Source: Spirochaetia bacterium
GTDB lineage: Bacteria; Spirochaetota; Spirochaetia; CADAEX01
Length of the DNA stretch: 64,000 bases
Reading direction: 5' to 3'
Assembly (NCBI GenBank): GCA_963662265.2
Contig: CAXXHA010000010.1
Location: 311,518-375,517 of the forward strand
Shown: positions 1 to 64,000 of the stretch, piece after piece
Layout: each line of letters opens with the position of its first letter
How positions within the stretch are numbered: position 1 is the first letter of the stretch
Notes under the pieces: model-generated
The model's database searches: none
What the model was told of the DNA's origin: nothing
Seen by the model: only the letters and a program-made list of their open reading frames with translations
Made by a program: the position numbers and the translations under genes

Positions 1-140
1 CCCTTGCACAGGATATGGATTCTTCTGTTGTTTTCGGCATGCCGAAGGTGGCAATTGAAAACAACAATATTGATAAAGTCGTATCGCTCGAAGATATGGC
101 AAAGACTCTTAATGAAATAATCAGACAGAATAATAATTAA
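1..140 (+). CDS. cheB: Chemotaxis methylesterase CheB, C-terminal fragment (gene starts before the window)
   Basis: Frame starting at base 3 reads LAQDMDSSVVFGMPKVAIENNNIDKVVSLEDMAKTL...TAA(138-140); AQDxxSSVVFGMP is the CheB C-terminal motif. Not in the ORF track. Confidence 0.85.
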   Translation, partial: LAQDMDSSVVFGMPKVAIENNNIDKVVSLEDMAKTLNEIIRQNNN

Positions 141-150
141 GGATTTCACA

Positions 151-927
151 ATGGGATGGTACGGTAAATTTATCGGTGGAGCCATAGGCTTCACTTTTCT
201 GGGAGGCCCGTTCGGAGCTATACTCGGCGCCGCAATTGGTCACAGTTTTGACAAGAGAGCTGAAGGGCAGGGAAGCTACAACAGCGGAGGAAGGACTTCT
301 GCCGGTGCAGGCTTCACTGCAACAGATCAGGCGCAGATGACTTTTTTTGTGGCAACATTTTCCATGCTCGGAAAACTTGCAAAGGCGGACGGCCATGTAT
401 CACAGGAGGAGATAAACACAATTGACCGTTTCATGACTTCAACACTTAGACTCGGAAACCAGGAAAAAAGCTTTGCAATGAGAATAGTAAATACGGCGGC
501 AAATTCTTCAGAATCTTTCGAGAAATTCGCCCATCAGTTTTATTCAGCATTCAGGGGACAGCCACAGCTTATCAACACGATGATGGATATACTGCTGCAG
601 GTTTCTATCGCAGATAAAGTACTGAGCCCGGAAGAGGAAAAACTGATAAACCAGGCAGCTTCAATCTTCAATATAAGCAGCACAACACTTGAAAACATGA
701 AAGCCCGCTATTTCAGCAGCACAGACAAGTATTATTCAGTACTCGGCTGCAGAAGAAGCGATTCCACAGATACTATAAAAAGCACATACAAGAGACTTGT
801 AAAGGAATATCACCCCGACATCATTGCTTCAAAAGGTCTTCCCGAGGAATTTACAAAATTTTCAGCAGAGAAATTCAGGGAAATAAATACAGCCTATGAA
901 AAAATCAGGGAGGAAAGAAATTTCTGA
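151..927 (+). CDS. djlA: DjlA-like co-chaperone (N-terminal membrane anchor, TerB-like domain, C-terminal J domain)
   Basis: MGWYGKFIGG..GGPFGAILG anchor, LAKADGHVS TerB motif, C-terminal YYSVLG...EYHPD J domain. Confidence 0.85.
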   Translation: MGWYGKFIGGAIGFTFLGGPFGAILGAAIGHSFDKRAEGQGSYNSGGRTSAGAGFTATDQAQMTFFVATFSMLGKLAKADGHVSQEEINTIDRFMTSTLRLGNQEKSFAMRIVNTAANSSESFEKFAHQFYSAFRGQPQLINTMMDILLQVSIADKVLSPEEEKLINQAASIFNISSTTLENMKARYFSSTDKYYSVLGCRRSDSTDTIKSTYKRLVKEYHPDIIASKGLPEEFTKFSAEKFREINTAYEKIREERNF

Positions 928-1495
928 CATCAAGCTTGCTGTTTTCCCGGGCAACCCGGGAAACAAATATGCAATGACCCGCCACAACCTTGCATGGCTC
1001 CTCCTGGACAATTCTTCGCAATATAAAAATCCTGTATGGCAGAAAAAATTCAAGGGTGTTTACTCAAAGGAAATTTTCACTCAAGGCTGCATTGCGCTGA
1101 AACCTGAAACATTTATGAATAAAACAGGGGAATCTGTAAGGGCGGCAGCAGACTTCTTCAAACTGAAGGCTGAAAATATAATTGTCTGTCACGATGATAT
1201 AGAACTTGAATTCGGGGAAGCTTCGTTTAAAAAAGGGGGGGGAGCAGCAGGCCATAACGGGCTGAGATCTGTAAAACAGCACCTCGGGACTGATTCCTTC
1301 TACCGCTTCAGGCTCGGAGTTTCAAGGCCTTCAAGAGGAGGCGTGGATTCGCATGTTCTCGGCCGGTTCACAAAAGATGAGGAGGCAGCTCTCCCTCTTT
1401 TTCTTGATAAAGCTTCAGAGCTTCTGGCTAAGTTTATTTCAGAGAACAGTGAAGCACTCCTGAAAAAAAATAAACAGAAGCTTATTAATTTCTAG
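896..1495 (+). CDS. pth: Peptidyl-tRNA hydrolase (start uncertain; overlaps djlA)
   Basis: GNPG..Y..TRHN, KPETFMN..G, HDDIE, GGAAGHNGLRS, RFRLGV motifs. Confidence 0.92.
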   Translation: MKKSGRKEISDIKLAVFPGNPGNKYAMTRHNLAWLLLDNSSQYKNPVWQKKFKGVYSKEIFTQGCIALKPETFMNKTGESVRAAADFFKLKAENIIVCHDDIELEFGEASFKKGGGAAGHNGLRSVKQHLGTDSFYRFRLGVSRPSRGGVDSHVLGRFTKDEEAALPLFLDKASELLAKFISENSEALLKKNKQKLINF

Positions 1496-1663
1496 ACAGT
1501 TAATCCCTACTCAGACTTCAACGGCAATTTACCGCCCCTCCTCATGATGAATTCCGGGAATAATTTGTTTTTATTCACCAAAAGGGTCCCGTCTTCCGCA
1601 GCCTGCAGCAAGCTGCTGATATTTGCTTCAGTAAAAAAGCTTAAAAAGGCCCGGCCACAACTA

Positions 1664-2827
1664 TCACACCTTCCTCACAATGAAAATAACAGCAAGCAGC
1701 AGCGGAATTGCAGCTGCCCCAACCCAGAACAAGCCGGCCCCTGAGTAAACAGCAAAACCGATAAGAGGCCCGGCTGCCGTACCGCAGTCATTGAATGTTG
1801 TAAACCGGCTCATGAAAATCGCCTGCCTGTCTTTCGGAGCCCTGTCTCCAGCATAGGAATAGATAATAATCCCGTTGGCACATGAAATAATAAAGTGCGC
1901 CAGAATAAGTGCCAGAAGCACATACCACAGCTCAACAGTTATAAAAAAGTAAATTACAACAATCTCGGAGAGTATAAAAAATACAAGAGCCTTCTTCCGC
2001 CCTGTCCTGTCGCATATCCACCCTATCAGCGGAGCTATGAATGTAATAAAATGCCTTGACCCGACAAGTATCCCGGTAAGGGAGGCTGCCCCGAGAGTAA
2101 CAGGGAGAGAGGGGACAATCCTGTCCACAACAATACGCCCTGTAAGATTTGTAAGCATCTGGTCCACAAGAACTATCATGAAAACAGATAATCCGAGAAA
2201 AACAAGAGTCCTGACATCTTTCCGGTTATCAAGACTGCTTCCTGCATCGCCGGCCTTCCTTCCTGCTGAAAGATGCTCCTGCCCCTTCATGAAAAATGTT
2301 GATAAAAATACAATCAGGCCGAAAAGGACAAATGTCAGTTTTATTCCAATAATATCTGCAAGAATTCCGCCCAGCATAGCACCCCCGCCTGCTCCGAATC
2401 TGGTTATAGTCTGGTAGACGGCAAATATCCTGCTCCTGTTTTCTGATGTTGAGACCTTTAATGCGGAAAGATATCCCTCAATTCTCAGAAGAGAGAAACA
2501 CGCTCCCCACAGGAGCCTCGAAACAAGGATTCCGTAAAATCCCCAGGGTATGATGTAGCTGAAGGTAATGAGACATGCCAGAAGAGCCCCGAAAATCAGG
2601 GGCCGCAGTGTGGGATCATTATTGACAACTCGGCCTGCAATTTCATTTGTTATAAGACGGATAATCCTGTTCGCCGAAAGAAGAATACCGATCTGCCATA
2701 TCCTGATATTGAAAAATTCCGGGGAAGAGGGAAGTATTGTATATATCATCCCGTCACCCAGCAGAGATACAGAGACAATAAAGGATGTCAGCCAGAACCT
2801 GGTTTCATCTTTAGTTAATTTTTTCAT
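1664..2827 (-). CDS. MFS transporter
   Basis: 387 aa, about 12 hydrophobic segments, GWICDRTGRK motif A, G.AAGPLIG. Confidence 0.85.
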   Translation of the reverse strand: MKKLTKDETRFWLTSFIVSVSLLGDGMIYTILPSSPEFFNIRIWQIGILLSANRIIRLITNEIAGRVVNNDPTLRPLIFGALLACLITFSYIIPWGFYGILVSRLLWGACFSLLRIEGYLSALKVSTSENRSRIFAVYQTITRFGAGGGAMLGGILADIIGIKLTFVLFGLIVFLSTFFMKGQEHLSAGRKAGDAGSSLDNRKDVRTLVFLGLSVFMIVLVDQMLTNLTGRIVVDRIVPSLPVTLGAASLTGILVGSRHFITFIAPLIGWICDRTGRKKALVFFILSEIVVIYFFITVELWYVLLALILAHFIISCANGIIIYSYAGDRAPKDRQAIFMSRFTTFNDCGTAAGPLIGFAVYSGAGLFWVGAAAIPLLLAVIFIVRKV

Positions 2828-2875
2828 ATTATTTCCGGTTATTTTCCTGTAGCCTGAATGATATGCCTGCAGACT

Positions 2876-3463
2876 TTATACAGGCAGTCTGTGCTGAAGA
2901 GACCGTGTAAGTGTTAATTTATCTGTATATTCAATATCACCGCCGACAGGGAGACCTGAGGCAAGCTTTGTTATTTTAATATTTTTGCCTTCAAGCTTCT
3001 GCCGGATATAGAGAGCTGTTGTATCTCCCTCTACAGAGGGATTTGTGGCAATAATGATTTCATTCACATTGTTGTCATCAATTCTTCTTATGAGTTTTCC
3101 AATATTGAGTTTTTCCGGGCCGATCCCGTTTATCGGGGAGAGAAGCCCCATAAGGACATGATAAACCCCGTTAAACGCGCCTGTTGATTCTATTACGCTG
3201 ATATCCTGCGGCATTTCCACAATACAGATAAGACTTCTGTTCCGCTGTTCATCAGAGCATACAGAACAGATATCATCTTCTGTATAGTTGCCGCAGACAG
3301 AACAGTTTTTTATCCTTTCCCGCGCCTCTTTGATGGAAGAGGAAAGCGAATCAATATAACCGAGGTCTGCCTTCAGCAGATGATATGCAATCCTTGTGGC
3401 ACTTTTTCTGCCGATTCCCGGCAGCGAGGATAAATTTTTAATCAGAATATCAAGAACTGTCAT
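2876..3463 (-). CDS. recR: Recombination mediator RecR
   Basis: LPGIGRKSATRIA, CSVC..C..C zinc finger, YHVLMG, ATNPSVEGD Toprim, GLPVGGDIEY; start placed at ATG 3463. Confidence 0.95.
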   Translation of the reverse strand: MTVLDILIKNLSSLPGIGRKSATRIAYHLLKADLGYIDSLSSSIKEARERIKNCSVCGNYTEDDICSVCSDEQRNRSLICIVEMPQDISVIESTGAFNGVYHVLMGLLSPINGIGPEKLNIGKLIRRIDDNNVNEIIIATNPSVEGDTTALYIRQKLEGKNIKITKLASGLPVGGDIEYTDKLTLTRSLQHRLPV

Positions 3464-3479
3464 TATTCTGCCCTTGAAA

Positions 3480-3809
3480 TCACCCTGTAAAACCGGGAAA
3501 TCCCGGAGGAATTCCAAGCCCGCCGGTCATCGAAGATATTTCGCTGTTAATTCTTTCCTTGACATTTGCAATAGCATCGTTGAACGCGGCAAGGACAAGA
3601 TCTTCTGTCAGTTTGCTGTTCTCAGGATCTATTGCTTCGGGAGATATTTTTATTGAGACAACCTGCATGTTTCCATTCATTTCTATACAGACCATATCGC
3701 CGCCGGCATAACCGGATGCTCTTATCTGTGAAAACTTAGCCTGCATTTCAGACATCTTACTCTGCAGCCCCTGTACATTTTTAAACAGTTCTTCCGGGTT
3801 AAAATTCAT
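3480..3809 (-). CDS. ybaB: YbaB/EbfC nucleoid-associated protein
   Basis: GYAGGDMV, EDLVLAAFNDA; classic dnaX-ybaB-recR order. Confidence 0.9.
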   Translation of the reverse strand: MNFNPEELFKNVQGLQSKMSEMQAKFSQIRASGYAGGDMVCIEMNGNMQVVSIKISPEAIDPENSKLTEDLVLAAFNDAIANVKERINSEISSMTGGLGIPPGFPGFTG

Positions 3810-5373
3810 AACTGTCATCCTTTACTATCTTTGTTTCAAGGACTTCACCCTTGAATATTTTTTTTACAAGTTCAACCTGTTCGCTGACTTCGCCGCTTTC
3901 AGAAGAATTATCCTCAGATTTCCCCTTTTCCTCAATTCTGACTTCTATTTTCAGGTTTTCTCCTGTTACCTTCTGAAGTTCTTCCGCGATTACAGTCTTT
4001 CCCCTGGTAAGGGTATCTGCTGAAAATTTATCATTGCAGAATATAATAAGTGTATCGCCCTTTTTTTCCCAGCTGCTGCTTTTTGATGCAGAGGAAGAGA
4101 GGGCAAAATCATGTTTTTTAATTTCAGAAGCTACCTGGTCCCTGTAGGCTGTATAATCCTCAGGTCCTGAGAGCTCTTCCTTCCCAGACTTGTTTTCGCT
4201 GTCAGGCTGAATACTCTTGAGGTCCAGAGTCTTCAGTTCATCTTTCAGACCCCTTATTTTTTTCAAGTATTGTCTTTTCACTGATATAGCTGGACAGTGT
4301 TGCCAGCCTGCTGATAACAAGCTCAAGCTCAAATCTCTGGTTGAGAGAATACCTGATATCCCGGTAAAGCTTCAGAAGCAGGGAAAGAGCGTATTCTATC
4401 TGTTCAGATGAAAATGCTTTTACAGCTTTCTCGGAAAAGCGGTCTGCTGGAAACCCCAGAATTCCTTCCTTTCTTATACCTGCATTTATCAGGAGAATAT
4501 TTCTGAAATACTCGGTTAGCTCGATTACAAACTGCTCAACAGAAATTCCCCTGTCCAGAATGGAATTCACATAGTTCATTGATTCTGAAACATCTGCATC
4601 GGCAAAAGTTTCAACTGTGCTGTTTATATCATCAAGACCTACAAGCCCGAGTTTCTCCTTGATTTTTTCAAGTGTGATTTCATTGTCGGAAAAAGAAGCA
4701 ACCTGGTCAAAAAGAGTATACGCATCCCGGAGAGATCCGGTTCCCTCCTTTGCTATCCAGAAAAGAGCATCGCTTTCCGCGCTTATATTGTTTTCCCCTG
4801 CAGACATCTTCAAGCAGCTGCTTGATAATCTCAAGAGAAATAAGCCTGAAGTTAAACTGCTGGCATCTTGATTTTATAGTTGCGGGAACCTTGTGAATTT
4901 CTGTAGTCGCAAAAATAAAAACAATATAGGGAGGAGGTTCTTCAATTGTCTTGAGAAGAGCATTGAAAGCGCTGTTTGACAGCATATGAACTTCATCGAT
5001 TATATATATTTTGTACCTGGAACTGTTGGGTGCAAAAAGAACTTCATCTTTTATCTCCCTCACATCATTTACAGATGTGTTTGACGCTCCGTCGATTTCT
5101 ATTACATCGAGCGAGTTTCCAGCGCTGATTTCCCTGCAGCTTGCACATTCCCCGCAGGGATTTTCCGCAGGCCATTTTTCACAATTGATTGCTTTTGCAA
5201 GAATTCTCGCAGCAGATGTTTTTCCGACACCTCTGGGACCGGAAAAAAGATATGCATGCGCTATTCTGCTGTTTAAAACTGATTTTTTCAGACTTGTAGC
5301 AACAAATTCCTGTCCTGCAAGCTGATCAAACGTAGTTGGTCTTTTTTTTGGATGCAGTTACTTCATATGCCAT
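3799..5373 (-). CDS. dnaX: DNA polymerase III gamma/tau subunit, interrupted by three apparent +1 frameshifts (~5345, ~4797, ~4260)
   Basis: Starts MAYEVTASKK(R)PTTFDQLAGQ at 5373; SGPRGVGKTS Walker A, IIDEVHML, TIKSRCQ, GSLRDA are spread over successive frames; each frame change is at a homopolymer one base too long. Confidence 0.9.
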
Positions 5374-5631
5374 GATCTGTTATTTACGGGCACCTCTAAA
5401 TTAACATTTTATAAGATATTTTCCACGGAAAAATTCCGGGATAAATGAAACAATCAGAAAAACACGGAGTGCTTCTCTTCTTTATTGAAATAATAACCTT
5501 AATTCCGCACTAAAGACAATCCCGTTTAAACAAACAATGGAAATCGGTAATAAAATAAAAAAGAATTTCTCTGTATCAGGAAAAATCCGTGCAGATTAAC
5601 AGAAAAGTTTATAAAAAGAGCAAAAAAAAAA

Positions 5632-5743
5632 CCTCCAGCTGTCAAGCTGGCTGTGTCACACTGCTCAGTCACTTACCGCTGCTACCTTCCGGTCCTGACG
5701 GGGTTGGGTGAAAAGCAATTGCACAGGGCCTGACAACTGAAGG
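5632..5743 (-). ncRNA. ffs: Signal recognition particle RNA (small bacterial SRP, 4.5S)
   Basis: Minus strand contains the conserved GTCAGGACCGGAAGGTAGCAGC motif in a long hairpin; lies upstream of dnaX as in many bacteria. Confidence 0.92.
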
Positions 5744-5747
5744 AATA

Positions 5748-5832
5748 CGGAGAGAGGGGGATTCGAACCCCCGGTACCTTGCGGTACATACGCTTTCCAA
5801 GCGCACTCCTTCGGCCTCTCGGACATCTCTCC
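5748..5832 (-). tRNA. tRNA-Ser(GGA)
   Basis: GGAGAGA acceptor, anticodon loop TT-GGA-AA, long variable arm, GGTTCGAATCC T-arm. Confidence 0.95.
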
Positions 5833-5857
5833 TATTTCAGCCACTATCAATGTGTTC

Positions 5858-5984
5858 CGGAGAGAGAGGGATTTGCCTTACAAGTCCGGACGTCCTGTCC
5901 GACCTTTTCAGGCCGCTCGGCAAGCTGGCGCCCCGGCGTCCTGCCGGTCTTACCCTTTCGGGCGCTTGCAGGAGATCAAATCCC
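5858..5984 (-). repeat. tRNA-linked structured element ending in a copy of the tRNA-Ser(CGA) 3' end
   Basis: 5858-5875 reads CAAATCCCTCTCTCTCCG on the minus strand (tRNA T-loop and acceptor 3' half); terminal inverted repeat GGGATTTG/CAAATCCC; four internal hairpins. Confidence 0.65.
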
Positions 5985-6046
5985 ACTTCAACCTCCGTAT
6001 TTAAGGCAAAAAGCATGATTGTTGCTTATCTGCCACAGATAAAAAC

Positions 6047-6133
6047 GAGAGAGAGAGGGATTTGAACCCTCGGAACTGTAAACAGCTCAACGGATTTCGA
6101 ATCCGCCCGATTCAGCCACTCTCGCATCTCTCC
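6047..6133 (-). tRNA. tRNA-Ser(CGA)
   Basis: Anticodon arm GCGGA-TTCGAAA-TCCGT, long variable arm, GGTTCAAATCC; the acceptor 3' strand appears to have one extra base. Confidence 0.9.
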
Positions 6134-6143
6134 AAGCGAAAAG

Positions 6144-6217
6144 TGTGCCCAAGAGGATTCGAACCTCCGACCTTTAGATCCGCAATCTAATGCTCTATCC
6201 AGCTGAGCTATGGGCAC
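6144..6217 (-). tRNA. tRNA-Arg(GCG)
   Basis: GTGCCCA acceptor, anticodon arm TTAGA-TTGCGGA-TCTAA, GGTTCGAATCC. Confidence 0.95.
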
Positions 6218-6335
6218 AAGTAAAAAAGTATTGCCCCGAAAAATACTGCACAGGTTAGAACCTGAATCAATACATACCTGATATCTCAAAGCAGGACGTT
6301 GTGTTAATTATATGCAGCATTTGGATAAAAAAAAA

Positions 6336-6423
6336 CGGAGAGGGAGGGATTCGAACCCTCGGTACCCGCAATGGATACAACTCCTTAGCAGGGAGCCCGA
6401 TTCAACCACTCTCGCACCTCTCC
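6336..6423 (-). tRNA. tRNA-Ser(GCT)
   Basis: Anticodon arm GCTCC-CTGCTAA-GGAGT, long variable arm. Confidence 0.95.
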
Positions 6424-6443
6424 AGTGAATCCGAAAAATTATA

Positions 6444-6528
6444 CGGAGAAGGTGGGATTCGAACCCACGGACGCTTGCACGTCAACAGTTTTCAAGACTG
6501 CCTCCTTCGACCACTCGGACACCTCTCC
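6444..6528 (-). tRNA. tRNA-Ser(TGA)
   Basis: Anticodon arm GCAGT-CTTGAAA-ACTGT, long variable arm. Confidence 0.95.
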
Positions 6529-6543
6529 ATCAATTGCCTTTGC

Positions 6544-6572
6544 AATATATATAATTATCATTTGTTTGTCAA
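6544..6572 (-). promoter_or_regulatory. Sigma70 promoter of the tRNA/SRP operon
   Basis: TTGACA-17 bp-TATATT immediately upstream of tRNA-Ser(TGA). Confidence 0.7.
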
Positions 6573-6760
6573 TAATGATAATTAATTTAAATCACCAGCC
6601 ATATTTCTGATTCTGATATCCAGTCATGATTTATTGATTATATCAGCAGAAATCAGATTTTTGCAGGAATAACTGCAAGCTTCTTCTGATTCCATCAAAC
6701 CCCGGGCTGAGATTCATAACACGGCAAAAATAATTACACATATGAAAATCAGAACAAGAA

Positions 6761-9700
6761 TCAGCATATAACAGTGTCTCTTCCATGCTCTTTGGCAATA
6801 TAGAGTTTTCTGTCAACATCAATAATCATTTTATCTGCGTAATCATAGTCTGTGTTATCTGTTGAGACAATTCCAATACTTGCTGTAAGGAATTTAGAAA
6901 CAGCGCTGCCTGAATGCACAATTTCAGCAGATACAAGCTTCTCCCTTATTTTTTCCGCAACAACAGATGCCCCTTCCAGATCTGTATCAAGAAGTAGCAG
7001 AATAAACTCCTCCCCGCCATATCTGAAAACAGTGTCTGTTTTCCTGGAAACTGCATCGCAGAGAATATCTGCGAATTTCTTCAGACACTTATCTCCCGCA
7101 ACATGCCCGTAGGTATCGTTATAAGCCTTGAAAAAATCTATATCTGCCATTAAAAGGGAAACCGGCATACCCAGCCCTTTTATGAAGGTGCCAGCCGTTC
7201 TCAATAGTTTCCCGGAAGTGATGCCTGTTGTAAACTCCTGTAAGGGGATCAATCCTTATAAGACGGTCAAGTTCGCAGTTTGCATCAATAAGTTCATTTT
7301 TCAGGCGGTTCTCTTCCCTGAGCCTTTTTACACTTTCCTTTCCCCTCACAATCATTATTATTGAATAAAAAACAGTGATTAAAGCTGTCAAATAAAGAAT
7401 ATAGGCATAAAAGCTTCTGTAAAAAGGAGGCGATATTACAATATCCATATATGGTTCATCACTGCTTATTTTGCCGCTGCTGTTTGAACCTTTAACCCTG
7501 AAAGAATATCTGCCGGGAGGAATATTGGTATAATTTGCATAATTATTATTGCCTGATGAAACCCAATTCATTATCAAATCCCTCAAGTATATATTCATAC
7601 CTGTTATTAAGCGGGGATGTATAATCGAGAGCAGCAAAATTAAAAGAAAATGAGTTGTCGCTCCAGGGAAGCTCAATTACACCGGGATTAAAGACAGTAT
7701 GTCCCCTGTCGAAAACATATTCCTTCCTGAAAACTTTAAAGCTGCTTATAACAACACGCGGATCATAATTCCGAATAAAATAAGACTCTGTATCGATTTT
7801 ATAGATAACTCCGGAAGCAGATATGTAGAAGTTGCCGTCTCCATCCTTCTCGATATCCCCTTTTAGCTCCTGATCATCCATGCCAAACTGATACGACAGG
7901 GTAAAGATCCTGTTCTCCCTCCTGTCTATAACTGAAAGCCCCTTGTTTGTCGTAACTACTATATTTCCCCGTCTGTCTTCCGATATTCCGGTAATATTAT
8001 TGCTCTGAAGACCATTTTCTTTTGTAAAATGATGAAAGTTTTCAGATTCATAATTATACCGGTTCAATCCTCCGCCTGAAGTTCCTAACCACATATCCCC
8101 GGCTGAATCTTTAAATATCTTGATTATCACATTATTGGAAATACCCTCACCCCTGTCATGATCATACAGAAAAGACCTTATTTTACCGGTTTCAATATCA
8201 TATATATTCAGCCCGAAATTTGTTCCTATCCAGATATTGCCGAATTTATCATCATTTATATCAAAAACCATCTGGTCGGTAATTCTGAAACCATCCTCTC
8301 CTTCAGGATAATAATGAACAGTGCTGCCCGATTTAACATCCCAGAGATAAACACCGTTAAGGTATGAACCAATCCAGAACCTTCCCTGTTTATCCTCAAA
8401 AATTGCATATATTATATCATTTTCCGGACTTCCGGCAGACTCATTGCCTGTCACATCAACAATCTCTTCTCCATCAAAAGAATAATGCCTGAATCCCTTT
8501 CCAGGAATATGCCGGTTAATCCCGCTGTTTGTGCCTATCCAGAGATTATCACGGCTGTCCAGAAATAATTCATTGACAGAATCATTGCTCAGGGAAAAAG
8601 GATTATTCCTGTCATGAGAAAACCTTGATAATTTATCCTTTTTACTTTCATACCTGTAAAGACCGCTGGAATAAGTACCTATCCAGAGCAGTCCCTCATC
8701 ATCAAACAACAAATCTTTCATCCGTTCATCAGGTATTGAAATACTATCTCCGCTGATACTGTAGAGAAACCTGCAATCCTTTACATCGGGATTATACTTA
8801 TTGACTCCTCCACCGTTAGTCCCGATCCAGATAAGACCGGAATCATCCTCCAGAAAGGAATATCCTATATTGTTGGAAATAGAATACTTATTACTTTTAT
8901 CAGCTTTCAGATGAATGTAATCAGCTTTAAGAAGAGAAGTGAAATCCTCAAAATAATAAATTCCCCCACCCCAGATACCGGCCCAGAAATGTCCTCTGCT
9001 GTCTTTTTTCAGGAAATAAAACCTGTTGTCGGGGAATTTAAGAGTCGTTACAGTCATTTCAGACTCATTAAATACAGAAATACCGCCATCCCAGGAAGCA
9101 ATAAGAAACCTGTTTTTATCAATTTTTTCAATATCCATTATATATTCTGAAGGAAATTCAATATCAGAACTGCTGCTTGTTCTGAAAAACCTCCCTTCAT
9201 GAAAAAATGCAAGCCCGCCGTATGTGGCAACCCAGATCCTGCCGTCATCCCCGGCATATATATCCCTTACAGAGTTGTCAGGCAGCGAAGATTCATCCCC
9301 CGCTTTGTTTACATACTCTGTAATATCTCCTTTTTCAGGGTCAAGAGAGAGAAGACCGGAAAGAGTACCGATCCATATCCGGCCGGTTCTGTCCTTCGCT
9401 ATGCTGACAATAACCCTGGAAAATTTCTTCCTGCTTTTACTCATATCAGACAGGGAATAATGCCTTATTTTTCCTGATACAGGATCCAGGGCAGACAGGC
9501 CGCCGTATGTGCCTATCCAGATAATATCTTTATCACTGTCATAATACATGGTCTGAACCAGGTTGTGCTGAAGGGAATTGTTCCTGAAAGGAAGATGCTC
9601 GTAAAGGATAAAATCCTTGCCATCATACCGGTTAAGCCCGTCCTGGGTTCCGAACCATATAAATCCCCTGTTATCCTGAACCATTGAAGAGATGCTGTTT

Positions 9701-9843
9701 CCGGAAAGCCCGTTTTCTGAAGTCAGATGCTCAAAACGGAAGCTTTCAGAAGACGCGAATACGGAAAATAAAAATGCAAAGGAAAACAGAAAGATACATT
9801 TTCTAATGAGGTGTGAACTGATGTTTGTTGAGCAGATTTTCAT
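6761..9843 (-). CDS. Membrane diguanylate cyclase with periplasmic beta-propeller (Reg_prop) and Y_Y_Y sensor, split by two apparent +1 frameshifts (~7565, ~7176)
   Basis: Repeated D..G.IWIGT..GGL propeller motifs, YTNIPPGRYSFRV (Y_Y_Y), TM helix, DPLTGVYNR, MADIDFFKAYNDTYGH, RKTD-TVFRY-GGEEF. Confidence 0.85.
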
Positions 9844-9847
9844 GAAC

Positions 9848-10450
9848 CTATATTTTCACTTCTTTCTTTACAAGAACTTTACTGAAACCGCACCTTTGCA
9901 GCTTCATCTTTATTTTATCCAGTTTGGCTTTATCAATATCCCGGATGACAACCCTGTATATTCCGCTGCTGCTTTTTTCAAGAGCAGGTTTTATTCCGTT
10001 GTTTTTGAGGTTTTTAAGTGTATTTTCAGCATTAGCAAGACTGCTGTAGGCAGCAACCTGTATTTTATAGCTGTATTTATCAGCCTTGTCAGCGCTGCTT
10101 TCAACAATCTGAATTCTGACCCTTGCAGTTCCTGACTCAATCATCCCGATATCCTTTGCCGCAGCATATGACAGGTCAATAATCCTGTTTTTGACAAAAG
10201 GGCCGCGGTCATTAACCCGGACAACAACAGTTTTCCCGTTATCAAGATTTTTCACCTTAAGAACTGTATCAAAAGGAAGAGTCTTGTGCGCTGCAGTATA
10301 TTTATAGGTATCAAAAATTTCACCATTTGCTGTTTTCCGTCCCTGAAATTTTCCTCCGTACCAGGAAGCATATCCTGTCTGGAAGGAATCGGCACAAAGC
10401 ATAAGCGGGACTGAAAAAATAAGAGTTAAAATTATAGCTTTCTTCATCAT
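9848..10450 (-). CDS. rlpA: RlpA-family septal lytic transglycosylase (DPBB plus SPOR)
   Basis: GYASWYG..F.GRKTANGE, TAAHKTLPF, VNDRGPF, IIDLS; C-terminal YKIQVAAY SPOR domain; start placed at MMKKAII. Confidence 0.9.
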   Translation of the reverse strand: MMKKAIILTLIFSVPLMLCADSFQTGYASWYGGKFQGRKTANGEIFDTYKYTAAHKTLPFDTVLKVKNLDNGKTVVVRVNDRGPFVKNRIIDLSYAAAKDIGMIESGTARVRIQIVESSADKADKYSYKIQVAAYSSLANAENTLKNLKNNGIKPALEKSSSGIYRVVIRDIDKAKLDKIKMKLQRCGFSKVLVKKEVKI

Positions 10451-10525
10451 TAATTTATCGGAGTTAACCTTAAACAGGTAAAGAATAATTGAACAACACA
10501 CCCTGTTATATATATAATCAGATCT

Positions 10526-12127
10526 ATGAGTAACAAAACACAATCATTTCACTGGGCAGACATAAATGCTGATAAAATCATCAGAGAAAGAAAAGACTCT
10601 TTAACAGGGGATAAAAATGCCTATGTCTGCGCATCCGGAATTACCCCGTCCGGAACAATACATATCGGAAATTTCAGAGAAATAATATCGGTTGAGCTTG
10701 TAGTTCGAGCGCTTAGAGATAAAGGGGAAAATGTAAAATTCATCTATTCATGGGATGACTATGATGTCTTCAGAAAAGTACCTGCAAATATGCCTAAAAA
10801 AGAGGACCTTGAAAAATTCCTGAGGTTCCCGATTACAATGGTTCCTGATCCCTGGGAAAAGGAGAAAAGCTATGCAAGATCTCATGAAGTTGAACTTGAA
10901 TCTCTTCTCCCTCTTGTAGGTGTTAATCCAGAATATATCTACCAGGCTGACCAGTACAGTAAATCAACATATGCCGAAGGAATCAGAAAAGCTCTTGAAA
11001 AGAGAGATGAAGTAAAGGCCCTGCTTGATGAACACAGAACAAATCCACTTCCTGAAGAATGGATGCCTGTATCTGTTTTCTGTTCTTCCTGCAACAAAGA
11101 CACAACAGTAGTTGACGGCTGGGACGGCGACTGGGGAGTTGAGTACCACTGTGAGTCATGCGGTCATAAGGAAAAAGCAGATCTTAAAAAAACTTCATGT
11201 GTAAAGCTGCCGTGGAGAATAGACTGGCCCATGAGATGGAAATTCGAAAGCGTTGATTTTGAACCTGCAGGAAAAGACCATCACTCAGAGGGCGGTTCCT
11301 TCGACACAGCACGGGGAATTTCAAAACAGATCTATAATCATGAACCTCCTGTAACATTCCAGTATGACTTTCTAAGCATCAAGGGAAGAGGCGGTAAAAT
11401 ATCATCTTCAAGCGGTGAAGTTGTATCCTTGAGAGATGTTCTTGAAGTCTACCAGCCGGAAATCATCAGGTACATGTTTGCAGGGACAAGACCAAATACA
11501 GAATTTGCAATTTCTTTCGATCTCGATGTTCTCAAGATCTATGAGGACTATGACAAGTGCGAAAGAATCTACTTCGGAAAGGAAACTGTTAACGAGAAAA
11601 AGACAGCAAAGGAAAGAAGAATCTACGAACTTTCCCAGGTTGATAAAGTACCTGAAAGCTTTCCATACCAGATCCCGTTAAGACACCTGTGCAACCTTCT
11701 CCAGATTCAGGGAGGAGATATTGATGCAGTTATCTCAAGCCTCGAAGGTGTAAGTGAAGATCAGATCCCGAGACTCAGAAACAGGGCTGAATGCGCATGG
11801 AACTGGATTACAGTTTTTGCTCCCGAGGATTTCAGGTTCTCCCTTTCTGTTCCGGGAGAAAACATGGTAGAAACAGATGATCTTTCTGCAAAAGTTCTCA
11901 AGAATATTACAGCAGTAGTTGCAGATATGGACAACCTTACAGAGCAGAAACTTGCCGAAGGACTCTACAAGGCTGCGCAGGATGAGGGAATGGATCCGAA
12001 GGATATGTTCACACTCATCTACAATGTCCTTATAGGAAAGGCAAAAGGACCGCGTCTTGCAGGTTTTATAATGACAGCAGGCAAAGATAAGATTCTTCCG
12101 ATTCTGGAGAAATATAACCAGTCTTAA
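10526..12127 (+). CDS. lysS: Lysyl-tRNA synthetase, class I
   Basis: HWAD, SGITPSGTIHIGNFRE, WRIDWPMRW, FEPAGKDH, KISSS, GPRL; class I LysRS is typical of spirochaetes. Confidence 0.95.
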   Translation: MSNKTQSFHWADINADKIIRERKDSLTGDKNAYVCASGITPSGTIHIGNFREIISVELVVRALRDKGENVKFIYSWDDYDVFRKVPANMPKKEDLEKFLRFPITMVPDPWEKEKSYARSHEVELESLLPLVGVNPEYIYQADQYSKSTYAEGIRKALEKRDEVKALLDEHRTNPLPEEWMPVSVFCSSCNKDTTVVDGWDGDWGVEYHCESCGHKEKADLKKTSCVKLPWRIDWPMRWKFESVDFEPAGKDHHSEGGSFDTARGISKQIYNHEPPVTFQYDFLSIKGRGGKISSSSGEVVSLRDVLEVYQPEIIRYMFAGTRPNTEFAISFDLDVLKIYEDYDKCERIYFGKETVNEKKTAKERRIYELSQVDKVPESFPYQIPLRHLCNLLQIQGGDIDAVISSLEGVSEDQIPRLRNRAECAWNWITVFAPEDFRFSLSVPGENMVETDDLSAKVLKNITAVVADMDNLTEQKLAEGLYKAAQDEGMDPKDMFTLIYNVLIGKAKGPRLAGFIMTAGKDKILPILEKYNQS

Positions 12128-12183
12128 TTTTATAAACCCAGAAAATATTCTATTAAAAATAGACCGGCTAATTAAACCGGAGC

Positions 12184-12227
12184 GAACCCCTTTTGTTGGA
12201 CAAAAACACAATAGAAGGGGTTTTTTT
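12184..12227. terminator. Intrinsic terminator between lysS and the convergent gene
   Basis: AACCCCTT...AAGGGGTT stem followed by a T-run. Confidence 0.55.
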
Positions 12228-12265
12228 ATATTTGGGAGACAGAAACATAGAGATAATTTTGAATT

Positions 12266-12469
12266 TTACCCATCTGTTATTTTAGATTTGCTCTTCAGGC
12301 TGAAGAAAAGGGGAATCAGGAAAAAAAGACAGGCAATAAAGAAAACAATGCTGCCGGCAGTAACAAGCAGGTCATTATTCCTTACCCCGGAAATAATGAA
12401 AAATACTGAGCATATTAAAAATAGAATCCATCCGGACAGCTCAAGAAGATTCCTGGCATGGCTGTTCAT
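12266..12469 (-). CDS. Small two-helix membrane protein
   Basis: 67 aa with two hydrophobic segments, AAGGA RBS, directly downstream of era. Confidence 0.6.
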   Translation of the reverse strand: MNSHARNLLELSGWILFLICSVFFIISGVRNNDLLVTAGSIVFFIACLFFLIPLFFSLKSKSKITDG

Positions 12470-12513
12470 ACTAAATTTCCTTTTCTGAAGATATAATTAA
12501 ACATACTGGATTA

Positions 12514-13437
12514 TTATTTTATAAGCCTGTTCAGAAGAGCCCCTTTCTTTCGCCAGTTTTTATGAACCTTTACCCTCAGGTCAAGCTGAACAGTGTAGGG
12601 GAAAACAGATTTTATCTCTCTCTTTGCCGCAATCCTTATTGCCTTGATCTTTTCACCGCCCTTGCCGATGAGGATTCCCTTCTGCGATTCACTCTCTGCA
12701 ACCAGAAAAGCCCTTACCCACAGTTTTTCTGTTCCGTCCGGATTATAACCCATCTCGGCATCGGAAATCTCAACATAAACACTGTGGGGAATTTCCTCTT
12801 TTGTCCTGTTTATCGCTTTTTCCCTGATAATTTCACAGATCCTGAACTGGACATCCTGATCCGTATAATAATCGGGAGGATACATCATTTCCCCTTCCGG
12901 AGACAGTTCATATATCCTGCCTAGAAGCTTATCAACACCCTCGCCTGATTTAGCGGAAACAGAAAAAAAAGAAATTTCCCTTTCTTTTCCGGGAGGAGTA
13001 ATCCGTTTTTTTATGAAATTCTGGAGAGATTCAATAAATTCTTTCTTGTTTTTACCCCTCTCCTCAAGTACATCAATTTTATTGAAGGCTATTACAACAG
13101 GAGAACTGCTTTTTGAGAGAAATTCGAGAAGTTTGTTTTCCTCCTCGCCTATATCACGAGTGGGATCGACTACATAGAGAATTAAATCCGACTCGGAAAC
13201 TGCATCCTCAGCAACTTCCTTGAGCTGGGTATTCATCAGTTTTTCCGATAAGTGATAACCTGGTGTATCAAGAAAGACCAGCTGGCCCCTCTCGTCAGTA
13301 TATATTCCCCTGATTTTATTTCTTGTTGTCTGCGGAGTTGATGATACTATTGAAACTTTATAACCGCAGATTTTGTTCATAAGAGTCGATTTGCCGGCAG
13401 AAGGTCTGCCTGAAACTGTAATAAATGCTGATTTCAT
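12514..13437 (-). CDS. era: GTPase Era
   Basis: GRPSAGKST, PQTTR, DTPG, NKID, C-terminal KH domain with ILIGKGG. Confidence 0.95.
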   Translation of the reverse strand: MKSAFITVSGRPSAGKSTLMNKICGYKVSIVSSTPQTTRNKIRGIYTDERGQLVFLDTPGYHLSEKLMNTQLKEVAEDAVSESDLILYVVDPTRDIGEEENKLLEFLSKSSSPVVIAFNKIDVLEERGKNKKEFIESLQNFIKKRITPPGKEREISFFSVSAKSGEGVDKLLGRIYELSPEGEMMYPPDYYTDQDVQFRICEIIREKAINRTKEEIPHSVYVEISDAEMGYNPDGTEKLWVRAFLVAESESQKGILIGKGGEKIKAIRIAAKREIKSVFPYTVQLDLRVKVHKNWRKKGALLNRLIK

Positions 13438-13604
13438 AATCAGTTAATAACCTATTTATATTATTAAATCAATGCGGAAACCGGAAGCATGACAATTTAA
13501 TCATAAACAAAAACTGTCTTATCATGCGTCAAAGCCACTGGCATTATCAGGAAGACTGACAAGGCGGGGGAAAACCTGCGCCGACCAGCCGGCAGCGCTC
13601 TGCC

Positions 13605-13729
13605 GGGTATGCAGAAGATTTTTCCCTCCACACAGGTGCGCCCAGCAGGGTATGCCGAGGTTTTTCTTCTCCACGCAGGTGCGCCCAGCAGGGTATGCCG
13701 AGGTTTTTCTTCTCCACGCAGGTGCGCCC
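13605..13729. repeat. Tandem repeat of about three 43-bp GC-rich units
   Basis: GGGTATGCCGAGGTTTTTCTTCTCCACGCAGGTGCGCCCAGCA at 13648-13690; identical over 39 bp at 13691-13729; degenerate copy at 13605-13647. Confidence 0.9.
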
Positions 13730-13738
13730 CGGGCGCAC

Positions 13739-13768
13739 AAAAAAAAGCCGGCATGATTACCGGCTTTT
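13739..13768 (-). terminator. Intrinsic terminator (possibly bidirectional)
   Basis: AAAAGCCGG-loop-CCGGCTTTT with T8 on the minus strand. Confidence 0.7.
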
Positions 13769-13960
13769 AGAAAGCTGCCAGAATAAAAGCTGGACAACTT
13801 TACACTGTCTTAAAAGCTATGTTTCAACACAGCTTAGCAAAAACAATTTATCAACTTTTATCCCGGTTTAACCGGGGTATCCTGTCTGGCGGTGCCATAT
13901 TTCCTTTCTCCAACAACTATTTAGATTTAGGATTAAGTTCATAAAACTTATCTATATTAA

Positions 13961-13989
13961 AATTTAAGAAATATATATTTGTTTGTCAA
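13961..13989 (-). promoter_or_regulatory. Sigma70-like promoter with no long ORF before the terminator
   Basis: TTGACA-17 bp-TAAATT. Confidence 0.5.
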
Positions 13990-14303
13990 ATTTTTGTTAA
14001 TTATTTTTAGTTATCCATTAGATAAACCGGATTTATGATCTGTCTGATGATATTTTTAAACAATCTTAAAATATTCAATAAAAAAACGGAAAAACCTGTT
14101 CTGTATCTGTTTACAGGAAATACCGGGGAAAACAGCAGGCCAACAACATCTGTATAAAAGAAAATCTGCCTCCTCTTTAAATAAATACTGATGAATTATT
14201 AAATTATTTTCCTATAGAGCAAAAAAACATAGTCATTGATTCTTCGATAAGTTATATTTATTGACAAGAGATAAAACACATGATAAACACCAGAAAAGGA
14301 AAA

Positions 14304-14900
14304 ATGACTATGGAAAGAGAAATATTTTTTGAAGAAGAAAAAAAAGAGGAAGAGGAAAAAAAACCAAACCCATTTGAAATCCTGCTGAAAACACGAACTA
14401 TCCTTCTTTCAGGTGAAGTTAATAAAAAACTCGCGGAAAAAGTGATTTCTCAGCTGCTTATGCTTGAGGCAGAAAGCGATGAACCTATAAAAGTTATGAT
14501 TGATTCTCCCGGCGGTGATGTTGATGCCGGTTATGCCATATTTGACATGATCAGGTTTATAAAACCTGATGTATATACTATAGGAATGGGACTTGTTGCA
14601 AGTGCGGGAGCTCTTATACTCCTGGCTTCCCCGAAGGAAAGAAGACTTGCCCTTCCGAACTCACACTACCTTATCCACCAGCCCTTAAGCGGCATCAGGG
14701 GTGTTGCTACAGAAATTGAAATCCATGCAAAGGAAATTGAAAAAGCAAGAAAAAAGATAAACCAGCTTATTTCAGATGAAACAGGAAAATCACTGAAGCA
14801 GGTTGAAAAAGATACAGACAGGGATTACTGGCTTAATGCAGAGGAAGCCCTTGATTACGGTCTTGTCTCAAGAATTATTTCCAGAAGGGAGGAGCTTTAA
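14304..14900 (+). CDS. clpP: ATP-dependent Clp protease proteolytic subunit
   Basis: IDSPGG, catalytic ASAG, IHQP, DTDRDYWL..EEALDYGLV. Confidence 0.95.
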   Translation: MTMEREIFFEEEKKEEEEKKPNPFEILLKTRTILLSGEVNKKLAEKVISQLLMLEAESDEPIKVMIDSPGGDVDAGYAIFDMIRFIKPDVYTIGMGLVASAGALILLASPKERRLALPNSHYLIHQPLSGIRGVATEIEIHAKEIEKARKKINQLISDETGKSLKQVEKDTDRDYWLNAEEALDYGLVSRIISRREEL

Positions 14901-14903
14901 AAA

Positions 14904-15863
14904 ATGACTGATGGACTTATCAGGGAAAACCTTGATAAAACATTTTACGGGATTGAGGAAAAGGATGTTCCAGCGGGAACAAAGCTGTTTAAGGGAAAAG
15001 TAAGAGATACAATAGATCTCGGAGAGGAACTGCTGATCATTACATCCGACAGGATTTCAGCGTTCGACAGAATTCTTTCAACAATCCCTTTTAAAGGCGA
15101 AGTTCTCAACAAAATGGCGCTTTACTGGTTCGATAAAACCAAAGATATAATTAAAAACCATATATCAAAGGTTGTTTCAGCAAGAACAATACTTGTAAAG
15201 AAATGCGAAGTACTTCCTGTTGAAGTAATTGTAAGAGGATACCTTACAGGCTCTGCATGGAGAGATTATTCAGCAGGCAGGGATGTTTCAGGAATCAAGC
15301 TTCCGGAAGGAATGAAGTTCAATCAGAAATTTGAAACACCTCTTCTCACACCTTCAACAAAGGCTGAATTCGGAGAACATGATCAGCCGATTTCTTCTGA
15401 AGAAATTGTCAGCACAGGACTTGTTGATGAGAAAATCTGGAAACAGGTTGAAGAAGCAGCTTTTGCTCTCTTCAAGAGAGGGACAGAACTTGCAGCGAAG
15501 CAGGGACTCATACTTGTAGACACAAAATATGAATTCGGCCTCCTTAACGGAGAACTTGTTCTTGTTGATGAAGTGCATACTCCTGATTCCAGCCGTTTCT
15601 GGTACGCGTCATCCTATGAAGAACTCTACAATTCAGGAAAAGACCAGAAACAGCTTGATAAGGAATTTTTCAGACAGTGGCTTATTGAAAGAGGTTACAT
15701 GGGAGACGGCGAATGCCCCGAAATAACCGATGATGTAAGAACTGAAATTGCAAAAAGATATATTGATTCATATGAAAATATAAGCGGGGAAAACCTGGCA
15801 GCAGAATCTTTTGATTCTGAAGCGGAAAAGAAAGAAATCCAGTCTTATTTAATACAGGACTGA
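14904..15863 (+). CDS. purC: SAICAR synthetase
   Basis: GKVRD, SDRISAFD, VEVIVRGYLTGS, LVDTKYEFG, DEVHTPDSSR. Confidence 0.95.
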   Translation: MTDGLIRENLDKTFYGIEEKDVPAGTKLFKGKVRDTIDLGEELLIITSDRISAFDRILSTIPFKGEVLNKMALYWFDKTKDIIKNHISKVVSARTILVKKCEVLPVEVIVRGYLTGSAWRDYSAGRDVSGIKLPEGMKFNQKFETPLLTPSTKAEFGEHDQPISSEEIVSTGLVDEKIWKQVEEAAFALFKRGTELAAKQGLILVDTKYEFGLLNGELVLVDEVHTPDSSRFWYASSYEELYNSGKDQKQLDKEFFRQWLIERGYMGDGECPEITDDVRTEIAKRYIDSYENISGENLAAESFDSEAEKKEIQSYLIQD

Positions 15864-16042
15864 AATCTTTCAATCAGCTGATAACAGAAAGCACATGCCT
15901 GTAACAGCATGAAACAGCTGCCCGGGGACAATTGCCCGGCAGAGCACAGTACCCAGAGGGCATAATAATACCCGGCAGGGCACAAGTACCCACAAGGGTG
16001 GAAAGATTTCATATCCGGATCTTCATAAACAGGAGAAAAGGT

Positions 16043-17089
16043 ATGATTAAAAATCTTTCTGCTTTTTTTTTACTCTCCGTTTCTGTCCTTCTCACAGCAT
16101 CAAGATGTATCTGCTTCCCGGAGGAGGATGTACCGGAGGAAATAACAATAATTTCCTGGAATGTATGCAACCTTTTCGACAGCACAGACAATGGAACAGA
16201 ATACCCGGAATATGACCCATCCGGGGATGAATGGAACAGGGAACTCTACCTGCAGAGGCTCAACAACACGGCATCTGTCATAAACTCAATTGATAACAGG
16301 GATATTATCCTCCTTCAGGAAATAGAAAATATAAAAGTGATAGAGGATCTTTCCGGGGGAATACTTAAAAAAGACAGACTGAAATATACAGCAGCAGCCG
16401 AAAAGGGAGAATCTGCTGTAACAACAGGTATACTAAGCCGCTTCCCAGTCAGCAGGATAAAAAACCACGCACTGGAAACTCCCGGAAGCCTGTTCCTGCG
16501 ACCTGTTTTCGAGGCAGTTGTAGAAATTGGGAATAACAATCTCTACATATTCAACAACCACTGGAAATCAAAACTTGGCGGAGCTGAAAACACAGAAAAA
16601 GAGAGAATACTGGCAGCTTCTGTAATAACAAGAAGAATATCTGAAATTCTTCTCTCGGAACCGGATGCAGATATAGTAATAGCCGGGGATTTGAATGAGA
16701 ATATAAATGAATATGTGCTGGCAGAAAGATCTTATCTGACAGCGATTTTCCCTGAAACAGAGTTTTTTTCAGCATTACCGGAGGATTTACTGTTCTATAC
16801 ACCGGATCCATCTAAAGCCGGAAGAAATGGAAACAGGCAGGTGTTTTTTACTGTCTGGAACAACCAGGAAACAGGAAGTTTCTTCTACAGGAACAGCTGG
16901 GAAACAATTGACCATTTTTTCATGAACAGTAATTTATTTGACAGATCTGGATTCAGCTATCACTCTTTCAGAATCCATTCAGAGCCTTTTTTTACTGATG
17001 ATTCAATACCGGTGAAGTGGGAAAACTACAGGCAGTCCGGCTATTCAGACCATCTACCGGCAGAATTGAAGCTGACACTGGCAAAATAA
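16043..17089 (+). CDS. Exported endonuclease/exonuclease/phosphatase (EEP) family protein
   Basis: AGGAG RBS, signal-like N-terminus, SWNV.NLFD, LQEIEN, NHWKS, GDLNE, IDH, SDHLP. Confidence 0.85.
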   Translation: MIKNLSAFFLLSVSVLLTASRCICFPEEDVPEEITIISWNVCNLFDSTDNGTEYPEYDPSGDEWNRELYLQRLNNTASVINSIDNRDIILLQEIENIKVIEDLSGGILKKDRLKYTAAAEKGESAVTTGILSRFPVSRIKNHALETPGSLFLRPVFEAVVEIGNNNLYIFNNHWKSKLGGAENTEKERILAASVITRRISEILLSEPDADIVIAGDLNENINEYVLAERSYLTAIFPETEFFSALPEDLLFYTPDPSKAGRNGNRQVFFTVWNNQETGSFFYRNSWETIDHFFMNSNLFDRSGFSYHSFRIHSEPFFTDDSIPVKWENYRQSGYSDHLPAELKLTLAK

Positions 17090-17116
17090 AAGCAAGAACT
17101 CTTCATAATTATGTGT

Positions 17117-17797
17117 TCAGCCGTGGAATAAAAGCGTTTTAAGGTCCTCAACTTTTTCAAGGTAATGATCACAGTTTTCAGACATGAATTCCCTGATCTC
17201 CCGTATATCATATCCCCAGCCTGCAGCAGCAATATCAACTCCGGCCCTCTTTCCCATTACAACACCAGGCTTCAGGTCATCAAGAATAACTGCATCACTT
17301 TTATTCAGAGAAAACATGGACAGCCCCTCATTTACCGGATAAGGGTCCGGCTTTCTCTTTGACTCGTCATATGTCCACCCGAATATCAGGTCCGGTTCAA
17401 AATCAAGACCTGTAACTCTTTTGTTTTCAATATAATCTCTTTTTATCAGGTCTACTTCAGAATGGGAGACAACAACAACCCGGCCGCCGAGTTTTTTATA
17501 CTCAATCAGAATTTCAATCAGTCCGGGAAAGAATTTGGGAATAATACTTTCTGTATACTTTCTCCAGATTTTATATTCCATCTCAATTTCACCCTGATCC
17601 ATCCCGAGCTCACCTTTAAGGTATTCCATTATTCCGGGATCAAAATTCTTGAGAAACCACTGTTCCAGTGTCGGGACAGGGAAATCAGGTCTCATTTTTT
17701 CCATTATTTCCAGGTGTGCCTGAAAGTGTATTTCGGGAGTGCTGTTGACCGATGTATCATCATGGTCGAGAAACAAACATTTATATTTTAAAGCCAT
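17117..17797 (-). CDS. HAD-family hydrolase
   Basis: LFLDHDDT motif I, VVSHS, KPDP, LDDLKPG. Confidence 0.85.
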   Translation of the reverse strand: MALKYKCLFLDHDDTSVNSTPEIHFQAHLEIMEKMRPDFPVPTLEQWFLKNFDPGIMEYLKGELGMDQGEIEMEYKIWRKYTESIIPKFFPGLIEILIEYKKLGGRVVVVSHSEVDLIKRDYIENKRVTGLDFEPDLIFGWTYDESKRKPDPYPVNEGLSMFSLNKSDAVILDDLKPGVVMGKRAGVDIAAAGWGYDIREIREFMSENCDHYLEKVEDLKTLLFHG

Positions 17798-17986
17798 ATC
17801 TGATAATCTAAAATAATTACTCCGCAAAATCAATGCATGTTCACATTACTGGTTTTTCTGACGATATTTTATTATAATGGTTATAAATATACATTCATCA
17901 GAATGAATATTCCTGATATCATTTAAATCGGTTAATGTTATAAATTTTTATAATAGATAAAAGCTGTTTTTATCAATAAAATTTGA

Positions 17987-18015
17987 TTGATAACAGAGTC
18001 TTTATAGCTTATAAT
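17987..18015 (+). promoter_or_regulatory. Sigma70 promoter of the MCP gene
   Basis: TTGATA-17 bp-TATAAT upstream of the AAGGAAGG RBS. Confidence 0.6.
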
Positions 18016-18045
18016 TTTTGCACTCAATAAAGGAAGGAAATATTT

Positions 18046-20241
18046 ATGAAAATCAAAAACAAACTGGTTATCAGTTTTATTCTGGCAGCATTTGTACCTC
18101 TGCTTGTTCTGGGAGCTGCATCATCAATAAGAATATTGATGATTGAAGATGAAGCAGCTTATGAAAATTATCTCAAAGTCTTAAATATTTCAGAAAGTAA
18201 AATCAACAGCTACTTTGACTCTATTGCAGAAAATACAGACTTAATCACATCGATGGATCTTATCAAATCCACAGATGAAACAATAACAACCTATTATCAG
18301 AATACGGAAAAAACTCCTATGACACCTCTTGAAAACGGGGGAATTGAAGCGGAGCTTTTCAAATTCTTCAAGCTGACTGTAGACAGCCACCCGTCATATT
18401 CATATGCATATGTCGGACATAAAAGCGGCGGTTTTGTAATGTACCCCACTTCTGACAGAAAACCGGGATATAATCCTCCGGATAGAGGCTGGTACAAGGC
18501 AGCCCTCAAAACACCGGACAAGACTGTTATTGCAGATGTATACCAGACTTCAGACGGAAAATCCATTGTAATCAGCCCTGTAAAAACAGTCAGAGATAAT
18601 GAGGGAAACATAGTAGGTGTATTCGGGTTTGACATAACACTGGACAGTATAACAGAAACAATTAAAGATATAGCAATCGGGAAAACAGGACATGTAATAC
18701 TTGTCGATGACATGGGCCAGATTCTTTCAGACCCGAAAAATCCCGAGCTTAACTTCACAAAGCTTGAAGAAGCTGAAAACGGATATGCAGAACTTCTTGG
18801 AAAAGAACCGGGATTATATGAAATCAAGGTCAATGGCAAAAATCATTTTGCCTATGTAACAAAAAACGAAGAATATTCATTCGCGAACCTTATTGCCCTT
18901 ATTCCGAAACATGAAGTATATCAGGAAGTCGATGCCCAGATATTCTTTACTGCAATTACAGCAATAATTCTCCTCACTGTTTTCGGCTTTGTTGGCTATA
19001 TTCTCTCCAAGACAATCACAAGGCCAATTGCAAAGGTCGGCCACCTTCTCAAGGAAATAGCAGAAGGGGACGGGGATTTGACACAGAGACTCGATATAAA
19101 GACAAATGATGAAATTGCAGATGTATCAAAAAATTTCAACCTTTTCTCAACAAACCTGAACTCACTTATTTCAAACATAAAAAATTCTTCTGAAAGCCTT
19201 GCAACAACCGGCGATGTTCTCCAGTCAAACATGGAAAGCACTGCGGCAGCTGTAAATGAAATTTCAGCAAACATTAACTCTTCAACAAGACTTTTTGACA
19301 ACCAGGAGGCAAGTGTTACAGAAACCGCTTCAGCTGTTGAACAGATTTCACGGGCAATGGAATCGCTCAACAAGATGATTGAAGACCAGTCTGCAAGTGT
19401 CACAGAATCATCAGCTTCAATCGAACAGATGGTTGCTAATATAAATAATGTAAACAAGGTGTTCTCTGTACTTGGCGACAACTACAAGCAGCTTGTTGAA
19501 ACTTCAAATGAAGGTAAGAAGAAACTCAATATTGTAAATACACAGGTAAATGAAATATCAGTTCAGTCTGCCAACCTTATGGAGACAAACCATGTGATAA
19601 GCGGAATTGCCGCACAGACAAACCTTCTCTCAATGAATGCAGCTATAGAGGCAGCCCATGCGGGTGAAGCAGGAAAGGGATTTGCAGTAGTAGCAGACGA
19701 AATCAGGAAGCTTGCAGAAAACTCAGCATCACAGTCAAAGGAAATTGCTCAGAAGCTCGGATCTGTCAAAGAGGTAATTGATTCAATTGTTGATTCCTCA
19801 CAGAGAGCTGAAGAGACATTCGACCTGATCATGGATGTAGTATCAAACATCGACAACCTCAGGTATGAAGTTGAAAATTCAATGGCAGAACAGATTGAGG
19901 GCTCAAAACAGATTCTTGAAGCAATATCAAACATCAACTCAATCACCGATGCTGTAAGAAACGGATCTCTTGAAATGAACAACGGGGTAATACAGATAAC
20001 CGGGGAACTTGACAAATTCAAGAGAACAAATGCCGAAGTATTCAACAGCTACAGGGAAATAACAAATGGATCAAATGATATAAACAAATCTATAAATGAT
20101 GTTAAACATATTGCAGATTCAACAAACCAGGTTATTACAGAAATTAAGAGGGAACTTTCCAGGTTTAAACTCGACAGTTCCGCAACCGGAGTAAATGTAA
20201 AATCTGTGGAAAACATCAGAGATATGGAATCCGCAGAATAA
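18046..20241 (+). CDS. Methyl-accepting chemotaxis protein (dCache sensor, HAMP, MCP signalling domain)
   Basis: Two TM helices, RGWYK dCache motif, [48 protein letters not shown]. Confidence 0.95.
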
Positions 20242-20314
20242 TAATAAAAGGAAAAACAACGCGGTTGTTTCTGAAAAATATTTCATAAGAAACAGCCGCA
20301 GTAAAACAGATAAT

Positions 20315-20381
20315 AAAAGACCGGTCAGGTTTGAACATTCAGCTTTATTCAAGCAGGTTCATCTGGCCGGTCTTCTTTTTT
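20315..20381 (+). terminator. Intrinsic terminator after the MCP gene
   Basis: AAGACCGGTCAG...CTGGCCGGTCTT stem followed by a T-rich tract. Confidence 0.55.
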
Positions 20382-20414
20382 ATATGAAAACTCAATCAAC
20401 AACCACCAGAGTAA

Positions 20415-20584
20415 GTTGCAAAACTTGTTTTACAACAACTCAGAGACATTCGTTTACGAATGTGCTCGCAAAGACAGAGACTTTCTCGAAGAGAAAGTGC
20501 TCGAATAATGCCAAAAACAAAGTTTTTGACATAGCGAAAGGGACTTCCCTGGAGGAAGTGCCCGAAAGCAATCACTAAGTGATT
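20415..20584 (-). repeat. Cluster of six hairpins, three sharing a GRGCAC...GTCYC bulged base
   Basis: GAGCAC-ATTCG/CGAAT-GTCTC, GAGCAC-TTTCTC/GAGAAA-GTCTC and GGGCAC-TTCC/GGAA-GTCCC on the minus strand. Confidence 0.6.
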
Positions 20585-20610
20585 TACCAGGCAGCTTTTG
20601 TTTTAGTGGA

Positions 20611-22449
20611 TTAAAAAATCTCCCTGATCACATCAACAGCAGACTGTATCCTTCCGAAAGGGGGACTTACCTGAACGCCTGCAATGGAAGGTCTCACAAT
20701 ATCAAGAATTTCCCTGGCAATAAGTATACCTTCACGCCTTGCAGCCTCTTTTGAATCAGCTTTTTCCATCCGCTTCATTATCTCATCAGGAATTGTAACA
20801 CCCGGAACCTCATTGTTGAGGAAGAGGGCGTTTCTGTATGATGCGAGGGGCCAGATGCCTGCAATAACAGGAAGTTTGGTTCCTTTTATCTTGTCAAGAA
20901 AGGATAAAAGCTGTTCAGGATCAAAAACAGGCTGTGTTATGAAATAATCTGCTCCCGCTTCCGCCTTTTCATATGCTCTCTCAATTTCCCGATCAAGACC
21001 TGTTGTTACAGGGTTTGCTCCTGCCCCGATTACAAAAGAGGTGGGCTCAGGAAGTTCTTTTCCTCCGAGATCTATGCCGCAGTTCAGTCTTTTTGCAAGA
21101 GAAATAAGACCCACAGCATCCACGTCAAACACACCTGTAACATCAGGATAGTTTCCAACCTTGGGAGGATCTCCGGTAATTATGAGGAGGTTTCTAAGCC
21201 CTGCCGCCTGACATCCGAGGAGTTCAGCCTGAAGCCCTATAAGGTTTTTATCCCTGCAGCATATATGTGGTATAGTCTCAACTTCCGCCTTTCTTTCAAT
21301 TTCTATTGCAGTTACTGTCACGGAAACACGGGAAGATGCTCTAGGTCCGTCAGGAAGGTTTATGCATAATACGCCACTTTCCTTAGCCTGGGCTGATTTT
21401 TCTATTATACCTGAAAGATCAGATCCTATGGGAGGAACAAGTTCTATAGTAGCAACCCATTTATTTTCTGAAAGAGCCTTTCCAAGAGCCGATCTTTCTG
21501 CAAGAGGAACTGCTTCCCTGATATCCCCTTCAATCTCAGAACTTTCGATTACTCCCTTCCTGAATCCTGAATCTATTGAAAGCACCATCTGAGCGGCTTT
21601 TTTAATATGCTCAGGAGTTGTTCCGCAGCATCCCCCGATGACGGACGCTCCAGCTTCATAGAATTTAAGAGCATAATTCCCGAAATATGCAGGAGAAGCA
21701 AGATACATGTTTCTGTTGTCAATTTCCCGCGGCAGGCCTGCATTCGGCATGACTGAAACCGGTTTTGAAACATGCGGCTTGACAGCCATCAGAATTTCGA
21801 GAAGATGATCAGGTCCAACAGCGCAGTTGATTCCCAGAACATCGATGGAAGTTTCCTTGTTAAGCCTCTTGGCAGCTCCCGGAGCTTCCTTCTGGTATTC
21901 CTCAAGGTTTAGAGGGCCCATGGAAAACTGTGCCTGGACAGGCATATCGGGATTCAGTCTTTCGGCAACACGCGATGCCAGAATAAGTTCATCAATATCT
22001 CTGAATGTTTCAAAAACAAGAAGATCAATATCCTCTTTCATGAGTGAGGAAATCTGGGCTTCAAAAGCTTTTTCAGCAGTTTTTCTGTCTATCTTTCCGA
22101 ACGGGGCAAGCCTTTCCCCCAGAGGACCGACTGAACCGGCAACATATATATCATCACCGGCTGCCTCGCGTGCAATTCTTACAGATGCCCTGTTAATCTC
22201 CTCAACCTTATCATCAAGCTGATAAGTCTTCAGTTTAACCGGATTTGCACCGAAACTGTTTGTTTCGATAACATGGGATCCGGAAGCAATATACTTATTG
22301 TGAATATCCCTGACCAGGTCAGGATTTGATATTGACAGTTCCTCAAAACAGCTGCTCAAAGGAACACCTGCTTCATAAAGCATTGTTCCCATTGCACCGT
22401 CAAAAAGGACAATATTTTCTTTAACTCTTTCAATATAATTTATTCTCAA
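20611..22449 (-). CDS. Bifunctional homocysteine S-methyltransferase / methylenetetrahydrofolate reductase (YitJ-like)
   Basis: DGAMGT, GINCAVGP, GGCCGTTPEHI, followed by an MTHFR domain (PHICCRD.N, ITGDPP, FITQPVFD). Confidence 0.9.
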   Translation of the reverse strand: MRINYIERVKENIVLFDGAMGTMLYEAGVPLSSCFEELSISNPDLVRDIHNKYIASGSHVIETNSFGANPVKLKTYQLDDKVEEINRASVRIAREAAGDDIYVAGSVGPLGERLAPFGKIDRKTAEKAFEAQISSLMKEDIDLLVFETFRDIDELILASRVAERLNPDMPVQAQFSMGPLNLEEYQKEAPGAAKRLNKETSIDVLGINCAVGPDHLLEILMAVKPHVSKPVSVMPNAGLPREIDNRNMYLASPAYFGNYALKFYEAGASVIGGCCGTTPEHIKKAAQMVLSIDSGFRKGVIESSEIEGDIREAVPLAERSALGKALSENKWVATIELVPPIGSDLSGIIEKSAQAKESGVLCINLPDGPRASSRVSVTVTAIEIERKAEVETIPHICCRDKNLIGLQAELLGCQAAGLRNLLIITGDPPKVGNYPDVTGVFDVDAVGLISLAKRLNCGIDLGGKELPEPTSFVIGAGANPVTTGLDREIERAYEKAEAGADYFITQPVFDPEQLLSFLDKIKGTKLPVIAGIWPLASYRNALFLNNEVPGVTIPDEIMKRMEKADSKEAARREGILIAREILDIVRPSIAGVQVSPPFGRIQSAVDVIREIF

Positions 22450-22532
22450 ACCAATACTCCTGCTAAACTAGCTGCTGTTGCCTGTGTACTGAACAGGCGT
22501 CTATATCAAATTATAAGAATCAACCCGGATGA

Positions 22533-23075
22533 CTACATCCGTTTTTCAAGTTCATTGAGAACATTGCTGAAATCAATATTCTCCGCCTGAAAAAGAACCA
22601 TCATATGATAAATAAGATCTGCTGATTCATAAATTATTTCATCCCGGTTTTCTGCAAGTATAAGCTCAACAGCCTCTTCGCCTGTTTTCTTCCTGATTTT
22701 GGAAAGGCCTGATTTAAACAGGTGGGTAGTGTAGGATCCTTCAGGTAGTTTTTCAGATCTTTCCCTGATAGTCCTGCCAAGCCTTTCTATAACATCGGGA
22801 ACAGCAGCTTCTAAAGCTTCTCCCTTTCCGGAAGATTTATCCAAAGAAGAATCCCCTTCAACTACAGCCTCAACCCAGTCTTTCCCTTTTTTAATTTCCC
22901 TCAGCCTTAAACCTGTTGAAATATCACCATATGGAATAAGCCTTTCTGTATCCTCGTGAACAAACCAGAGAATCTTGTTTTCAAGGGATTTTTTGTATCC
23001 CTTTTCATTTGTTTTTACAATATCAATAATGTTTTTACTGCTGTCTGAAATTATCAGAGTCATTAAGTCTTTCAA
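22533..23075 (-). CDS. hisE: Phosphoribosyl-ATP pyrophosphatase with a degenerate HisI-like N-terminus
   Basis: PEGSYTTHLF..G...IRKKTGEEAVE, ESADLIYH; TTG start overlaps the hisA stop. Confidence 0.85.
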   Translation of the reverse strand: MKDLMTLIISDSSKNIIDIVKTNEKGYKKSLENKILWFVHEDTERLIPYGDISTGLRLREIKKGKDWVEAVVEGDSSLDKSSGKGEALEAAVPDVIERLGRTIRERSEKLPEGSYTTHLFKSGLSKIRKKTGEEAVELILAENRDEIIYESADLIYHMMVLFQAENIDFSNVLNELEKRM

Positions 23076-23821
23076 AAAAACACTCCATCATCTTTCTGAT
23101 ATTTATCTATCACATCCGCAAGGCTGAATTTGTTCTCATAAAATGCCTTGCCGGTAATAATCCCTGCTATTTTCCCCTTATAGCTGCTGTTTTGTGCAAT
23201 ATTTTTAAAATCATCCTCGCAGCTTATGCCACCAGATACAATAACAGGAAGGGAAGAGGCCTCTGCAATGAGAACTGTTCTCTCAGTATCAGGTCCGCTT
23301 AAGGTTCCGTCTCTTGATATATTGGTATAGATAATGCTGCAGAATCCGTATTCCCCGGCTTTAGCTGCAAGTTCAGTATCACTGATACCTGAACCCTTCT
23401 CCCAGCCGGAAACCTTGACCTCGCCGTTAAGAGCATCAATGCCTGCTATGAAATTCTTTCCGTATTTTGCAATCCATTCACCGCCGATTTCAGGATTACG
23501 CGCAAACACAGTTCCGAGAATAAGCCTGTCTATACCTATATCAAGGATCTCCCGGATATCATCATCGCCTCTTATTCCGCCCCCGAGTTCAAGAACAGCA
23601 TCAGTCTTTTTCCTGATTTCAGAAATTGTCTTTCTGTTGTCTACACCATCTCCCCTGGCCGCATCAAGGTCTACAATATGAATTCTTTTAGCACCTGCTT
23701 CTTCAAGCTGCATGGCAACATCTGCCGGGCTGTCTGAATAATTTGTCACCTGGCTGTAGTCGCCCCTGTAAAGCCTTACACATTTTCCGTCAATAATATC
23801 AATTGCAGGTATTATAAGCAT
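23072..23821 (-). CDS. hisA: ProFAR isomerase
   Basis: IIPAIDIIDGKCVRL, HIVDLDAA, GGGIR, YTNISRDGTLSG, SGGIS. Confidence 0.93.
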   Translation of the reverse strand: MLIIPAIDIIDGKCVRLYRGDYSQVTNYSDSPADVAMQLEEAGAKRIHIVDLDAARGDGVDNRKTISEIRKKTDAVLELGGGIRGDDDIREILDIGIDRLILGTVFARNPEIGGEWIAKYGKNFIAGIDALNGEVKVSGWEKGSGISDTELAAKAGEYGFCSIIYTNISRDGTLSGPDTERTVLIAEASSLPVIVSGGISCEDDFKNIAQNSSYKGKIAGIITGKAFYENKFSLADVIDKYQKDDGVFF

Positions 23822-23826
23822 TTTCT

Positions 23827-25521
23827 TTAGTCCTTCACCTTAAATCTTTTGATTTTTTTTGTTGTTGTCATTTCAAGAGCTTCGTCAAGCACTCTTATCC
23901 TTGTAATCCGCATATAGGGCTGAAGATCCTTGTTGACAGCATGAACAATTTCATTCATCCTGCCTTCAATCTCTTCGCCATTCCGGCCTATCCTGAAATC
24001 CTCGGACGGATAAATAAGAGCCTCAATTTCCTCAGTCCTATTTTTTTTGTCCTTAATATAACCTTTAACCAGAATTTGCTCAACTTCATCATACAGCTGA
24101 AACCGATCTTCTATCTCCTCGGGAAATACATTTTTACCCCCCTCCGTTACTATCAGGGACTTTTTCCTTCCTGTAAGGTAAAGATAGTTCTCTGAATCAA
24201 GATATCCAGCATCCCCGGTCAGGAAATATCCATCATCTGTCATCACCTCTTTGGTCGCTTCGGGATTTTTATAATACCCCTGCATTACAATAGGCCCTTT
24301 TATTGCTATTTCACCCCTTCCTTCAGAATCAGGATCAAGAATCTTAACATCAATTCCCGGAATAATCTTTCCGACTGATTTAATCTTGAAATGCTCAACC
24401 GGATTAAGGGCTGCAATGGGGGAGGTTTCTGTCAGGCCATAACCCTGAACAAAATCAAGACCCATCTGGTTGTAAATATTAAAAGTGGAAGAAGGGAGCG
24501 GGCCTCCCCCGCTTATACATATCCGGATACTTGAAAGCGATGCTTTATCAAGAACTGTTTTGAAAAGCTTTTTACCTATATTTACATTGAATACCCTTTT
24601 TATGAATCCGCTGAAACTCATCAGGAGTCTTAAAACCAGATAAACAGCAATACCCTTTTCCTTTATCCCCTTGAGTATTCCCTTCAGAATCCTGTTGAAA
24701 AGCATTGGAACACCCAGAAACATTGTCACATTAGCCTGTTTGAGGTCTGAAAGAATCTGCTTGACTACAAGCTTTGCCGCAAAAACAAGCTCGGCACCGC
24801 ATGCTATTGTTTCAATGAAAACAGCAAGCATTGAATATGAATGATGAAGAGGCAGGAGAGCATAAAACACATCTGTATGATAAATATTTAAATTTCCCTG
24901 TGCAAGAAGAGCATCATTTACAAAATTGGAATGGCTCAGCATTACTCCCTTGGGTATTCCTGTAGTTCCTGAAGTAAAGAGAATAGCAGCTGTATCATCA
25001 GGAGAAAGGGAAACCGGCTTTTCGGGAACTGATCCTGAAACATTGTAAACATAGTTGTCTTTGTTTTCAGAAAGTGAATATCTTACATATTCAGATTTTT
25101 TATCCATCAGGAGAGTATCATACTTTTCCTCATCAACAATAAGGAACCTGCTCTCTGAAAAACTGATGAGATTTTCCATTTCACTCTCAGACATCATATA
25201 ATCAATAGGGACAACTATTCCTCCTGCAGTAAGTACTGCAAGATATGAAACAGCCCATTCGGGAGAATTTTTTCCGGTCAGGGCAACTCTGTCCCCTTTT
25301 TCAAGGCCGGAATCAATCAGGCTTCCTGCCAGCTTATAAATTTTATCCTTTGTTTCAGAATAGGTCAGCATTTTCTCATCAGGAGTATATGCGGTAAAAC
25401 AGCGTCTTTCAGGAAATCTGGCTACAGAAATAAGAAAAAGTTCGGGAAGTGTAGGCACATCTCCTGAATAAAGTTTTCCGCGGTATTCCTCAATAAACTT
25501 AAAAGTATCATACATAAACAT
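23827..25521 (-). CDS. Long-chain fatty-acid-CoA ligase (AMP-binding)
   Basis: FTSGTTGIPKGVMLSH, QGYGLTETSP, TGDAG, GRKKSLIV..GGKNVFPEEIE. Confidence 0.9.
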   Translation of the reverse strand: MFMYDTFKFIEEYRGKLYSGDVPTLPELFLISVARFPERRCFTAYTPDEKMLTYSETKDKIYKLAGSLIDSGLEKGDRVALTGKNSPEWAVSYLAVLTAGGIVVPIDYMMSESEMENLISFSESRFLIVDEEKYDTLLMDKKSEYVRYSLSENKDNYVYNVSGSVPEKPVSLSPDDTAAILFTSGTTGIPKGVMLSHSNFVNDALLAQGNLNIYHTDVFYALLPLHHSYSMLAVFIETIACGAELVFAAKLVVKQILSDLKQANVTMFLGVPMLFNRILKGILKGIKEKGIAVYLVLRLLMSFSGFIKRVFNVNIGKKLFKTVLDKASLSSIRICISGGGPLPSSTFNIYNQMGLDFVQGYGLTETSPIAALNPVEHFKIKSVGKIIPGIDVKILDPDSEGRGEIAIKGPIVMQGYYKNPEATKEVMTDDGYFLTGDAGYLDSENYLYLTGRKKSLIVTEGGKNVFPEEIEDRFQLYDEVEQILVKGYIKDKKNRTEEIEALIYPSEDFRIGRNGEEIEGRMNEIVHAVNKDLQPYMRITRIRVLDEALEMTTTKKIKRFKVKD

Positions 25522-25546
25522 TTTCTCCTTGCATGGATTAAATCAC

Positions 25547-25719
25547 ATACACCTCCGCAAGCAGCGGGGTATATGGTTCTGTAAGGAATGGATTGTATGT
25601 CGGATTCAGGACTCAAAAACTTTATACAATCTAAATCTTACTTATTTTCAAAATTACGCAGCAAGCTACAGGTTATTACACAACCACAGGCGGGGGTATT
25701 AGGCCCGACCTGCGAATAA
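25547..25719. mobile_element. Degenerate non-autonomous IS200/IS605-type (PATE/MITE-like) remnant
   Basis: Hairpin ACCTCCGCAAGCAGCGGGGT, eroded CGCAGCAAGCT hairpin and GGGGTATTAGGCCCGACCTGCGAATAA end resemble IS200/IS605 end palindromes as I recall them; no transposase. Confidence 0.45.
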
Positions 25720-25944
25720 ACAGTTTGATTTTTCAATTATATACAAACAGACTGTTATCAGGTTTATTCAGGAATAGTCAGTTTTCCTGATATTTAATAG
25801 CCGACATTAAGGATTATAATAATCCCCTTTGCATACGTTATGATAAATACAAAAAAAATCAATAATCCGGTCTGTTGAGGCTTCTGTTTAATATGTTATA
25901 ATTAAATACCCTATTATTATACCGGATTTCCAGAAAAATAAAAT

Positions 25945-26922
25945 ATGAAAATATATATATTACCAGTAATTATTTTAACACTGATAACTCTCTATTTGGC
26001 AGGACCTGAAATTGATAAGGAAATGAAAATGCCGCAGCTCCCCGAAATAACTGATCCTCAAAAATATATAGGCGAATCTGAAGCCGGAATTCATGATATG
26101 AGACCGGGAAACAGTAAAAAAATCGTCTGGGCAGAAAAAGAGGGAGAAAAAACAGAATACTCAATCATATATATCCACGGATTTACCGCGTCACGCAGCG
26201 AAACAGCACCTCTGACAGAAATTATTGCAGAGAAGACAGGGGCAAATGTTTTTTATACAAGACTTAAAGGGCATGGCCGGTATGAACTCAGGTCACAGGA
26301 AAATGTAAATATTTCCGACTGGCTTGAAGATACGGAGGAAGCTCTTGAAATAGGGAAGATGATTGGAGAAAAAGTCCTGGTTGTTTCATGTTCAACAGGA
26401 ACCGCTCTTGCAACATGGCTTATGGAAAAACATCCTGATGATATTGAAGCAACAGTTATGATTTCTCCCAACTTTGAACCGGCAGACAGAAGAATTTTTA
26501 TCCTGTCGTATAAATGGGGTCCGGCCCTTTCAAAACTGATGGAGGGGGAAATTATCGGTGAAAAGGAGCATATAATATCACCTGAACATGCAAACAACTG
26601 GAGCTATATCTACAGGACAGATATGGTTTTTCCTGTTGTGGCTCTTCTTGAATATGTAAAATCTGTTGATTTTTCCGAAATAGATGTACCTGTGATTATG
26701 TTTTATTCCTCCAGAGATAAAATTGTAAATCAGAAAAAGACTCTCGATGTTTTTGAAGAATGGGGTACAGAAAAAAAGAAAATTACAGAGATAATGAATC
26801 CGGGCGATAAAAACTGCCATGTAATTGCCGGCGATATATTTTCACCGGAAACAACTGATTTTGCAGTACACGAAATAATTGAATTTTTAAGACAATACGG
26901 CATTATTCCTGAAAACAACTGA
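25945..26922 (+). CDS. Membrane-anchored alpha/beta hydrolase (esterase/lipase-like)
   Basis: N-terminal TM, HGFTAS, LKGHG, SCSTG nucleophile elbow, RDKIV, HVIAG. Confidence 0.8.
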   Translation: MKIYILPVIILTLITLYLAGPEIDKEMKMPQLPEITDPQKYIGESEAGIHDMRPGNSKKIVWAEKEGEKTEYSIIYIHGFTASRSETAPLTEIIAEKTGANVFYTRLKGHGRYELRSQENVNISDWLEDTEEALEIGKMIGEKVLVVSCSTGTALATWLMEKHPDDIEATVMISPNFEPADRRIFILSYKWGPALSKLMEGEIIGEKEHIISPEHANNWSYIYRTDMVFPVVALLEYVKSVDFSEIDVPVIMFYSSRDKIVNQKKTLDVFEEWGTEKKKITEIMNPGDKNCHVIAGDIFSPETTDFAVHEIIEFLRQYGIIPENN

Positions 26923-27152
26923 TATAAACTGTTTTATATACACGGCGGCATTGCCTGATCAGGAAAATAATCCTTTTTCTGCAGTTTGATAAGGATTTAT
27001 CAAAAAAACACAAATTTCATATTTTTAACACTATTCTAACAATTCATTCATTTTTTTCTAACACACCATGACAAATATATTAATCAATAGTTTAATGCCG
27101 TAATGGGCTTTTTTTAAGTCCAACTTTCTTTCTTTCTTTTTTTGAGTTCTGA

Positions 27153-27186
27153 AAACTGTACCCTTTGCCAGGGGTACAGTTTTTTT
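27153..27186. terminator. Bidirectional intrinsic terminator
   Basis: AAAACTGTACCC-loop-GGGTACAGTTTTTTTT. Confidence 0.75.
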
Positions 27187-27210
27187 ATATAAAATGTCTA
27201 AATTTCCATC

Positions 27211-27858
27211 TTATTTATCAGGAAAATAAATATTAACACAGTCGGGACATATTGTATGGGTGAATTTTGAATCAGCTTTTTTCTCAACATATTTTTCCAG
27301 GGGCCACCATTTATTATTCTCATCCCTGATTCTTCTGCAGCCGGAACAGATAGGGAGAAGAGTTTCAAGAGTTTTAACCTTCTTTAAAAGTTCATTTTTT
27401 TCCCTTAATGCTTTCTTCAGCGCCCTGTTGGTTTCCTGCTGTTTCTGTTCAGCCTTTTTTCTCTTATCAATATTGCGTGTTATTCCCACAATTTTAAGAA
27501 CATTATCATTTTCCATGAAGAATTTGGCAGAAATTTCTATCCAGACAGTAGAACCATTTTTATGATAAAGCTCAACATCCAATGAATAGGATTTATTTAT
27601 TCCTGATTCCCAGTCCTTTTTCCCTTTTTTGAAAAGAATACTTAATTTTTCATATGATTCCGGCACAATATTTTTCCTGAGTTCACTGCCTATCAATTCC
27701 TGCTGTGTAAATCCCCGAAGTTTATATATATCGGGACTGATATAAAGATATTTCAGGGCAGAGGCATCAATTACCCACACTGCATCGATGAATTTATCAG
27801 TCATTGAACGGTATTTATATTCAACAGAAGCAATCTTGCTTTCAATTTTCGAATTCAT
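27211..27858 (-). CDS. PAS-domain protein with coiled coil and C-terminal four-cysteine domain
   Basis: PAS/PAC (YISP...GFTQQELIG; KNGSTVWIE..GITRNI), then LLPICSGCRRIRD...W...E.Y...FTHTICPDC; GGAGG RBS. Confidence 0.8.
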   Translation of the reverse strand: MNSKIESKIASVEYKYRSMTDKFIDAVWVIDASALKYLYISPDIYKLRGFTQQELIGSELRKNIVPESYEKLSILFKKGKKDWESGINKSYSLDVELYHKNGSTVWIEISAKFFMENDNVLKIVGITRNIDKRKKAEQKQQETNRALKKALREKNELLKKVKTLETLLPICSGCRRIRDENNKWWPLEKYVEKKADSKFTHTICPDCVNIYFPDK

Positions 27859-28024
27859 ATTTACCTCCTCTCCGAAATAATTTATCCTGAAACAGTAATT
27901 CAGATAATCACAAGTAAAAAATAAAACATGCCTAAATTAATTCTATGATAATTTTCATGTTTTTTTACATTCTTCATGATAAAATTATTAATATTCATCT
28001 TGAACGACGGAAGAAAATCATCAG

Positions 28025-29146
28025 ATGCTTGTTAAAAAAATTCTTGCAGAAAAATCTGCCGGCTGCCTGGTCGGTGGAGCAATTGGAGATGCACTCGGAA
28101 GAGTTGTTGAATTTGTCCCTGAAAATATCATACGCCTGAAATACGGAACCCGGGGAATTACAGAGCTTCATCTGTCTGGCGGAAAAGCAAGATTTACAGA
28201 TGATACCCAGTTGAGCCTTTTCACAGCAGAGGGCCTTTTGAGAATGCATACCAGAAAAATAATGAAAAGAGTAAATCCGTCATATGAAGTGATGCTGAGA
28301 TCATACCACAGATGGATAATTACCCAGAACGGCGGGATATTTACAGGGACAGGATCTATTTACAAGAATATGAACCAGAAGCAGATTGATGCTGTTCTTG
28401 ATTCAGGATTCCTTGTCAACAAGGTGGAACTCAACAGGATGAGAGCTCCGGGGCGGACATGTATTAATGCACTCAGCAGCGGGGAAATGTTCAGCTTCAA
28501 AAATCCCCCAAACAGCAGCAAGGGCTGCGGTTCGGTGATGCGGGCAGCTCCGGCTGGTATTTATTTCCACCGGGAACCGGAAAAAGCCTTTATATCAGGG
28601 TGCAGGCTCGCAGTCCTGTCGCACGGCCATCCTACAGGGTATATAACAGCCGGCACTTTTTCCATGCTGATTGCGCTGATTATCAGCAAAATACCTCTTA
28701 TTAATGCTGTGAAAAAGACTATATCATACCTCAAGGCAGACTGCCTCAAGCTGGATTTTATCAATCCCGGAAACACATATGAAACACAAAGAGCACTGGA
28801 GAATTCCCTTGCTCTTTATGAAAACCGCAACCCTGAAAAAATTTCATTTACATCTCTCGGGGAGGGCTGGACAGCAGAAGAAGCCCTGTCTATAGGGATT
28901 TTCTGCGCCCTTGTTAATCAGGAAAATTTTGAACAGGGGATAATCACCGCTGTAAACCACTCGGGTGACAGCGATTCAACAGGCAGTATCTGCGGAAATA
29001 TTCTTGGAGCACTCAACGGACTGAACTGCATTCCCGAAAATTATAAAATGCAGATAGAACTTTATCCAATGATGTGTGAAATAGCGGAAGACCTGATATG
29101 CAGTGGAGTTACTGAAGATTTTCAGAAAAAATACCCAGGATGGTAG
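28025..29146 (+). CDS. ADP-ribosylglycohydrolase (DraG/ARH family)
   Basis: GGAIGDALG, FTDDTQ, SKGCGSVMR, SHGHP, GDSDSTG. Confidence 0.92.
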   Translation: MLVKKILAEKSAGCLVGGAIGDALGRVVEFVPENIIRLKYGTRGITELHLSGGKARFTDDTQLSLFTAEGLLRMHTRKIMKRVNPSYEVMLRSYHRWIITQNGGIFTGTGSIYKNMNQKQIDAVLDSGFLVNKVELNRMRAPGRTCINALSSGEMFSFKNPPNSSKGCGSVMRAAPAGIYFHREPEKAFISGCRLAVLSHGHPTGYITAGTFSMLIALIISKIPLINAVKKTISYLKADCLKLDFINPGNTYETQRALENSLALYENRNPEKISFTSLGEGWTAEEALSIGIFCALVNQENFEQGIITAVNHSGDSDSTGSICGNILGALNGLNCIPENYKMQIELYPMMCEIAEDLICSGVTEDFQKKYPGW

Positions 29147-29219
29147 ATTGTTTTAATTATAAATAATTATTTTAAAAAGCTGAAAATACAATTCTCAGAG
29201 CTTCCTGCCTCAATAATTC

Positions 29220-29825
29220 TTATTCCTCCCCCGGAAGCTCTTCAAGAAGATCATCGGCACAGAGATCAAGCTCTACTTTCCATTCCCCCAGACGCTTGTA
29301 CCTTATTTCATCTGCCGAAGATGTAAGATCAGACCCCAGTTCCTGGTCAAAGTATCTTATTAGGAGCTGGTTCGGATATGCTTCGGGGCGGATTTTTCTC
29401 AGGATTTTCGCGGCAGTTTTTTCAGAACCGGTAATCATATAAAGATATCCGAGAGCAACAGCTGTTGACCGGGAAATACCCTGCCAGCAGTGTATCGTAT
29501 AACCGGAAGCTTCGTTACTTGTCTTTTTAAAGAAAGAAATCATTTTTTTAACATCACTGCGGCGGGGAATTCTTTTGGGATGCATATCATGTCGTAAATG
29601 TTTCCTGCATTCAACATCAAAAAAAGAGAGTCTCAATATTTTTTCAAAGGATTTTTTAAACAGCTCGGGGATCAGGCAGTCTTCCATTTTCGGATGAAAA
29701 TAAAGATGGGGATTCCCGATTGATATGAGATGTGTATGGTGAAATTTTCCCGCAGATATATATTCCTCCAGTTCTCTCTGGCCGAATACCTGTATTTTGC
29801 CTGCAGCCTGTATGCTTTTTCCCAT
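29220..29825 (-). CDS. Cys-dependent protein-tyrosine/dual-specificity phosphatase-like protein
   Basis: HLISI, LRLSFFD, HCWQGISRSTA (CX5R P-loop), RPEAYPN. Confidence 0.85.
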   Translation of the reverse strand: MGKSIQAAGKIQVFGQRELEEYISAGKFHHTHLISIGNPHLYFHPKMEDCLIPELFKKSFEKILRLSFFDVECRKHLRHDMHPKRIPRRSDVKKMISFFKKTSNEASGYTIHCWQGISRSTAVALGYLYMITGSEKTAAKILRKIRPEAYPNQLLIRYFDQELGSDLTSSADEIRYKRLGEWKVELDLCADDLLEELPGEE

Positions 29826-29843
29826 AACAAGCCTTTAATATTG

Positions 29844-30017
29844 TTAAAAATACCGGCCAAGCAATTCCGGAGTAATGAAACCAAGCTTCACAGCAATCTG
29901 GCCGAATCTTAAATCAGGATGTTCTTTCTGATAATCAAGAATTATATGCACCTCATCATCTGTTATTGCGCCGAGCCGTACAAGAAGTTCCCCGAATCTT
30001 TCTGTTGAATCTTTCAT
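29844..30017 (-). CDS. Stand-alone MshEN-like protein, 57 aa (putative c-di-GMP receptor)
   Basis: Translated by hand: MKDSTERFGELLVRLGAITDDEVHIILDYQKEHPDLRFGQIAVKLGFITPELLGRYF*; AAGGA RBS; too short for the ORF track. Confidence 0.75.
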   Translation of the reverse strand: MKDSTERFGELLVRLGAITDDEVHIILDYQKEHPDLRFGQIAVKLGFITPELLGRYF

Positions 30018-30207
30018 CTTTAAATATCCTTAACTTATATTATATATCTATTTCCGTTAACTGCAAATTCCAGCGGGAGAGTTATTAAAAAAACTGGTGA
30101 AACAGCTGTATTATACAAATTTATTTAAAAATTGCAGATTCCCTGTCGTTAAATCAAAAAAAAGCCTGCAGATAACTCCTGCAGGCTGTATATTATTTTC
30201 AATAGTA

Positions 30208-30819
30208 TTATGGAGAAGGTGCTGTTGTTACTTCACCCCTGAAATTGTCAATCTGGCTCTTGATAGAATCAAGCTTTGAAGATATTTCACTGTTTTTTGA
30301 TTCAGTTTTTGCAATATCCTGTTTTGATTTTTCTATCTCCGCTTTATTTTTCTCAATCAGCCTTTCTCTTCTTGCACTGTCCCGGGTGAGAAAAGCAACT
30401 TCTTCCTTATCAGACTTTGTCTGGTCCTCAAGAAATTTCCTTTCTTCAGACAGAAGAAATACAACACTCACAAGTTCATCCCTGTACTGATCAAGCCGTT
30501 TCTTGGTAGCCCTGTCTTTGGATTCCCTGTAGAGGTTATTTAAATCAAGGTTTGTCTGTGTAGTATAATCAATATTTTCATTAATTTTTTCTACTCTGGT
30601 TTCTGATTTTTGAATTCTGTCTTCGAGAAATGTTTTTCTTTCAGTATTGGCAGCAATTGTATCAGAATGATTCACATTTTCAGTTTCAAGAAAGGCTATC
30701 CGATTATTTGTCTTTTTTATGTCTACATAATTAAATTCTTCTGCTTCCTGTGCAAAGGCTGAAAATAATGAGCCGGCAAAAAGCATTATCATCAGTAAAT
30801 AAATTGGTTTCAATTTCAT
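30208..30819 (-). CDS. Secreted coiled-coil protein, paralogue of 30955-31557
   Basis: Signal peptide (AFA-Q), heptad-rich, GGAGG RBS. Confidence 0.75.
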   Translation of the reverse strand: MKLKPIYLLMIMLFAGSLFSAFAQEAEEFNYVDIKKTNNRIAFLETENVNHSDTIAANTERKTFLEDRIQKSETRVEKINENIDYTTQTNLDLNNLYRESKDRATKKRLDQYRDELVSVVFLLSEERKFLEDQTKSDKEEVAFLTRDSARRERLIEKNKAEIEKSKQDIAKTESKNSEISSKLDSIKSQIDNFRGEVTTAPSP

Positions 30820-30954
30820 CTATTCCTCCGGTATTTTTCCTCTTATAAAAATTATAGCAAAGGGACAGTGAATTTACAAATAAAAGATATTCCGGCTTTA
30901 AAAAAAAGCACTCCGGAATGGAGTGCTTAAACAAGAGTATATGTATAAATAAAA

Positions 30955-31557
30955 CTAATTAACAGAAATCGGGTCAGTAGTTACATTGCTTCTGTAATTA
31001 TCAAGCTGATCCTTGATTGTATCGAGTGTAGTGGATATTTCACTGTTTTTTGATTCTGTTCTAGCAATATCCTGCTTCAAAGAAGAAATTTCTCCATTGT
31101 TTTTCTCAATCAGCCTCTCTCTTCTTGCAGAATCCTTTTCTATAAAAGCAACTTCTTCTTTATCAAGCTTAATCTGGTTGTTCAATTCTTTTAACTCAGA
31201 TTTAAGCAGCCAGATCAGACTGACAATATCATCCCTGTAGACATCTATCTTTTCTTTTGTTTTTCTGTCCTGTGTTTCACTGTTAAGCCTGTTAACCTCA
31301 AGATTTTTCTGTTTTGCAAAATCAAGATTTTCATTTACCTGCGTAATTCTGTTTTCTGATTCTGTTATCCGGTTTTCGAGAAATGCCTTTCTTTCTCCAT
31401 TATCCGCTATTGAATCTTCATGGTTTTTATTTTCAGCTTCAAGAACTGATATCTGATTTTCTGCTTTCTTTATATCAACAAAACGACCTGTTTCCTGTGC
31501 ATAAGAAACAGAACAAAGTATTATTAATAAAATTAAAGAAAAGGATTTAAATTTCAT
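30955..31557 (-). CDS. Secreted coiled-coil protein, paralogue of 30208-30819
   Basis: Signal peptide (SYA-Q); shares VDIKK, DKEEVAF, DSARRERLIEKN and TESKNSEIS blocks; GGAGG RBS. Confidence 0.75.
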   Translation of the reverse strand: MKFKSFSLILLIILCSVSYAQETGRFVDIKKAENQISVLEAENKNHEDSIADNGERKAFLENRITESENRITQVNENLDFAKQKNLEVNRLNSETQDRKTKEKIDVYRDDIVSLIWLLKSELKELNNQIKLDKEEVAFIEKDSARRERLIEKNNGEISSLKQDIARTESKNSEISTTLDTIKDQLDNYRSNVTTDPISVN

Positions 31558-31706
31558 GTAAACCTCCGGTGTTCCTAACGTTATATCAGATGAAATACAA
31601 AATTACAATTGATATGAAAAACCAATATTCTGTATTTTATCAAAAGCTGATTCAGAAATAAAATAATGTGCTGTTGTAAAAAAGCCTGAACTGATAATAT
31701 CATTTC

Positions 31707-32543
31707 ATGGTTATTTTTTACGCACTCATGTCAGCCTTTTCTTTTGGAACAGCCGATTTTCTGGGGGGCTTCTCCTCAAGAAAAAACTCAACAACTGTCA
31801 CAGTAGCCTGGTCGCAGGGAGCAGGGCTTATAACTGTGCTTATAGCGGCTCCGCTGATGGGTGCAGAGCATATTGCTGGTTATGATATTTTCTGGGGAAT
31901 GGCAGGGGGAGTATCGGGGGCTCTTGGAGTACTTGTACTGTTTCACGGACTTTCGACAGGAATAGCATCTATTGTTTCCCCGATCGCGGCTCTCTCAGGC
32001 GCTGCATTTCCAGTGCTGTTCGGTTTTATTACAGGAGAAAGGCCGCCCCTCTTAACATGGACAGGAGTTGCTCTTTCCCTCCCGGCCATACTTCTCCTTT
32101 CATGGGAAAAGGGGGATAAAAATAACCACGTTATCAGATCCCTGCGTATGGGGCTTGTTTCAGGTGCTCTTTTCGGAGGCTTTTTCATATTGCTGTCCCG
32201 TACATCTGAAAGCTCGGGAATGTGGCCCCTTCTTGCGGCCCGTTTTACAACAGTTCCGCTTTTTATTCTTATTTCAGTTATCAGAAAGTCAAAACTCAGG
32301 CTGGAAAAAGGGACAAGAAGGATTACAGTCTTCAGCGGAATCCTGGATATGGCTGCAAATGTGTTTTATATACTTGCCGTCAGAACAGGGTATCTTATTT
32401 TCGCGGTAATACTTTCCGCTCTTTACCCTGCACCAACAGTAATTCTACAGAAGATATTTCTGCATGAAAAGCTCACCAGAATGAGAATTATCGGCCTTGT
32501 TCTGTCAATCACAGGAGCAGCCCTTATCGGCATCGGTGGATAG
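31707..32543 (+). CDS. DMT/EamA family transporter
   Basis: About 10 TM helices in two repeats, GTADFLGG, GIASIVSPI, LYPA.TV, LHEKL. Confidence 0.85.
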   Translation: MVIFYALMSAFSFGTADFLGGFSSRKNSTTVTVAWSQGAGLITVLIAAPLMGAEHIAGYDIFWGMAGGVSGALGVLVLFHGLSTGIASIVSPIAALSGAAFPVLFGFITGERPPLLTWTGVALSLPAILLLSWEKGDKNNHVIRSLRMGLVSGALFGGFFILLSRTSESSGMWPLLAARFTTVPLFILISVIRKSKLRLEKGTRRITVFSGILDMAANVFYILAVRTGYLIFAVILSALYPAPTVILQKIFLHEKLTRMRIIGLVLSITGAALIGIGG

Positions 32544-32684
32544 ACAGGCAGAATTATTGCATTGATTAAAACCAAAAACCGGGCCATTCGAAGGGAAAGG
32601 ACCCGACAGCAATACAGAGGGCTTTTGATTTAGAAAATAATTATGTTTGACTTATCGGAACTCATTATTTAATCTTTAAATCAT

Positions 32685-33437
32685 ATGAAAATAATAATGT
32701 TTATCCTGTCCCTGTTTACATGGTGTGAAATAATTCTCTGTTTTGTTATATTTTTTCCGTTTCAGTTTCTCCTTTTCCTGCTTACAGTTTTTTTTGACAG
32801 GAAAAGAAAGCTTCTGCATTACAACTCATCGCTCTGGTGCGCTCTTTCTCTTTTTTTAAGCCCTCTGTGGTCAATTGAAATAAAAGGAAAGGAAAACCTC
32901 GACAGAAAAAAACCGCATATTGTTGTAATGAACCACCAGTCGCTTATAGATATTCTTCTTACATTCCGGCTCTTCTATCCCTTTAAAATGATTGGGAAAA
33001 AAGTACTGGGACTTGTGCCGATAGTAGGATGGAACCTTGTATTGAGCGGGCACCTCCTTGTCGACAGAAAAAACACAAAAAGCCAGTTTGGGGCGATAAG
33101 AAAGATGGAGAACCTGATAAAGCAGGGAGAATCAATGTTTGTTTATCCTGAAGGGACCAGAACCAGGAACGGAGAAATCGGAGAATTCAAAAAAGGGGCA
33201 TTCAGGACAGCAGTTTCAACAAACACACAAATCCTTCCCATTGTCATAGACGGCCCCTATCAGCTGCTTCCCAAAAAAGGCTTTGTGATAAACAACTTCA
33301 GAAAAATATATATAGAGATTCTTCCTCCGGTGGAAATCAAGGAAGGGGCAAAAGCATCCGACCTGGCAGAGGAAACAAGGGCTGTAATGTACAGTGTTTT
33401 GAAAAATATAAGAGAAAAAGAGAGTTCTGGTGATTAG
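32685..33437 (+). CDS. plsC: 1-acyl-sn-glycerol-3-phosphate acyltransferase
   Basis: NHQSLID, VDR, YPEGTR, FKKGAF, PIVI. Confidence 0.85.
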   Translation: MKIIMFILSLFTWCEIILCFVIFFPFQFLLFLLTVFFDRKRKLLHYNSSLWCALSLFLSPLWSIEIKGKENLDRKKPHIVVMNHQSLIDILLTFRLFYPFKMIGKKVLGLVPIVGWNLVLSGHLLVDRKNTKSQFGAIRKMENLIKQGESMFVYPEGTRTRNGEIGEFKKGAFRTAVSTNTQILPIVIDGPYQLLPKKGFVINNFRKIYIEILPPVEIKEGAKASDLAEETRAVMYSVLKNIREKESSGD

Positions 33438-33546
33438 TCAGTCAAAAACTGCCGGCCCTGTAAACTGACAGGGCTTTCAGAACGATATTCCTGTATAAAA
33501 CAATACGACAATATTTGGATTGTATGCAAATTTTCCAGGTGATGAT

Positions 33547-35871
33547 TCAGTTTTTTGCCAGAATTTCTTCAAAATCAGCAGAAGGAAGAGGCTTGCTGTA
33601 GAAAAACCCCTGATGATAGCGGCAGCCCAGCCCGGCGAGCTTTTCAGCCTGATCTTCATCCTCAACCCCCTCCGCAACAACTTGCATATTAAAATTGCCG
33701 GATATCGACAGGATAGCCTCCACAAGGGCAGAATCATTTTCATCATTTATAATATCCCTGATAAATGCCCGGTCTATTTTGATGATATTCAGGGCAAGGT
33801 TTTTAAGATATGTAAGAGAGGAATATCCAGTACCGAAATCATCAAGAGCAAATGAAATATCCAGTTTTCTTAAATCAGACACAGTTCCTGCAGTTTTTTC
33901 AATATTTTCTATCAGAACATTTTCAGTAATTTCCAGAACAATCATCTCCGGCGGAATATTATATTTTTGTATATTATTCAGGAGCAGCTCCGAAAAGTTA
34001 TCCTGTTTCAACTGGGTAACACTGATATTAATTGAAACATATTTTAACGGATAGCTGAATTTATTGTTCCACTCTTCAAGCTTTTTACAGACCTCTTCAA
34101 TAATCCATTCACCCATGGGAAGAATTAAGCCAGTCTCCTCTGCAAGAGGAATAAAATCAGAAGGAGAGACAATTCCCATTTCAGGATGAAGCCACCTTAT
34201 CAAGGCTTCGGCGCCAGCATATTTTTTTTCCTTAAAATCATAAATCGGCTGAAAATTAAGAACAAATTCCTTATTTTCTACAGCATGTCTGAGACTGCTT
34301 TCAAGCTTCATTCTCTTTTCTATAGAGACGTTCATCTCTTCATTAAAGTAATGGGTACAGCTTCTTCCGCTTCTTTTTGCCTCATACATTGCTGTATCAG
34401 CATTTTTCAAAAGATCATCGATATTGAGATCATTACCGGAAAACAAGGAAATTCCAATACTTGTAGATGTGTAGAGCTTTTTTTCAACCATTTTATATGG
34501 CTGCGACAGCTTTTTATGTATTTTATCAGCTACAAAACTTGCAGATCTGATAGCCTCTTCTGTATTATTCTGCAGTCTCGGGAGGAGAACAATAAACTCA
34601 TCTCCTCCGATACGGGAAACAGTATCTTCCGCCCGTATAATTGATTTTATCCGTTCTGCAGTTTCAATCAGAATTTTATCACCTACATGATGACCGAGAG
34701 TATCATTAATCACTTTGAAATTATCAAGATCAAGAAACAGAATTGCCCCCATACAACCAGTTCGCCGGGCCCTCGCCAGAGCAGAGCCGGTACGGTCTTT
34801 AAGCAGAAGCCGGTTGGGGAGACCTGTCAGCGAATCATGATAAGCAAGATGGCGGACTTTCTCCTCTATAAGCTGGTATTCTGTCCTGTCCTGAAGAATT
34901 CCCACTGCTCCTGTCAGAACACCGTTACGGTCATAAACGGGGGAACATTTCATTGCGATCCATTTTTTACTGCTTGATATAGTAGTATGATAATCACCTT
35001 CGTAGAATCCGGTCTCTTCGTTGACTGCATCCTGAAGAGCCTGGAGAATTCTTTTATCCCGGATACTATTCATATTGAAGTTAATCATATTATCTATTGA
35101 TGTTTCCACAATTGAGCAGAATTCTTCATTGCAGTCATAAATGACTAAATCCATGTCATAATAAAAAATCCCCACAGGTGCATGTTTGAAAATTGTCCTG
35201 AATTTTTTCTCACTCGCAGTAAGTTCATCGGTTGTTTTCCTGCTTATCCATGCGTAATAAATATTTTCATAAATAATTTTATAAAATTTATTACCAATGC
35301 CTAATATCATAAAATAATAAATAAGGAGAAGAACTGCGGCTGATTTATAATATTCAGCATCCAAAAGAAAAAGCCTTGCCGTAAAGGGAATAACAAGAAA
35401 AGACAGAAAAAGAAAAACCTGTTTTAAATCACTTGCAAGGGTAACAGTACTACCGGTTCCTATTCCCAGAATACAGACAATAATAAACATGTTTACAGAA
35501 TAATCATCTGTAAGAAGAACAAAACCGGAAAATCCCCAGACAAAAGCGGAAAGCAGCATCATCAGGACAAACAGAGAATAAAATGTTTTATGGTTTTTTT
35601 CTTTCTGCCTGTTGAACAAAACAGATATAAAGAATCTTGCCGAGGAAACTAAAAAGACAGAAGAATACCAGTAAATAAGCAGACTTTTATCTACATGATT
35701 CCTCAAAATTAATACAAGAACAAAGGCTGTAAACAAATACATACCTGTGCTTAAAGGAACAACTTTAGAGAGGTATTTCAGTTTTTCTTTTTCAAGTAAT
35801 TTATTATCAGGAATTTCGGGACCTGCATCACGTTTATCAAGGCTGATATTCAGTTTCTTTTTATTATTCAT
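33547..35871 (-). CDS. Membrane PAS-GGDEF-EAL c-di-GMP enzyme
   Basis: N-terminal TM helices, PAS, HDSLTGLPNR, GGDEF, AEALIRW, LDDFGTGYSS, VAEGVE. Confidence 0.93.
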   Translation of the reverse strand: MNNKKKLNISLDKRDAGPEIPDNKLLEKEKLKYLSKVVPLSTGMYLFTAFVLVLILRNHVDKSLLIYWYSSVFLVSSARFFISVLFNRQKEKNHKTFYSLFVLMMLLSAFVWGFSGFVLLTDDYSVNMFIIVCILGIGTGSTVTLASDLKQVFLFLSFLVIPFTARLFLLDAEYYKSAAVLLLIYYFMILGIGNKFYKIIYENIYYAWISRKTTDELTASEKKFRTIFKHAPVGIFYYDMDLVIYDCNEEFCSIVETSIDNMINFNMNSIRDKRILQALQDAVNEETGFYEGDYHTTISSSKKWIAMKCSPVYDRNGVLTGAVGILQDRTEYQLIEEKVRHLAYHDSLTGLPNRLLLKDRTGSALARARRTGCMGAILFLDLDNFKVINDTLGHHVGDKILIETAERIKSIIRAEDTVSRIGGDEFIVLLPRLQNNTEEAIRSASFVADKIHKKLSQPYKMVEKKLYTSTSIGISLFSGNDLNIDDLLKNADTAMYEAKRSGRSCTHYFNEEMNVSIEKRMKLESSLRHAVENKEFVLNFQPIYDFKEKKYAGAEALIRWLHPEMGIVSPSDFIPLAEETGLILPMGEWIIEEVCKKLEEWNNKFSYPLKYVSINISVTQLKQDNFSELLLNNIQKYNIPPEMIVLEITENVLIENIEKTAGTVSDLRKLDISFALDDFGTGYSSLTYLKNLALNIIKIDRAFIRDIINDENDSALVEAILSISGNFNMQVVAEGVEDEDQAEKLAGLGCRYHQGFFYSKPLPSADFEEILAKN

Positions 35872-36057
35872 TTACTTAATTATAATACAATTTTCTGAAT
35901 CTGAAAGTTGATATTTTCAAGTTTTGCTCCTGCATTATCGTTATAAATAAACTGCTCTATGTTCATCAATAGTATAAATTCTTACAATATAAGAAGTTCT
36001 AAAGCCGGGTTTTTACCCGGGGTAGACGAAAAGGGATTATTGTATTATCTTATATAC

Positions 36058-36301
36058 AACAGACATGAAAATGAAGTAATTCCTTGAAGTACTGATGCAT
36101 TTACTGGTAAATAACGGCCAGTTGCATAATCTGGAAACTTGGTTTGAAAAATTTTATTCATAGAACTGGGGCTTATCCAGGGTCTTTTAAAAAGGCAATG
36201 GGACTGCTACTAATCTAGCAGCAAAGCAGTAGCTGAAAAGCTTAGCTTAAGCACTCTAACTCTGTAATCAAATGATTATAGGTTTAGAGTGCTTTTTTTT
36301 T
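36058..36301 (+). promoter_or_regulatory. Structured 5' leader ending in an intrinsic terminator (candidate riboswitch or attenuator)
   Basis: Several hairpins, then AAGCACTCTAA...TTAGAGTGC-T9 about 50 bp before the start codon; no upstream plus-strand gene. Confidence 0.6.
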
Positions 36302-36352
36302 GATTAAAAAACTACCCAATTTATTGGGAAAAAATACATGGAGGGAATTTAC

Positions 36353-37234
36353 ATGAAAAAATTAGTACTTTTACTAATAGTTTTAACTGTGCTATTACCA
36401 GCAGTTATCTTCGCAGGAGGTAACAGCGAAAAAGAAGAAACAAAAACAGTTAAACTTACTTACGTAAACTGGGAAGAAGGTGTGGCCTGGACACATATGA
36501 TTGCAGCAGTTCTTGAAGACGAATATGGATGCAAAGTTGAGCTTACTGCAGCAGATGTAGCTCCAGCTATATCTTCAGTAGCAAACGGGGATCAGGACTT
36601 TTTCATGGAAGGATGGCTGCCCAATCTTCATACTGTATACACAGAAGGAACAGATATTGTTAAAATCAAGAAGATATATGACAAAGGTATTGTCGGTCTT
36701 ATTATTCCGAAGTATATGGCTGAAGAGGGTGTAAAAACCATATCGGATCTTGCAAAACCGGAAGTAGCGAAAAAGCTTGATTACAAGATTACAGGTATCG
36801 ACTCAGGTGCTGGAATGATGATTCAGTGCGAAGAAGAGATTATGCCAAAGTATGGTCTCGTTGACGCAGGAATAGAACTTATAGCTTCTTCAGGCCCTGC
36901 TATGCTTGCAGCAATGGACGCAGCAATCAAGAAAAATGAGTACATCGTAGGAATGGGATGGCAGCCGCATTCAATGTTCGGAAGATACGACCTTCTTATC
37001 CTTGAACAGGATAAAGAAAAAATATATGCTCCCGATGATATCTTTATTCTCGGCCGGCCTGACGTTGAAGAGGAACTTCCTGAAGTTACCGCTTTCATAA
37101 AGAATGTCTACTGGACAAATGAAACTATAGGGTCTCTTATGGTTTACATTGCTGATTCAAAAAAGGATACTCTCGAAGCAGCAAGAGAATGGAAGGATGC
37201 AAATCCTGAAGTATGGAAGGACTGGGTAAACTAA
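36353..37234 (+). CDS. Glycine betaine/choline ABC substrate-binding protein (OpuAC/ProX family), orphan
   Basis: YVNWEEG, EGWLP.LH, ITGIDSGAG, GWQPHSMF; FAGG signal peptide. Confidence 0.88.
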   Translation: MKKLVLLLIVLTVLLPAVIFAGGNSEKEETKTVKLTYVNWEEGVAWTHMIAAVLEDEYGCKVELTAADVAPAISSVANGDQDFFMEGWLPNLHTVYTEGTDIVKIKKIYDKGIVGLIIPKYMAEEGVKTISDLAKPEVAKKLDYKITGIDSGAGMMIQCEEEIMPKYGLVDAGIELIASSGPAMLAAMDAAIKKNEYIVGMGWQPHSMFGRYDLLILEQDKEKIYAPDDIFILGRPDVEEELPEVTAFIKNVYWTNETIGSLMVYIADSKKDTLEAAREWKDANPEVWKDWVN

Positions 37235-37257
37235 GTTCACCTGCTCAATATCATATC

Positions 37258-37285
37258 GCTGCCTGTGTTTCGGGCAGCTTTTTTT
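37258..37285 (+). terminator. Intrinsic terminator
   Basis: GCTGCCTG-loop-CGGGCAGC followed by a T-run. Confidence 0.7.
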
Positions 37286-37524
37286 AACTATTTAACAATT
37301 AATAATGTGTAATCTGAGATTTAAGACAGTGGAATATTTTTTTATATAATTAAAATTAATATAAAAAATATTATTTTATCAGGATTTAATATGACTATAT
37401 TCTGATACAGTTCAAAGAATTATATGAAAATCTTTATCTGATACGGAAGCAACAACCCGAGAATCCTGTGATATATTAACATAAGTACACAGCTGTGATT
37501 ATCAAATCTTGAAGCGAGGAAAAT

Positions 37525-38031
37525 ATGTCTTTAGATCATAATATAAAATCCATAGAAAAATTAATTAGATCAGTTACAGATTTTGATTATTTTTCACTGA
37601 TTCCTCCTTTGTATATTGATTCAAACAGCGAAGATGATTCTTTTGGAATAAATATATATCAGACAGAAAAAGAGCCTTCCATGGAATTGTGGATAGAATC
37701 ATTGAAAACCAACAAACAGCTTCTGATAATATTTCATTATCCGCCTGATGAAGAATTACAGACATACTGTATCGACGGAATAGAAAGGCCGATTTCAAGC
37801 TATGAACTGGAAAATGGTCTGTCTGTCAGCTATATGGAAGAGTCTATGGCATTTTTTATTGCTGTATCTGAAAAAATAGAGATAACACCCGGAATAATCG
37901 GGGGATATAACGGGCAGCCGGAGTTTTTTACACCGAACAATCTTCATCCGGATATTTTACGGGCTTTTTCTTTTATGACTGAAAACTTTTTCTGTTTTAA
38001 TTATGTAAAAAGCCCTTCAAAAACCTGGTAA
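37525..38031 (+). CDS. Hypothetical protein
   Basis: 168-aa ORF with GAGGA RBS; no recognised motif. Confidence 0.6.
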   Translation: MSLDHNIKSIEKLIRSVTDFDYFSLIPPLYIDSNSEDDSFGINIYQTEKEPSMELWIESLKTNKQLLIIFHYPPDEELQTYCIDGIERPISSYELENGLSVSYMEESMAFFIAVSEKIEITPGIIGGYNGQPEFFTPNNLHPDILRAFSFMTENFFCFNYVKSPSKTW

Positions 38032-38220
38032 TTAATTAATATCGAACACGAGAGGAAAAACAAACCTCCGGTGCGGATCAAGTCACAAAAAAAGCTTCCC
38101 GAAATACGGGAAGCTCAGCTGGCCTGTCAAGTCCATCTTTCCTCTGTTCACATATAACGTATAAAGGAGGAAAGACACAGTATATCTATGAAATATGTAT
38201 AATCACCAATTCGTTACATG

Positions 38221-39249
38221 TCACTCGGCCAGTACGCATATTCCGCTTTCTGGAAAATTCAGCTTTATTGTATCCCCTGTATTAAGAGCTATACTGTCGC
38301 CGGTGTTTACTATAATATCGCCTAATTCAGATTCCACTTCATACTGATAACTGTCTCCAAGGTATGTTCTTACTCTTATATGACCTTCAATTAAAGATTC
38401 GCCCTCCTGATCAACAGAGATATTCTGAGGCCGGATTGCTATTTTTTTTACATTATCCCGATCTCTGGCTTTTATCTCTTTACCGTTACTCAGCCTGTAT
38501 ACACCCCGGCCTACCTTTGTAACATCAAGCAGGTTTTTAAACCCTACAAATTCAGCAACAAATATCGAGCCTGGATTACTGTAGATATTTTCAGGAGTAT
38601 CATACTGCTCTATCTTACCGTTATTCATGATAGCTACTTTATCAGAAATAGAAAAACATTCTTCCTGATCATGGGTAATAAGTATTGTTGTGATTTTGTA
38701 TTTCTGCTGCATCTTCTTAATCTGGGCCCTCATTTCTATCCTGAGTTTTGCATCAAGATTTGAAAGGGGCTCATCCAGAAGAAGCAGTTTCGGAGATATA
38801 ACAAGGGCCCTTGCAAGAGCCACTCTCTGCCTCTGCCCGCCGCTTAAATTAGCAGGTTTCCTGTCTTTAAGATCTGTCAATCCTACTGTTTCCAGTATAT
38901 CCAGAACCTTTTTTTCCCTCTGGTCAGCCGGAATTTTTCTCAGCTTTAAGCCGTAGGCCACGTTCTCATAAACTGTCATATTGGGAAACAGTGCATATGA
39001 CTGAAAAACAATACCGAAGTTCCGTTTATTTATGGGTACTCTTGAATAATCAACATTATCTATCAGGATTTCCCCTTCACGGGCATCCAGAAACCCGGCA
39101 ACAGCCTTGAGAGTGGTTGTTTTACCGCAGCCGGAAGGACCTAAAATTGAAACAAGTGTTCCATTTTCTATATCTAAATTATAATCTTCCAATATATTGA
39201 CTTTTCCATCATATGAAACTTTCAAGTCATTAAGCTGTAATCTTGACAT
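38221..39249 (-). CDS. ABC transporter ATP-binding protein (PotA-like)
   Basis: GPSGCGKTT, LSGGQRQR, LLLDEPLSNLD, C-terminal TOBE. Confidence 0.92.
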   Translation of the reverse strand: MSRLQLNDLKVSYDGKVNILEDYNLDIENGTLVSILGPSGCGKTTTLKAVAGFLDAREGEILIDNVDYSRVPINKRNFGIVFQSYALFPNMTVYENVAYGLKLRKIPADQREKKVLDILETVGLTDLKDRKPANLSGGQRQRVALARALVISPKLLLLDEPLSNLDAKLRIEMRAQIKKMQQKYKITTILITHDQEECFSISDKVAIMNNGKIEQYDTPENIYSNPGSIFVAEFVGFKNLLDVTKVGRGVYRLSNGKEIKARDRDNVKKIAIRPQNISVDQEGESLIEGHIRVRTYLGDSYQYEVESELGDIIVNTGDSIALNTGDTIKLNFPESGICVLAE

Positions 39250-39251
39250 GT

Positions 39252-40046
39252 CTACCTACCGTAATTATTCAGACCTATAGTCTTTTCAATAAAATATGTA
39301 ATACCAATTGTTATAAATAAAAGAACAACTGAAACAGCTGCAACCGATGGATTCCCGTATTTTTCAACATCCTGCATCATTATTATTGGAAGCGGGGTTG
39401 CTCCTCTGCCGTACAGGAATATTGAGATAGGAATATTATTAAACGAAGTAATAAATGAAAGTACAGATGCAGACACTATTGCCGGAGTTATACTGGGCAG
39501 CAAAATATGAAGTACAAAATCCTTCTTCGTTGCCCCCAGGCTCAAAGCTGCATCTTCGATTACAAAGTCAAACTTATCAAATGCTCCGCCCACTACTCTT
39601 ATTGTATAAGGGAATAATATTATAATATGCGCCATCATCAATACCAGTAATTTCGGCAGCTTCATATCAAATTCCTTTGCAATAAAAACCCAACATAAAA
39701 AGAGAGAATAACTTAAGACGATTCCCGGAATCAATACAGGTGAAAAGAAGATATTCTTAATTCCTTTAGTAAATTTATCATCATACTTGGCTATGCCATA
39801 GGCAACAGGAATCCCGAAAAATAATGAAATTATTGTCGCTATTATCCCCACTTTAAAACTGATATTAAACCCGGATATATAGCTGCTGTTAAACGCTGTT
39901 TTATACCATTTAAGAGAAAAGCCTTCTATCGGGTAGGTCAATATATCATTGCTGTTGAAAGATGCAACTGCAGTAATAAACAAAGGATAGATCAGATAAA
40001 AGAATACCAGGCAGACAAAAATTGTCAGTAATTTACTTTTCTTCAT
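39252..40046 (-). CDS. ABC transporter permease (PotC-like)
   Basis: GFSLKWY, EDAALSLGA EAA motif. Confidence 0.9.
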   Translation of the reverse strand: MKKSKLLTIFVCLVFFYLIYPLFITAVASFNSNDILTYPIEGFSLKWYKTAFNSSYISGFNISFKVGIIATIISLFFGIPVAYGIAKYDDKFTKGIKNIFFSPVLIPGIVLSYSLFLCWVFIAKEFDMKLPKLLVLMMAHIIILFPYTIRVVGGAFDKFDFVIEDAALSLGATKKDFVLHILLPSITPAIVSASVLSFITSFNNIPISIFLYGRGATPLPIIMMQDVEKYGNPSVAAVSVVLLFITIGITYFIEKTIGLNNYGR

Positions 40047-40863
40047 TTGATCCCCCCACAGCATCTGCACATTTATTTATCAGGGTTATAATAACAACTG
40101 TTAAAACAAACAGGAAAATAGAAATTGAAGAAACCAGTTCCCACCTGCCAAGAGTCGTCCCATACTGCTGTACCAGTGTTGCAAGAACAACAGTCCGTGT
40201 ACCACCCAGAATATTCGGTGTTGTATATGCTGTTAATGTCGCAGTAAAAACCAGAACAAGACCTACAATAATTCCGCTTACCGAGTTTGGAATTATTATT
40301 GTAAAGAAAGTTTTAAACCGTGATGCACCCAGACTTATTGATGCCTCTTCAACCTCTTCAGGTATATTATCCATAACACCTATTAATGAGACAATCATTA
40401 AAGGGAGAAATATATATGTTGAACCGATAATAACAGCAATCCTTGAATACATGAAACTAATCGGTTCTATTAAAAACCCCAGAGTATTCAGCAGCCTGCT
40501 CAAAATACCGTCATACCCCAGAATAATCATCCATGAAATACTTCTAACTACCGCATTTGTCAGAAGAGGAAATAAAATCAGCAGTAAAAAAACTGTTTTC
40601 AATCTTCCCCGGGTTCTTGAAATAAAATATGCAGTAGGCAGTCCAATAATCAGGGTTGCAAGTACTACAGAAAATGAGATTAAAAAAGTATTTTTCAGAG
40701 CTTTATGAAAAGTTGAATCTCTGAAAAGTTCCAGATAATTGGCAATGCTGAAAGAACCGTCAACAGACAAAGATTTATAAGTGAGCATGATTAATGGTAC
40801 GAAAACCAGTACTGCTATTAAAAATAAACTGGGCAGAAATATAATTGCTTTTTCCTTATTCAT
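40033..40863 (-). CDS. ABC transporter permease (PotB-like)
   Basis: FPLLTNAVVR, EEASISLGAS, TPNILGG. Confidence 0.9.
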   Translation of the reverse strand: MNKEKAIIFLPSLFLIAVLVFVPLIMLTYKSLSVDGSFSIANYLELFRDSTFHKALKNTFLISFSVVLATLIIGLPTAYFISRTRGRLKTVFLLLILFPLLTNAVVRSISWMIILGYDGILSRLLNTLGFLIEPISFMYSRIAVIIGSTYIFLPLMIVSLIGVMDNIPEEVEEASISLGASRFKTFFTIIIPNSVSGIIVGLVLVFTATLTAYTTPNILGGTRTVVLATLVQQYGTTLGRWELVSSISIFLFVLTVVIITLINKCADAVGGSNEEK

Positions 40864-42181
40864 TCTCTGCTACCTTTTCCATCAATTCCCGGCTTTTAGC
40901 TTTTACCTTGTTATAGACATCTGTAAATTTTTTAATTACATCTTCCTCTTTTACATTTACCAGCCTGAAATCTTTTACAACTAAATTTCCATTTACAAAT
41001 ACATGTTCAATATTATTCGGCTGCATGGCATAAACAATAGCTGCATAGTAATCATATACAGGCAGCATATTAATTGTATTTGGATTGATTATTATCAAAT
41101 CGGCTTTTTTACCAGCTTCAATACTTCCGACCAGATGATCAATATTTAAAGCTTTAGCCCCGTTTATAGTAGCCATCTTAACAATATCTTTTGCAGGACA
41201 GATGCTTCTGTTCTGATATTTCACTTTCTGCATCTTTGGCGCGCAGTTCATAACACTCATCATATCCATATGGTTGCCGCTCATCGGCCCGTCTGTTGCA
41301 ATACTTACGTTTACACCATAATTCATGTAATCATAGACAGGAGCAATCTCTCTGCCGCTTTTACTGTTCCCTGCAGGACAGTGTGCAATAGAGGCATTAT
41401 GTTTTGCCAGGATCTTTAAATCTTCATCATCAACCAGTATTCCGTGAGCACCTACAAAGCGTTTGCCCAAAACACCTGTATTTTCCAGATACTTAACTAC
41501 TGAACCATGTTCTTTCAGGTAAGGCTTGGCTTCCCACACCTGTTCTGCCAGGTGAATCAGAAAGGGAACTTCATACTTATCAGAATACTCTTTACATTTT
41601 TTCAAGAGGGATTCAGAAGTCATGTATACGGAGTGGGGAGCAAGCGCTCCGTTTATCAATGGATTATCTTTATACTTACCAATAAAATTCTCAAACAGCT
41701 CAAATCCATGATCACTGTTTAATTGTTCTCCATTTTTCTCGTCAGTAATACCCTGACCGATAAATGACCTGATACCCAGTTCAATGGAAGCTTCCGCTGT
41801 TGAATTTATAAATGTATACATATCTGCATAACATGTAGTTCCGCTTAACAGCATTTCCGACAAACTCATCAGGGAGGAGCCGTAAACTATCCCGCTGTTT
41901 AAAAAAGAATTTTCAAGCGGAATCAGAAGCCTTGTAAGACGGTCTTTCATATCATCCCCCAGGCCTCTGAAAACTGTCATTGGAACATGGGTATGTGTAT
42001 TTATAAAACCGGGAAGCAGAAGCTTCCCGGTACCGTCAATTATAGAATCATAATTCCCTGATATCTCACCAGAAAAAATGCCTGATATCTCGTCATTTTC
42101 GATACAGACATTCGCATTCTCCAGGATATCAAGAGTATTATTCATTGTAATAACAGTAATATTCCTGATTAAAATTTTCAT
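40856..42181 (-). CDS. Metal-dependent amidohydrolase (MTA/SAH deaminase-like)
   Basis: PGFINTHTH, APHS, IHLAE, GAHG, ATDG, GSIEAGKKAD. Confidence 0.85.
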   Translation of the reverse strand: MKILIRNITVITMNNTLDILENANVCIENDEISGIFSGEISGNYDSIIDGTGKLLLPGFINTHTHVPMTVFRGLGDDMKDRLTRLLIPLENSFLNSGIVYGSSLMSLSEMLLSGTTCYADMYTFINSTAEASIELGIRSFIGQGITDEKNGEQLNSDHGFELFENFIGKYKDNPLINGALAPHSVYMTSESLLKKCKEYSDKYEVPFLIHLAEQVWEAKPYLKEHGSVVKYLENTGVLGKRFVGAHGILVDDEDLKILAKHNASIAHCPAGNSKSGREIAPVYDYMNYGVNVSIATDGPMSGNHMDMMSVMNCAPKMQKVKYQNRSICPAKDIVKMATINGAKALNIDHLVGSIEAGKKADLIIINPNTINMLPVYDYYAAIVYAMQPNNIEHVFVNGNLVVKDFRLVNVKEEDVIKKFTDVYNKVKAKSRELMEKVAENE

Positions 42182-43182
42182 TATTCTGTAAATAACTCAT
42201 TCCACTTGGCAACCCAGGCAGCCCTGTTTTCATTTACTAAATCTATATCTGTAATAACAGCGTTAGGAAATGAGGAAAGGTTGGTCTTTGAGTTTTCCTG
42301 GCCAGCTTCAAAAGCAACATTCATATTTACAGGCGAATCAATATTCCGATCCAGTGACTCGTTCTGCACTTCTTCAGAAAGAAGGAAATCAACAAACTTC
42401 ATTGCAAGGTCCTTGTTTTTAGTACCTTTAACAATGTTTACAGTATTTCCGTTTAATAATACTTTATCCAGGTCTCCCCATTTTAAATCAGGAGTATATC
42501 CGAAATCTGCCAGTAAAGCGTAATCATACTCGCCGTTTACAACAGCTTTTCTTGTGCTGAATGTACTTACATAGGCATCAACATTTCCGTTCTTTACCCA
42601 TTTTTCAATTCTAGCAATATTTGCTGAAGCATTTCCGGAAACATCACCGGCACCATATAACACCATTGGTCCGAATGTAGATGTCATGTGGGGAATTGCT
42701 ACTTTGCTGCCTGTATCTGCAAAGATTTCTTCCCAGGTTTCAGGAAGGTTGTCAGATTTTCCGGCAACTCTTAATCTGTTTACTGTGTAGCACATTCCGT
42801 AATCTTTGCCGTTAGGATTTTTAGCAAGTTCAAACAGATTTTTCATGTTTTTGATTTTTGATTTGTCCATCTTTTCAAAAAGGCCGTCTTTGACAGCTTT
42901 CTGAGCAGTTGCCTGTGTTGCAAGAAATACATCGATTTCTGTAATATCAATCTCATTCGCCAGCTTTGTATATCGGTCGCCGTCTCTTCCCAAATCCAGT
43001 TCAATAGTACAATTGTTTGCTTCTTCGAATGGTTTGAACAGGAACTCCTGTAATGCCTCAATATCATAGTCCCATGTAGAAACTACCAGAACTTTCGGTT
43101 CGTCTGCTTTTTCGCCTGTTCCGCCTGCAAAAACAGGTAAAACCATAGCAACAAGTAATAATGTAATAAAAATCTTTTTCAT
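42181..43182 (-). CDS. ABC transporter substrate-binding protein (PotD/thiamine-like class)
   Basis: FAGG signal peptide, STW, FEEANN, VKGTKN.DLA.KFVDFLLSEEVQ; first gene of the operon, AAGGAG RBS. Confidence 0.85.
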   Translation of the reverse strand: MKKIFITLLLVAMVLPVFAGGTGEKADEPKVLVVSTWDYDIEALQEFLFKPFEEANNCTIELDLGRDGDRYTKLANEIDITEIDVFLATQATAQKAVKDGLFEKMDKSKIKNMKNLFELAKNPNGKDYGMCYTVNRLRVAGKSDNLPETWEEIFADTGSKVAIPHMTSTFGPMVLYGAGDVSGNASANIARIEKWVKNGNVDAYVSTFSTRKAVVNGEYDYALLADFGYTPDLKWGDLDKVLLNGNTVNIVKGTKNKDLAMKFVDFLLSEEVQNESLDRNIDSPVNMNVAFEAGQENSKTNLSSFPNAVITDIDLVNENRAAWVAKWNELFTE

Positions 43183-43495
43183 TTGTTCTCCTTTTCTCTC
43201 TTAATGCGAAACTAATTTTGCAAATTAGTTATTCTTATCCAGATTAATTATATATTGCCGGATAATCAAATACAATGAGCACGAGTTGAATTATTCATAA
43301 CATTAAATTCCACCCTCTTGAAGAGACAAAAAACTGCCAAAAAGATTTAAAGGATGACACCATCATAGCAAGAGATTATAATTAGATAGAAAACAAACAT
43401 TGTTAGTGGATAAATAATAGAGAGAGGTCAATCTAAGTAAAAATCAAATATGAATTCAATAACCATATTTGTTTTTATTTTAAAAGGAGTATTTC

Positions 43496-44296
43496 ATGAA
43501 AAAAGTCTTTTTAATAGTTATTATATCCATTCTATTCACTGGATGTGAAATGGATGATAGCGGGGGTGCTGTTCTTGAAACAGAAATCGCAGACGAAATA
43601 ATAAAAGCAACAGCTTCATCTGGAATTGATGTAGAAGAATTCAATATTAGTTCAGCCGATATATTTGCTTTTTCCTATGATTTCGGTTCATCAAAATGGA
43701 AAACTAGTGCTTCAAGCACCGGAAATACACAGGATAATGATAACAAAGCCCTGCTCCTTGTTGATGATCTCAGGTTTTCAAAAAATAAAGTTCAAATAAA
43801 TGATTTAGATGACAACAATATTCCGGGGACAATAGACGTTCTTTATTTTGATAATGTGGGCCATTCCATCAAAGTAGGCGGTATATGGTATGGGGATTTA
43901 AACTGTAATATTTCAAATATTAATGTTTGTACAAATATATATGTTGATTCCGCTAATAATGAATTAACCTTCCACTTTTTTGATGTTGTTTTTATTAACA
44001 GGAATATTCTAAACAGAAAGATACTGTTTGACAGTATGAATAATACATATACAGCAGAAGATGGAAATTCAGTTTCTGACATGGAAAAAGCAGTTATAAC
44101 AAGAGTATCAGAACAGGTTAGAAGAGTAGAAGAGAAAGCAATCTTTTTGCCTTTCGACCCGATAAACAATATAAAAGATGGAACAATCAAGGTCAGTGTA
44201 AAAATGGCAGACATGGTTGACAGAATTGAGGGCAGTAAAATTTACTGGAAAAATACTAACGGGATGCCACTTGATTATGATATTGCATCAGAATGA
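43496..44296 (+). CDS. Hypothetical lipoprotein
   Basis: AAGGAG RBS, MKK start, hydrophobic stretch and FTGC lipobox; AT-rich. Confidence 0.7.
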   Translation: MKKVFLIVIISILFTGCEMDDSGGAVLETEIADEIIKATASSGIDVEEFNISSADIFAFSYDFGSSKWKTSASSTGNTQDNDNKALLLVDDLRFSKNKVQINDLDDNNIPGTIDVLYFDNVGHSIKVGGIWYGDLNCNISNINVCTNIYVDSANNELTFHFFDVVFINRNILNRKILFDSMNNTYTAEDGNSVSDMEKAVITRVSEQVRRVEEKAIFLPFDPINNIKDGTIKVSVKMADMVDRIEGSKIYWKNTNGMPLDYDIASE

Positions 44297-44353
44297 ATAA
44301 TAAATATTTTCAGCAATATTAAAAAAAGCCCCTCTAATGAGGAGCTTTTTTCA

Positions 44354-44437
44354 TGCTCGGAAGAGGACTCGAACCTCCATGGGGCAACCCCCACTAGAAC
44401 CTGAATCTAGCGTGTCTACCAGTTTCACCATCCGAGC
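44354..44437 (-). tRNA. tRNA-Leu(CAG)
   Basis: GCTCGGA acceptor, anticodon arm CTAGA-TTCAGGT-TCTAG, long variable arm, GGTTCGAGTCC. Confidence 0.95.
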
Positions 44438-44448
44438 TGGTAATTAAG

Positions 44449-44477
44449 ACTATAAATCAACTGACAAGGGGTGTCAA
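44449..44477 (-). promoter_or_regulatory. Sigma70 promoter of tRNA-Leu
   Basis: TTGACA-17 bp-TATAGT. Confidence 0.7.
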
Positions 44478-44755
44478 TAACCCTTATAAAACATTTAAAT
44501 ATTGATAATTATGCAAAACAGCAACAGTCCGCCCGCAATAATTTCAACATATTTGGGATACCTGTAGTTTTATTGAGAACTGCATCAATATAAAAAAGAC
44601 TGATTTATAGCATTGTCGGCATCAGCCTAAAAACAGGCATGATTCTGTTTTAATAAACTCATTAATACAAACTATTCATACCTCTTTTGTCTTAAAAGAT
44701 TGCTAATTATATGATAAATTGTTAATTTGTAATAATAATTCCAAGGTGGGTTAAA

Positions 44756-45568
44756 TTGGGGCTTAAAGTATTATTTGTAGGCGAAATTGTAGGAAAAGCA
44801 GGGCTTTACTGTATTAAGAAACTGCTGACTGAAATAAAAAAAGAAAATGATATAGATTTTGTAATTGCAAACGGTGAGGGGACTACCGGGGGATTCGGCA
44901 TAGGGAAAAACCATTCAGTATACCTCCGGAAACTCGGCATTGATGTGATAACAACAGGGGAAAAAACATTCTTTAAAAAGGATATGGTTGATCATATACA
45001 GCTTGCCCCTTATATACTGAGGCCTGCAAATTTCCCCTACGGAGTACCCGGCAGGGGCTGGAAAGTATACCAGACAGAGAAAGGGAAAATCGGGGTTATT
45101 TCTCTTCTGGGCAACTCTGGGTTCTACAGGATCCATTTAAGCAACCCTTTTTCATACCTTCCGGAACTTGTAAACAAGCTGAAAAAAGAAACAGACATAA
45201 TAATTCTTGATTTTCATGCTGCGACAACAGCGGAAAAGAAAACAATGTTTTATCATGCTGACGGAAAACTCAGCGCAGTAATAGGAACCCACAACAAGGT
45301 TATGACAGCTGATGAGAAAGTGCTGCCGGGAGGTACAGCTGTTATATGTGATTCAGGAAGGACTGGAAGTATTAATTCTGTCGGAGGTCTTGATCCTGAA
45401 GTTGAAATCAGAAAATTCCTGACCCAGGTTCCGGAAAGATCGAAAGACTACTGGGAAAACCTGGAACTCCAGGGTGTAATCCTTGATATAGACCCGGAAA
45501 CAGGAAAAGCGGAATCAATAACAAGAATAACTAAATCATGCGAAGCGGAGAATAGTGACAATGTATGA
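44756..45568 (+). CDS. ymdB: YmdB-family metallophosphoesterase
   Basis: LFVGEIVGK.G, IANGE, LRPANFP...PGRG, DFHAATTAEK, GTH; several metal ligands appear substituted. Confidence 0.85.
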   Translation: MGLKVLFVGEIVGKAGLYCIKKLLTEIKKENDIDFVIANGEGTTGGFGIGKNHSVYLRKLGIDVITTGEKTFFKKDMVDHIQLAPYILRPANFPYGVPGRGWKVYQTEKGKIGVISLLGNSGFYRIHLSNPFSYLPELVNKLKKETDIIILDFHAATTAEKKTMFYHADGKLSAVIGTHNKVMTADEKVLPGGTAVICDSGRTGSINSVGGLDPEVEIRKFLTQVPERSKDYWENLELQGVILDIDPETGKAESITRITKSCEAENSDNV

Positions 45569-45962
45569 AGCAGGCAAGGTAATAAAAATAAACAACAAGG
45601 TCGTATCTGTAAAATGCGAGAAATCTGAACAGTGCAAATCATGCTCATCAACATTCTGTAATGTGAAAGACAGAAGATTTAAGGCTTTAAACAGTAAAAA
45701 TATAGAGCTTCAGATAGATGATACAGTGGAAGTATTTATTTCACCCGGAAAAACTATTTTTTCCAGTTTTGTAGTTCTGATTTTTCCATTAATCATGTTT
45801 ATTCTGGGATATTTCCTGAGCGGCAAGATATTTAATTTTCAGACAGATGCACTTAAAGCGGCAGGAGGGGCGGCTGGTCTTTTCATCGGTTTTATCCTGA
45901 GTTTTCTTTTCAACATGCTGAAAAAGAACCAGAATCTGCCGGTAATAACACGGAAACTTTAA
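45555..45962 (+). CDS. RseC/MucC family membrane protein
   Basis: E.GKV..., C..C....C cluster, two C-terminal TM helices. Confidence 0.8.
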   Translation: MTMYEAGKVIKINNKVVSVKCEKSEQCKSCSSTFCNVKDRRFKALNSKNIELQIDDTVEVFISPGKTIFSSFVVLIFPLIMFILGYFLSGKIFNFQTDALKAAGGAAGLFIGFILSFLFNMLKKNQNLPVITRKL

Positions 45963-46236
45963 ACAGCCTTCCCAATTCAATAATTTACAAACAAATATAA
46001 ATTATTGATTCATGAAAAATACAGAATATTTACTTTCTGGTATTAAGTTTCCAGAAGTACGAGAAATAAAAAAAGCAGGGTCCCGGAAAAGGATTGCCTG
46101 CTTTTTTTCTGAAATCAATTGTTTTAGACTTCAGCTGTAAATATAGTTATTAAAAATTTAAACTTCCATAATGTCTGCAATTGAAACAGTATGCTTTTTT
46201 CATACTGAATTAACAAATTCAGCCAGACAGATTGTG

Positions 46237-46617
46237 CTAGAATTCCACTTCAAACTGCCCTGTTTTAAGCATGATAAGTGTGCAGGCCTCAATATAACTA
46301 ATCCCTGCTTCCTTGAGCGCTTTTTTAAGCTCATCAGATTCTGTTCCCGGGTTTAGTATAACCCTGCCCGGTTTCAGATTCAGGATTTCAGGAATCATCG
46401 CCCCAATCCTCTTTGGCCCCACATAGAGTGTGAGAGTTCCAACTTCATCCTTGATCTCTGAGAGAGAATTAAAAACTTTAAATCCCTCAATCACATCAAG
46501 TGTCGGATGAACAGGTAAAGGTTCATATCCGTGTTTATCAAGCAGTTTAAGCGCTTTATAGGAATATCTTTCCTCATTGTTGCTTGCGCCGAGTACTACG
46601 ACTTTCTTGTTGTCCAT
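46237..46617 (-). CDS. CoA-binding protein (YccU-like)
   Basis: VVLGASNNEERYS, PVHP, ILNPG.E, ACTL. Confidence 0.85.
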   Translation of the reverse strand: MDNKKVVVLGASNNEERYSYKALKLLDKHGYEPLPVHPTLDVIEGFKVFNSLSEIKDEVGTLTLYVGPKRIGAMIPEILNLKPGRVILNPGTESDELKKALKEAGISYIEACTLIMLKTGQFEVEF

Positions 46618-46620
46618 TGT

Positions 46621-46947
46621 TTATTCTCCGAGGTTTTTCTTCAAAAATTCTTTAACCTGATCCTTGGGAAGAGATCCGTTAAAACTGTCCAGAACTTCGC
46701 CGTCTTTGAAAAGAAGAACAGCAGGTATACTCATAACCTTATATTTTGCGGCAACTTCCGCATCATTATCAACATCAATCTTGTAACAGTTTACTTTTCC
46801 CGCATATTCCTCTGAAATTGCATCAAGAACCGGGCTGAACATTTTACAGGGCATACACCAGTTTGCAAAGAAATCTACAAGTGCTGTTTCTCCGCTATTC
46901 AATATTTTTTCTTCAAATGATTTCTGATCCAGTACACTAGCACCCAC
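46621..46947 (-). CDS. trxA: Thioredoxin
   Basis: VDFFANWCMPCK, KIDVD, MSIP, FKDG. Confidence 0.88.
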   Translation of the reverse strand: MGASVLDQKSFEEKILNSGETALVDFFANWCMPCKMFSPVLDAISEEYAGKVNCYKIDVDNDAEVAAKYKVMSIPAVLLFKDGEVLDSFNGSLPKDQVKEFLKKNLGE

Positions 46948-47071
46948 ATTAAGCTCCTTTATATGATTTTCACTATGTTTAGTTTAATAATTTTTAAGAG
47001 AGGAGTCAATTTTATTAAATCTTTTTTCCTTATTATTGCTTTACTGCTTTCCTTCATGTTATTATCAGACC

Positions 47072-47524
47072 ATGTTTAATACGAATTTTATTATGCACCT
47101 ATTTCAGAAAGATTTTATACTTAAACTGTTGTTACTGGCTTTATTATATTCAATAGTCCCTCTGTCAGAAACATTCCTACTCTTTCATTTCGGCGGAATT
47201 TTCGGGAACTATCTTGTTCTTGCAGCTGCAGCAACAACAGGCCTTCTGGGAGTATTGATTGCTTTCAATGAAATAAGCTCAATAATAAAGTCACTTAAAA
47301 TAAAAATAAAAGAAGGTACTTATCCCGGAAAGGAATTTATCAGCCTCACCGGTGTTCTTACAGGCGGCCTTCTTCTTCTCACACCAGGATTTATAACAGA
47401 TTCACTGGGTTTTCTTCTCTTTTTTCCGGTTTTCCGAAACGGCGTCGGCAGGATGATTACTTCAAAAATGGAAAACCGTCTCAAGGAAATCTATGAATAC
47501 CTCAAGCTCTATGACCTTGAATAG
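47072..47524 (+). CDS. fxsA: FxsA family membrane protein
   Basis: VPLSE, TGLLG, GGLLLLTPGFITDSLG. Confidence 0.85.
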   Translation: MFNTNFIMHLFQKDFILKLLLLALLYSIVPLSETFLLFHFGGIFGNYLVLAAAATTGLLGVLIAFNEISSIIKSLKIKIKEGTYPGKEFISLTGVLTGGLLLLTPGFITDSLGFLLFFPVFRNGVGRMITSKMENRLKEIYEYLKLYDLE

Positions 47525-47698
47525 AGCCTGAAACTTATTTAGAAACATTTAAAACTTACAGCAGAACCGACTCACCCTGTGCAGATTTTATTCTTTTTTA
47601 ATTAATAATAATTCAATATATAAGCTTTTATATAAATAAAAAAAGCAGTAAATCTCTTTGAATTACTGCTCATATAATATCAGGCTTAGAAAACTCAA

Positions 47699-48457
47699 TT
47701 ACAGTTTTCTGAGTTTATAGACAAGAATCAGGAGATAGTACCAGAGATAGACAAAAACATTGAAAATTCTTAAAGGATTTTTGAATATTTTTCCAAGTTT
47801 TTCACTGAACCGTGCACCTGATGTTTTTGCAGGCCTGTTTCTTTTTCCCGCAAAAATATCAAAGCTGTTTCCTATCCAGATCGATATCCCCGGGTTGAAA
47901 AAAGATTTATTTCTTGTCAGCCAGTACCTGCCTCCGGGAAGGCCGGAACCTGCCAGTAAAAGGGCAGGGGATGATTTTTTAATTGCAGTAATAATGTTTT
48001 TTTCCATTTCTTTCGGAAAATAGCCTGTACACCGGCCTACAATATTCATCCCGGGATATGATGTTCTGATATTTGATTCTGTTACCTGGAGAACACCTCG
48101 TCTTCCCCCGGCAAGGTATACAGTTTTACCTTTTCTTTCAATTATTCCCAGAAGTTTCAACACAAAATCGAAGGGGAAATACAGTTCGGGAATATGCTCC
48201 CTCTTAAGCATTTCAGCACCCTTGCGGAGCGAGTCGGAAATCGGAAGAACAAGTGCAGCTGATTCCAGGTTATTTCTTAATTCTGTATTAAACCTTGCTT
48301 TAAGAAGATCTTTAAGAGAAACAAGCATTATGTGATGGGTTTTGCCATCTGCAAGAAGCATTTCAACAATCTTTTCCACTTCATCACCAGTAACAGCATC
48401 AACCGGTATTTTTAAAAGGTTTATTCTTTTTCTGCTGCTTATCAGACTGTCTTCCAT
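47699..48457 (-). CDS. WecB/TagA/CpsF family glycosyltransferase
   Basis: RINLL.IPVD, VYLAGG, YPGMNIVG..GYF, G.SFDIFAGKR.R. Confidence 0.8.
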   Translation of the reverse strand: MEDSLISSRKRINLLKIPVDAVTGDEVEKIVEMLLADGKTHHIMLVSLKDLLKARFNTELRNNLESAALVLPISDSLRKGAEMLKREHIPELYFPFDFVLKLLGIIERKGKTVYLAGGRRGVLQVTESNIRTSYPGMNIVGRCTGYFPKEMEKNIITAIKKSSPALLLAGSGLPGGRYWLTRNKSFFNPGISIWIGNSFDIFAGKRNRPAKTSGARFSEKLGKIFKNPLRIFNVFVYLWYYLLILVYKLRKL

Positions 48458-49284
48458 GAATCCCTCTCCAGAATTATTGTTTTTACCGCTGCAGCAGCAT
48501 ATAAGGCTGCTGTTTCTGTCCTTAAAACATTTTCGCCGAGAAAAACCGGTTTAAAATTCTTTTCTTTTAAACAAGCAATCTCTTTATCAGAGAGCCCCCC
48601 TTCCGGTCCAATTATCAGTTTTATTTTTAAAGGAACTGTAAAAAGATACTGGTGGAGAGAAATATTTTCAATAGACTTTTGGTGAAAAAAAAGGCCAATT
48701 TCATTTTTTTCATCAATTTCAAGCGATGTAAGGGAAACAGGTTCTCTAACTTCCGGAAGTGTTTTGGAACCAGACTGCTGAAAAGCCTCCCGCACTATTT
48801 TCATGAACCTTTCATGTTTTCCCTTCCAGCTCTTACTGTCATATTTAACAATTGAAAACTCGCTCATCAGAGGCTGAATTACAGAAACACCAGCCTCTGT
48901 TGCCTGCCTCACAATGAGATCCATCTTTTTCCCCTTGGGAAGGCACTGGCAGAGAATAATTTCAGGTTCACATATATTATTTTCAGATACAAAGCTGTCG
49001 GATTCTCCGGTTTCCATGGTTTCATTATCTTTTTTCTTTCCGGAAGTATCAGCTTCAGCTGAAATATTGTTTTTTCCCTTTCCAGCTCTTTCAAGTTCAA
49101 GTATGACTTTTTTACCGTCTGATCCCTTGAAAACAGCTGTCCAGTAAACTCCATTTATATCCACAGCATTGAAAATATCGCTTTCCCTGTACCTGAGAAC
49201 ATTTTTCAGATAATGGCTGTCATTTTTTCCAAGAACAAAGCATTTTTCGCCATTGAAATCATCGGGAAGAAGAAACTGTTTCAT
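48442..49284 (-). CDS. rsmE: 16S rRNA m3U1498 methyltransferase
   Basis: HYLKNVLR, ATEAGV, EAFQQS, IIGPEGGLS, LGENVLRTETA. Confidence 0.93.
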   Translation of the reverse strand: MKQFLLPDDFNGEKCFVLGKNDSHYLKNVLRYRESDIFNAVDINGVYWTAVFKGSDGKKVILELERAGKGKNNISAEADTSGKKKDNETMETGESDSFVSENNICEPEIILCQCLPKGKKMDLIVRQATEAGVSVIQPLMSEFSIVKYDSKSWKGKHERFMKIVREAFQQSGSKTLPEVREPVSLTSLEIDEKNEIGLFFHQKSIENISLHQYLFTVPLKIKLIIGPEGGLSDKEIACLKEKNFKPVFLGENVLRTETAALYAAAAVKTIILERDSWKTV

Positions 49285-49290
49285 AGAAAA

Positions 49291-49698
49291 CTATTCCCGG
49301 GAAGGCATAAGGGAAATTACTGCAGATCTGTTTCTGGGGCCGTCATATTCGCAGAAATATATCCCCTGCCATGTGCCAAGCAGCAGCTTGCCGTCCATAA
49401 CAGGAATACTCAGGCTGCTTCCGGTAAGAAGTGTTTTTATATGGGCTGCGGAATTTCCCTCAAGATGATGATAATTCTCGTTCCAGGGAACAAGGGAGTT
49501 AAGCTTATAGAGAATATCCCTGACAACATCGGGATCAGCAGCCTCATTTACTGTTACACCTGCAGTGGTATGGGGTATATAAATATTGCACATCCCGTTT
49601 TCAAACTGTTCCGATACAATAATTTTTTTCACCCTGATTGTAATATTAATAAAATCATCTTTTCTATCTGTTTTAACAGAAATTTTATTAACTGTCAT
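49291..49698 (-). CDS. yjbQ: YjbQ family protein
   Basis: PHTTAG.TVNE.ADPDV, H.EGNSAAHIK, LGTWQGIYFCEYDG. Confidence 0.9.
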   Translation of the reverse strand: MTVNKISVKTDRKDDFINITIRVKKIIVSEQFENGMCNIYIPHTTAGVTVNEAADPDVVRDILYKLNSLVPWNENYHHLEGNSAAHIKTLLTGSSLSIPVMDGKLLLGTWQGIYFCEYDGPRNRSAVISLMPSRE

Positions 49699-51104
49699 TG
49701 TTTTACTATTTTCCCTTCTTCAAGAATCTGTACAGCTCTCTGAAGAACAAGATCAAATTCAATATCAAAAATCGGAGGGTTATTATTTGTCTTGTTAAGT
49801 TCATTTCTTATCAGCTTCTTTATTATCCTTTCCTTGAGAACTATTTTGTCAGCAGAAAGGTCAAGTATAAAACGCTGGATATCTGATTCTCCGGGGTTTG
49901 GATTTTTCTTGACAAAATCCTGGATAAGAAATTTTTCAATTATATTTTTATAAGATTCTGATTCTTTATCTGTAAATTCATCCTCTTTAACCTCAAGGTC
50001 AGGATCTATCCCGATTTTATCGATATTAATGCCGTCCGGTGTATAATACCGGGACATGGTGAGCTTGAATCCCCCTTCTCCTATTGTCCTTACCTGCTGG
50101 ACCGATCCCTTGCCGTATGATGTTTCACCGAGAATAAATGCCCTCTTGTTGTCCTTGAGAGCGCCGGACAGGATTTCAGAAGCAGAAGCAGAGCCCTTGT
50201 CTATCAGTACAACAATCGGTAAATCTTCAGGAACCATTGTATTGGTTTCGGCGCGGTAAATCTTGTTTTCGGAAGGTATTTTTGATCTTGTACTTACAAT
50301 GACTTCATCAGACAGGAAATAGTCTGCTATATCTGTAACAGAAGAAAGAAGTCCGCCGGGATTTCCCCTCAGGTCTATTATCACAGATTTAAACCTGTTC
50401 CTTTTGAAATCCTCAAGCGCGTCCTTTACCTTGCCGGCAGTCATTGGCGTAAACTGAATAATCCTAAGGTACCCGATATTCTTATCTATCATACTGCTTC
50501 TTACTGTCGGGACAACAATATTTTCCCTGGTAACATCGAGTGAAAAAACAATATCCTCGCCTCTCAGGAAAGTAATATTGACGTCGCTTCCCGCCTCGCC
50601 TCTTAAAAGCCCCATAACCTCATCAAGAGTCATGTTTTCAGTCGATTTTCCGTCAATCTTTATTATATAGTCTCCTGCAGAGACACCAAGCCGGTATGCC
50701 GGAGTTCCCTCTATCGGTGCAACAACACGGACAAAGGGGAGATGCTCCTCATCATAGCTTGTATCGCCGTAAAACTTGCTTATATACATTCCAACTCCGC
50801 CGAACTTTCCCGTAGTTGTATCTGAAAGATCACTCATATCATTTGCAGTAAGATATACTGAATAAGGATCATCGAGACTCTCAAACATCCCTTTCATCGC
50901 ACCTTCGAAAAGTTTCTTCGGATCAACATCATCAACATAATAATTCTGGATAAATCTCATAACCTGATCAAGAACAGTTATATATTCAACACGTTCCTGA
51001 TTTACATTCTGTGCAGATACAGTTGGAGAAACAGAAAAGAATATAATTCCTATTGAGACAATAACACTAAAAAAAACCCAGTAATATTTTTCTTTTTTAA
51101 ACAT
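49695..51104 (-). CDS. ctpA: Carboxyl-terminal processing protease (S41 with PDZ)
   Basis: LDDPYS, FGGVG, DLRGNPGGLL, SASASEI, GETSYGKGSVQ. Confidence 0.92.
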   Translation of the reverse strand: MFKKEKYYWVFFSVIVSIGIIFFSVSPTVSAQNVNQERVEYITVLDQVMRFIQNYYVDDVDPKKLFEGAMKGMFESLDDPYSVYLTANDMSDLSDTTTGKFGGVGMYISKFYGDTSYDEEHLPFVRVVAPIEGTPAYRLGVSAGDYIIKIDGKSTENMTLDEVMGLLRGEAGSDVNITFLRGEDIVFSLDVTRENIVVPTVRSSMIDKNIGYLRIIQFTPMTAGKVKDALEDFKRNRFKSVIIDLRGNPGGLLSSVTDIADYFLSDEVIVSTRSKIPSENKIYRAETNTMVPEDLPIVVLIDKGSASASEILSGALKDNKRAFILGETSYGKGSVQQVRTIGEGGFKLTMSRYYTPDGINIDKIGIDPDLEVKEDEFTDKESESYKNIIEKFLIQDFVKKNPNPGESDIQRFILDLSADKIVLKERIIKKLIRNELNKTNNNPPIFDIEFDLVLQRAVQILEEGKIVKQ

Positions 51105-51300
51105 AGTTCCCCCTGTATATAAAATATTCTATTGCAGGCTTGTATTTGTCAAGAATATTAAAATATCTGAAAATAAACGGTTTTAAAATATTTTTTAACA
51201 CTATCTATTTTTTATCATATATAGCAATCTTTTCAAATACAGTTTTTTTAATGAAAAGCTTATTGACCTGCTGTTTTATGACCCGTAAACTACTATTTAA

Positions 51301-51678
51301 ATGAAAAAACTATTTATCACAGGGATAATCTGGGAAATTGTCAGATTCACAACTCTTTTTCTGACAACTGCATCAAAAATAAATGGAGATCTGATACTTT
51401 TTTTCACATCTCAGCAGTTTATTTTGTTTTACATCTATTATTTTCTTATTCACGATACAGAAAAATACTGTCAGTATATGAAAATACTTGCAGCTGCTAA
51501 ATTCCTGAGCCTTTTTACCGGCATTTTATATATTGTAAAACTGTTTATAAAAAGCACTTTTTCTGTGGCAGATATTCTGTATCCTGCAAACATAGTTTTT
51601 ATAGATGGATTGTTTTTTATTGTGCTTATATATGTTGTTATAAGATACTTTAAAAAAGTACAGGAATCAGAGGAATAA
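51301..51678 (+). CDS. Hypothetical membrane protein
   Basis: 125-aa hydrophobic ORF ending 3 bp before the next gene. Confidence 0.55.
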   Translation: MKKLFITGIIWEIVRFTTLFLTTASKINGDLILFFTSQQFILFYIYYFLIHDTEKYCQYMKILAAAKFLSLFTGILYIVKLFIKSTFSVADILYPANIVFIDGLFFIVLIYVVIRYFKKVQESEE

Positions 51679-51681
51679 ACA

Positions 51682-52821
51682 ATGCAGGTAATACCAATAG
51701 CAAGCGGAAAAGGGGGAGTCGGAAAGACTCTTGTTGCGGCAAATCTGGCAATAGCCCTGGGAAAATCAGGAAAAAGAGTAGTACTGGCTGACCTTGACCT
51801 GGGAGGATCAAATCTCCACCTGGTTCTTGGAACAACCGGTCTTAACGCGGGGATAGGGAATTATATAAATACCCCTGATATTGATTTTGAATCTATTGTC
51901 TATGAAACAGATTATAAAAATGTCAGATTTATACCGGGCGATTCAGAAATTCCGGGTATGGCAAACCTGAAAGCTTCCCAGAAAAAAACGCTTATCAAAA
52001 AGCTGTTCTCTCTTGACTGCGACTACCTTATTGTCGACCTGGGAGCAGGGACAAACTACAACACAATTGATTTTTTTCTCGCATCGGGACAGGGGATTAT
52101 AGTAACAACTCCGGCCCTTACTGCAACGCTTAATGCATATGTATTTATAAAACATTCAATATTCAGGATCATGGATACCTCTTTCAGAAGAAAAACTGTG
52201 GCAAGAGGCTATATTGACAGACTAAAAGAGGACAGCAGTCTTATCCAGAAAATATATATACCTAAAATTCTTGAAAACATAAAAAGGGAAGACCCTGAAA
52301 GCTATAACAGGTTTGAGGCAAAAATAAGGAATTTCTCACCTCTGCTTATACTAAATATGGTTGAGGATCCCAGGCAGTCTGCAATTGCGGGGAAACTGAG
52401 AAGATCCTGCAGGGAATACCTCGGACTAGACCTTGAACACCTTGGTGTAATTTACAGGGATGAACTTCAGAATATTGCGCTCAATTCAAGACTCCCTATA
52501 GTAAGCTATAAACCAAGATCTGTGCTTTCCCAGGCAGTTTTCAGGATAGCAGATAAACTTCAGATTGATTTCAGGGCTGAAACAAGTGCTGATGAAGATT
52601 ATTTTGATGAAACATACCTGAATGCGGAAATAGAGGCTCAGAATGACTTCAGTACAAAAATGCAGTCAATGGAGGAGCTTCTGCACAGCGGAACTCTGAA
52701 TTCATCCGATATGATAGATATTATCAAGAGCCAGCAGATTGAAATCACAGAATTAAAAAAGGAAAACAACCTTTTAAAAAACAAACTTGTTAAAGCATCT
52801 GAACAGGGATACAGGATTTAA
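51682..52821 (+). CDS. MinD/FlhG-like P-loop ATPase with C-terminal extension
   Basis: ASGKGGVGKT deviant Walker A, DLDLGG.NL, IVDLGAG. Confidence 0.85.
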   Translation: MQVIPIASGKGGVGKTLVAANLAIALGKSGKRVVLADLDLGGSNLHLVLGTTGLNAGIGNYINTPDIDFESIVYETDYKNVRFIPGDSEIPGMANLKASQKKTLIKKLFSLDCDYLIVDLGAGTNYNTIDFFLASGQGIIVTTPALTATLNAYVFIKHSIFRIMDTSFRRKTVARGYIDRLKEDSSLIQKIYIPKILENIKREDPESYNRFEAKIRNFSPLLILNMVEDPRQSAIAGKLRRSCREYLGLDLEHLGVIYRDELQNIALNSRLPIVSYKPRSVLSQAVFRIADKLQIDFRAETSADEDYFDETYLNAEIEAQNDFSTKMQSMEELLHSGTLNSSDMIDIIKSQQIEITELKKENNLLKNKLVKASEQGYRI

Positions 52822-52926
52822 TTACATCAGATTCAGTCAGAAATTCCCAGCAGTAAGCGGTTCTTCTGTTTGAATCTGGTTTTTTATTATTCTGTTTATA
52901 CCATGTGAATCAGCGGGAGAAAGCAA

Positions 52927-53940
52927 ATGCAGTTATTCATAAACTACCCTTCATGGATTAAACCGGAAATAATACCCGGATTTCCGGTAAGATGGTACGG
53001 CCTTATGTACCTGATAGCCTTTGTTATCGGGTACATACTATTTAAAAAGCAGGTAGCAGAACGGAAACTTGAAATCAGCGATGATGATATATCCAACCTC
53101 TTTTTCTGGATAATACTGGGAATTCTCCTGGGAGGAAGAATTTTTTCAACACTTGTATATGATACAACAGGAAAGTACTGGGCAAACCCGCTGCTTATCT
53201 TCTGGCCTTTTGACAGCAACTTCAAGTTTACAGGGCTGCAGGGAATGTCATATCACGGGGGACTTCTCGGAGGCATAACCGCAATGATAATTTACTGCAG
53301 GAAAAAGCATCTTCCGGTTGTTGTTACAGGAGATATGCTGGCAGTATCTATCCCGCTCGGTTATACATTCGGAAGGCTTGGAAATTTCATAAACGGGGAA
53401 CTTTACGGAAGGGTTACTTCGGCAGACTGGGGTATGATTTTTCCCTATGCAAGAAAATTCCCTGTATCAAGCGGCTGGGTTGTGGAAATTGCAGAGAAAG
53501 CAGGGATAGACCTTGCAGCGGCAGGAAACTATGTAAATTTGCCCCGCCATCCGAGCCAGCTTTACGAGGCGTTTTTTGAAGGAATTTTTCTCTGGGCTGT
53601 AATGTGGTTTATATTAAGAATGAGAAAACATGCCCCAGGGGAGTTAATGGGTTCATATGTACTCGGATACGGAGTAATCCGCTTCTTCATTGAATACTTC
53701 AGGGAACCGGATGCAGATATCGGCTTTATTCTAGAACTGTCAGGAAAAAACAATCCAATCCACACTTTGAACTCTTTTTTCAACTTTTCAATGGGACAGC
53801 TTCTCTGCTTTCTGATGATTCTGACAGGAGCAGCTGTTATCGCTGTATTCAGAAAAATAGAGCTTGCTAAAACCGAAGCAGAAGGTAACAAGCTTCAGAA
53901 AGACAGTCAGCTAAAAAAGAAGAAGAAAAAAAGACATTAA
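52927..53940 (+). CDS. lgt: Prolipoprotein diacylglyceryl transferase
   Basis: RWYGLMY, GMSYHGG, GRLGNFINGELYGR, RHPSQLYE, RFFIEYFREPD. Confidence 0.95.
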   Translation: MQLFINYPSWIKPEIIPGFPVRWYGLMYLIAFVIGYILFKKQVAERKLEISDDDISNLFFWIILGILLGGRIFSTLVYDTTGKYWANPLLIFWPFDSNFKFTGLQGMSYHGGLLGGITAMIIYCRKKHLPVVVTGDMLAVSIPLGYTFGRLGNFINGELYGRVTSADWGMIFPYARKFPVSSGWVVEIAEKAGIDLAAAGNYVNLPRHPSQLYEAFFEGIFLWAVMWFILRMRKHAPGELMGSYVLGYGVIRFFIEYFREPDADIGFILELSGKNNPIHTLNSFFNFSMGQLLCFLMILTGAAVIAVFRKIELAKTEAEGNKLQKDSQLKKKKKKRH

Positions 53941-54027
53941 AATCACAAAAAAATAATCAGTTCTTCTGTTCCGTTTGCATCACGACTTTTTTTAACTTAG
54001 AATTTAACCTGTAAAAGGGAAATCAAT

Positions 54028-56454
54028 ATGGTGCAGAAGTTTCAGAAGAATAAAGAACAGGAAAATGACTACCGGGAATATATAAAATCTGTTCTCTGCT
54101 GTGAAAATGAAGATGAAAAAATATGCAGGGAAATATTATCCCATAAAAAATTCATGGACAGCCAGATGCACAGAGATGTTGATATTGATGTTGCAATACT
54201 CGACTATATCACAAGCATAAATAAGGATATCCAGATTCCGTCTGTCTTTGACAGCCTGAACATCAGAAAACTTTATCATCCTTCCAGAAACCACTACAAA
54301 AAACTAAAGCCCTTCGATACATCAGATCTGTCAAGAGATTTAAATACAGAAATTGAAAGGGCGCACCGCTACGGCTCACAGCTCTCTGTTCTGATGTTTG
54401 ACCTTGATGAAAGCATTGATCCTGATCCCGATTCAGATGATATTTCAGAATTCTTTTTTTCAAATATAAGCCGCCATGTCCGCCGCACAGATACAGTATA
54501 TTCATATGAAAAAAACCACTATGTTCTTATACTTAGTGAAACAAATATAAACGATGCAGTTAACACTGCATTTAACCTTCAGAACTGGTTTCAAAATGAG
54601 AAGTTTAAAAAATCCTCTCCAAAAATGATAAATATCGGAATAGCAGCATACGGAATGCATGGAATTGATTCAGACCACAAACTCATTTCAGCTGCAGATA
54701 AATCTCTGTGTAAAGCCAAAGAATCGGGCGGCGGCAGGATTTGCCTCTATCAGGACAGGAAAATTTTTGATATTGAAAAACCGAAGAACAGCTGTATAAA
54801 CATACAGAAAACCTCTGAAAGGCTCAGCTTCAAGGGTCTCCCGATTCATAAGGGAATGGCTGCCGGTAAAATATTCATCTACAACGACCTGCTCTCACAT
54901 GAACACGAATCATACGATATAAGTGAGGAAAACCTGGAAAAGGAGCTCTCAAGAATCATAACTGCAATAGAAAATGTTGAAAAAGATCTTTCCGATGTCG
55001 AGCACCTGGTAAACAGGGACCTGAGCGAAGAATATGCTGCAATTTTCCAGGCGCACCGCCTTATTCTGAAGGACAGCCAGCTGTTCAATGAAATTAAAAA
55101 AGATTTGTATGAGAAAAAAATAAACGGTGAGAAAATTGTAAGGGATGTATTCAAGAGATGGGAAAAGAGATTCCTTGCATTCGATGATGAAATATTCAGA
55201 AACAAGTCACAGGATATTGCAGATATCTCTTCCAGGAGAATCAAAGAGCTTACAGGGATAGACAGTCATATACTGGAAGAAGCTCCGGAAGATTCAATTA
55301 TATTTGCAAACCGCCTTCTCCCGTCAGATACAGTCAATATAAATAAAAACAACGTCAAGGCAATTGTAACTAAAGAGGGGGGTAAATTCTCACATACAGC
55401 AATTCTCTCAAAAGCAATGAATATTCCTCTTGTCATCATTGAAAACCTTGACCTGAGCAGCCTTCACAGAGAGGAAACAGTTATTGTTAACGGGGAAACA
55501 GGAGATGTTGTTATAAATCCGGACCAGGAGGAAATGGAAAGCGCGGAAAAGCAGCTTGAAGAAACAACAGGCAGGGAAAGCTTATCCGGAATAATGCAGA
55601 AATCAGAAAAGATCTATTACAGGGGAGAAGAAGTCTTTATAAGCGCGGCAGCATCAAGTCCTGATGAAACCGAGGAGGCTTTATTGTATGATGCATACGG
55701 TATAGGGCTTTTCAGAATGGAGGTTCTTTATCTTTCGCAATATACATTACCGGAAGAAAAGCTTCTTGTCAGTGAGATAGAAAAAACAATAAAAAAGTTT
55801 AAAAGACGGGAATCTGTTATCAGGCTCACAGATATAGGCGGAGATAAAACTCTTCCATACATAAACATTACAGAAAGGTATAATTCCAACCTTGGTGTAA
55901 GAGGGGTTCGCCTCCTGCGCAGCTATCCCGCCATTCTGGAAACTCAGCTTCGCTCATTGATTAAAATCGGGCAGAAATATGATATAAAAATAATGGTTCC
56001 CATGGTTACGCTTCCGGAGGACATGGTTTTTATCAAAGAAATGATTTTAAAACTCAAAAAAGCGATGAAAAAAGAAAAAGACATACCAATCGGTGCAATG
56101 ATAGAAACACCTTCTTCAGTAATTACCATTGATGAGATCCTGGAACTGAGTGATTTCGTTAGTATAGGATCAAATGACCTTATCCAGTACACAATGGCGG
56201 CAGACAGGGAAAAACTCTCAGTCAGCAAATATTATGAAAAAGGCAATGTTGTTGTTCAGGAATTCATAAGAAAAGTCATTGAAAAGGCTGCTTCCAAAAA
56301 CATTCCGGCATATCTCTGCGGAGAACTTGCCCAGAATACAGATTTCACAAAAAGCCTGCTTGATTTAGGATGCAGAATATTTACAGTAGCCCCGGTCATG
56401 ATTCCGGCAGTAAGAAACGCAGTTATAAAGGCATCTGAACAGGAAGAAGCCTGA
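54028..56454 (+). CDS. Fusion of a degenerate GGDEF domain to PTS Enzyme I (PEP-protein phosphotransferase)
   Basis: EIERAHRY...LSVLMFDLD, RRTD, ADKSLCKAKESG (GGDEF fold); EI motifs SHTAI, GIGLFRME, DIGGDK, MIETP, SIGSNDL, LCGELA. Confidence 0.85.
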   Translation: MVQKFQKNKEQENDYREYIKSVLCCENEDEKICREILSHKKFMDSQMHRDVDIDVAILDYITSINKDIQIPSVFDSLNIRKLYHPSRNHYKKLKPFDTSDLSRDLNTEIERAHRYGSQLSVLMFDLDESIDPDPDSDDISEFFFSNISRHVRRTDTVYSYEKNHYVLILSETNINDAVNTAFNLQNWFQNEKFKKSSPKMINIGIAAYGMHGIDSDHKLISAADKSLCKAKESGGGRICLYQDRKIFDIEKPKNSCINIQKTSERLSFKGLPIHKGMAAGKIFIYNDLLSHEHESYDISEENLEKELSRIITAIENVEKDLSDVEHLVNRDLSEEYAAIFQAHRLILKDSQLFNEIKKDLYEKKINGEKIVRDVFKRWEKRFLAFDDEIFRNKSQDIADISSRRIKELTGIDSHILEEAPEDSIIFANRLLPSDTVNINKNNVKAIVTKEGGKFSHTAILSKAMNIPLVIIENLDLSSLHREETVIVNGETGDVVINPDQEEMESAEKQLEETTGRESLSGIMQKSEKIYYRGEEVFISAAASSPDETEEALLYDAYGIGLFRMEVLYLSQYTLPEEKLLVSEIEKTIKKFKRRESVIRLTDIGGDKTLPYINITERYNSNLGVRGVRLLRSYPAILETQLRSLIKIGQKYDIKIMVPMVTLPEDMVFIKEMILKLKKAMKKEKDIPIGAMIETPSSVITIDEILELSDFVSIGSNDLIQYTMAADREKLSVSKYYEKGNVVVQEFIRKVIEKAASKNIPAYLCGELAQNTDFTKSLLDLGCRIFTVAPVMIPAVRNAVIKASEQEEA

Positions 56455-56586
56455 ATCAGAATTTACAGTTTTTAGTGAAACTGTTTCTCCGGAAATTAAA
56501 TCACATGTTTCAAGCAAAAAAAATCCCTGCCGCCGGCAACAAGCAAACACACTGCCGTGACAGGGATTATATTATAATTTATCAGA

Positions 56587-57039
56587 TTACATCAGAACAA
56601 TATTATTGTTTTTGCAGTCTTCCCTTACGTTATCAGGCCAGAGACTTGCCTGAACTTCGCCGATATGCACTTTTCTGAGGAAAAACATGCAGAGCCTTGA
56701 CTGGCCGATACCGCCGCCGATAGAGTAGGGCAGTTCACAGTTTAAGAGCCTCTTGTGAAACATGAGTTCTTTTCTGTCTTCAAGGTTTCTTATTTTAAGC
56801 TGCTTCTCTAGAGCTGTCTCATCAACCCTGATCCCCATTGAAGATATTTCAAAACATCTTTCGAGAACAGGGTTCCATACAATAATATCACCGTTAAGAC
56901 CGTTGTATCCGTCACTGTTTGGTGTACTCCAGTCATCATAGTCAGGAGCTCTTCCGTCATGTATTTTACCGTCTGAAAGCTCTCCCCCGATTCCTATGAT
57001 AAAAACAGCCCCGTATTCCTTTGCCGCAAAAGATTCCCG
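56587..57039 (-). pseudogene. asnA: Aspartate-ammonia ligase, 3' part only (cut at the chimeric junction)
   Basis: [33 protein letters not shown]...[14 protein letters not shown]...[10 protein letters not shown]; the N-terminal half is replaced by unrelated sequence. Confidence 0.9.
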
Positions 57040-58033
57040 TACGAAAACGTGGGTCGGTGATCGCTTTCTGCAGCAGTTCTACTGCACGTTGAGACTTCTG
57101 CTTGTAGTAGGGCTTAATCACATCCGAACTCAGTCTAAGCAGGTCGCCATTACCAATGATATGGTTCGCCAGCGCTGGACCAACACTGCCTGGCGCTAAG
57201 CTAATAATGCCATTCATATTGGTCAAAGCCTGGGTAATCGCTTCATTAGCGATCACAATACCGCAGCGTACGCCCGGTAATCCCAGTTTGGATAAGCTCA
57301 TACACAGAATCGTATTGTCATTCCAGAAAGGTTCAACGTCTTCAAAAATGATGTTCGGGAATGGCAAACCGTAAGCGTTATCGATGATTAGCGGGATGTT
57401 GTTTTCACGCGCGAGCTTGTCTAGTTTACGGATTTCTTGATCCGTGAGTACGTTACCTGTTGGGTTGGTTGGGCGAGATGCACAGATAGCAGCGACGGAG
57501 TCATCGACTTTTAGCTTTTCAAAATCAACGTGGTATTTAAACAGGCCATTATCAAGTAATTCGATTTCCGGGTGGTACGAGACGAAGATGTCTTCATCAA
57601 TCCCCGCATCGCCATAACCAATATACTCTGGCGCGATCGGTAACAGCACTTTTTTGTGTGAACCGTCCGGCTGTTGCCCGGCGAGTAAATTAAATAGGTA
57701 GAAGAAACCGCTTTGGCTACCATTAGTCAGACTGATGTTTTTCTCACTGATGTTCCAACCGTAGGTTTCACGGAACAGCTTAGCCAATGCTTTAACAAAC
57801 GCATCTTTGCCTTGTGGACCATCATAGTTAGTCAGTGCGGCGATGAGTTCTCCGCTGGCGAGCATTTCCTCACTGGCTTGGTGAAAGTAATCGAGCATGG
57901 CAGGAATGGCGGCGGGATTTCCTCCACCGAGCATGATGGCACCTGGTGTGCGCAGACCATCATTTAAATCATCCATTAACTGCGTGATACCTGAATACTG
58001 ATTAAATTTTTCACCAAACTTTGAGTACTGCAT
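57040..58033 (-). pseudogene. avtA: Valine-pyruvate aminotransferase, C-terminally truncated at the junction (Vibrio-type)
   Basis: SGITQLMDDL, LGGGNPA, SRPTNPTGN, DNAYG, SLSKLGLPG.R.G; similarity ends at AITDPRFR. Confidence 0.9.
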
Positions 58034-58259
58034 GTTTACTTATACCTAATTCATTGTGATTGCTTTGTGTAATATTGCTGACTGAGCTTCAGCTTATAGT
58101 GTAATACTTGACCTTACCCTAATGTTATTACGACGCAAAGTGTGAATTCACTCGAAGAAGAAAAAAGTGTCTGTTCAGACCAGATGAATGGATTATAAAG
58201 TGAAAAGAGGATTAAAAAGGGAAGCCTACGCTTCCCTTGCTGGTGGAGAGATAGATGTG

Positions 58260-60344
58260 CTATTCACCAGTGTAGACAATAAGTACTTTGTCATCCTGAT
58301 ACTGACGCTCGAATGCGTAGTACCCTTCCTGATTACGGGTAATGTGCTGACCTTGAGCAACAGCAGGGTGACGTTTACGGAACTCGCCCAGTTTTTGCCA
58401 GTGCTGCAGTAAGTCTTCACGCTCGCCATGAATCTTATCCCATGGCATGTCGGAGCGGGTTCCCTGGTGAGTATCGGATCCAGTATGACCAAAGTCTCGG
58501 GCTATTTCGTCGCCGTAATAGATCTGAACCGCACCCGGAGCCAACATTAACGCATTTGCGGCGCGTGCCTGATCATCAAAGCTGCGACTACGGGCAGACC
58601 AGAACAGTTGCGTGTCATGAGAAGAAAGGTAACTCAACACGTTGAACTCTGGGTCCTTATTGATTTGCTCTGCATAGCGTCGGTAATCACTGTCGAGGTT
58701 GGCAAAGCATTTCAGCGCTTTTGGTGCGACATCTGACTGGAATTCGAAATTGATAATTGAATCGAATCCGTTATCAAAGTACGGGCTTTTCACCACACTG
58801 TGCGCCCAGACTTCGCCCGTCATCCAAAACGGCGAATCATCCAGTGCTTTGTCAGGATGGTTTTGCTTCCACTCTGCCAGCGCTTGTGTGGTGCTGGTTT
58901 TGAGTTCTGACCACGCTTCCATTTCTACGTGCTTCGCGGTATCGACACGGAAGCCATCAATGCCATATTCACGAACCCAATCGGATAACCAGGTGATCAG
59001 ATGTTCGCGCGGTGTCTTTTGTTCATCACGTGCAGCAGTGTCTTTGTTGTGGAAGAAGTTTGGCAAGCCGGTTTTCTCTGTTGATCCGGTTTTCAGGTCC
59101 GGTAAGTAGTTCAGAGACATGCTGATATCGTTGTACCCCGGCGCATCGTAATTGCCGATGTCGGTTCGAATCCAGTCTTTACCCCACCATTTTTCCCATG
59201 CTTCACCGTCACCATATTTGATGTAATCGTTGAAGCTGTGCCAACTCTGGCCTGATTTTGGTTGCCAGTCGGTCCATTTTTCACCCAGCACTTGTTGCGC
59301 TTCTTGGTCATCAAGGTAAAGCTGACCAAAGCCAAACTCCTGCATATCGGCCAGTGTTGCGTAGCCAGTGTGATTCATTACGACATCCCAAATGATACGG
59401 ATACCTTTGTTGTGTGCGGTATCGATGAAGGTTCGCAGCTCATCTTCGGTGCCCATATTGGCATCGAGCTTGGTCCAATCTTGATGGTAGTAACCATGAT
59501 AGCCGTAGTGTTTGAAATCGCCTTTGTCGCCGCCGCCAACCCAGCCGTGAATTTGCTCTAGCGGTGACGTAATCCAGATGGCGTTAACACCGAGAGAGTC
59601 AATGTAATCGAGTTTTTTGGTCAGACCCGCTAAGTCGCCACCGTGGAAGGTGCCGATTTCGTATTTACCGTCTTTGCTGCGGCCATAGCTGTTGTCGTTG
59701 TCTGGATTCCCATTGTAAAAACGGTCGGTCATGACGAAATAAACCGTGGCGTTATCCCAACTGAATGGTTTATTCGCCTGTTGTTCAACCTCCTCTAGCA
59801 GTAGCAGCCCCTGACTCATTGGGCCTGGCTGAAGGGTGACTGCACCATTGGTTACGGTTGTCTCTTGCCCAGTCAGAGCATCTCGAACCAAGGTGCCATC
59901 ACTAAAGGTTTCCGCGACATTGATGGTTTTAGCTGTGTCACTTGCGACAGGGCAAGTGAAGCTGGTTACCTGAGACTGTTTTGGTTTGATCTTAACCGTC
60001 AGCTCATTGGTTGTTGGGTTGAGCGTAAACTGGTAGGTATTGGCTTTGAAAATGCGCAGCGGCATAGTGGCATCCGTTGCACAGTTATCCATTTTTAATG
60101 GTGTATTAAATTTGATGCGGTTTTCTTCTGCCAGAGCGAAGCGACTGCCACAGCTTTGTTTGCTGTCGGCAATCGTGAAAGTGTAATTGCCTTTATCCAG
60201 TTTTTGTTCTGCGACGAGTAACCCCTGATCGTTTTGTTCGAACATGGCTTTGTCATCACCGACGCTTAATATAATGGCATTTTCTGGAATTTGGCTGCAG
60301 GCACTAAGTAGACCAATAGAGAGTGCGAGAATTGTTTTTTTCAT
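58260..60344 (-). CDS. Lipoprotein alpha-amylase (GH13, MalS-like)
   Basis: LSAC lipobox, YFVMTDRF.NG, GGDLAG, DVVMNH, GFRVDTAKH, GEVW, SSHD. Confidence 0.9.
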   Translation of the reverse strand: MKKTILALSIGLLSACSQIPENAIILSVGDDKAMFEQNDQGLLVAEQKLDKGNYTFTIADSKQSCGSRFALAEENRIKFNTPLKMDNCATDATMPLRIFKANTYQFTLNPTTNELTVKIKPKQSQVTSFTCPVASDTAKTINVAETFSDGTLVRDALTGQETTVTNGAVTLQPGPMSQGLLLLEEVEQQANKPFSWDNATVYFVMTDRFYNGNPDNDNSYGRSKDGKYEIGTFHGGDLAGLTKKLDYIDSLGVNAIWITSPLEQIHGWVGGGDKGDFKHYGYHGYYHQDWTKLDANMGTEDELRTFIDTAHNKGIRIIWDVVMNHTGYATLADMQEFGFGQLYLDDQEAQQVLGEKWTDWQPKSGQSWHSFNDYIKYGDGEAWEKWWGKDWIRTDIGNYDAPGYNDISMSLNYLPDLKTGSTEKTGLPNFFHNKDTAARDEQKTPREHLITWLSDWVREYGIDGFRVDTAKHVEMEAWSELKTSTTQALAEWKQNHPDKALDDSPFWMTGEVWAHSVVKSPYFDNGFDSIINFEFQSDVAPKALKCFANLDSDYRRYAEQINKDPEFNVLSYLSSHDTQLFWSARSRSFDDQARAANALMLAPGAVQIYYGDEIARDFGHTGSDTHQGTRSDMPWDKIHGEREDLLQHWQKLGEFRKRHPAVAQGQHITRNQEGYYAFERQYQDDKVLIVYTGE

Positions 60345-60500
60345 TGTGTCCTTCCCCCGAATAAACAGATCTTTTATAACAAAAAGAAGCCTCTACAATC
60401 CGAGCGGTGCACCAACAAGTTAAACCTCTCTCACCCTACAAATTTTTGTCTTGTTCACAAAATGAGTAATAATTCCCGCTAATCTCATCTTTTGGCCAAC

Positions 60501-60528
60501 AAAAAAGGGAAGCTGATGCTTCCCCTTT
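60501..60528 (-). terminator. Intrinsic terminator after glyS
   Basis: GGGAAGC-loop-GCTTCCC with T6 on the minus strand. Confidence 0.65.
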
Positions 60529-60576
60529 GGTTATCTTGTGATTTCTTTTTCAGGCAGTAACTTAGTTATAGGTTAC

Positions 60577-62637
60577 TTATTTTTGAAGAAGAGAGATGTC
60601 GGCGATCTGTAGGAACAGGTTGCGCAGATTGTTCAGCAGGGTCAGACGGTTTTTCTTAAGTGCTTCGTCGTCTGTCATTACCATTACGTTATCGAAGAAT
60701 GCATCTACCGGCTCACGCAGGTCCGCAAGTTTGCTTAGGGCTTCTTGGTAGTTACCCGTTGCAAATGCTGGCTCTAGTGCTTCAGTCATCACTTCAACGC
60801 TTTCTGCTAACGCTTTTTCTGCGTCTTCTTGTAGAAGAGATAAATCGATTTCTTCAGCCAGTTCGCCGTCGAATTTCGCCAAGATATTACCTACACGTTT
60901 GTTCGCTGCCGCCAGAGATTCTGCCGCTTCTAGCTCACGGAAGTGAGATACCGCTTTTACGCGTTGATCGAAATCTGCTGGTTTTGTCGGGCGACGTGCC
61001 AGTACAGCATGGATAATATCGACACTGAAGCCTTCGTCTTTATACCATGCATTAAAACGACCCAGCATGAATTCGATAACATCGTGTTCAACGTTGTCGT
61101 TAGTCAGCTTAGAGCCAAATTGTACTTTTGCTTCACGGATCAGGTCGAGCAGGTCTAGGTTATAGCCATTTTCAACGATGATACGCAGTACGCCCAGAGA
61201 AGCACGACGAAGTGCAAATGGGTCGCTGCCTTTTGGAGCTTGACCAATACCGAAGATACCAACGATGGTGTCCAGCTTGTCAGCCATTGCCACTGCAGAA
61301 GAAATCGCGGTGCTTGGCAGAACATCACCAGCGAAACGCGGCATGTACTGCTCGTATAGGGCTAGTGCAACTTGCTCATCTTCACCATCGTGAGTTGCGT
61401 AATGCATACCCATAACACCTTGAGTATCCGTGAATTCGAATACCATTGAGGTCATTAGGTCACACTTCGCCAACAAGCCTGCGCGAGTCGATTTATCAAC
61501 ATCCGCACCAATTTGTTTCGCGATGTAGCCTGCAAGTGCAGTAATGCGATCGGTTTTGTCTTTGATTGTGCCCAGTTGCTTTTGGAAAATCGCGTTTTCC
61601 AGTTCAGGAAGGCGGTCAATCAGTGGACGCTTGCGGTCGGTGTTGAAGAAGAACTCGGCATCGGCAAGACGTGGACGAACCACTTTCTCGTTACCTTCGA
61701 TGACGTAGCGAGGCTCTTTCGATTCAATGTTCGACACAAAGATGAAATTAGGCAGTAGTTTCTTGTCTTCAGAGTAGACAGGGAAGTACTTCTGGTCACC
61801 TTTCATGGTGTAAACCAATGCTTCAGAAGGCACTTTCAGAAATTCTTCTTCGAATTTCGCTGTTAGTACCACTGGCCATTCAACCAGAGAGGTAACTTCT
61901 TCTACCAGGTCATCTTCTAGATCAGCGATACCGCCAACCGCGGCTGCCGCTTTTTTGGCGTCAGCTAGGATGATAGCTTTACGAGCTTCGTAATCCGCCA
62001 TAACTTTACCGCGTTCTTCAAGAATCGCCGGGTATTGCTCAGCAGAGTCGATGGTAAATTCTTGCTCGCCCATAAAGCGGTGACCGCGGATAGTTCGGCC
62101 AGATGCGACGCCAAGGATTTCGCCTTCGATGAGGTCACTGCCCATTAGTATGGTTAGCGTTTTAACCGGACGAATAAATTGAGTCGTCTTGTTACCCCAA
62201 CGCATTGGTTTTGCAATAGGTAGGTTTGCCAGTGCTTTTGCTGCTAGTTCAACGATAAGATCGGAAGTATTAATGCCTTTAACTTCTTTCTCAACATAGA
62301 TTTTTTGCGTCTTCTCATCGACGTTAACGTTACTTAAGTCAACACCATTCTTCTTCGCCCAACCTTCAGCAGCCTTGGTTGGTGAAAGGTTTTCATCAAA
62401 GGCAACAGACTTTGTTGGGCCCATGATTTTAAGAGTTTTATCTTCTTGACCTTCAGCCAACGCTGCCACTTTAAGTGCCAGACGGCGAGGTGCTGCAAAC
62501 CACTTGATGCCTTCATGAGCAAGCTCTGCGCTTGCTAGCTCAGCTTCAAAGTTTGCTGCGAATGCTTCAGCCAGAGTACGAAGTTGCGTTGGTGGTAGCT
62601 CTTCCGTACCCAGCTCGATTAGAAATTCTTTTGCCAT
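60577..62637 (-). CDS. glyS: Glycyl-tRNA synthetase beta subunit
   Basis: [43 protein letters not shown]-terminal DALR domain. Confidence 0.97.
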
Positions 62638-62651
62638 GTTAGATCGACCCC

Positions 62652-63572
62652 TTACGCGTTATCTTCTTTTTTACACATTGGGAAGCCAAGTGCTTCACGT
62701 GATGCGTAGTATGCTTCTGCTACTGACTTAGTCAGGTTACGGATGCGCAGGATGTAGCGTTGACGCTCAGTTACTGAGATCGCTTTACGTGCATCTAGCA
62801 GGTTGAACGCGTGGCCTGCTTTTAGGATGCGTTCGTAAGCAGGAAGTGGAAGAGGCTTTTCAAGCGCAACGAGCTGTTGACACTCTTTCTCACACTGTTC
62901 AAAGAAGCCGAATAGGAAATCAACGTCAGCATGCTCGAAGTTGTAAGTTGATTGTTCCACTTCGTTTTGGTGGAAGATATCACCATACGTGACTTTGCTG
63001 CCGTCTGGTGCGATATTCCAAACTAGGTCGTAAACCGAATCTACTTCCTGGATGTACATAGCAAGTCGCTCGATACCGTAAGTAATTTCGCCAGTGACTG
63101 GTTTACACTCAAGGCCACCAACTTGCTGGAAGTAAGTAAACTGTGTCACTTCCATGCCGTTTAGCCATACCTCCCAGCCTAGACCCCATGCGCCTAGAGT
63201 TGGGTTTTCCCAGTTGTCTTCGACGAAACGGATATCGTGTACAAGTGGGTCAATACCAAGAACTTCAAGGGAACCAAGGTACAACTCTTGGATATTGTCT
63301 GGCGATGGTTTTAGCGCTACTTGGAATTGGTAGTAGTGCTGAAGACGGTTAGGGTTTTCACCGTAACGGCCATCAGTAGGACGACGTGAAGGTTGTACAT
63401 AAGCTGTCGACATTGGCTCTGGACCAATTGCTCGTAAACAGGTCATTGGATGAGAGGTACCCGCTCCAACTTCCATATCGAGTGGTTGAACAACGGTACA
63501 ACCATTTTGAGCCCAATAATCCTGCAGCGCGAGGATCATTCCCTGGAAGGTTTTGATATCGTATTTTTGCAT
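62652..63572 (-). CDS. glyQ: Glycyl-tRNA synthetase alpha subunit
   Basis: [39 protein letters not shown]. Confidence 0.97.
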
Positions 63573-63853
63573 AAGTCAGGTTCGCGCGATTCTCTTGTTA
63601 CTCGTAAATTCGCCATCTATGCTGAGTTTTTCAACTCTAACAACGGTGATAAAGAGTAATTACGGTTGAATAAATTAACAATCTAGTATAACCAGATATT
63701 GAGCATGGGAGTAGAGCTAATCTTGATTAATTCATGGGCGATTTTCTCCTTTAATGAATATTTACCACGTTATCTGCTGTATTTTTCTTAAAAGGGAGCT
63801 TTCTGCTGCTTTGGTGCTTGAGATGCATAACAAGGTTGGCTAGAATTGCGCCT

Positions 63854-63978
63854 GTCTTTGGGGAGTAGCTTACCCGGTGAAGTTTCCATTTCATCAGGTT
63901 CGTTCGTCAACATAATTGGTGCAAAATCACCATGGCGCTCGAGACTCGAAGCCTTTCGAGTTTAGCAAGACCTTAGAC
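63854..63978 (+). ncRNA. yybP-ykoY Mn2+ riboswitch
   Basis: GGGGAGTAGC...TCGTCAACA...GGCG...GCAAGACC consensus blocks closed by GTCT/AGAC; the controlled gene lies outside the window. Confidence 0.8.
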
Positions 63979-64000
63979 AAATCACACGAACCGGGGTGGG

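Follow-up and report, generated by a model that had tools for sequence, protein, structure and literature searches.

A predicted Enzyme I phosphotransferase behind a degenerate GGDEF domain in a Spirochaetia bacterium

Through the PTS a bacterium senses its carbon and PEP status, and c-di-GMP governs whether it leads a motile or a sessile life. Can the two be coupled within one polypeptide? This question is raised by a gene at 54028..56454 (+ strand) of the window, by which we mean the whole 64,000-nucleotide stretch of Spirochaetia bacterium DNA that was analyzed. Its one open frame encodes an 808-aa fusion protein (P0001) that runs from a three-helix N-terminal module through a GGDEF-fold domain and a disordered linker to a complete Enzyme I (EI). 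The links between the PTS and c-di-GMP described in passages of PMC10333796, PMC6877527, and PMC10100716 are indirect and consist of transcriptional effects or of contacts that EIIAGlc makes with a phosphodiesterase or with CsrD. A fusion of EI with a cyclase, or with a receptor derived from one, would make the coupling a direct one, open to biochemical tests on a single purified protein.

A first-pass annotation had described P0001 as a single unbroken 808-aa ORF combining a helical N-terminus of ~95 aa, a catalytically dead GGDEF domain, and a full EI that keeps its phospho-histidine and PEP/Mg motifs. This layout was borne out by the ORF itself, Pfam, NCBIfam, and AlphaFold2 (AF2), and recomputing all motif coordinates returned every motif to the place it had been given. 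The annotation also knew of no characterized protein with a GGDEF-EI architecture; full-text searching of the literature found no paper describing one, and the N-helical-GGDEF-EI family is apparently undescribed. We tentatively explain P0001 as a working EI-type PEP:protein phosphotransferase, predicted from its sequence, that carries a pseudo-diguanylate cyclase N-terminal to EI and behind a small helical module.

The gene and its surroundings

The P0001 frame starts at the first ATG following a stop, and a GGGA-type Shine-Dalgarno-like stretch lies ~8 nt 5' of the start. The domain matches of the protein have E-values far under chance, and a chance ORF is excluded. Its neighbors are lgt, a MinD/ParA-like ATPase, a small membrane protein, and asnA. 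A terminator-like hairpin (56526..56543, - strand) is located in the interval between the convergent EI gene and asnA fragment and is oriented for asnA; it came from a consensus scan for promoters and terminators whose counts matched those of shuffled sequence, and it was not taken as evidence. From two other genes of this kind in the window, a GGDEF ORF (6764-7252) and a gene for PAS-GGDEF-EAL (33550-35871), the organism is judged to use c-di-GMP. Rfam recovered only SRP RNA and tRNAs across the whole window, with no riboswitch, including no c-di-GMP riboswitch, near P0001. The 57 kb of native sequence holds no gene for HPr, EII, EIIA-Ntr, or HprK; the domain scan took in 59 ORFs of the window besides P0001.

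The sequence quality of the window is imperfect, because the window consists of two unrelated sequences joined at ~57040, 585 nt 3' of the P0001 stop codon, and because a dnaX-like gene is spread over three frames. Both observations lend weight to reading P0001 as two misjoined genes or as a pseudogene, and an assembly artefact was among the doubts raised in the first-pass annotation. However, the join falls past the stop and the 808-codon frame is unbroken. The domain order recurs in independent assemblies and at a syntenic locus on a Spirochaetia MAG chromosome (L001), whose gene order matches the window from 44888 to 57040 and whose P0001 counterpart is 75% identical. Homologues can be aligned through the domain boundary (residues 240-290), and full-length homologues share 48-75% identity. 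Since the fusion recurs, with its gene order preserved, in genomes and metagenomes independent of this one, we do not consider it an artefact; such an origin is extremely improbable and effectively refuted by conservation.

Enzyme I and the domains that precede it

The EI half comprises three Pfam domains in order, all on the + strand: the N-terminal (HPr-binding) helical domain (residues 269-392, 54832..55203; PF05524 PEP-utilisers_N, E 5.5e-21), the phospho-histidine (mobile) domain (residues 420-492, 55285..55503; PF00391), and the C-terminal PEP-binding and dimerization TIM-barrel (residues 522-801, 55591..56430; PF02896 PEP-utilizers_C, E 2.7e-70). It aligned full-length to solved EIs (2hro, E 5.1e-77; 2wqd; and E. 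coli EI 2hwg, E 1.4e-62), with GGKFSHTAIL of P0001 placed over ggrtshsaim of 2hro. Also aligned to the solved enzymes are the catalytic His456 (55393-55395, + strand), within SHTAI (residues 455-459), and Cys764 (56317-56319, + strand), within LCGE (residues 763-766). In an alignment of the full-length fold (A5), His456 is invariant in 52/52 rows and Cys764 is conserved in at least 90%. Further PEP/Mg motifs are present as LFRME (561-565), IRLTDIGGDK (598-607), LGVRGVR (622-628), MIETP (691-695), SNDL (715-718), and AADR (724-727). P0001 scored 405.9 bits on the NCBIfam model TIGR01417 (PTS_I_fam), above the cut-off of 341.7, and did not reach the narrower PtsI model NF008382 (279.7 bits vs. 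a cut-off of 824). By these signatures, the EI half looks catalytically complete.

The N-terminal module (residues 1-95, 54028..54312, + strand) forms three helices in the AF2 model (residues 2-23, 27-47, and 53-64). It carries the motif HK..MD..L.R.VGI.VA.LDY, which is common to the whole family, to its GGDEF-less members P0015 and P0016, and to GGDEF-PilZ proteins. Residues 1-100 had no usable match in the protein atlas. Pfam DUF4032 was considered for this module and rejected, as the match was sub-threshold (19.4 bits vs. a cut-off of 23.8) and confined to the C-terminal end of DUF4032.

The first-pass annotation had allowed that the next region (residues 102-235, 54331..54732, + strand) might lack a GGDEF fold. 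Pfam GGDEF (PF00990) matched P0001 with 36.4 bits (cut-off 23.8, E 5.6e-9) and NCBIfam GGDEF (TIGR00254) with 46.1 bits (cut-off 37.4), while phmmer against the PDB recovered DosC (4zve, E 4.8e-10) and PleD (1w25, E 5.9e-4). An AF2 model of residues 1-268 (pLDDT 78.6, pTM 0.76) gave 88 Foldseek matches in the PDB with E ≤ 1e-3, and all of the rows listed were GGDEF-domain (diguanylate-cyclase-type) entries. The best match was the DosC GGDEF domain 4zve (target-normalized TM-score 0.81, rmsd 2.1 A, 153 columns). The fold is confirmed by Pfam, phmmer, and AF2 with Foldseek. Between this domain and EI lies a low-confidence linker (residues 253-268, 54784..54831, + strand), where pLDDT was below 50 at residues 254-268 in the model of 1-268 and at residues 253-260 in the full-length model.

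Both catalytic signatures of the GGDEF-like domain have degenerated, in P0001 as in the rest of its spirochaete clade. At the A-site, EKNHY (residues 161-165, 54508..54522, + strand) replaces GG[DE]EF in the alignment. Relative to canonical GGDEF domains and intact family members, the GTP/Mg segment DxDxFKxxNDxxGHxxGD has become DLDESIDPDPDSDDI, with a 5-residue deletion; as aligned, the decayed GTP/Mg-binding segment FDLDESIDPDPDSDDI (54397..54444, + strand) replaces DIDxFKxxNDxxGHxxGD and is 5 residues shorter. The comparison used an alignment of 34 canonical GGDEF domains (A3). A genome scan found fused relatives only at L001 and in the fragments L002 and L003, and the 38 other loci were ordinary GGDEF domains that served only to deepen A3. 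Because P0001 lacks both GG[DE]EF and the FK..ND..GH..GD loop, it is by these positions no cyclase and should be unable to make c-di-GMP, in keeping with the dead domain originally proposed.

A family of fused proteins and the fate of the I-site

Other proteins carry the same domains as P0001. Among the 120 homologue matches listed, 13 carry GGDEF and EI domains, and a profile search of 1.84 billion representatives found at least 19 proteins (812-910 aa) spanning profile positions ≤ 16 to ≥ 798 unbroken. Pfam assigned GGDEF and EI domains in 24 of the 29 long matches scanned, and the named sources of two fused matches are Omnitrophota. When a tree was built from the EI part, with ordinary EIs as its root, the family EIs formed one clade (60 rows, SH-aLRT 100), and the 7 window-clade rows (SH-aLRT 100) fell inside a starred 32-row clade with 10 intact-GGDEF rows. 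Intact GG[DE]EF occurs in 19 of 35 family rows with a GGDEF-like region; the intact member P0128 scored 158.7 bits on GGDEF and is cyclase-like by sequence. P0001 is a derived, degenerate offshoot of a wider family in which a canonical cyclase half is the usual state.

That canonical cyclases fused to EI make up most of the family fits EI as the cyclase's regulatory partner, and at the family level the link may lead from EI to c-di-GMP synthesis as much as in the reverse direction. The dead domain of P0001 could be a docking surface that passes EI phosphorylation or PEP state to another protein (e.g., an active cyclase, phosphodiesterase, or effector), keeping the ancestral direction from EI to cyclase without catalysis. 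Such an output would accord with the facts that cyclase activity requires GGDEF dimers and that EI dimerizes via its C-terminal domain. Known PTS/c-di-GMP links also act via protein-protein contact, as in the contacts that EIIAGlc makes with PdeS, a phosphodiesterase, and with CsrD, described in parts of PMC10333796 and PMC6877527. However, none of the neighboring genes named above is a candidate partner, and we consider this role of the dead domain improbable.

The first-pass annotation had further called the I-site of P0001 intact, which holds for its RxxD motif and not for its third arginine. RRTD (residues 152-155, 54481..54492, + strand) supplies R152 and D155 of the primary I-site motif in the alignment, is separated from EKNHY by exactly five residues (TVYSY), as is canonical, and falls opposite RxxD in the alignments with DosC and with the GcbC domain 5euh, which has c-di-GMP bound. 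In contrast, AFNLQ of P0001 aligns with AERIR of DosC, leaving Asn at the first-Arg position, which we take to be the third primary I-site residue (PleD R390, PelD R402). Asn occurs there throughout the window clade, and the position is variable in intact family members too. A complex prediction for two copies of residues 1-268 and two c-di-GMP scored 0.62, but one unrelated control reached 0.53, and the prediction was given no weight in either direction.

Because most relatives carry a canonical GGDEF fused to EI, RxxD is in the first place a legacy of the cyclase (product inhibition), and it is found in 19/19 intact rows. It is also kept in 14 of the 16 degenerate rows, the exceptions being two lineages, P0132 (LNGI) and P0137 (HSSD). 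Ten degenerate rows from ~9 lineages were tallied at catalytic positions that hardly vary among intact rows. In these ten rows, D155 was kept in 9/10 and R152 in 8/10, vs. only 2-4/10 for K130, N133, D134, G136, R159, G161, G162, and two acidic residues. Within the window clade, RxTD is invariant in 10/10 rows, and 36 of 155 domain columns are invariant, R152, T154, and D155 among them. Since RxxD outlasts the catalytic positions in degenerate rows (14/16 vs. 2-4/10), c-di-GMP sensing by the dead GGDEF-like domain is plausible, if a little short of probable.

The starred branches of the EI-part tree force a minimum of five A-site decays in the family, and such repeated decay suggests weak selection on the chemistry of the domain. 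P0015, P0016, and P0017 also fall inside the family clade. P0017 (542 aa) begins at the EI part, whereas P0015 and P0016, which nest beside the degenerate P0127, have retained the helical module and EI with no GGDEF domain at all; the domain is therefore dispensable for some family members. Together with the Asn at the third I-site position and the absence of RxxD in P0132 and P0137, this would fit a GGDEF-like domain that binds no nucleotide and acts as a folded spacer or dimerization scaffold between EI and the helical module, the latter being the real sensor or a dimer stalk, in a protein that is the lineage's EI, probably of a regulatory PTS. We regard a non-binding scaffold as doubtful: it sits poorly with the persistence of R152 and D155 over the catalytic residues, with a domain held at 48-75% identity and with so many invariant columns in the window clade, and with the fact that its most conserved polar positions are not obvious core residues.

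Under our preferred explanation, the dead GGDEF-like domain would be retained as a regulatory input, and its RxxD would most likely still bind c-di-GMP. In favor of this are the other c-di-GMP genes of the window and the pairing of the same N-helical-GGDEF module with PilZ in other proteins. Binding would change the placement of the two N-terminal halves in the EI dimer, which would in turn modulate how His456 autophosphorylates from PEP and how the phosphoryl group passes to a partner of the HPr/NPr type encoded elsewhere. The role of the domain would be analogous to that of the GAF domain of EI-Ntr, and in intact relatives one polypeptide probably also couples PEP/EI state to c-di-GMP synthesis. 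The Asn at the third arginine position counts against a c-di-GMP input, as do the loss of RxxD in P0132 and P0137 and of the entire domain in P0015 and P0016. Moreover, RxxD is explained in intact members by ordinary product inhibition, and its survival in degenerate members could be a matter of structure or of inertia. The 57 kb of native sequence without HPr, EII, EIIA-Ntr, or HprK genes also weighs against it, and the arrangement between domains is not confidently predicted (full-length AF2 pTM 0.47), although single domains are.

A broader proposal would make the family a two-way junction between the PTS and c-di-GMP. The PEP-driven cycle of EI dimerization and phosphorylation would set the cyclase in intact members, and c-di-GMP at the I-site would gate phosphoryl flow into a regulatory PTS in all members with RxxD, including the dead P0001. 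We judge this unlikely, albeit not negligibly so; if true, P0001 would be the first pure 'c-di-GMP-gated Enzyme I'. The family contains a natural series (intact cyclase, dead with RxxD, dead without RxxD, and domain lost) that is suited to dissecting which half controls which.

Comparison with known systems

Like EI-Ntr (PtsP), P0001 places a complete EI behind an N-terminal domain of the small-molecule-sensor type in a single chain, and the family EIs stand apart from ordinary EIs in the tree; separate regulatory EI groups (Ntr, R) are described in passages of PMC2405797. Unlike EI-Ntr, P0001 has no GAF domain in the Pfam scan and scored 256.8 bits on the PtsP model NF008283 vs. a cut-off of 583. 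Its sensor would combine a GGDEF fold with a helical module, and most of its relatives would be cyclases rather than pure sensors. The family would stand beside EI-Ntr as a second type of EI equipped with a sensor. Multiphosphoryl transfer proteins (EIIA-HPr-EI) likewise use EI as a module of a larger polypeptide, as in P0263, an EIIA-Man/HPr/EI fusion by Pfam, and EI fusions are discussed in part of PMC2405797. These proteins join consecutive members of the phosphoryl relay, whereas P0001 joins EI to a second-messenger domain.

On the c-di-GMP side, the diguanylate cyclases with an I-site (PleD, DosC, and GcbC) share the fold, RxxD, and the EIERAHRYG helix with P0001, which is 21-27% identical to solved GGDEF domains in the Foldseek alignments, but P0001 lacks their GG[DE]EF and FK..ND..GH..GD loop. 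PelD and PopA are c-di-GMP receptors with degenerate GGDEF domains, and P0001 resembles them in its GGDEF fold, dead A-site, and RxxD five residues upstream. It differs in the Asn at the third I-site arginine and in its output, a phosphotransferase on the same chain where the known receptors have a polysaccharide synthase partner or serve as a proteolysis adaptor, and its binding is putative. Finally, the N-helical-GGDEF-PilZ proteins (P0283, P0284, and P0286-P0289) have a homologous helical module and GGDEF, with 35% identity over 255 aa between P0128 and P0283 (E 2e-48). They differ in being ~390-415 aa long, in having an intact GGDEF, and in ending with PilZ, a domain known as a receptor of c-di-GMP, where P0001 has EI.

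The fusion gene and its surroundings

The fusion gene occupies an unbroken frame of 808 codons at 54028–56454(+), as the first-pass annotation had described. The frame starts at the first ATG past a stop, with a GGGA-type ribosome-binding-like stretch on its 5' side. We recomputed the motifs quoted in that annotation on the encoded protein, and all were recovered at the claimed coordinates on the plus strand. These comprise RRTD, an RxxD I-site motif (residues 152–155, nt 54481–54492), EKNHY exactly five residues downstream (residues 161–165, nt 54508–54522), the phospho-His motif SHTAI of Enzyme I (EI) with His456, its Cys motif LCGE with Cys764, and LFRME, IRLTDIGGDK, LGVRGVR, MIETP, SNDL and AADR in the EI part. 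Pfam placed a GGDEF domain at residues 102–235 (36.4 bits, cut-off 23.8), PEP-utilisers_N at 269–392, the mobile His domain at 420–492 and PEP-utilizers_C at 522–801. NCBIfam scores also exceeded their cut-offs, for PTS_I_fam (405.9 bits versus a curated 341.7) and for the GGDEF domain model (46.1 versus 37.4).

An assembly artefact is a very improbable explanation for this gene, as the same fusion occurs in other genomes. In a first database search, 13 of 120 proteins among the matches listed carried both GGDEF and EI domains at 38–100% identity; one of these is encoded on a 3.79-Mb chromosome, and another bears the name Oceanispirochaeta. Fused homologues could be aligned across the GGDEF/EI domain boundary. 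A genome scan located an orthologue with 75% identity in a Spirochaetia MAG chromosome (locus L001), where gene order was identical to that at 44888–57040: thioredoxin, FxsA, a WecG-type transferase, RsmE, UPF0047, an S41 protease, a small membrane protein, a MinD/ParA-like ATPase, lgt, the fusion gene and a convergent asnA. We consequently regard the fusion as genuine.

Three same-strand genes directly 5' of the fusion gene (51301–53940, +) are syntenic in L001. They are lgt and the genes for a 125-aa membrane protein without family assignment and for a 379-aa MinD/ParA-like ATPase, which ends in a long coiled C-terminal extension. Farther downstream, two unrelated sequences are joined at 57039–57042. 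Here an asnA fragment (56590–57039, −; only positions 185–328 of the 330-position TIGR00669 model) abuts an avtA fragment (56969–58033, −; only positions 1–332 of a 417-position model), GC changes from about 0.38 to about 0.47, and the L001 synteny ends. The right-hand part (57041–64000) holds avtA, an alpha-amylase (NF007057, 1573.8 bits), glyS and glyQ. This join reflects either contig concatenation or a chimeric assembly. Elsewhere, a dnaX-like gene (3799–5063, −) is spread over at least three overlapping frames (4707–5063, 4238–4834 and 3799–4332), a pattern suggestive of frameshifts, indel errors or pseudogenisation. An SRP RNA (5637–5735, −) and five tRNA genes (5748–6529, −) lie just upstream of it on the same strand.

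The Enzyme I part and the GGDEF-like domain

Residues 268–805 matched solved EIs end to end (2hro, E 5.1e-77; 2wqd; E. coli 2hwg, 1.4e-62), with the phospho-His and Cys motifs in register. Across a 52-row alignment, conservation was complete for His456 and at least 90% for Cys764 and the PEP/Mg motifs. Every catalytic signature said to be kept was thus found, and the motifs and alignments of the window protein gave no signs of an inactive EI.

That the N-terminal region adopts a GGDEF fold was borne out by Pfam, sequence alignment and structure prediction alike. In a PDB sequence search, residues 106–242 aligned with solved GGDEF domains (DosC 4zve, E 4.8e-10; PleD 1w25, 5.9e-4), placing RRTD on DosC RSSD and EKNHY on GGDEF. 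An AlphaFold2 model of residues 1–268, built from a 45-row alignment (pLDDT 78.6, pTM 0.76), has N-terminal helices at 2–23, 27–47 and 53–64 followed by a GGDEF-type alpha/beta domain. Foldseek returned 88 PDB matches to this model at E ≤ 1e-3, and all rows among the matches listed were GGDEF-domain entries; the DosC GGDEF domain gave a target-normalised TM-score of 0.81 and an rmsd of 2.1 Å. The active site is lost beyond the replacement of GGDEF by EKNHY. When aligned with 34 canonical GGDEF domains, the GTP- and Mg-binding segment DxDxFKxxNDxxGHxxGD reads DLDESIDPDPDSDDI in the window protein and is five residues shorter. Since this segment is both replaced and shortened, the domain can neither act as a cyclase nor make c-di-GMP.

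Family history and retention of RxxD

A profile built from the fusions was used to query 1.84 billion representative proteins. At least 19 proteins of 812–910 aa covered the whole profile in one stretch, besides several fragments, and Pfam found both GGDEF and EI domains in 24 of 29 long matches. The window protein belongs to this larger family; most of the 24 proteins score 105–159 bits for GGDEF versus its 36. Named fused matches were annotated only as phosphoenolpyruvate--protein phosphotransferase. Another of the matches, the 946-aa P0217, is an EI–histidine kinase fusion in which PAS, HisKA_2 and HATPase_c come after a complete EI.

Among 35 rows with a GGDEF-like region, 19 had GG[DE]EF, all with RxxD, and 16 were degenerate: seven from the window clade plus P0127, P0131, P0132, P0135, P0137, P0141, P0151, P0273 and P0274. 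The FK..ND..GH..GD segment was canonical in intact rows of the alignment shown. Sources include Candidatus Aadella gelida (P0272, intact) and a Candidatus Omnitrophota bacterium (P0274, GKKEF). We inferred an EI-part tree of 66 rows rooted on six ordinary EIs, with SH-aLRT from an IQ-TREE quick search as the sole measure of support and deviant composition in eleven rows. The family formed one clade of 60 rows (SH-aLRT 100), including 25 short rows without GGDEF, some possibly N-terminally truncated gene calls. The seven window-clade rows (SH-aLRT 100) nested in a 32-row clade (SH-aLRT 97) with ten intact rows, and on starred branches the degenerate state must have changed no fewer than five times. 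The fragments P0006, P0013, P0014, P0018, P0144, P0155, P0159 and P0223 entered the motif alignment and not the tree. On this tree, the window protein descends from cyclase–EI fusions.

The I-site had been called intact, which is true of RxxD only, because the post-motif helix reads AFNLQ where DosC has AERIR. RRTD keeps its spacing of five. The first Arg of AERIR corresponds to the third primary I-site residue of PleD (R390) and PelD (R402). Among ten degenerate rows, which represent about nine lineages, D155 was retained in nine and R152 in eight, whereas the catalytic positions K130, N133, D134, G136, R159, G161, G162 and the acidic pair, conserved in 14–16 of 16 intact rows, were retained in only 2–4. 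The strongest case for an I-site that may still function comes from this contrast. Counting against it, RxxD is gone in degenerate P0132 and P0137, and P0015 and P0016 have the helical module and EI without a GGDEF domain. The last two nest within the family beside degenerate P0127, as does P0017, whose sequence begins at the EI part. The main rival reading, a nucleotide-blind scaffold, is accordingly a real though unlikely prospect. Docking of the domain to another protein is an improbable one. Members of the window clade agree completely at 36 of 155 domain columns, including R152, T154, D155 and the helix EIERAxRYG.

c-di-GMP as a candidate input to Enzyme I

We tentatively favour a regulatory role, in which the dead GGDEF-like domain would be a candidate c-di-GMP binder at RxxD that alters EI function. 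EI acts as a dimer via its C-terminal domain, so ligand binding could shift the two N-terminal halves with respect to each other, which might alter His456 autophosphorylation or HPr access. The N-terminal helical module matched no family above threshold (DUF4032, 19.4 bits versus 23.8) and gave no usable match in a protein atlas search. It does co-occur with GGDEF outside EI fusions: P0283, P0284 and P0286–P0289 (about 390–415 aa) combine it with an intact GGDEF and a C-terminal PilZ, and P0128 aligns with P0283 at 35% identity over 255 aa (E 2e-48). The PilZ proteins, a sister architecture, thus place a known c-di-GMP receptor domain where the fusions have EI, which is a lead only.

The same genome piece encodes c-di-GMP enzymes. 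A 774-aa PAS–GGDEF–EAL protein (33550–35871, −; EAL 248.8 bits, GGDEF 165.8 bits) shows that a c-di-GMP network operates in this genome. The Pfam match of a 163-aa GGDEF ORF (6764–7252, −) does not begin until profile position 32. Some 300 nt upstream of this ORF lies the gene for a 765-aa Reg_prop (two-component regulator propeller) protein (7549–9843, −), and the two could represent a single diguanylate cyclase gene that is split or truncated. Scanning the window's ORFs revealed no other PTS genes within 57 kb of native sequence.

A full-text search of non-subscription literature gave no description of a GGDEF–EI fusion or of c-di-GMP binding to EI. Both were likewise absent from passages of PMC1183210, PMC12943098 and PMC10118264. 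The first-pass observation stands, and its interpretation has partial support. We view c-di-GMP gating of EI as a testable hypothesis, and the family context (active cyclase–EI fusions, repeated decay and a PilZ sister architecture) as of greater interest than the single gene. Fusions of EI are treated in PMC2405797 together with its Ntr, R and T groups, PMC10333796 describes crosstalk of EIIAGlc with CsrD and PdeS, with PMC6877527 a further source on such contacts, and PMC10100716 reports that c-di-GMP affects PTS transcription through Cra. The fusion architecture is a new arrangement of known parts.

Follow-up and report, generated by a model that had tools for sequence, protein, structure and literature searches.

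The junction at position 57040 of the window, where a spirochaete asnA gene adjoins a Vibrio avtA gene, is in our assessment (with a probability of about 96%) that of an interspecies chimeric contig, which was made in sequencing or assembly and is absent from any cell. The window is the whole stretch of DNA analysed (64,000 nt), corresponding to positions 311518-375517 of contig C10 of the spirochaete assembly (referred to as G000). C10 is 375517 nt long and the junction is situated 6.96 kb from its end. The tail beyond this point is foreign, the true neighbour of the spirochaete flank is a different contig of the same assembly (C21), no contig bridges the junction in the public sequencing runs compared, and sequencing depth changes in a step at this position. 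An earlier note, made from the letters alone, had spoken against gene transfer and in favour of misassembly, contamination or concatenation; these observations, together with the terminal position of the foreign block and its match to a known Vibrio locus, bear this out.

The features of the region are listed below. L004 denotes a locus titled "MAG: uncultured Vibrio sp.", carried on a 46.9 kb contig; G001 is a single-contig genome of the same genus as the spirochaete, and G002 a second genome of that genus.

54028..56454, plus strand: native gene for a GGDEF-PTS Enzyme I fusion, 808 aa, neighbour of asnA (TIGR01417, E 2.5e-121, residues 269-806; TIGR00254 GGDEF, residues 101-238)
56587..57039, minus strand: 3' fragment of the native spirochaete asnA, aspartate-ammonia ligase, residues 196-345 of 345 (TIGR00669 positions 185-328 of 330, E 7e-67)
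56966..57039, minus strand: spurious ORF tail TGIFCGKG... up to the stop codon, 24 residues, asnA DNA read in the avtA frame, with no similarity to residues 332-417 of the L004 AvtA
57040, no strand: breakpoint base, a 1-nt overlap common to both parents (included in the identity with L004; the same base in the left Logan contigs and in G001)
57040..64000, no strand: foreign Vibrio block, 6961 nt, up to the contig end (99.986% identical to L004:2035-8994)
57041..58033, minus strand: 5' fragment of the Vibrio avtA, valine-pyruvate transaminase, residues 1-331 of 417 (NF006964 positions 1-332 of 417, E 5e-174)
58260..60344, minus strand: Vibrio alpha-amylase, 694 aa, complete (NF007057 positions 1-694 of 694, 1573.8 bits; inside the L004-matching block)
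60577..62637, minus strand: Vibrio glyS, glycine-tRNA ligase beta subunit, 686 aa (TIGR00211, E 1.8e-263; holds the sole difference from L004)
62652..63572, minus strand: Vibrio glyQ, glycine-tRNA ligase alpha subunit, 306 aa (TIGR00388, E 2.7e-169; the sole glyQ in G000)

The plus strand of positions 57030-57050 reads aagattcccg tacgaaaacg t. Read on the minus strand, avtA is reduced to its 5' part (codons 1-331 of 417), which adjoins, head-to-tail and in a different frame, the 3' fragment of asnA (codons 196-345 of 345). The sequence is therefore as the earlier note had described it, and the identity of both fragments was established by matches to the profiles NF006964 and TIGR00669. The AvtA fragment is identical to the AvtA encoded by L004 (417 aa) at 331 of 331 residues, and the L004 copy goes on to residue 417. 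The AsnA piece of C10 comprises the C-terminal 150 residues, ending in NNIVLM and a stop codon, and becomes readable on shifting the frame at 57039. The predicted ORF at 56966-58033 (minus strand; 355 aa) encodes AvtA up to ...DPRFR, followed by a 24-residue out-of-frame asnA tail; both genes are thus cut and mutually out of frame, and the tail beginning TGIFCGKG, called spurious in the earlier note, is indeed asnA DNA translated in the wrong frame.

The breakpoint was placed at window positions 57039-57041. The earlier assignment to 57040/57041 stands to within 1 nt; the identity with Vibrio includes base 57040. The native spirochaete continuation also has a T at this position, and this single base, common to both parents, represents the microhomology of about 1 nt that had been reported for the junction.

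The DNA to the right of the junction contains the avtA fragment, a complete alpha-amylase gene, glyS and glyQ, which had been recognized from the letters as Vibrio-like. Comparative analysis supported this: as compared from both ends, the tail and L004 share 4624 and 2337 identical bases flanking one extra C at 61663/61664, and the next-best loci after L004 show 89-91% identity to the tail. The AvtA fragment, used as a query against named genome contigs, returned 80 loci, the titles of which refer to Vibrio (77), Vibrionaceae, Vibrionales and Shewanella (one each). The identity with L004 stops at 57040, where L004 continues into an intact 417-aa avtA. At the other end the block runs to the terminus of C10, so there is one junction only and no second junction to host DNA. 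The assignment of the left flank to a spirochaete also holds: G000 contains three matches to FlaA (PF04620), a family of spirochaete periplasmic flagella, compared with none in 14 control genomes.

A search of 30 relatives, the two genomes of the same genus among them, did not detect the tail DNA; the lone match, of 30 nt in genome G009 (E 2.9e-4), was treated as a chance hit. BLAST comparison of all 80 Vibrio loci with G000 identified no other piece of L004 in the assembly, the remainder of the matches being low-identity homologues. Since the host carries its own dimeric-type glycyl-tRNA synthetase on contig C41 (TIGR00389, 537.7 bits summed), the glyQS genes of the tail would constitute a redundant second type of this enzyme.

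The sole difference between the window and L004 over 6961 nt lies within glyS, at 61663-61664, where the window has CC and L004 has C. In the window, glyS has an open frame of 686 aa, which implies a frameshift in the L004 copy at 61663/61664. This indel is probably a consensus error in either the window assembly or the L004 assembly.

The change of origin at the junction is also apparent from nucleotide composition. A 5-mer log-likelihood ratio was calculated for 7401 windows of 2 kb, using G000 without the tail as the host model and those parts of 79 Vibrio loci that are non-homologous to the window as the Vibrio model. The 11 highest-scoring windows were all located in the tail (0.23-0.37, compared with a genome mean of -0.258 and SD of 0.065), and the profile steps at about 57 kb. 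The GC content rises from approximately 0.40 on the left to 0.45-0.49 on the right. The abrupt change in codon style perceived earlier was confirmed by counting: the ratio of AGR to CGN arginine codons is 84/21 in five left genes vs 1/80 in four right genes, and ATA accounts for 96 of 214 isoleucine codons on the left vs 3 of 116 on the right (the same numbers of genes). The 5-mer scan revealed no second Vibrio-like segment of at least 2 kb in the assembly, and for this reason the tail does not cast doubt on other findings concerning G000.

Next to the tail, the highest 5-mer values (0.05-0.18) were those of stretches of contigs C32 (65-80 kb) and C24 (41-51 kb). They were considered as further chimeras and rejected on the basis of multiple matches to G001 and G002 at 92-96% identity. 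Rfam analysis of G000:C24:40000-53000 (L109) identified two complete 16S-tRNA-23S-5S operons arranged in tandem within 13 kb. The repeated units of G000:C32:64000-82000 (L108), which matched the same places in G001 and G002 as C24, presumably also represent rRNA. Tandem rRNA operons are uncommon in bacteria.

The true continuation of the spirochaete sequence was located within the assembly itself. A search of G000 for the asnA family revealed only two pieces, the C10 fragment (profile positions 184-328) and C21:1-204 on the minus strand (profile positions 9-77). The C21 piece (C21:1-264) encodes an 88-aa N-terminus and is open at the contig start. On the AsnA protein of G001 (345 aa), residues 1-88 correspond to the C21 piece (95% identity) and residues 196-345 to the C10 piece (91% identity), and the 107 residues between them are uncovered. 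The left flank is collinear with both same-genus genomes at 74-84% identity, and both are without the right flank. In G001, C10 aligns up to L095:8708 (equivalent to window position 57038) and C21:1 begins at L095:9031, while the matching ends of C10 and C21 in G002 fall at 9268 and 8936. Because of this synteny with two genomes and the tiling of the asnA pieces, C10 and C21 are judged to be true chromosomal neighbours in the same orientation, with approximately 322-331 bp inside asnA left unassembled between them. The Vibrio tail sits where the gap between C10 and C21 begins, and C21 opens in asnA without any Vibrio sequence.

In L004, an 805-aa ORF (L004:10860-13277, minus strand) follows avtA at a distance of about 1.6 kb downstream; G000:C21:11800-12500, approximately 11.6 kb past the start of asnA, matches it at 65-71% nucleotide identity. 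The match was read as that of a conserved homologue and not as Vibrio DNA. It is probably a conserved housekeeping gene that lies near the joint in both genomes by happenstance.

The continuity of the junction was then examined in public sequencing runs. Six runs hold at least half of the sampled 31-mers of window positions 55500-58600, and three runs of one sample hold 0.99 of them; runs X1-X18, which hold at most 0.12 of the sampled words, were excluded. Logan contigs were compared over window positions 50000-64000 for X19 and X20 (one sample), X22 and X24, i.e. four runs from three samples and three studies. The sample holding 0.99 of the words is possibly the source of the assembly and thus not fully independent, while X22 and X24 belong to different samples and different studies. 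No contig or joint bridges 57040 in any of the four runs, as judged from Logan contigs, which differ from raw reads in that they can drop rare variants.

Left contigs of X19, X20 and X22 fit the window up to 57040 and then continue with 123-137 other letters (e.g. X19 record 3, 247 nt, depth 5.6; X20 record 10, 254 nt, depth 19.5). By eye, 26 of the 30 loose letters compared agree with asnA of G001, and translation by hand in the asnA frame gives ...KKYPDATPEE before RESFA, compared with KKYPDSSPEE in G001. Right contigs fit the window down to 57040 in all four runs and then run on past the junction (e.g. X19 record 4, 5262 nt, depth 1139.3; X22 record 21, 6839 nt, depth 266.9). The loose letters compared (30) are identical at every position, by eye, to the reverse complement of L004 just beyond the junction. 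The same loose ends at 57040 are therefore present in the runs from other samples and studies, X22 and, for the right side, X24.

The word depth, given as one mean per contig and not as per-base read depth, was 6.09 on the left and 1139.3 on the right in X19 (187-fold), 18.1 and 3278.9 in X20 (181-fold), and about 5.3 and 266.9 in X22 (approximately 50-fold), and the change falls in the bin containing 57040. In X24 the right side has a depth of about 4-15 and the left side, which is partly covered (5 of 30 bins empty), of 0-5, so no inference was drawn from the left flank of this run. The earlier note had named spanning long reads or a spanning PCR product, with even coverage, as the observation that would speak against an artefact. 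On the Logan contigs the outcome was against a real junction, with none of them spanning it and a 50- to 187-fold step in depth.

Across the three samples and three studies, the spirochaete (left flank at 95-100% identity) recurs together with this Vibrio lineage; the runs are recorded under three coded organisms, E, F and G. In two of these samples Vibrio is approximately 50-187x more abundant than the spirochaete. The pairing may be a recurring, host-associated one.

The surroundings of the junction were also searched for signatures of transfer. No integrase or transposase was present among the 13 larger ORFs (from 100-120 aa upwards) scanned on both sides, and no tRNA gene was detected in 50000-64000. 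No repeats flank the junction; within 55000-59000 only imperfect pairs of 14-25 nt were found, located elsewhere. All three scans were thus empty, in agreement with the earlier statement that neither a mobile-element signature nor a repeat marks the junction.

A real horizontal transfer, in which a piece of Vibrio chromosome entered asnA by illegitimate recombination with the loss of about 320 bp of the gene, is very improbable. The presence of both organisms in runs from three samples would have provided the opportunity, a microhomology of 1 nt fits illegitimate joining, and the public assembly does carry the junction. Nevertheless, within single runs the Vibrio side is 50-187x deeper, 57040 is bridged in none of the four runs, and an uninterrupted continuation of asnA was found in X19, X20 and X22. 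An insertion is further contradicted by C21, which starts in asnA without Vibrio DNA, leaving a single junction only. The block itself is 99.986% identical to a locus of a free-living Vibrio MAG, showing no amelioration, its cargo consists of housekeeping genes, one of them cut, and it is accompanied by no detectable integrase, tRNA gene or flanking repeat, nor was it found in the two same-genus genomes. We attach no more weight to a variant of this scenario in which the junction is real in a small spirochaete subpopulation. A cell surrounded by a dense Vibrio population would then have taken up Vibrio chromosomal DNA and, through microhomology-independent end joining, inserted it into asnA, and this rare variant would have been the one assembled. 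If true, such a junction would be a snapshot of the cross-phylum transfer of core genes prior to selection.

It is also unlikely, although by no means to the same degree, that the error arose after assembly, when scaffolding, gap-filling, polishing or file handling merged two contigs of one bin without Ns. In favour of this are the blunt joint, with a single shared nucleotide, and its position at a contig end beside a real coverage gap; a mis-binned Vibrio contig could subsequently have been joined. However, a free Vibrio contig at a depth of more than 1000x should far exceed 6.96 kb (the L004 contig has 46.9 kb, and the tail is covered by Logan records of up to 5-10 kb, themselves pieces of longer graphs), the bin contains no other Vibrio DNA, and scaffolders normally add Ns, of which none are present. 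An error of this kind is still an artefact, and differs from the preferred explanation in the step of the error alone.

According to that preferred explanation, a chimeric contig made in sequencing or assembly, C10 belongs to a low-abundance spirochaete whose true sequence runs via asnA into C21, with about 322 bp unassembled. Where the spirochaete coverage ended, 6.96 kb of a Vibrio that is 50-190x more abundant in this kind of sample was added, with 1 nt in common. The most likely cause would be that a thinly covered contig end was extended by one chimeric long read or by a false overlap. Collapse of a k-mer graph is unlikely, because the two parents have only 1 nt in common. A chimeric read or false overlap is favoured by the depth of the spirochaete (approximately 6-18x) relative to that of Vibrio (more than 1000x), by the length of the tail, which is that of a single read, and by the resolution of the tandem rRNA operons in the assembly, which suggests the use of long reads. 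A physical molecule with this junction, either a ligation chimera or a rare recombinant, could exist at low frequency.

Interspecies chimeric contigs in MAGs are a known class of error, and the finding is an ordinary one and not a biological feature. Like other such contigs, C10 contains two taxa on one contig, with an abrupt, gene-cutting breakpoint and a break in coverage, and is missed by marker-gene estimates of contamination. It differs from the usual De Bruijn-graph chimeras, formed across a shared k-mer, in that the joint involves no shared repeat or conserved gene; with 1 nt in common only, a graph collapse is less likely as its origin than a chimeric molecule or read, or a false extension of the contig end. 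The tail resembles a genomic island in its foreign composition and codon usage beside native genes. Unlike a genomic island, it has no integrase, tRNA/att site or flanking repeat, it carries core housekeeping genes and a truncated edge gene, and it shows nearly 100% identity to the donor lineage, a single junction at a contig end and a depth that differs 50- to 187-fold from that of its surroundings.

The significance of the tail is limited to data hygiene: a species-representative genome holds 7 kb of Vibrio DNA. The marker-based (CheckM-type) contamination of G000 is 2.26%, and the 7-kb tail goes unflagged. A preprint (10.64898/2026.10.15.759294) states that marker-based estimates miss foreign sequence joined inside a contig, and tools on this topic include metaMIC (PMC9661791) and ResMiCo (PMC10174551). 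If left untrimmed, the tail would enter annotations of the spirochaete as an amylase, a glycyl-tRNA synthetase of the tetrameric type and a truncated AvtA fused to AsnA, and would mimic cross-phylum gene transfer in comparative or pangenome work. The correction consists of cutting C10 after window position 57039/57040 (C10:368556/368557), dropping the tail and ordering C10 before C21 with a gap of about 322 bp in asnA.

The native neighbour of asnA, the 808-aa fusion encoded at 54028-56454, contains according to Pfam the N-terminal, mobile and C-terminal domains of PEP-utilising enzymes together with a GGDEF (diguanylate cyclase) domain, which lies at the N-terminal end, the Enzyme I part being complete. 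The region is collinear and conserved in G001. Run X22 has loose ends at 53934 and 54763, and in a contig of run X24 only 20 other letters separate 53933 from 56068; the strain in X24 may be without most of the gene. The pairing of GGDEF with Enzyme I seems to be an unusual one, and a connection between c-di-GMP and PTS signalling may be its role.
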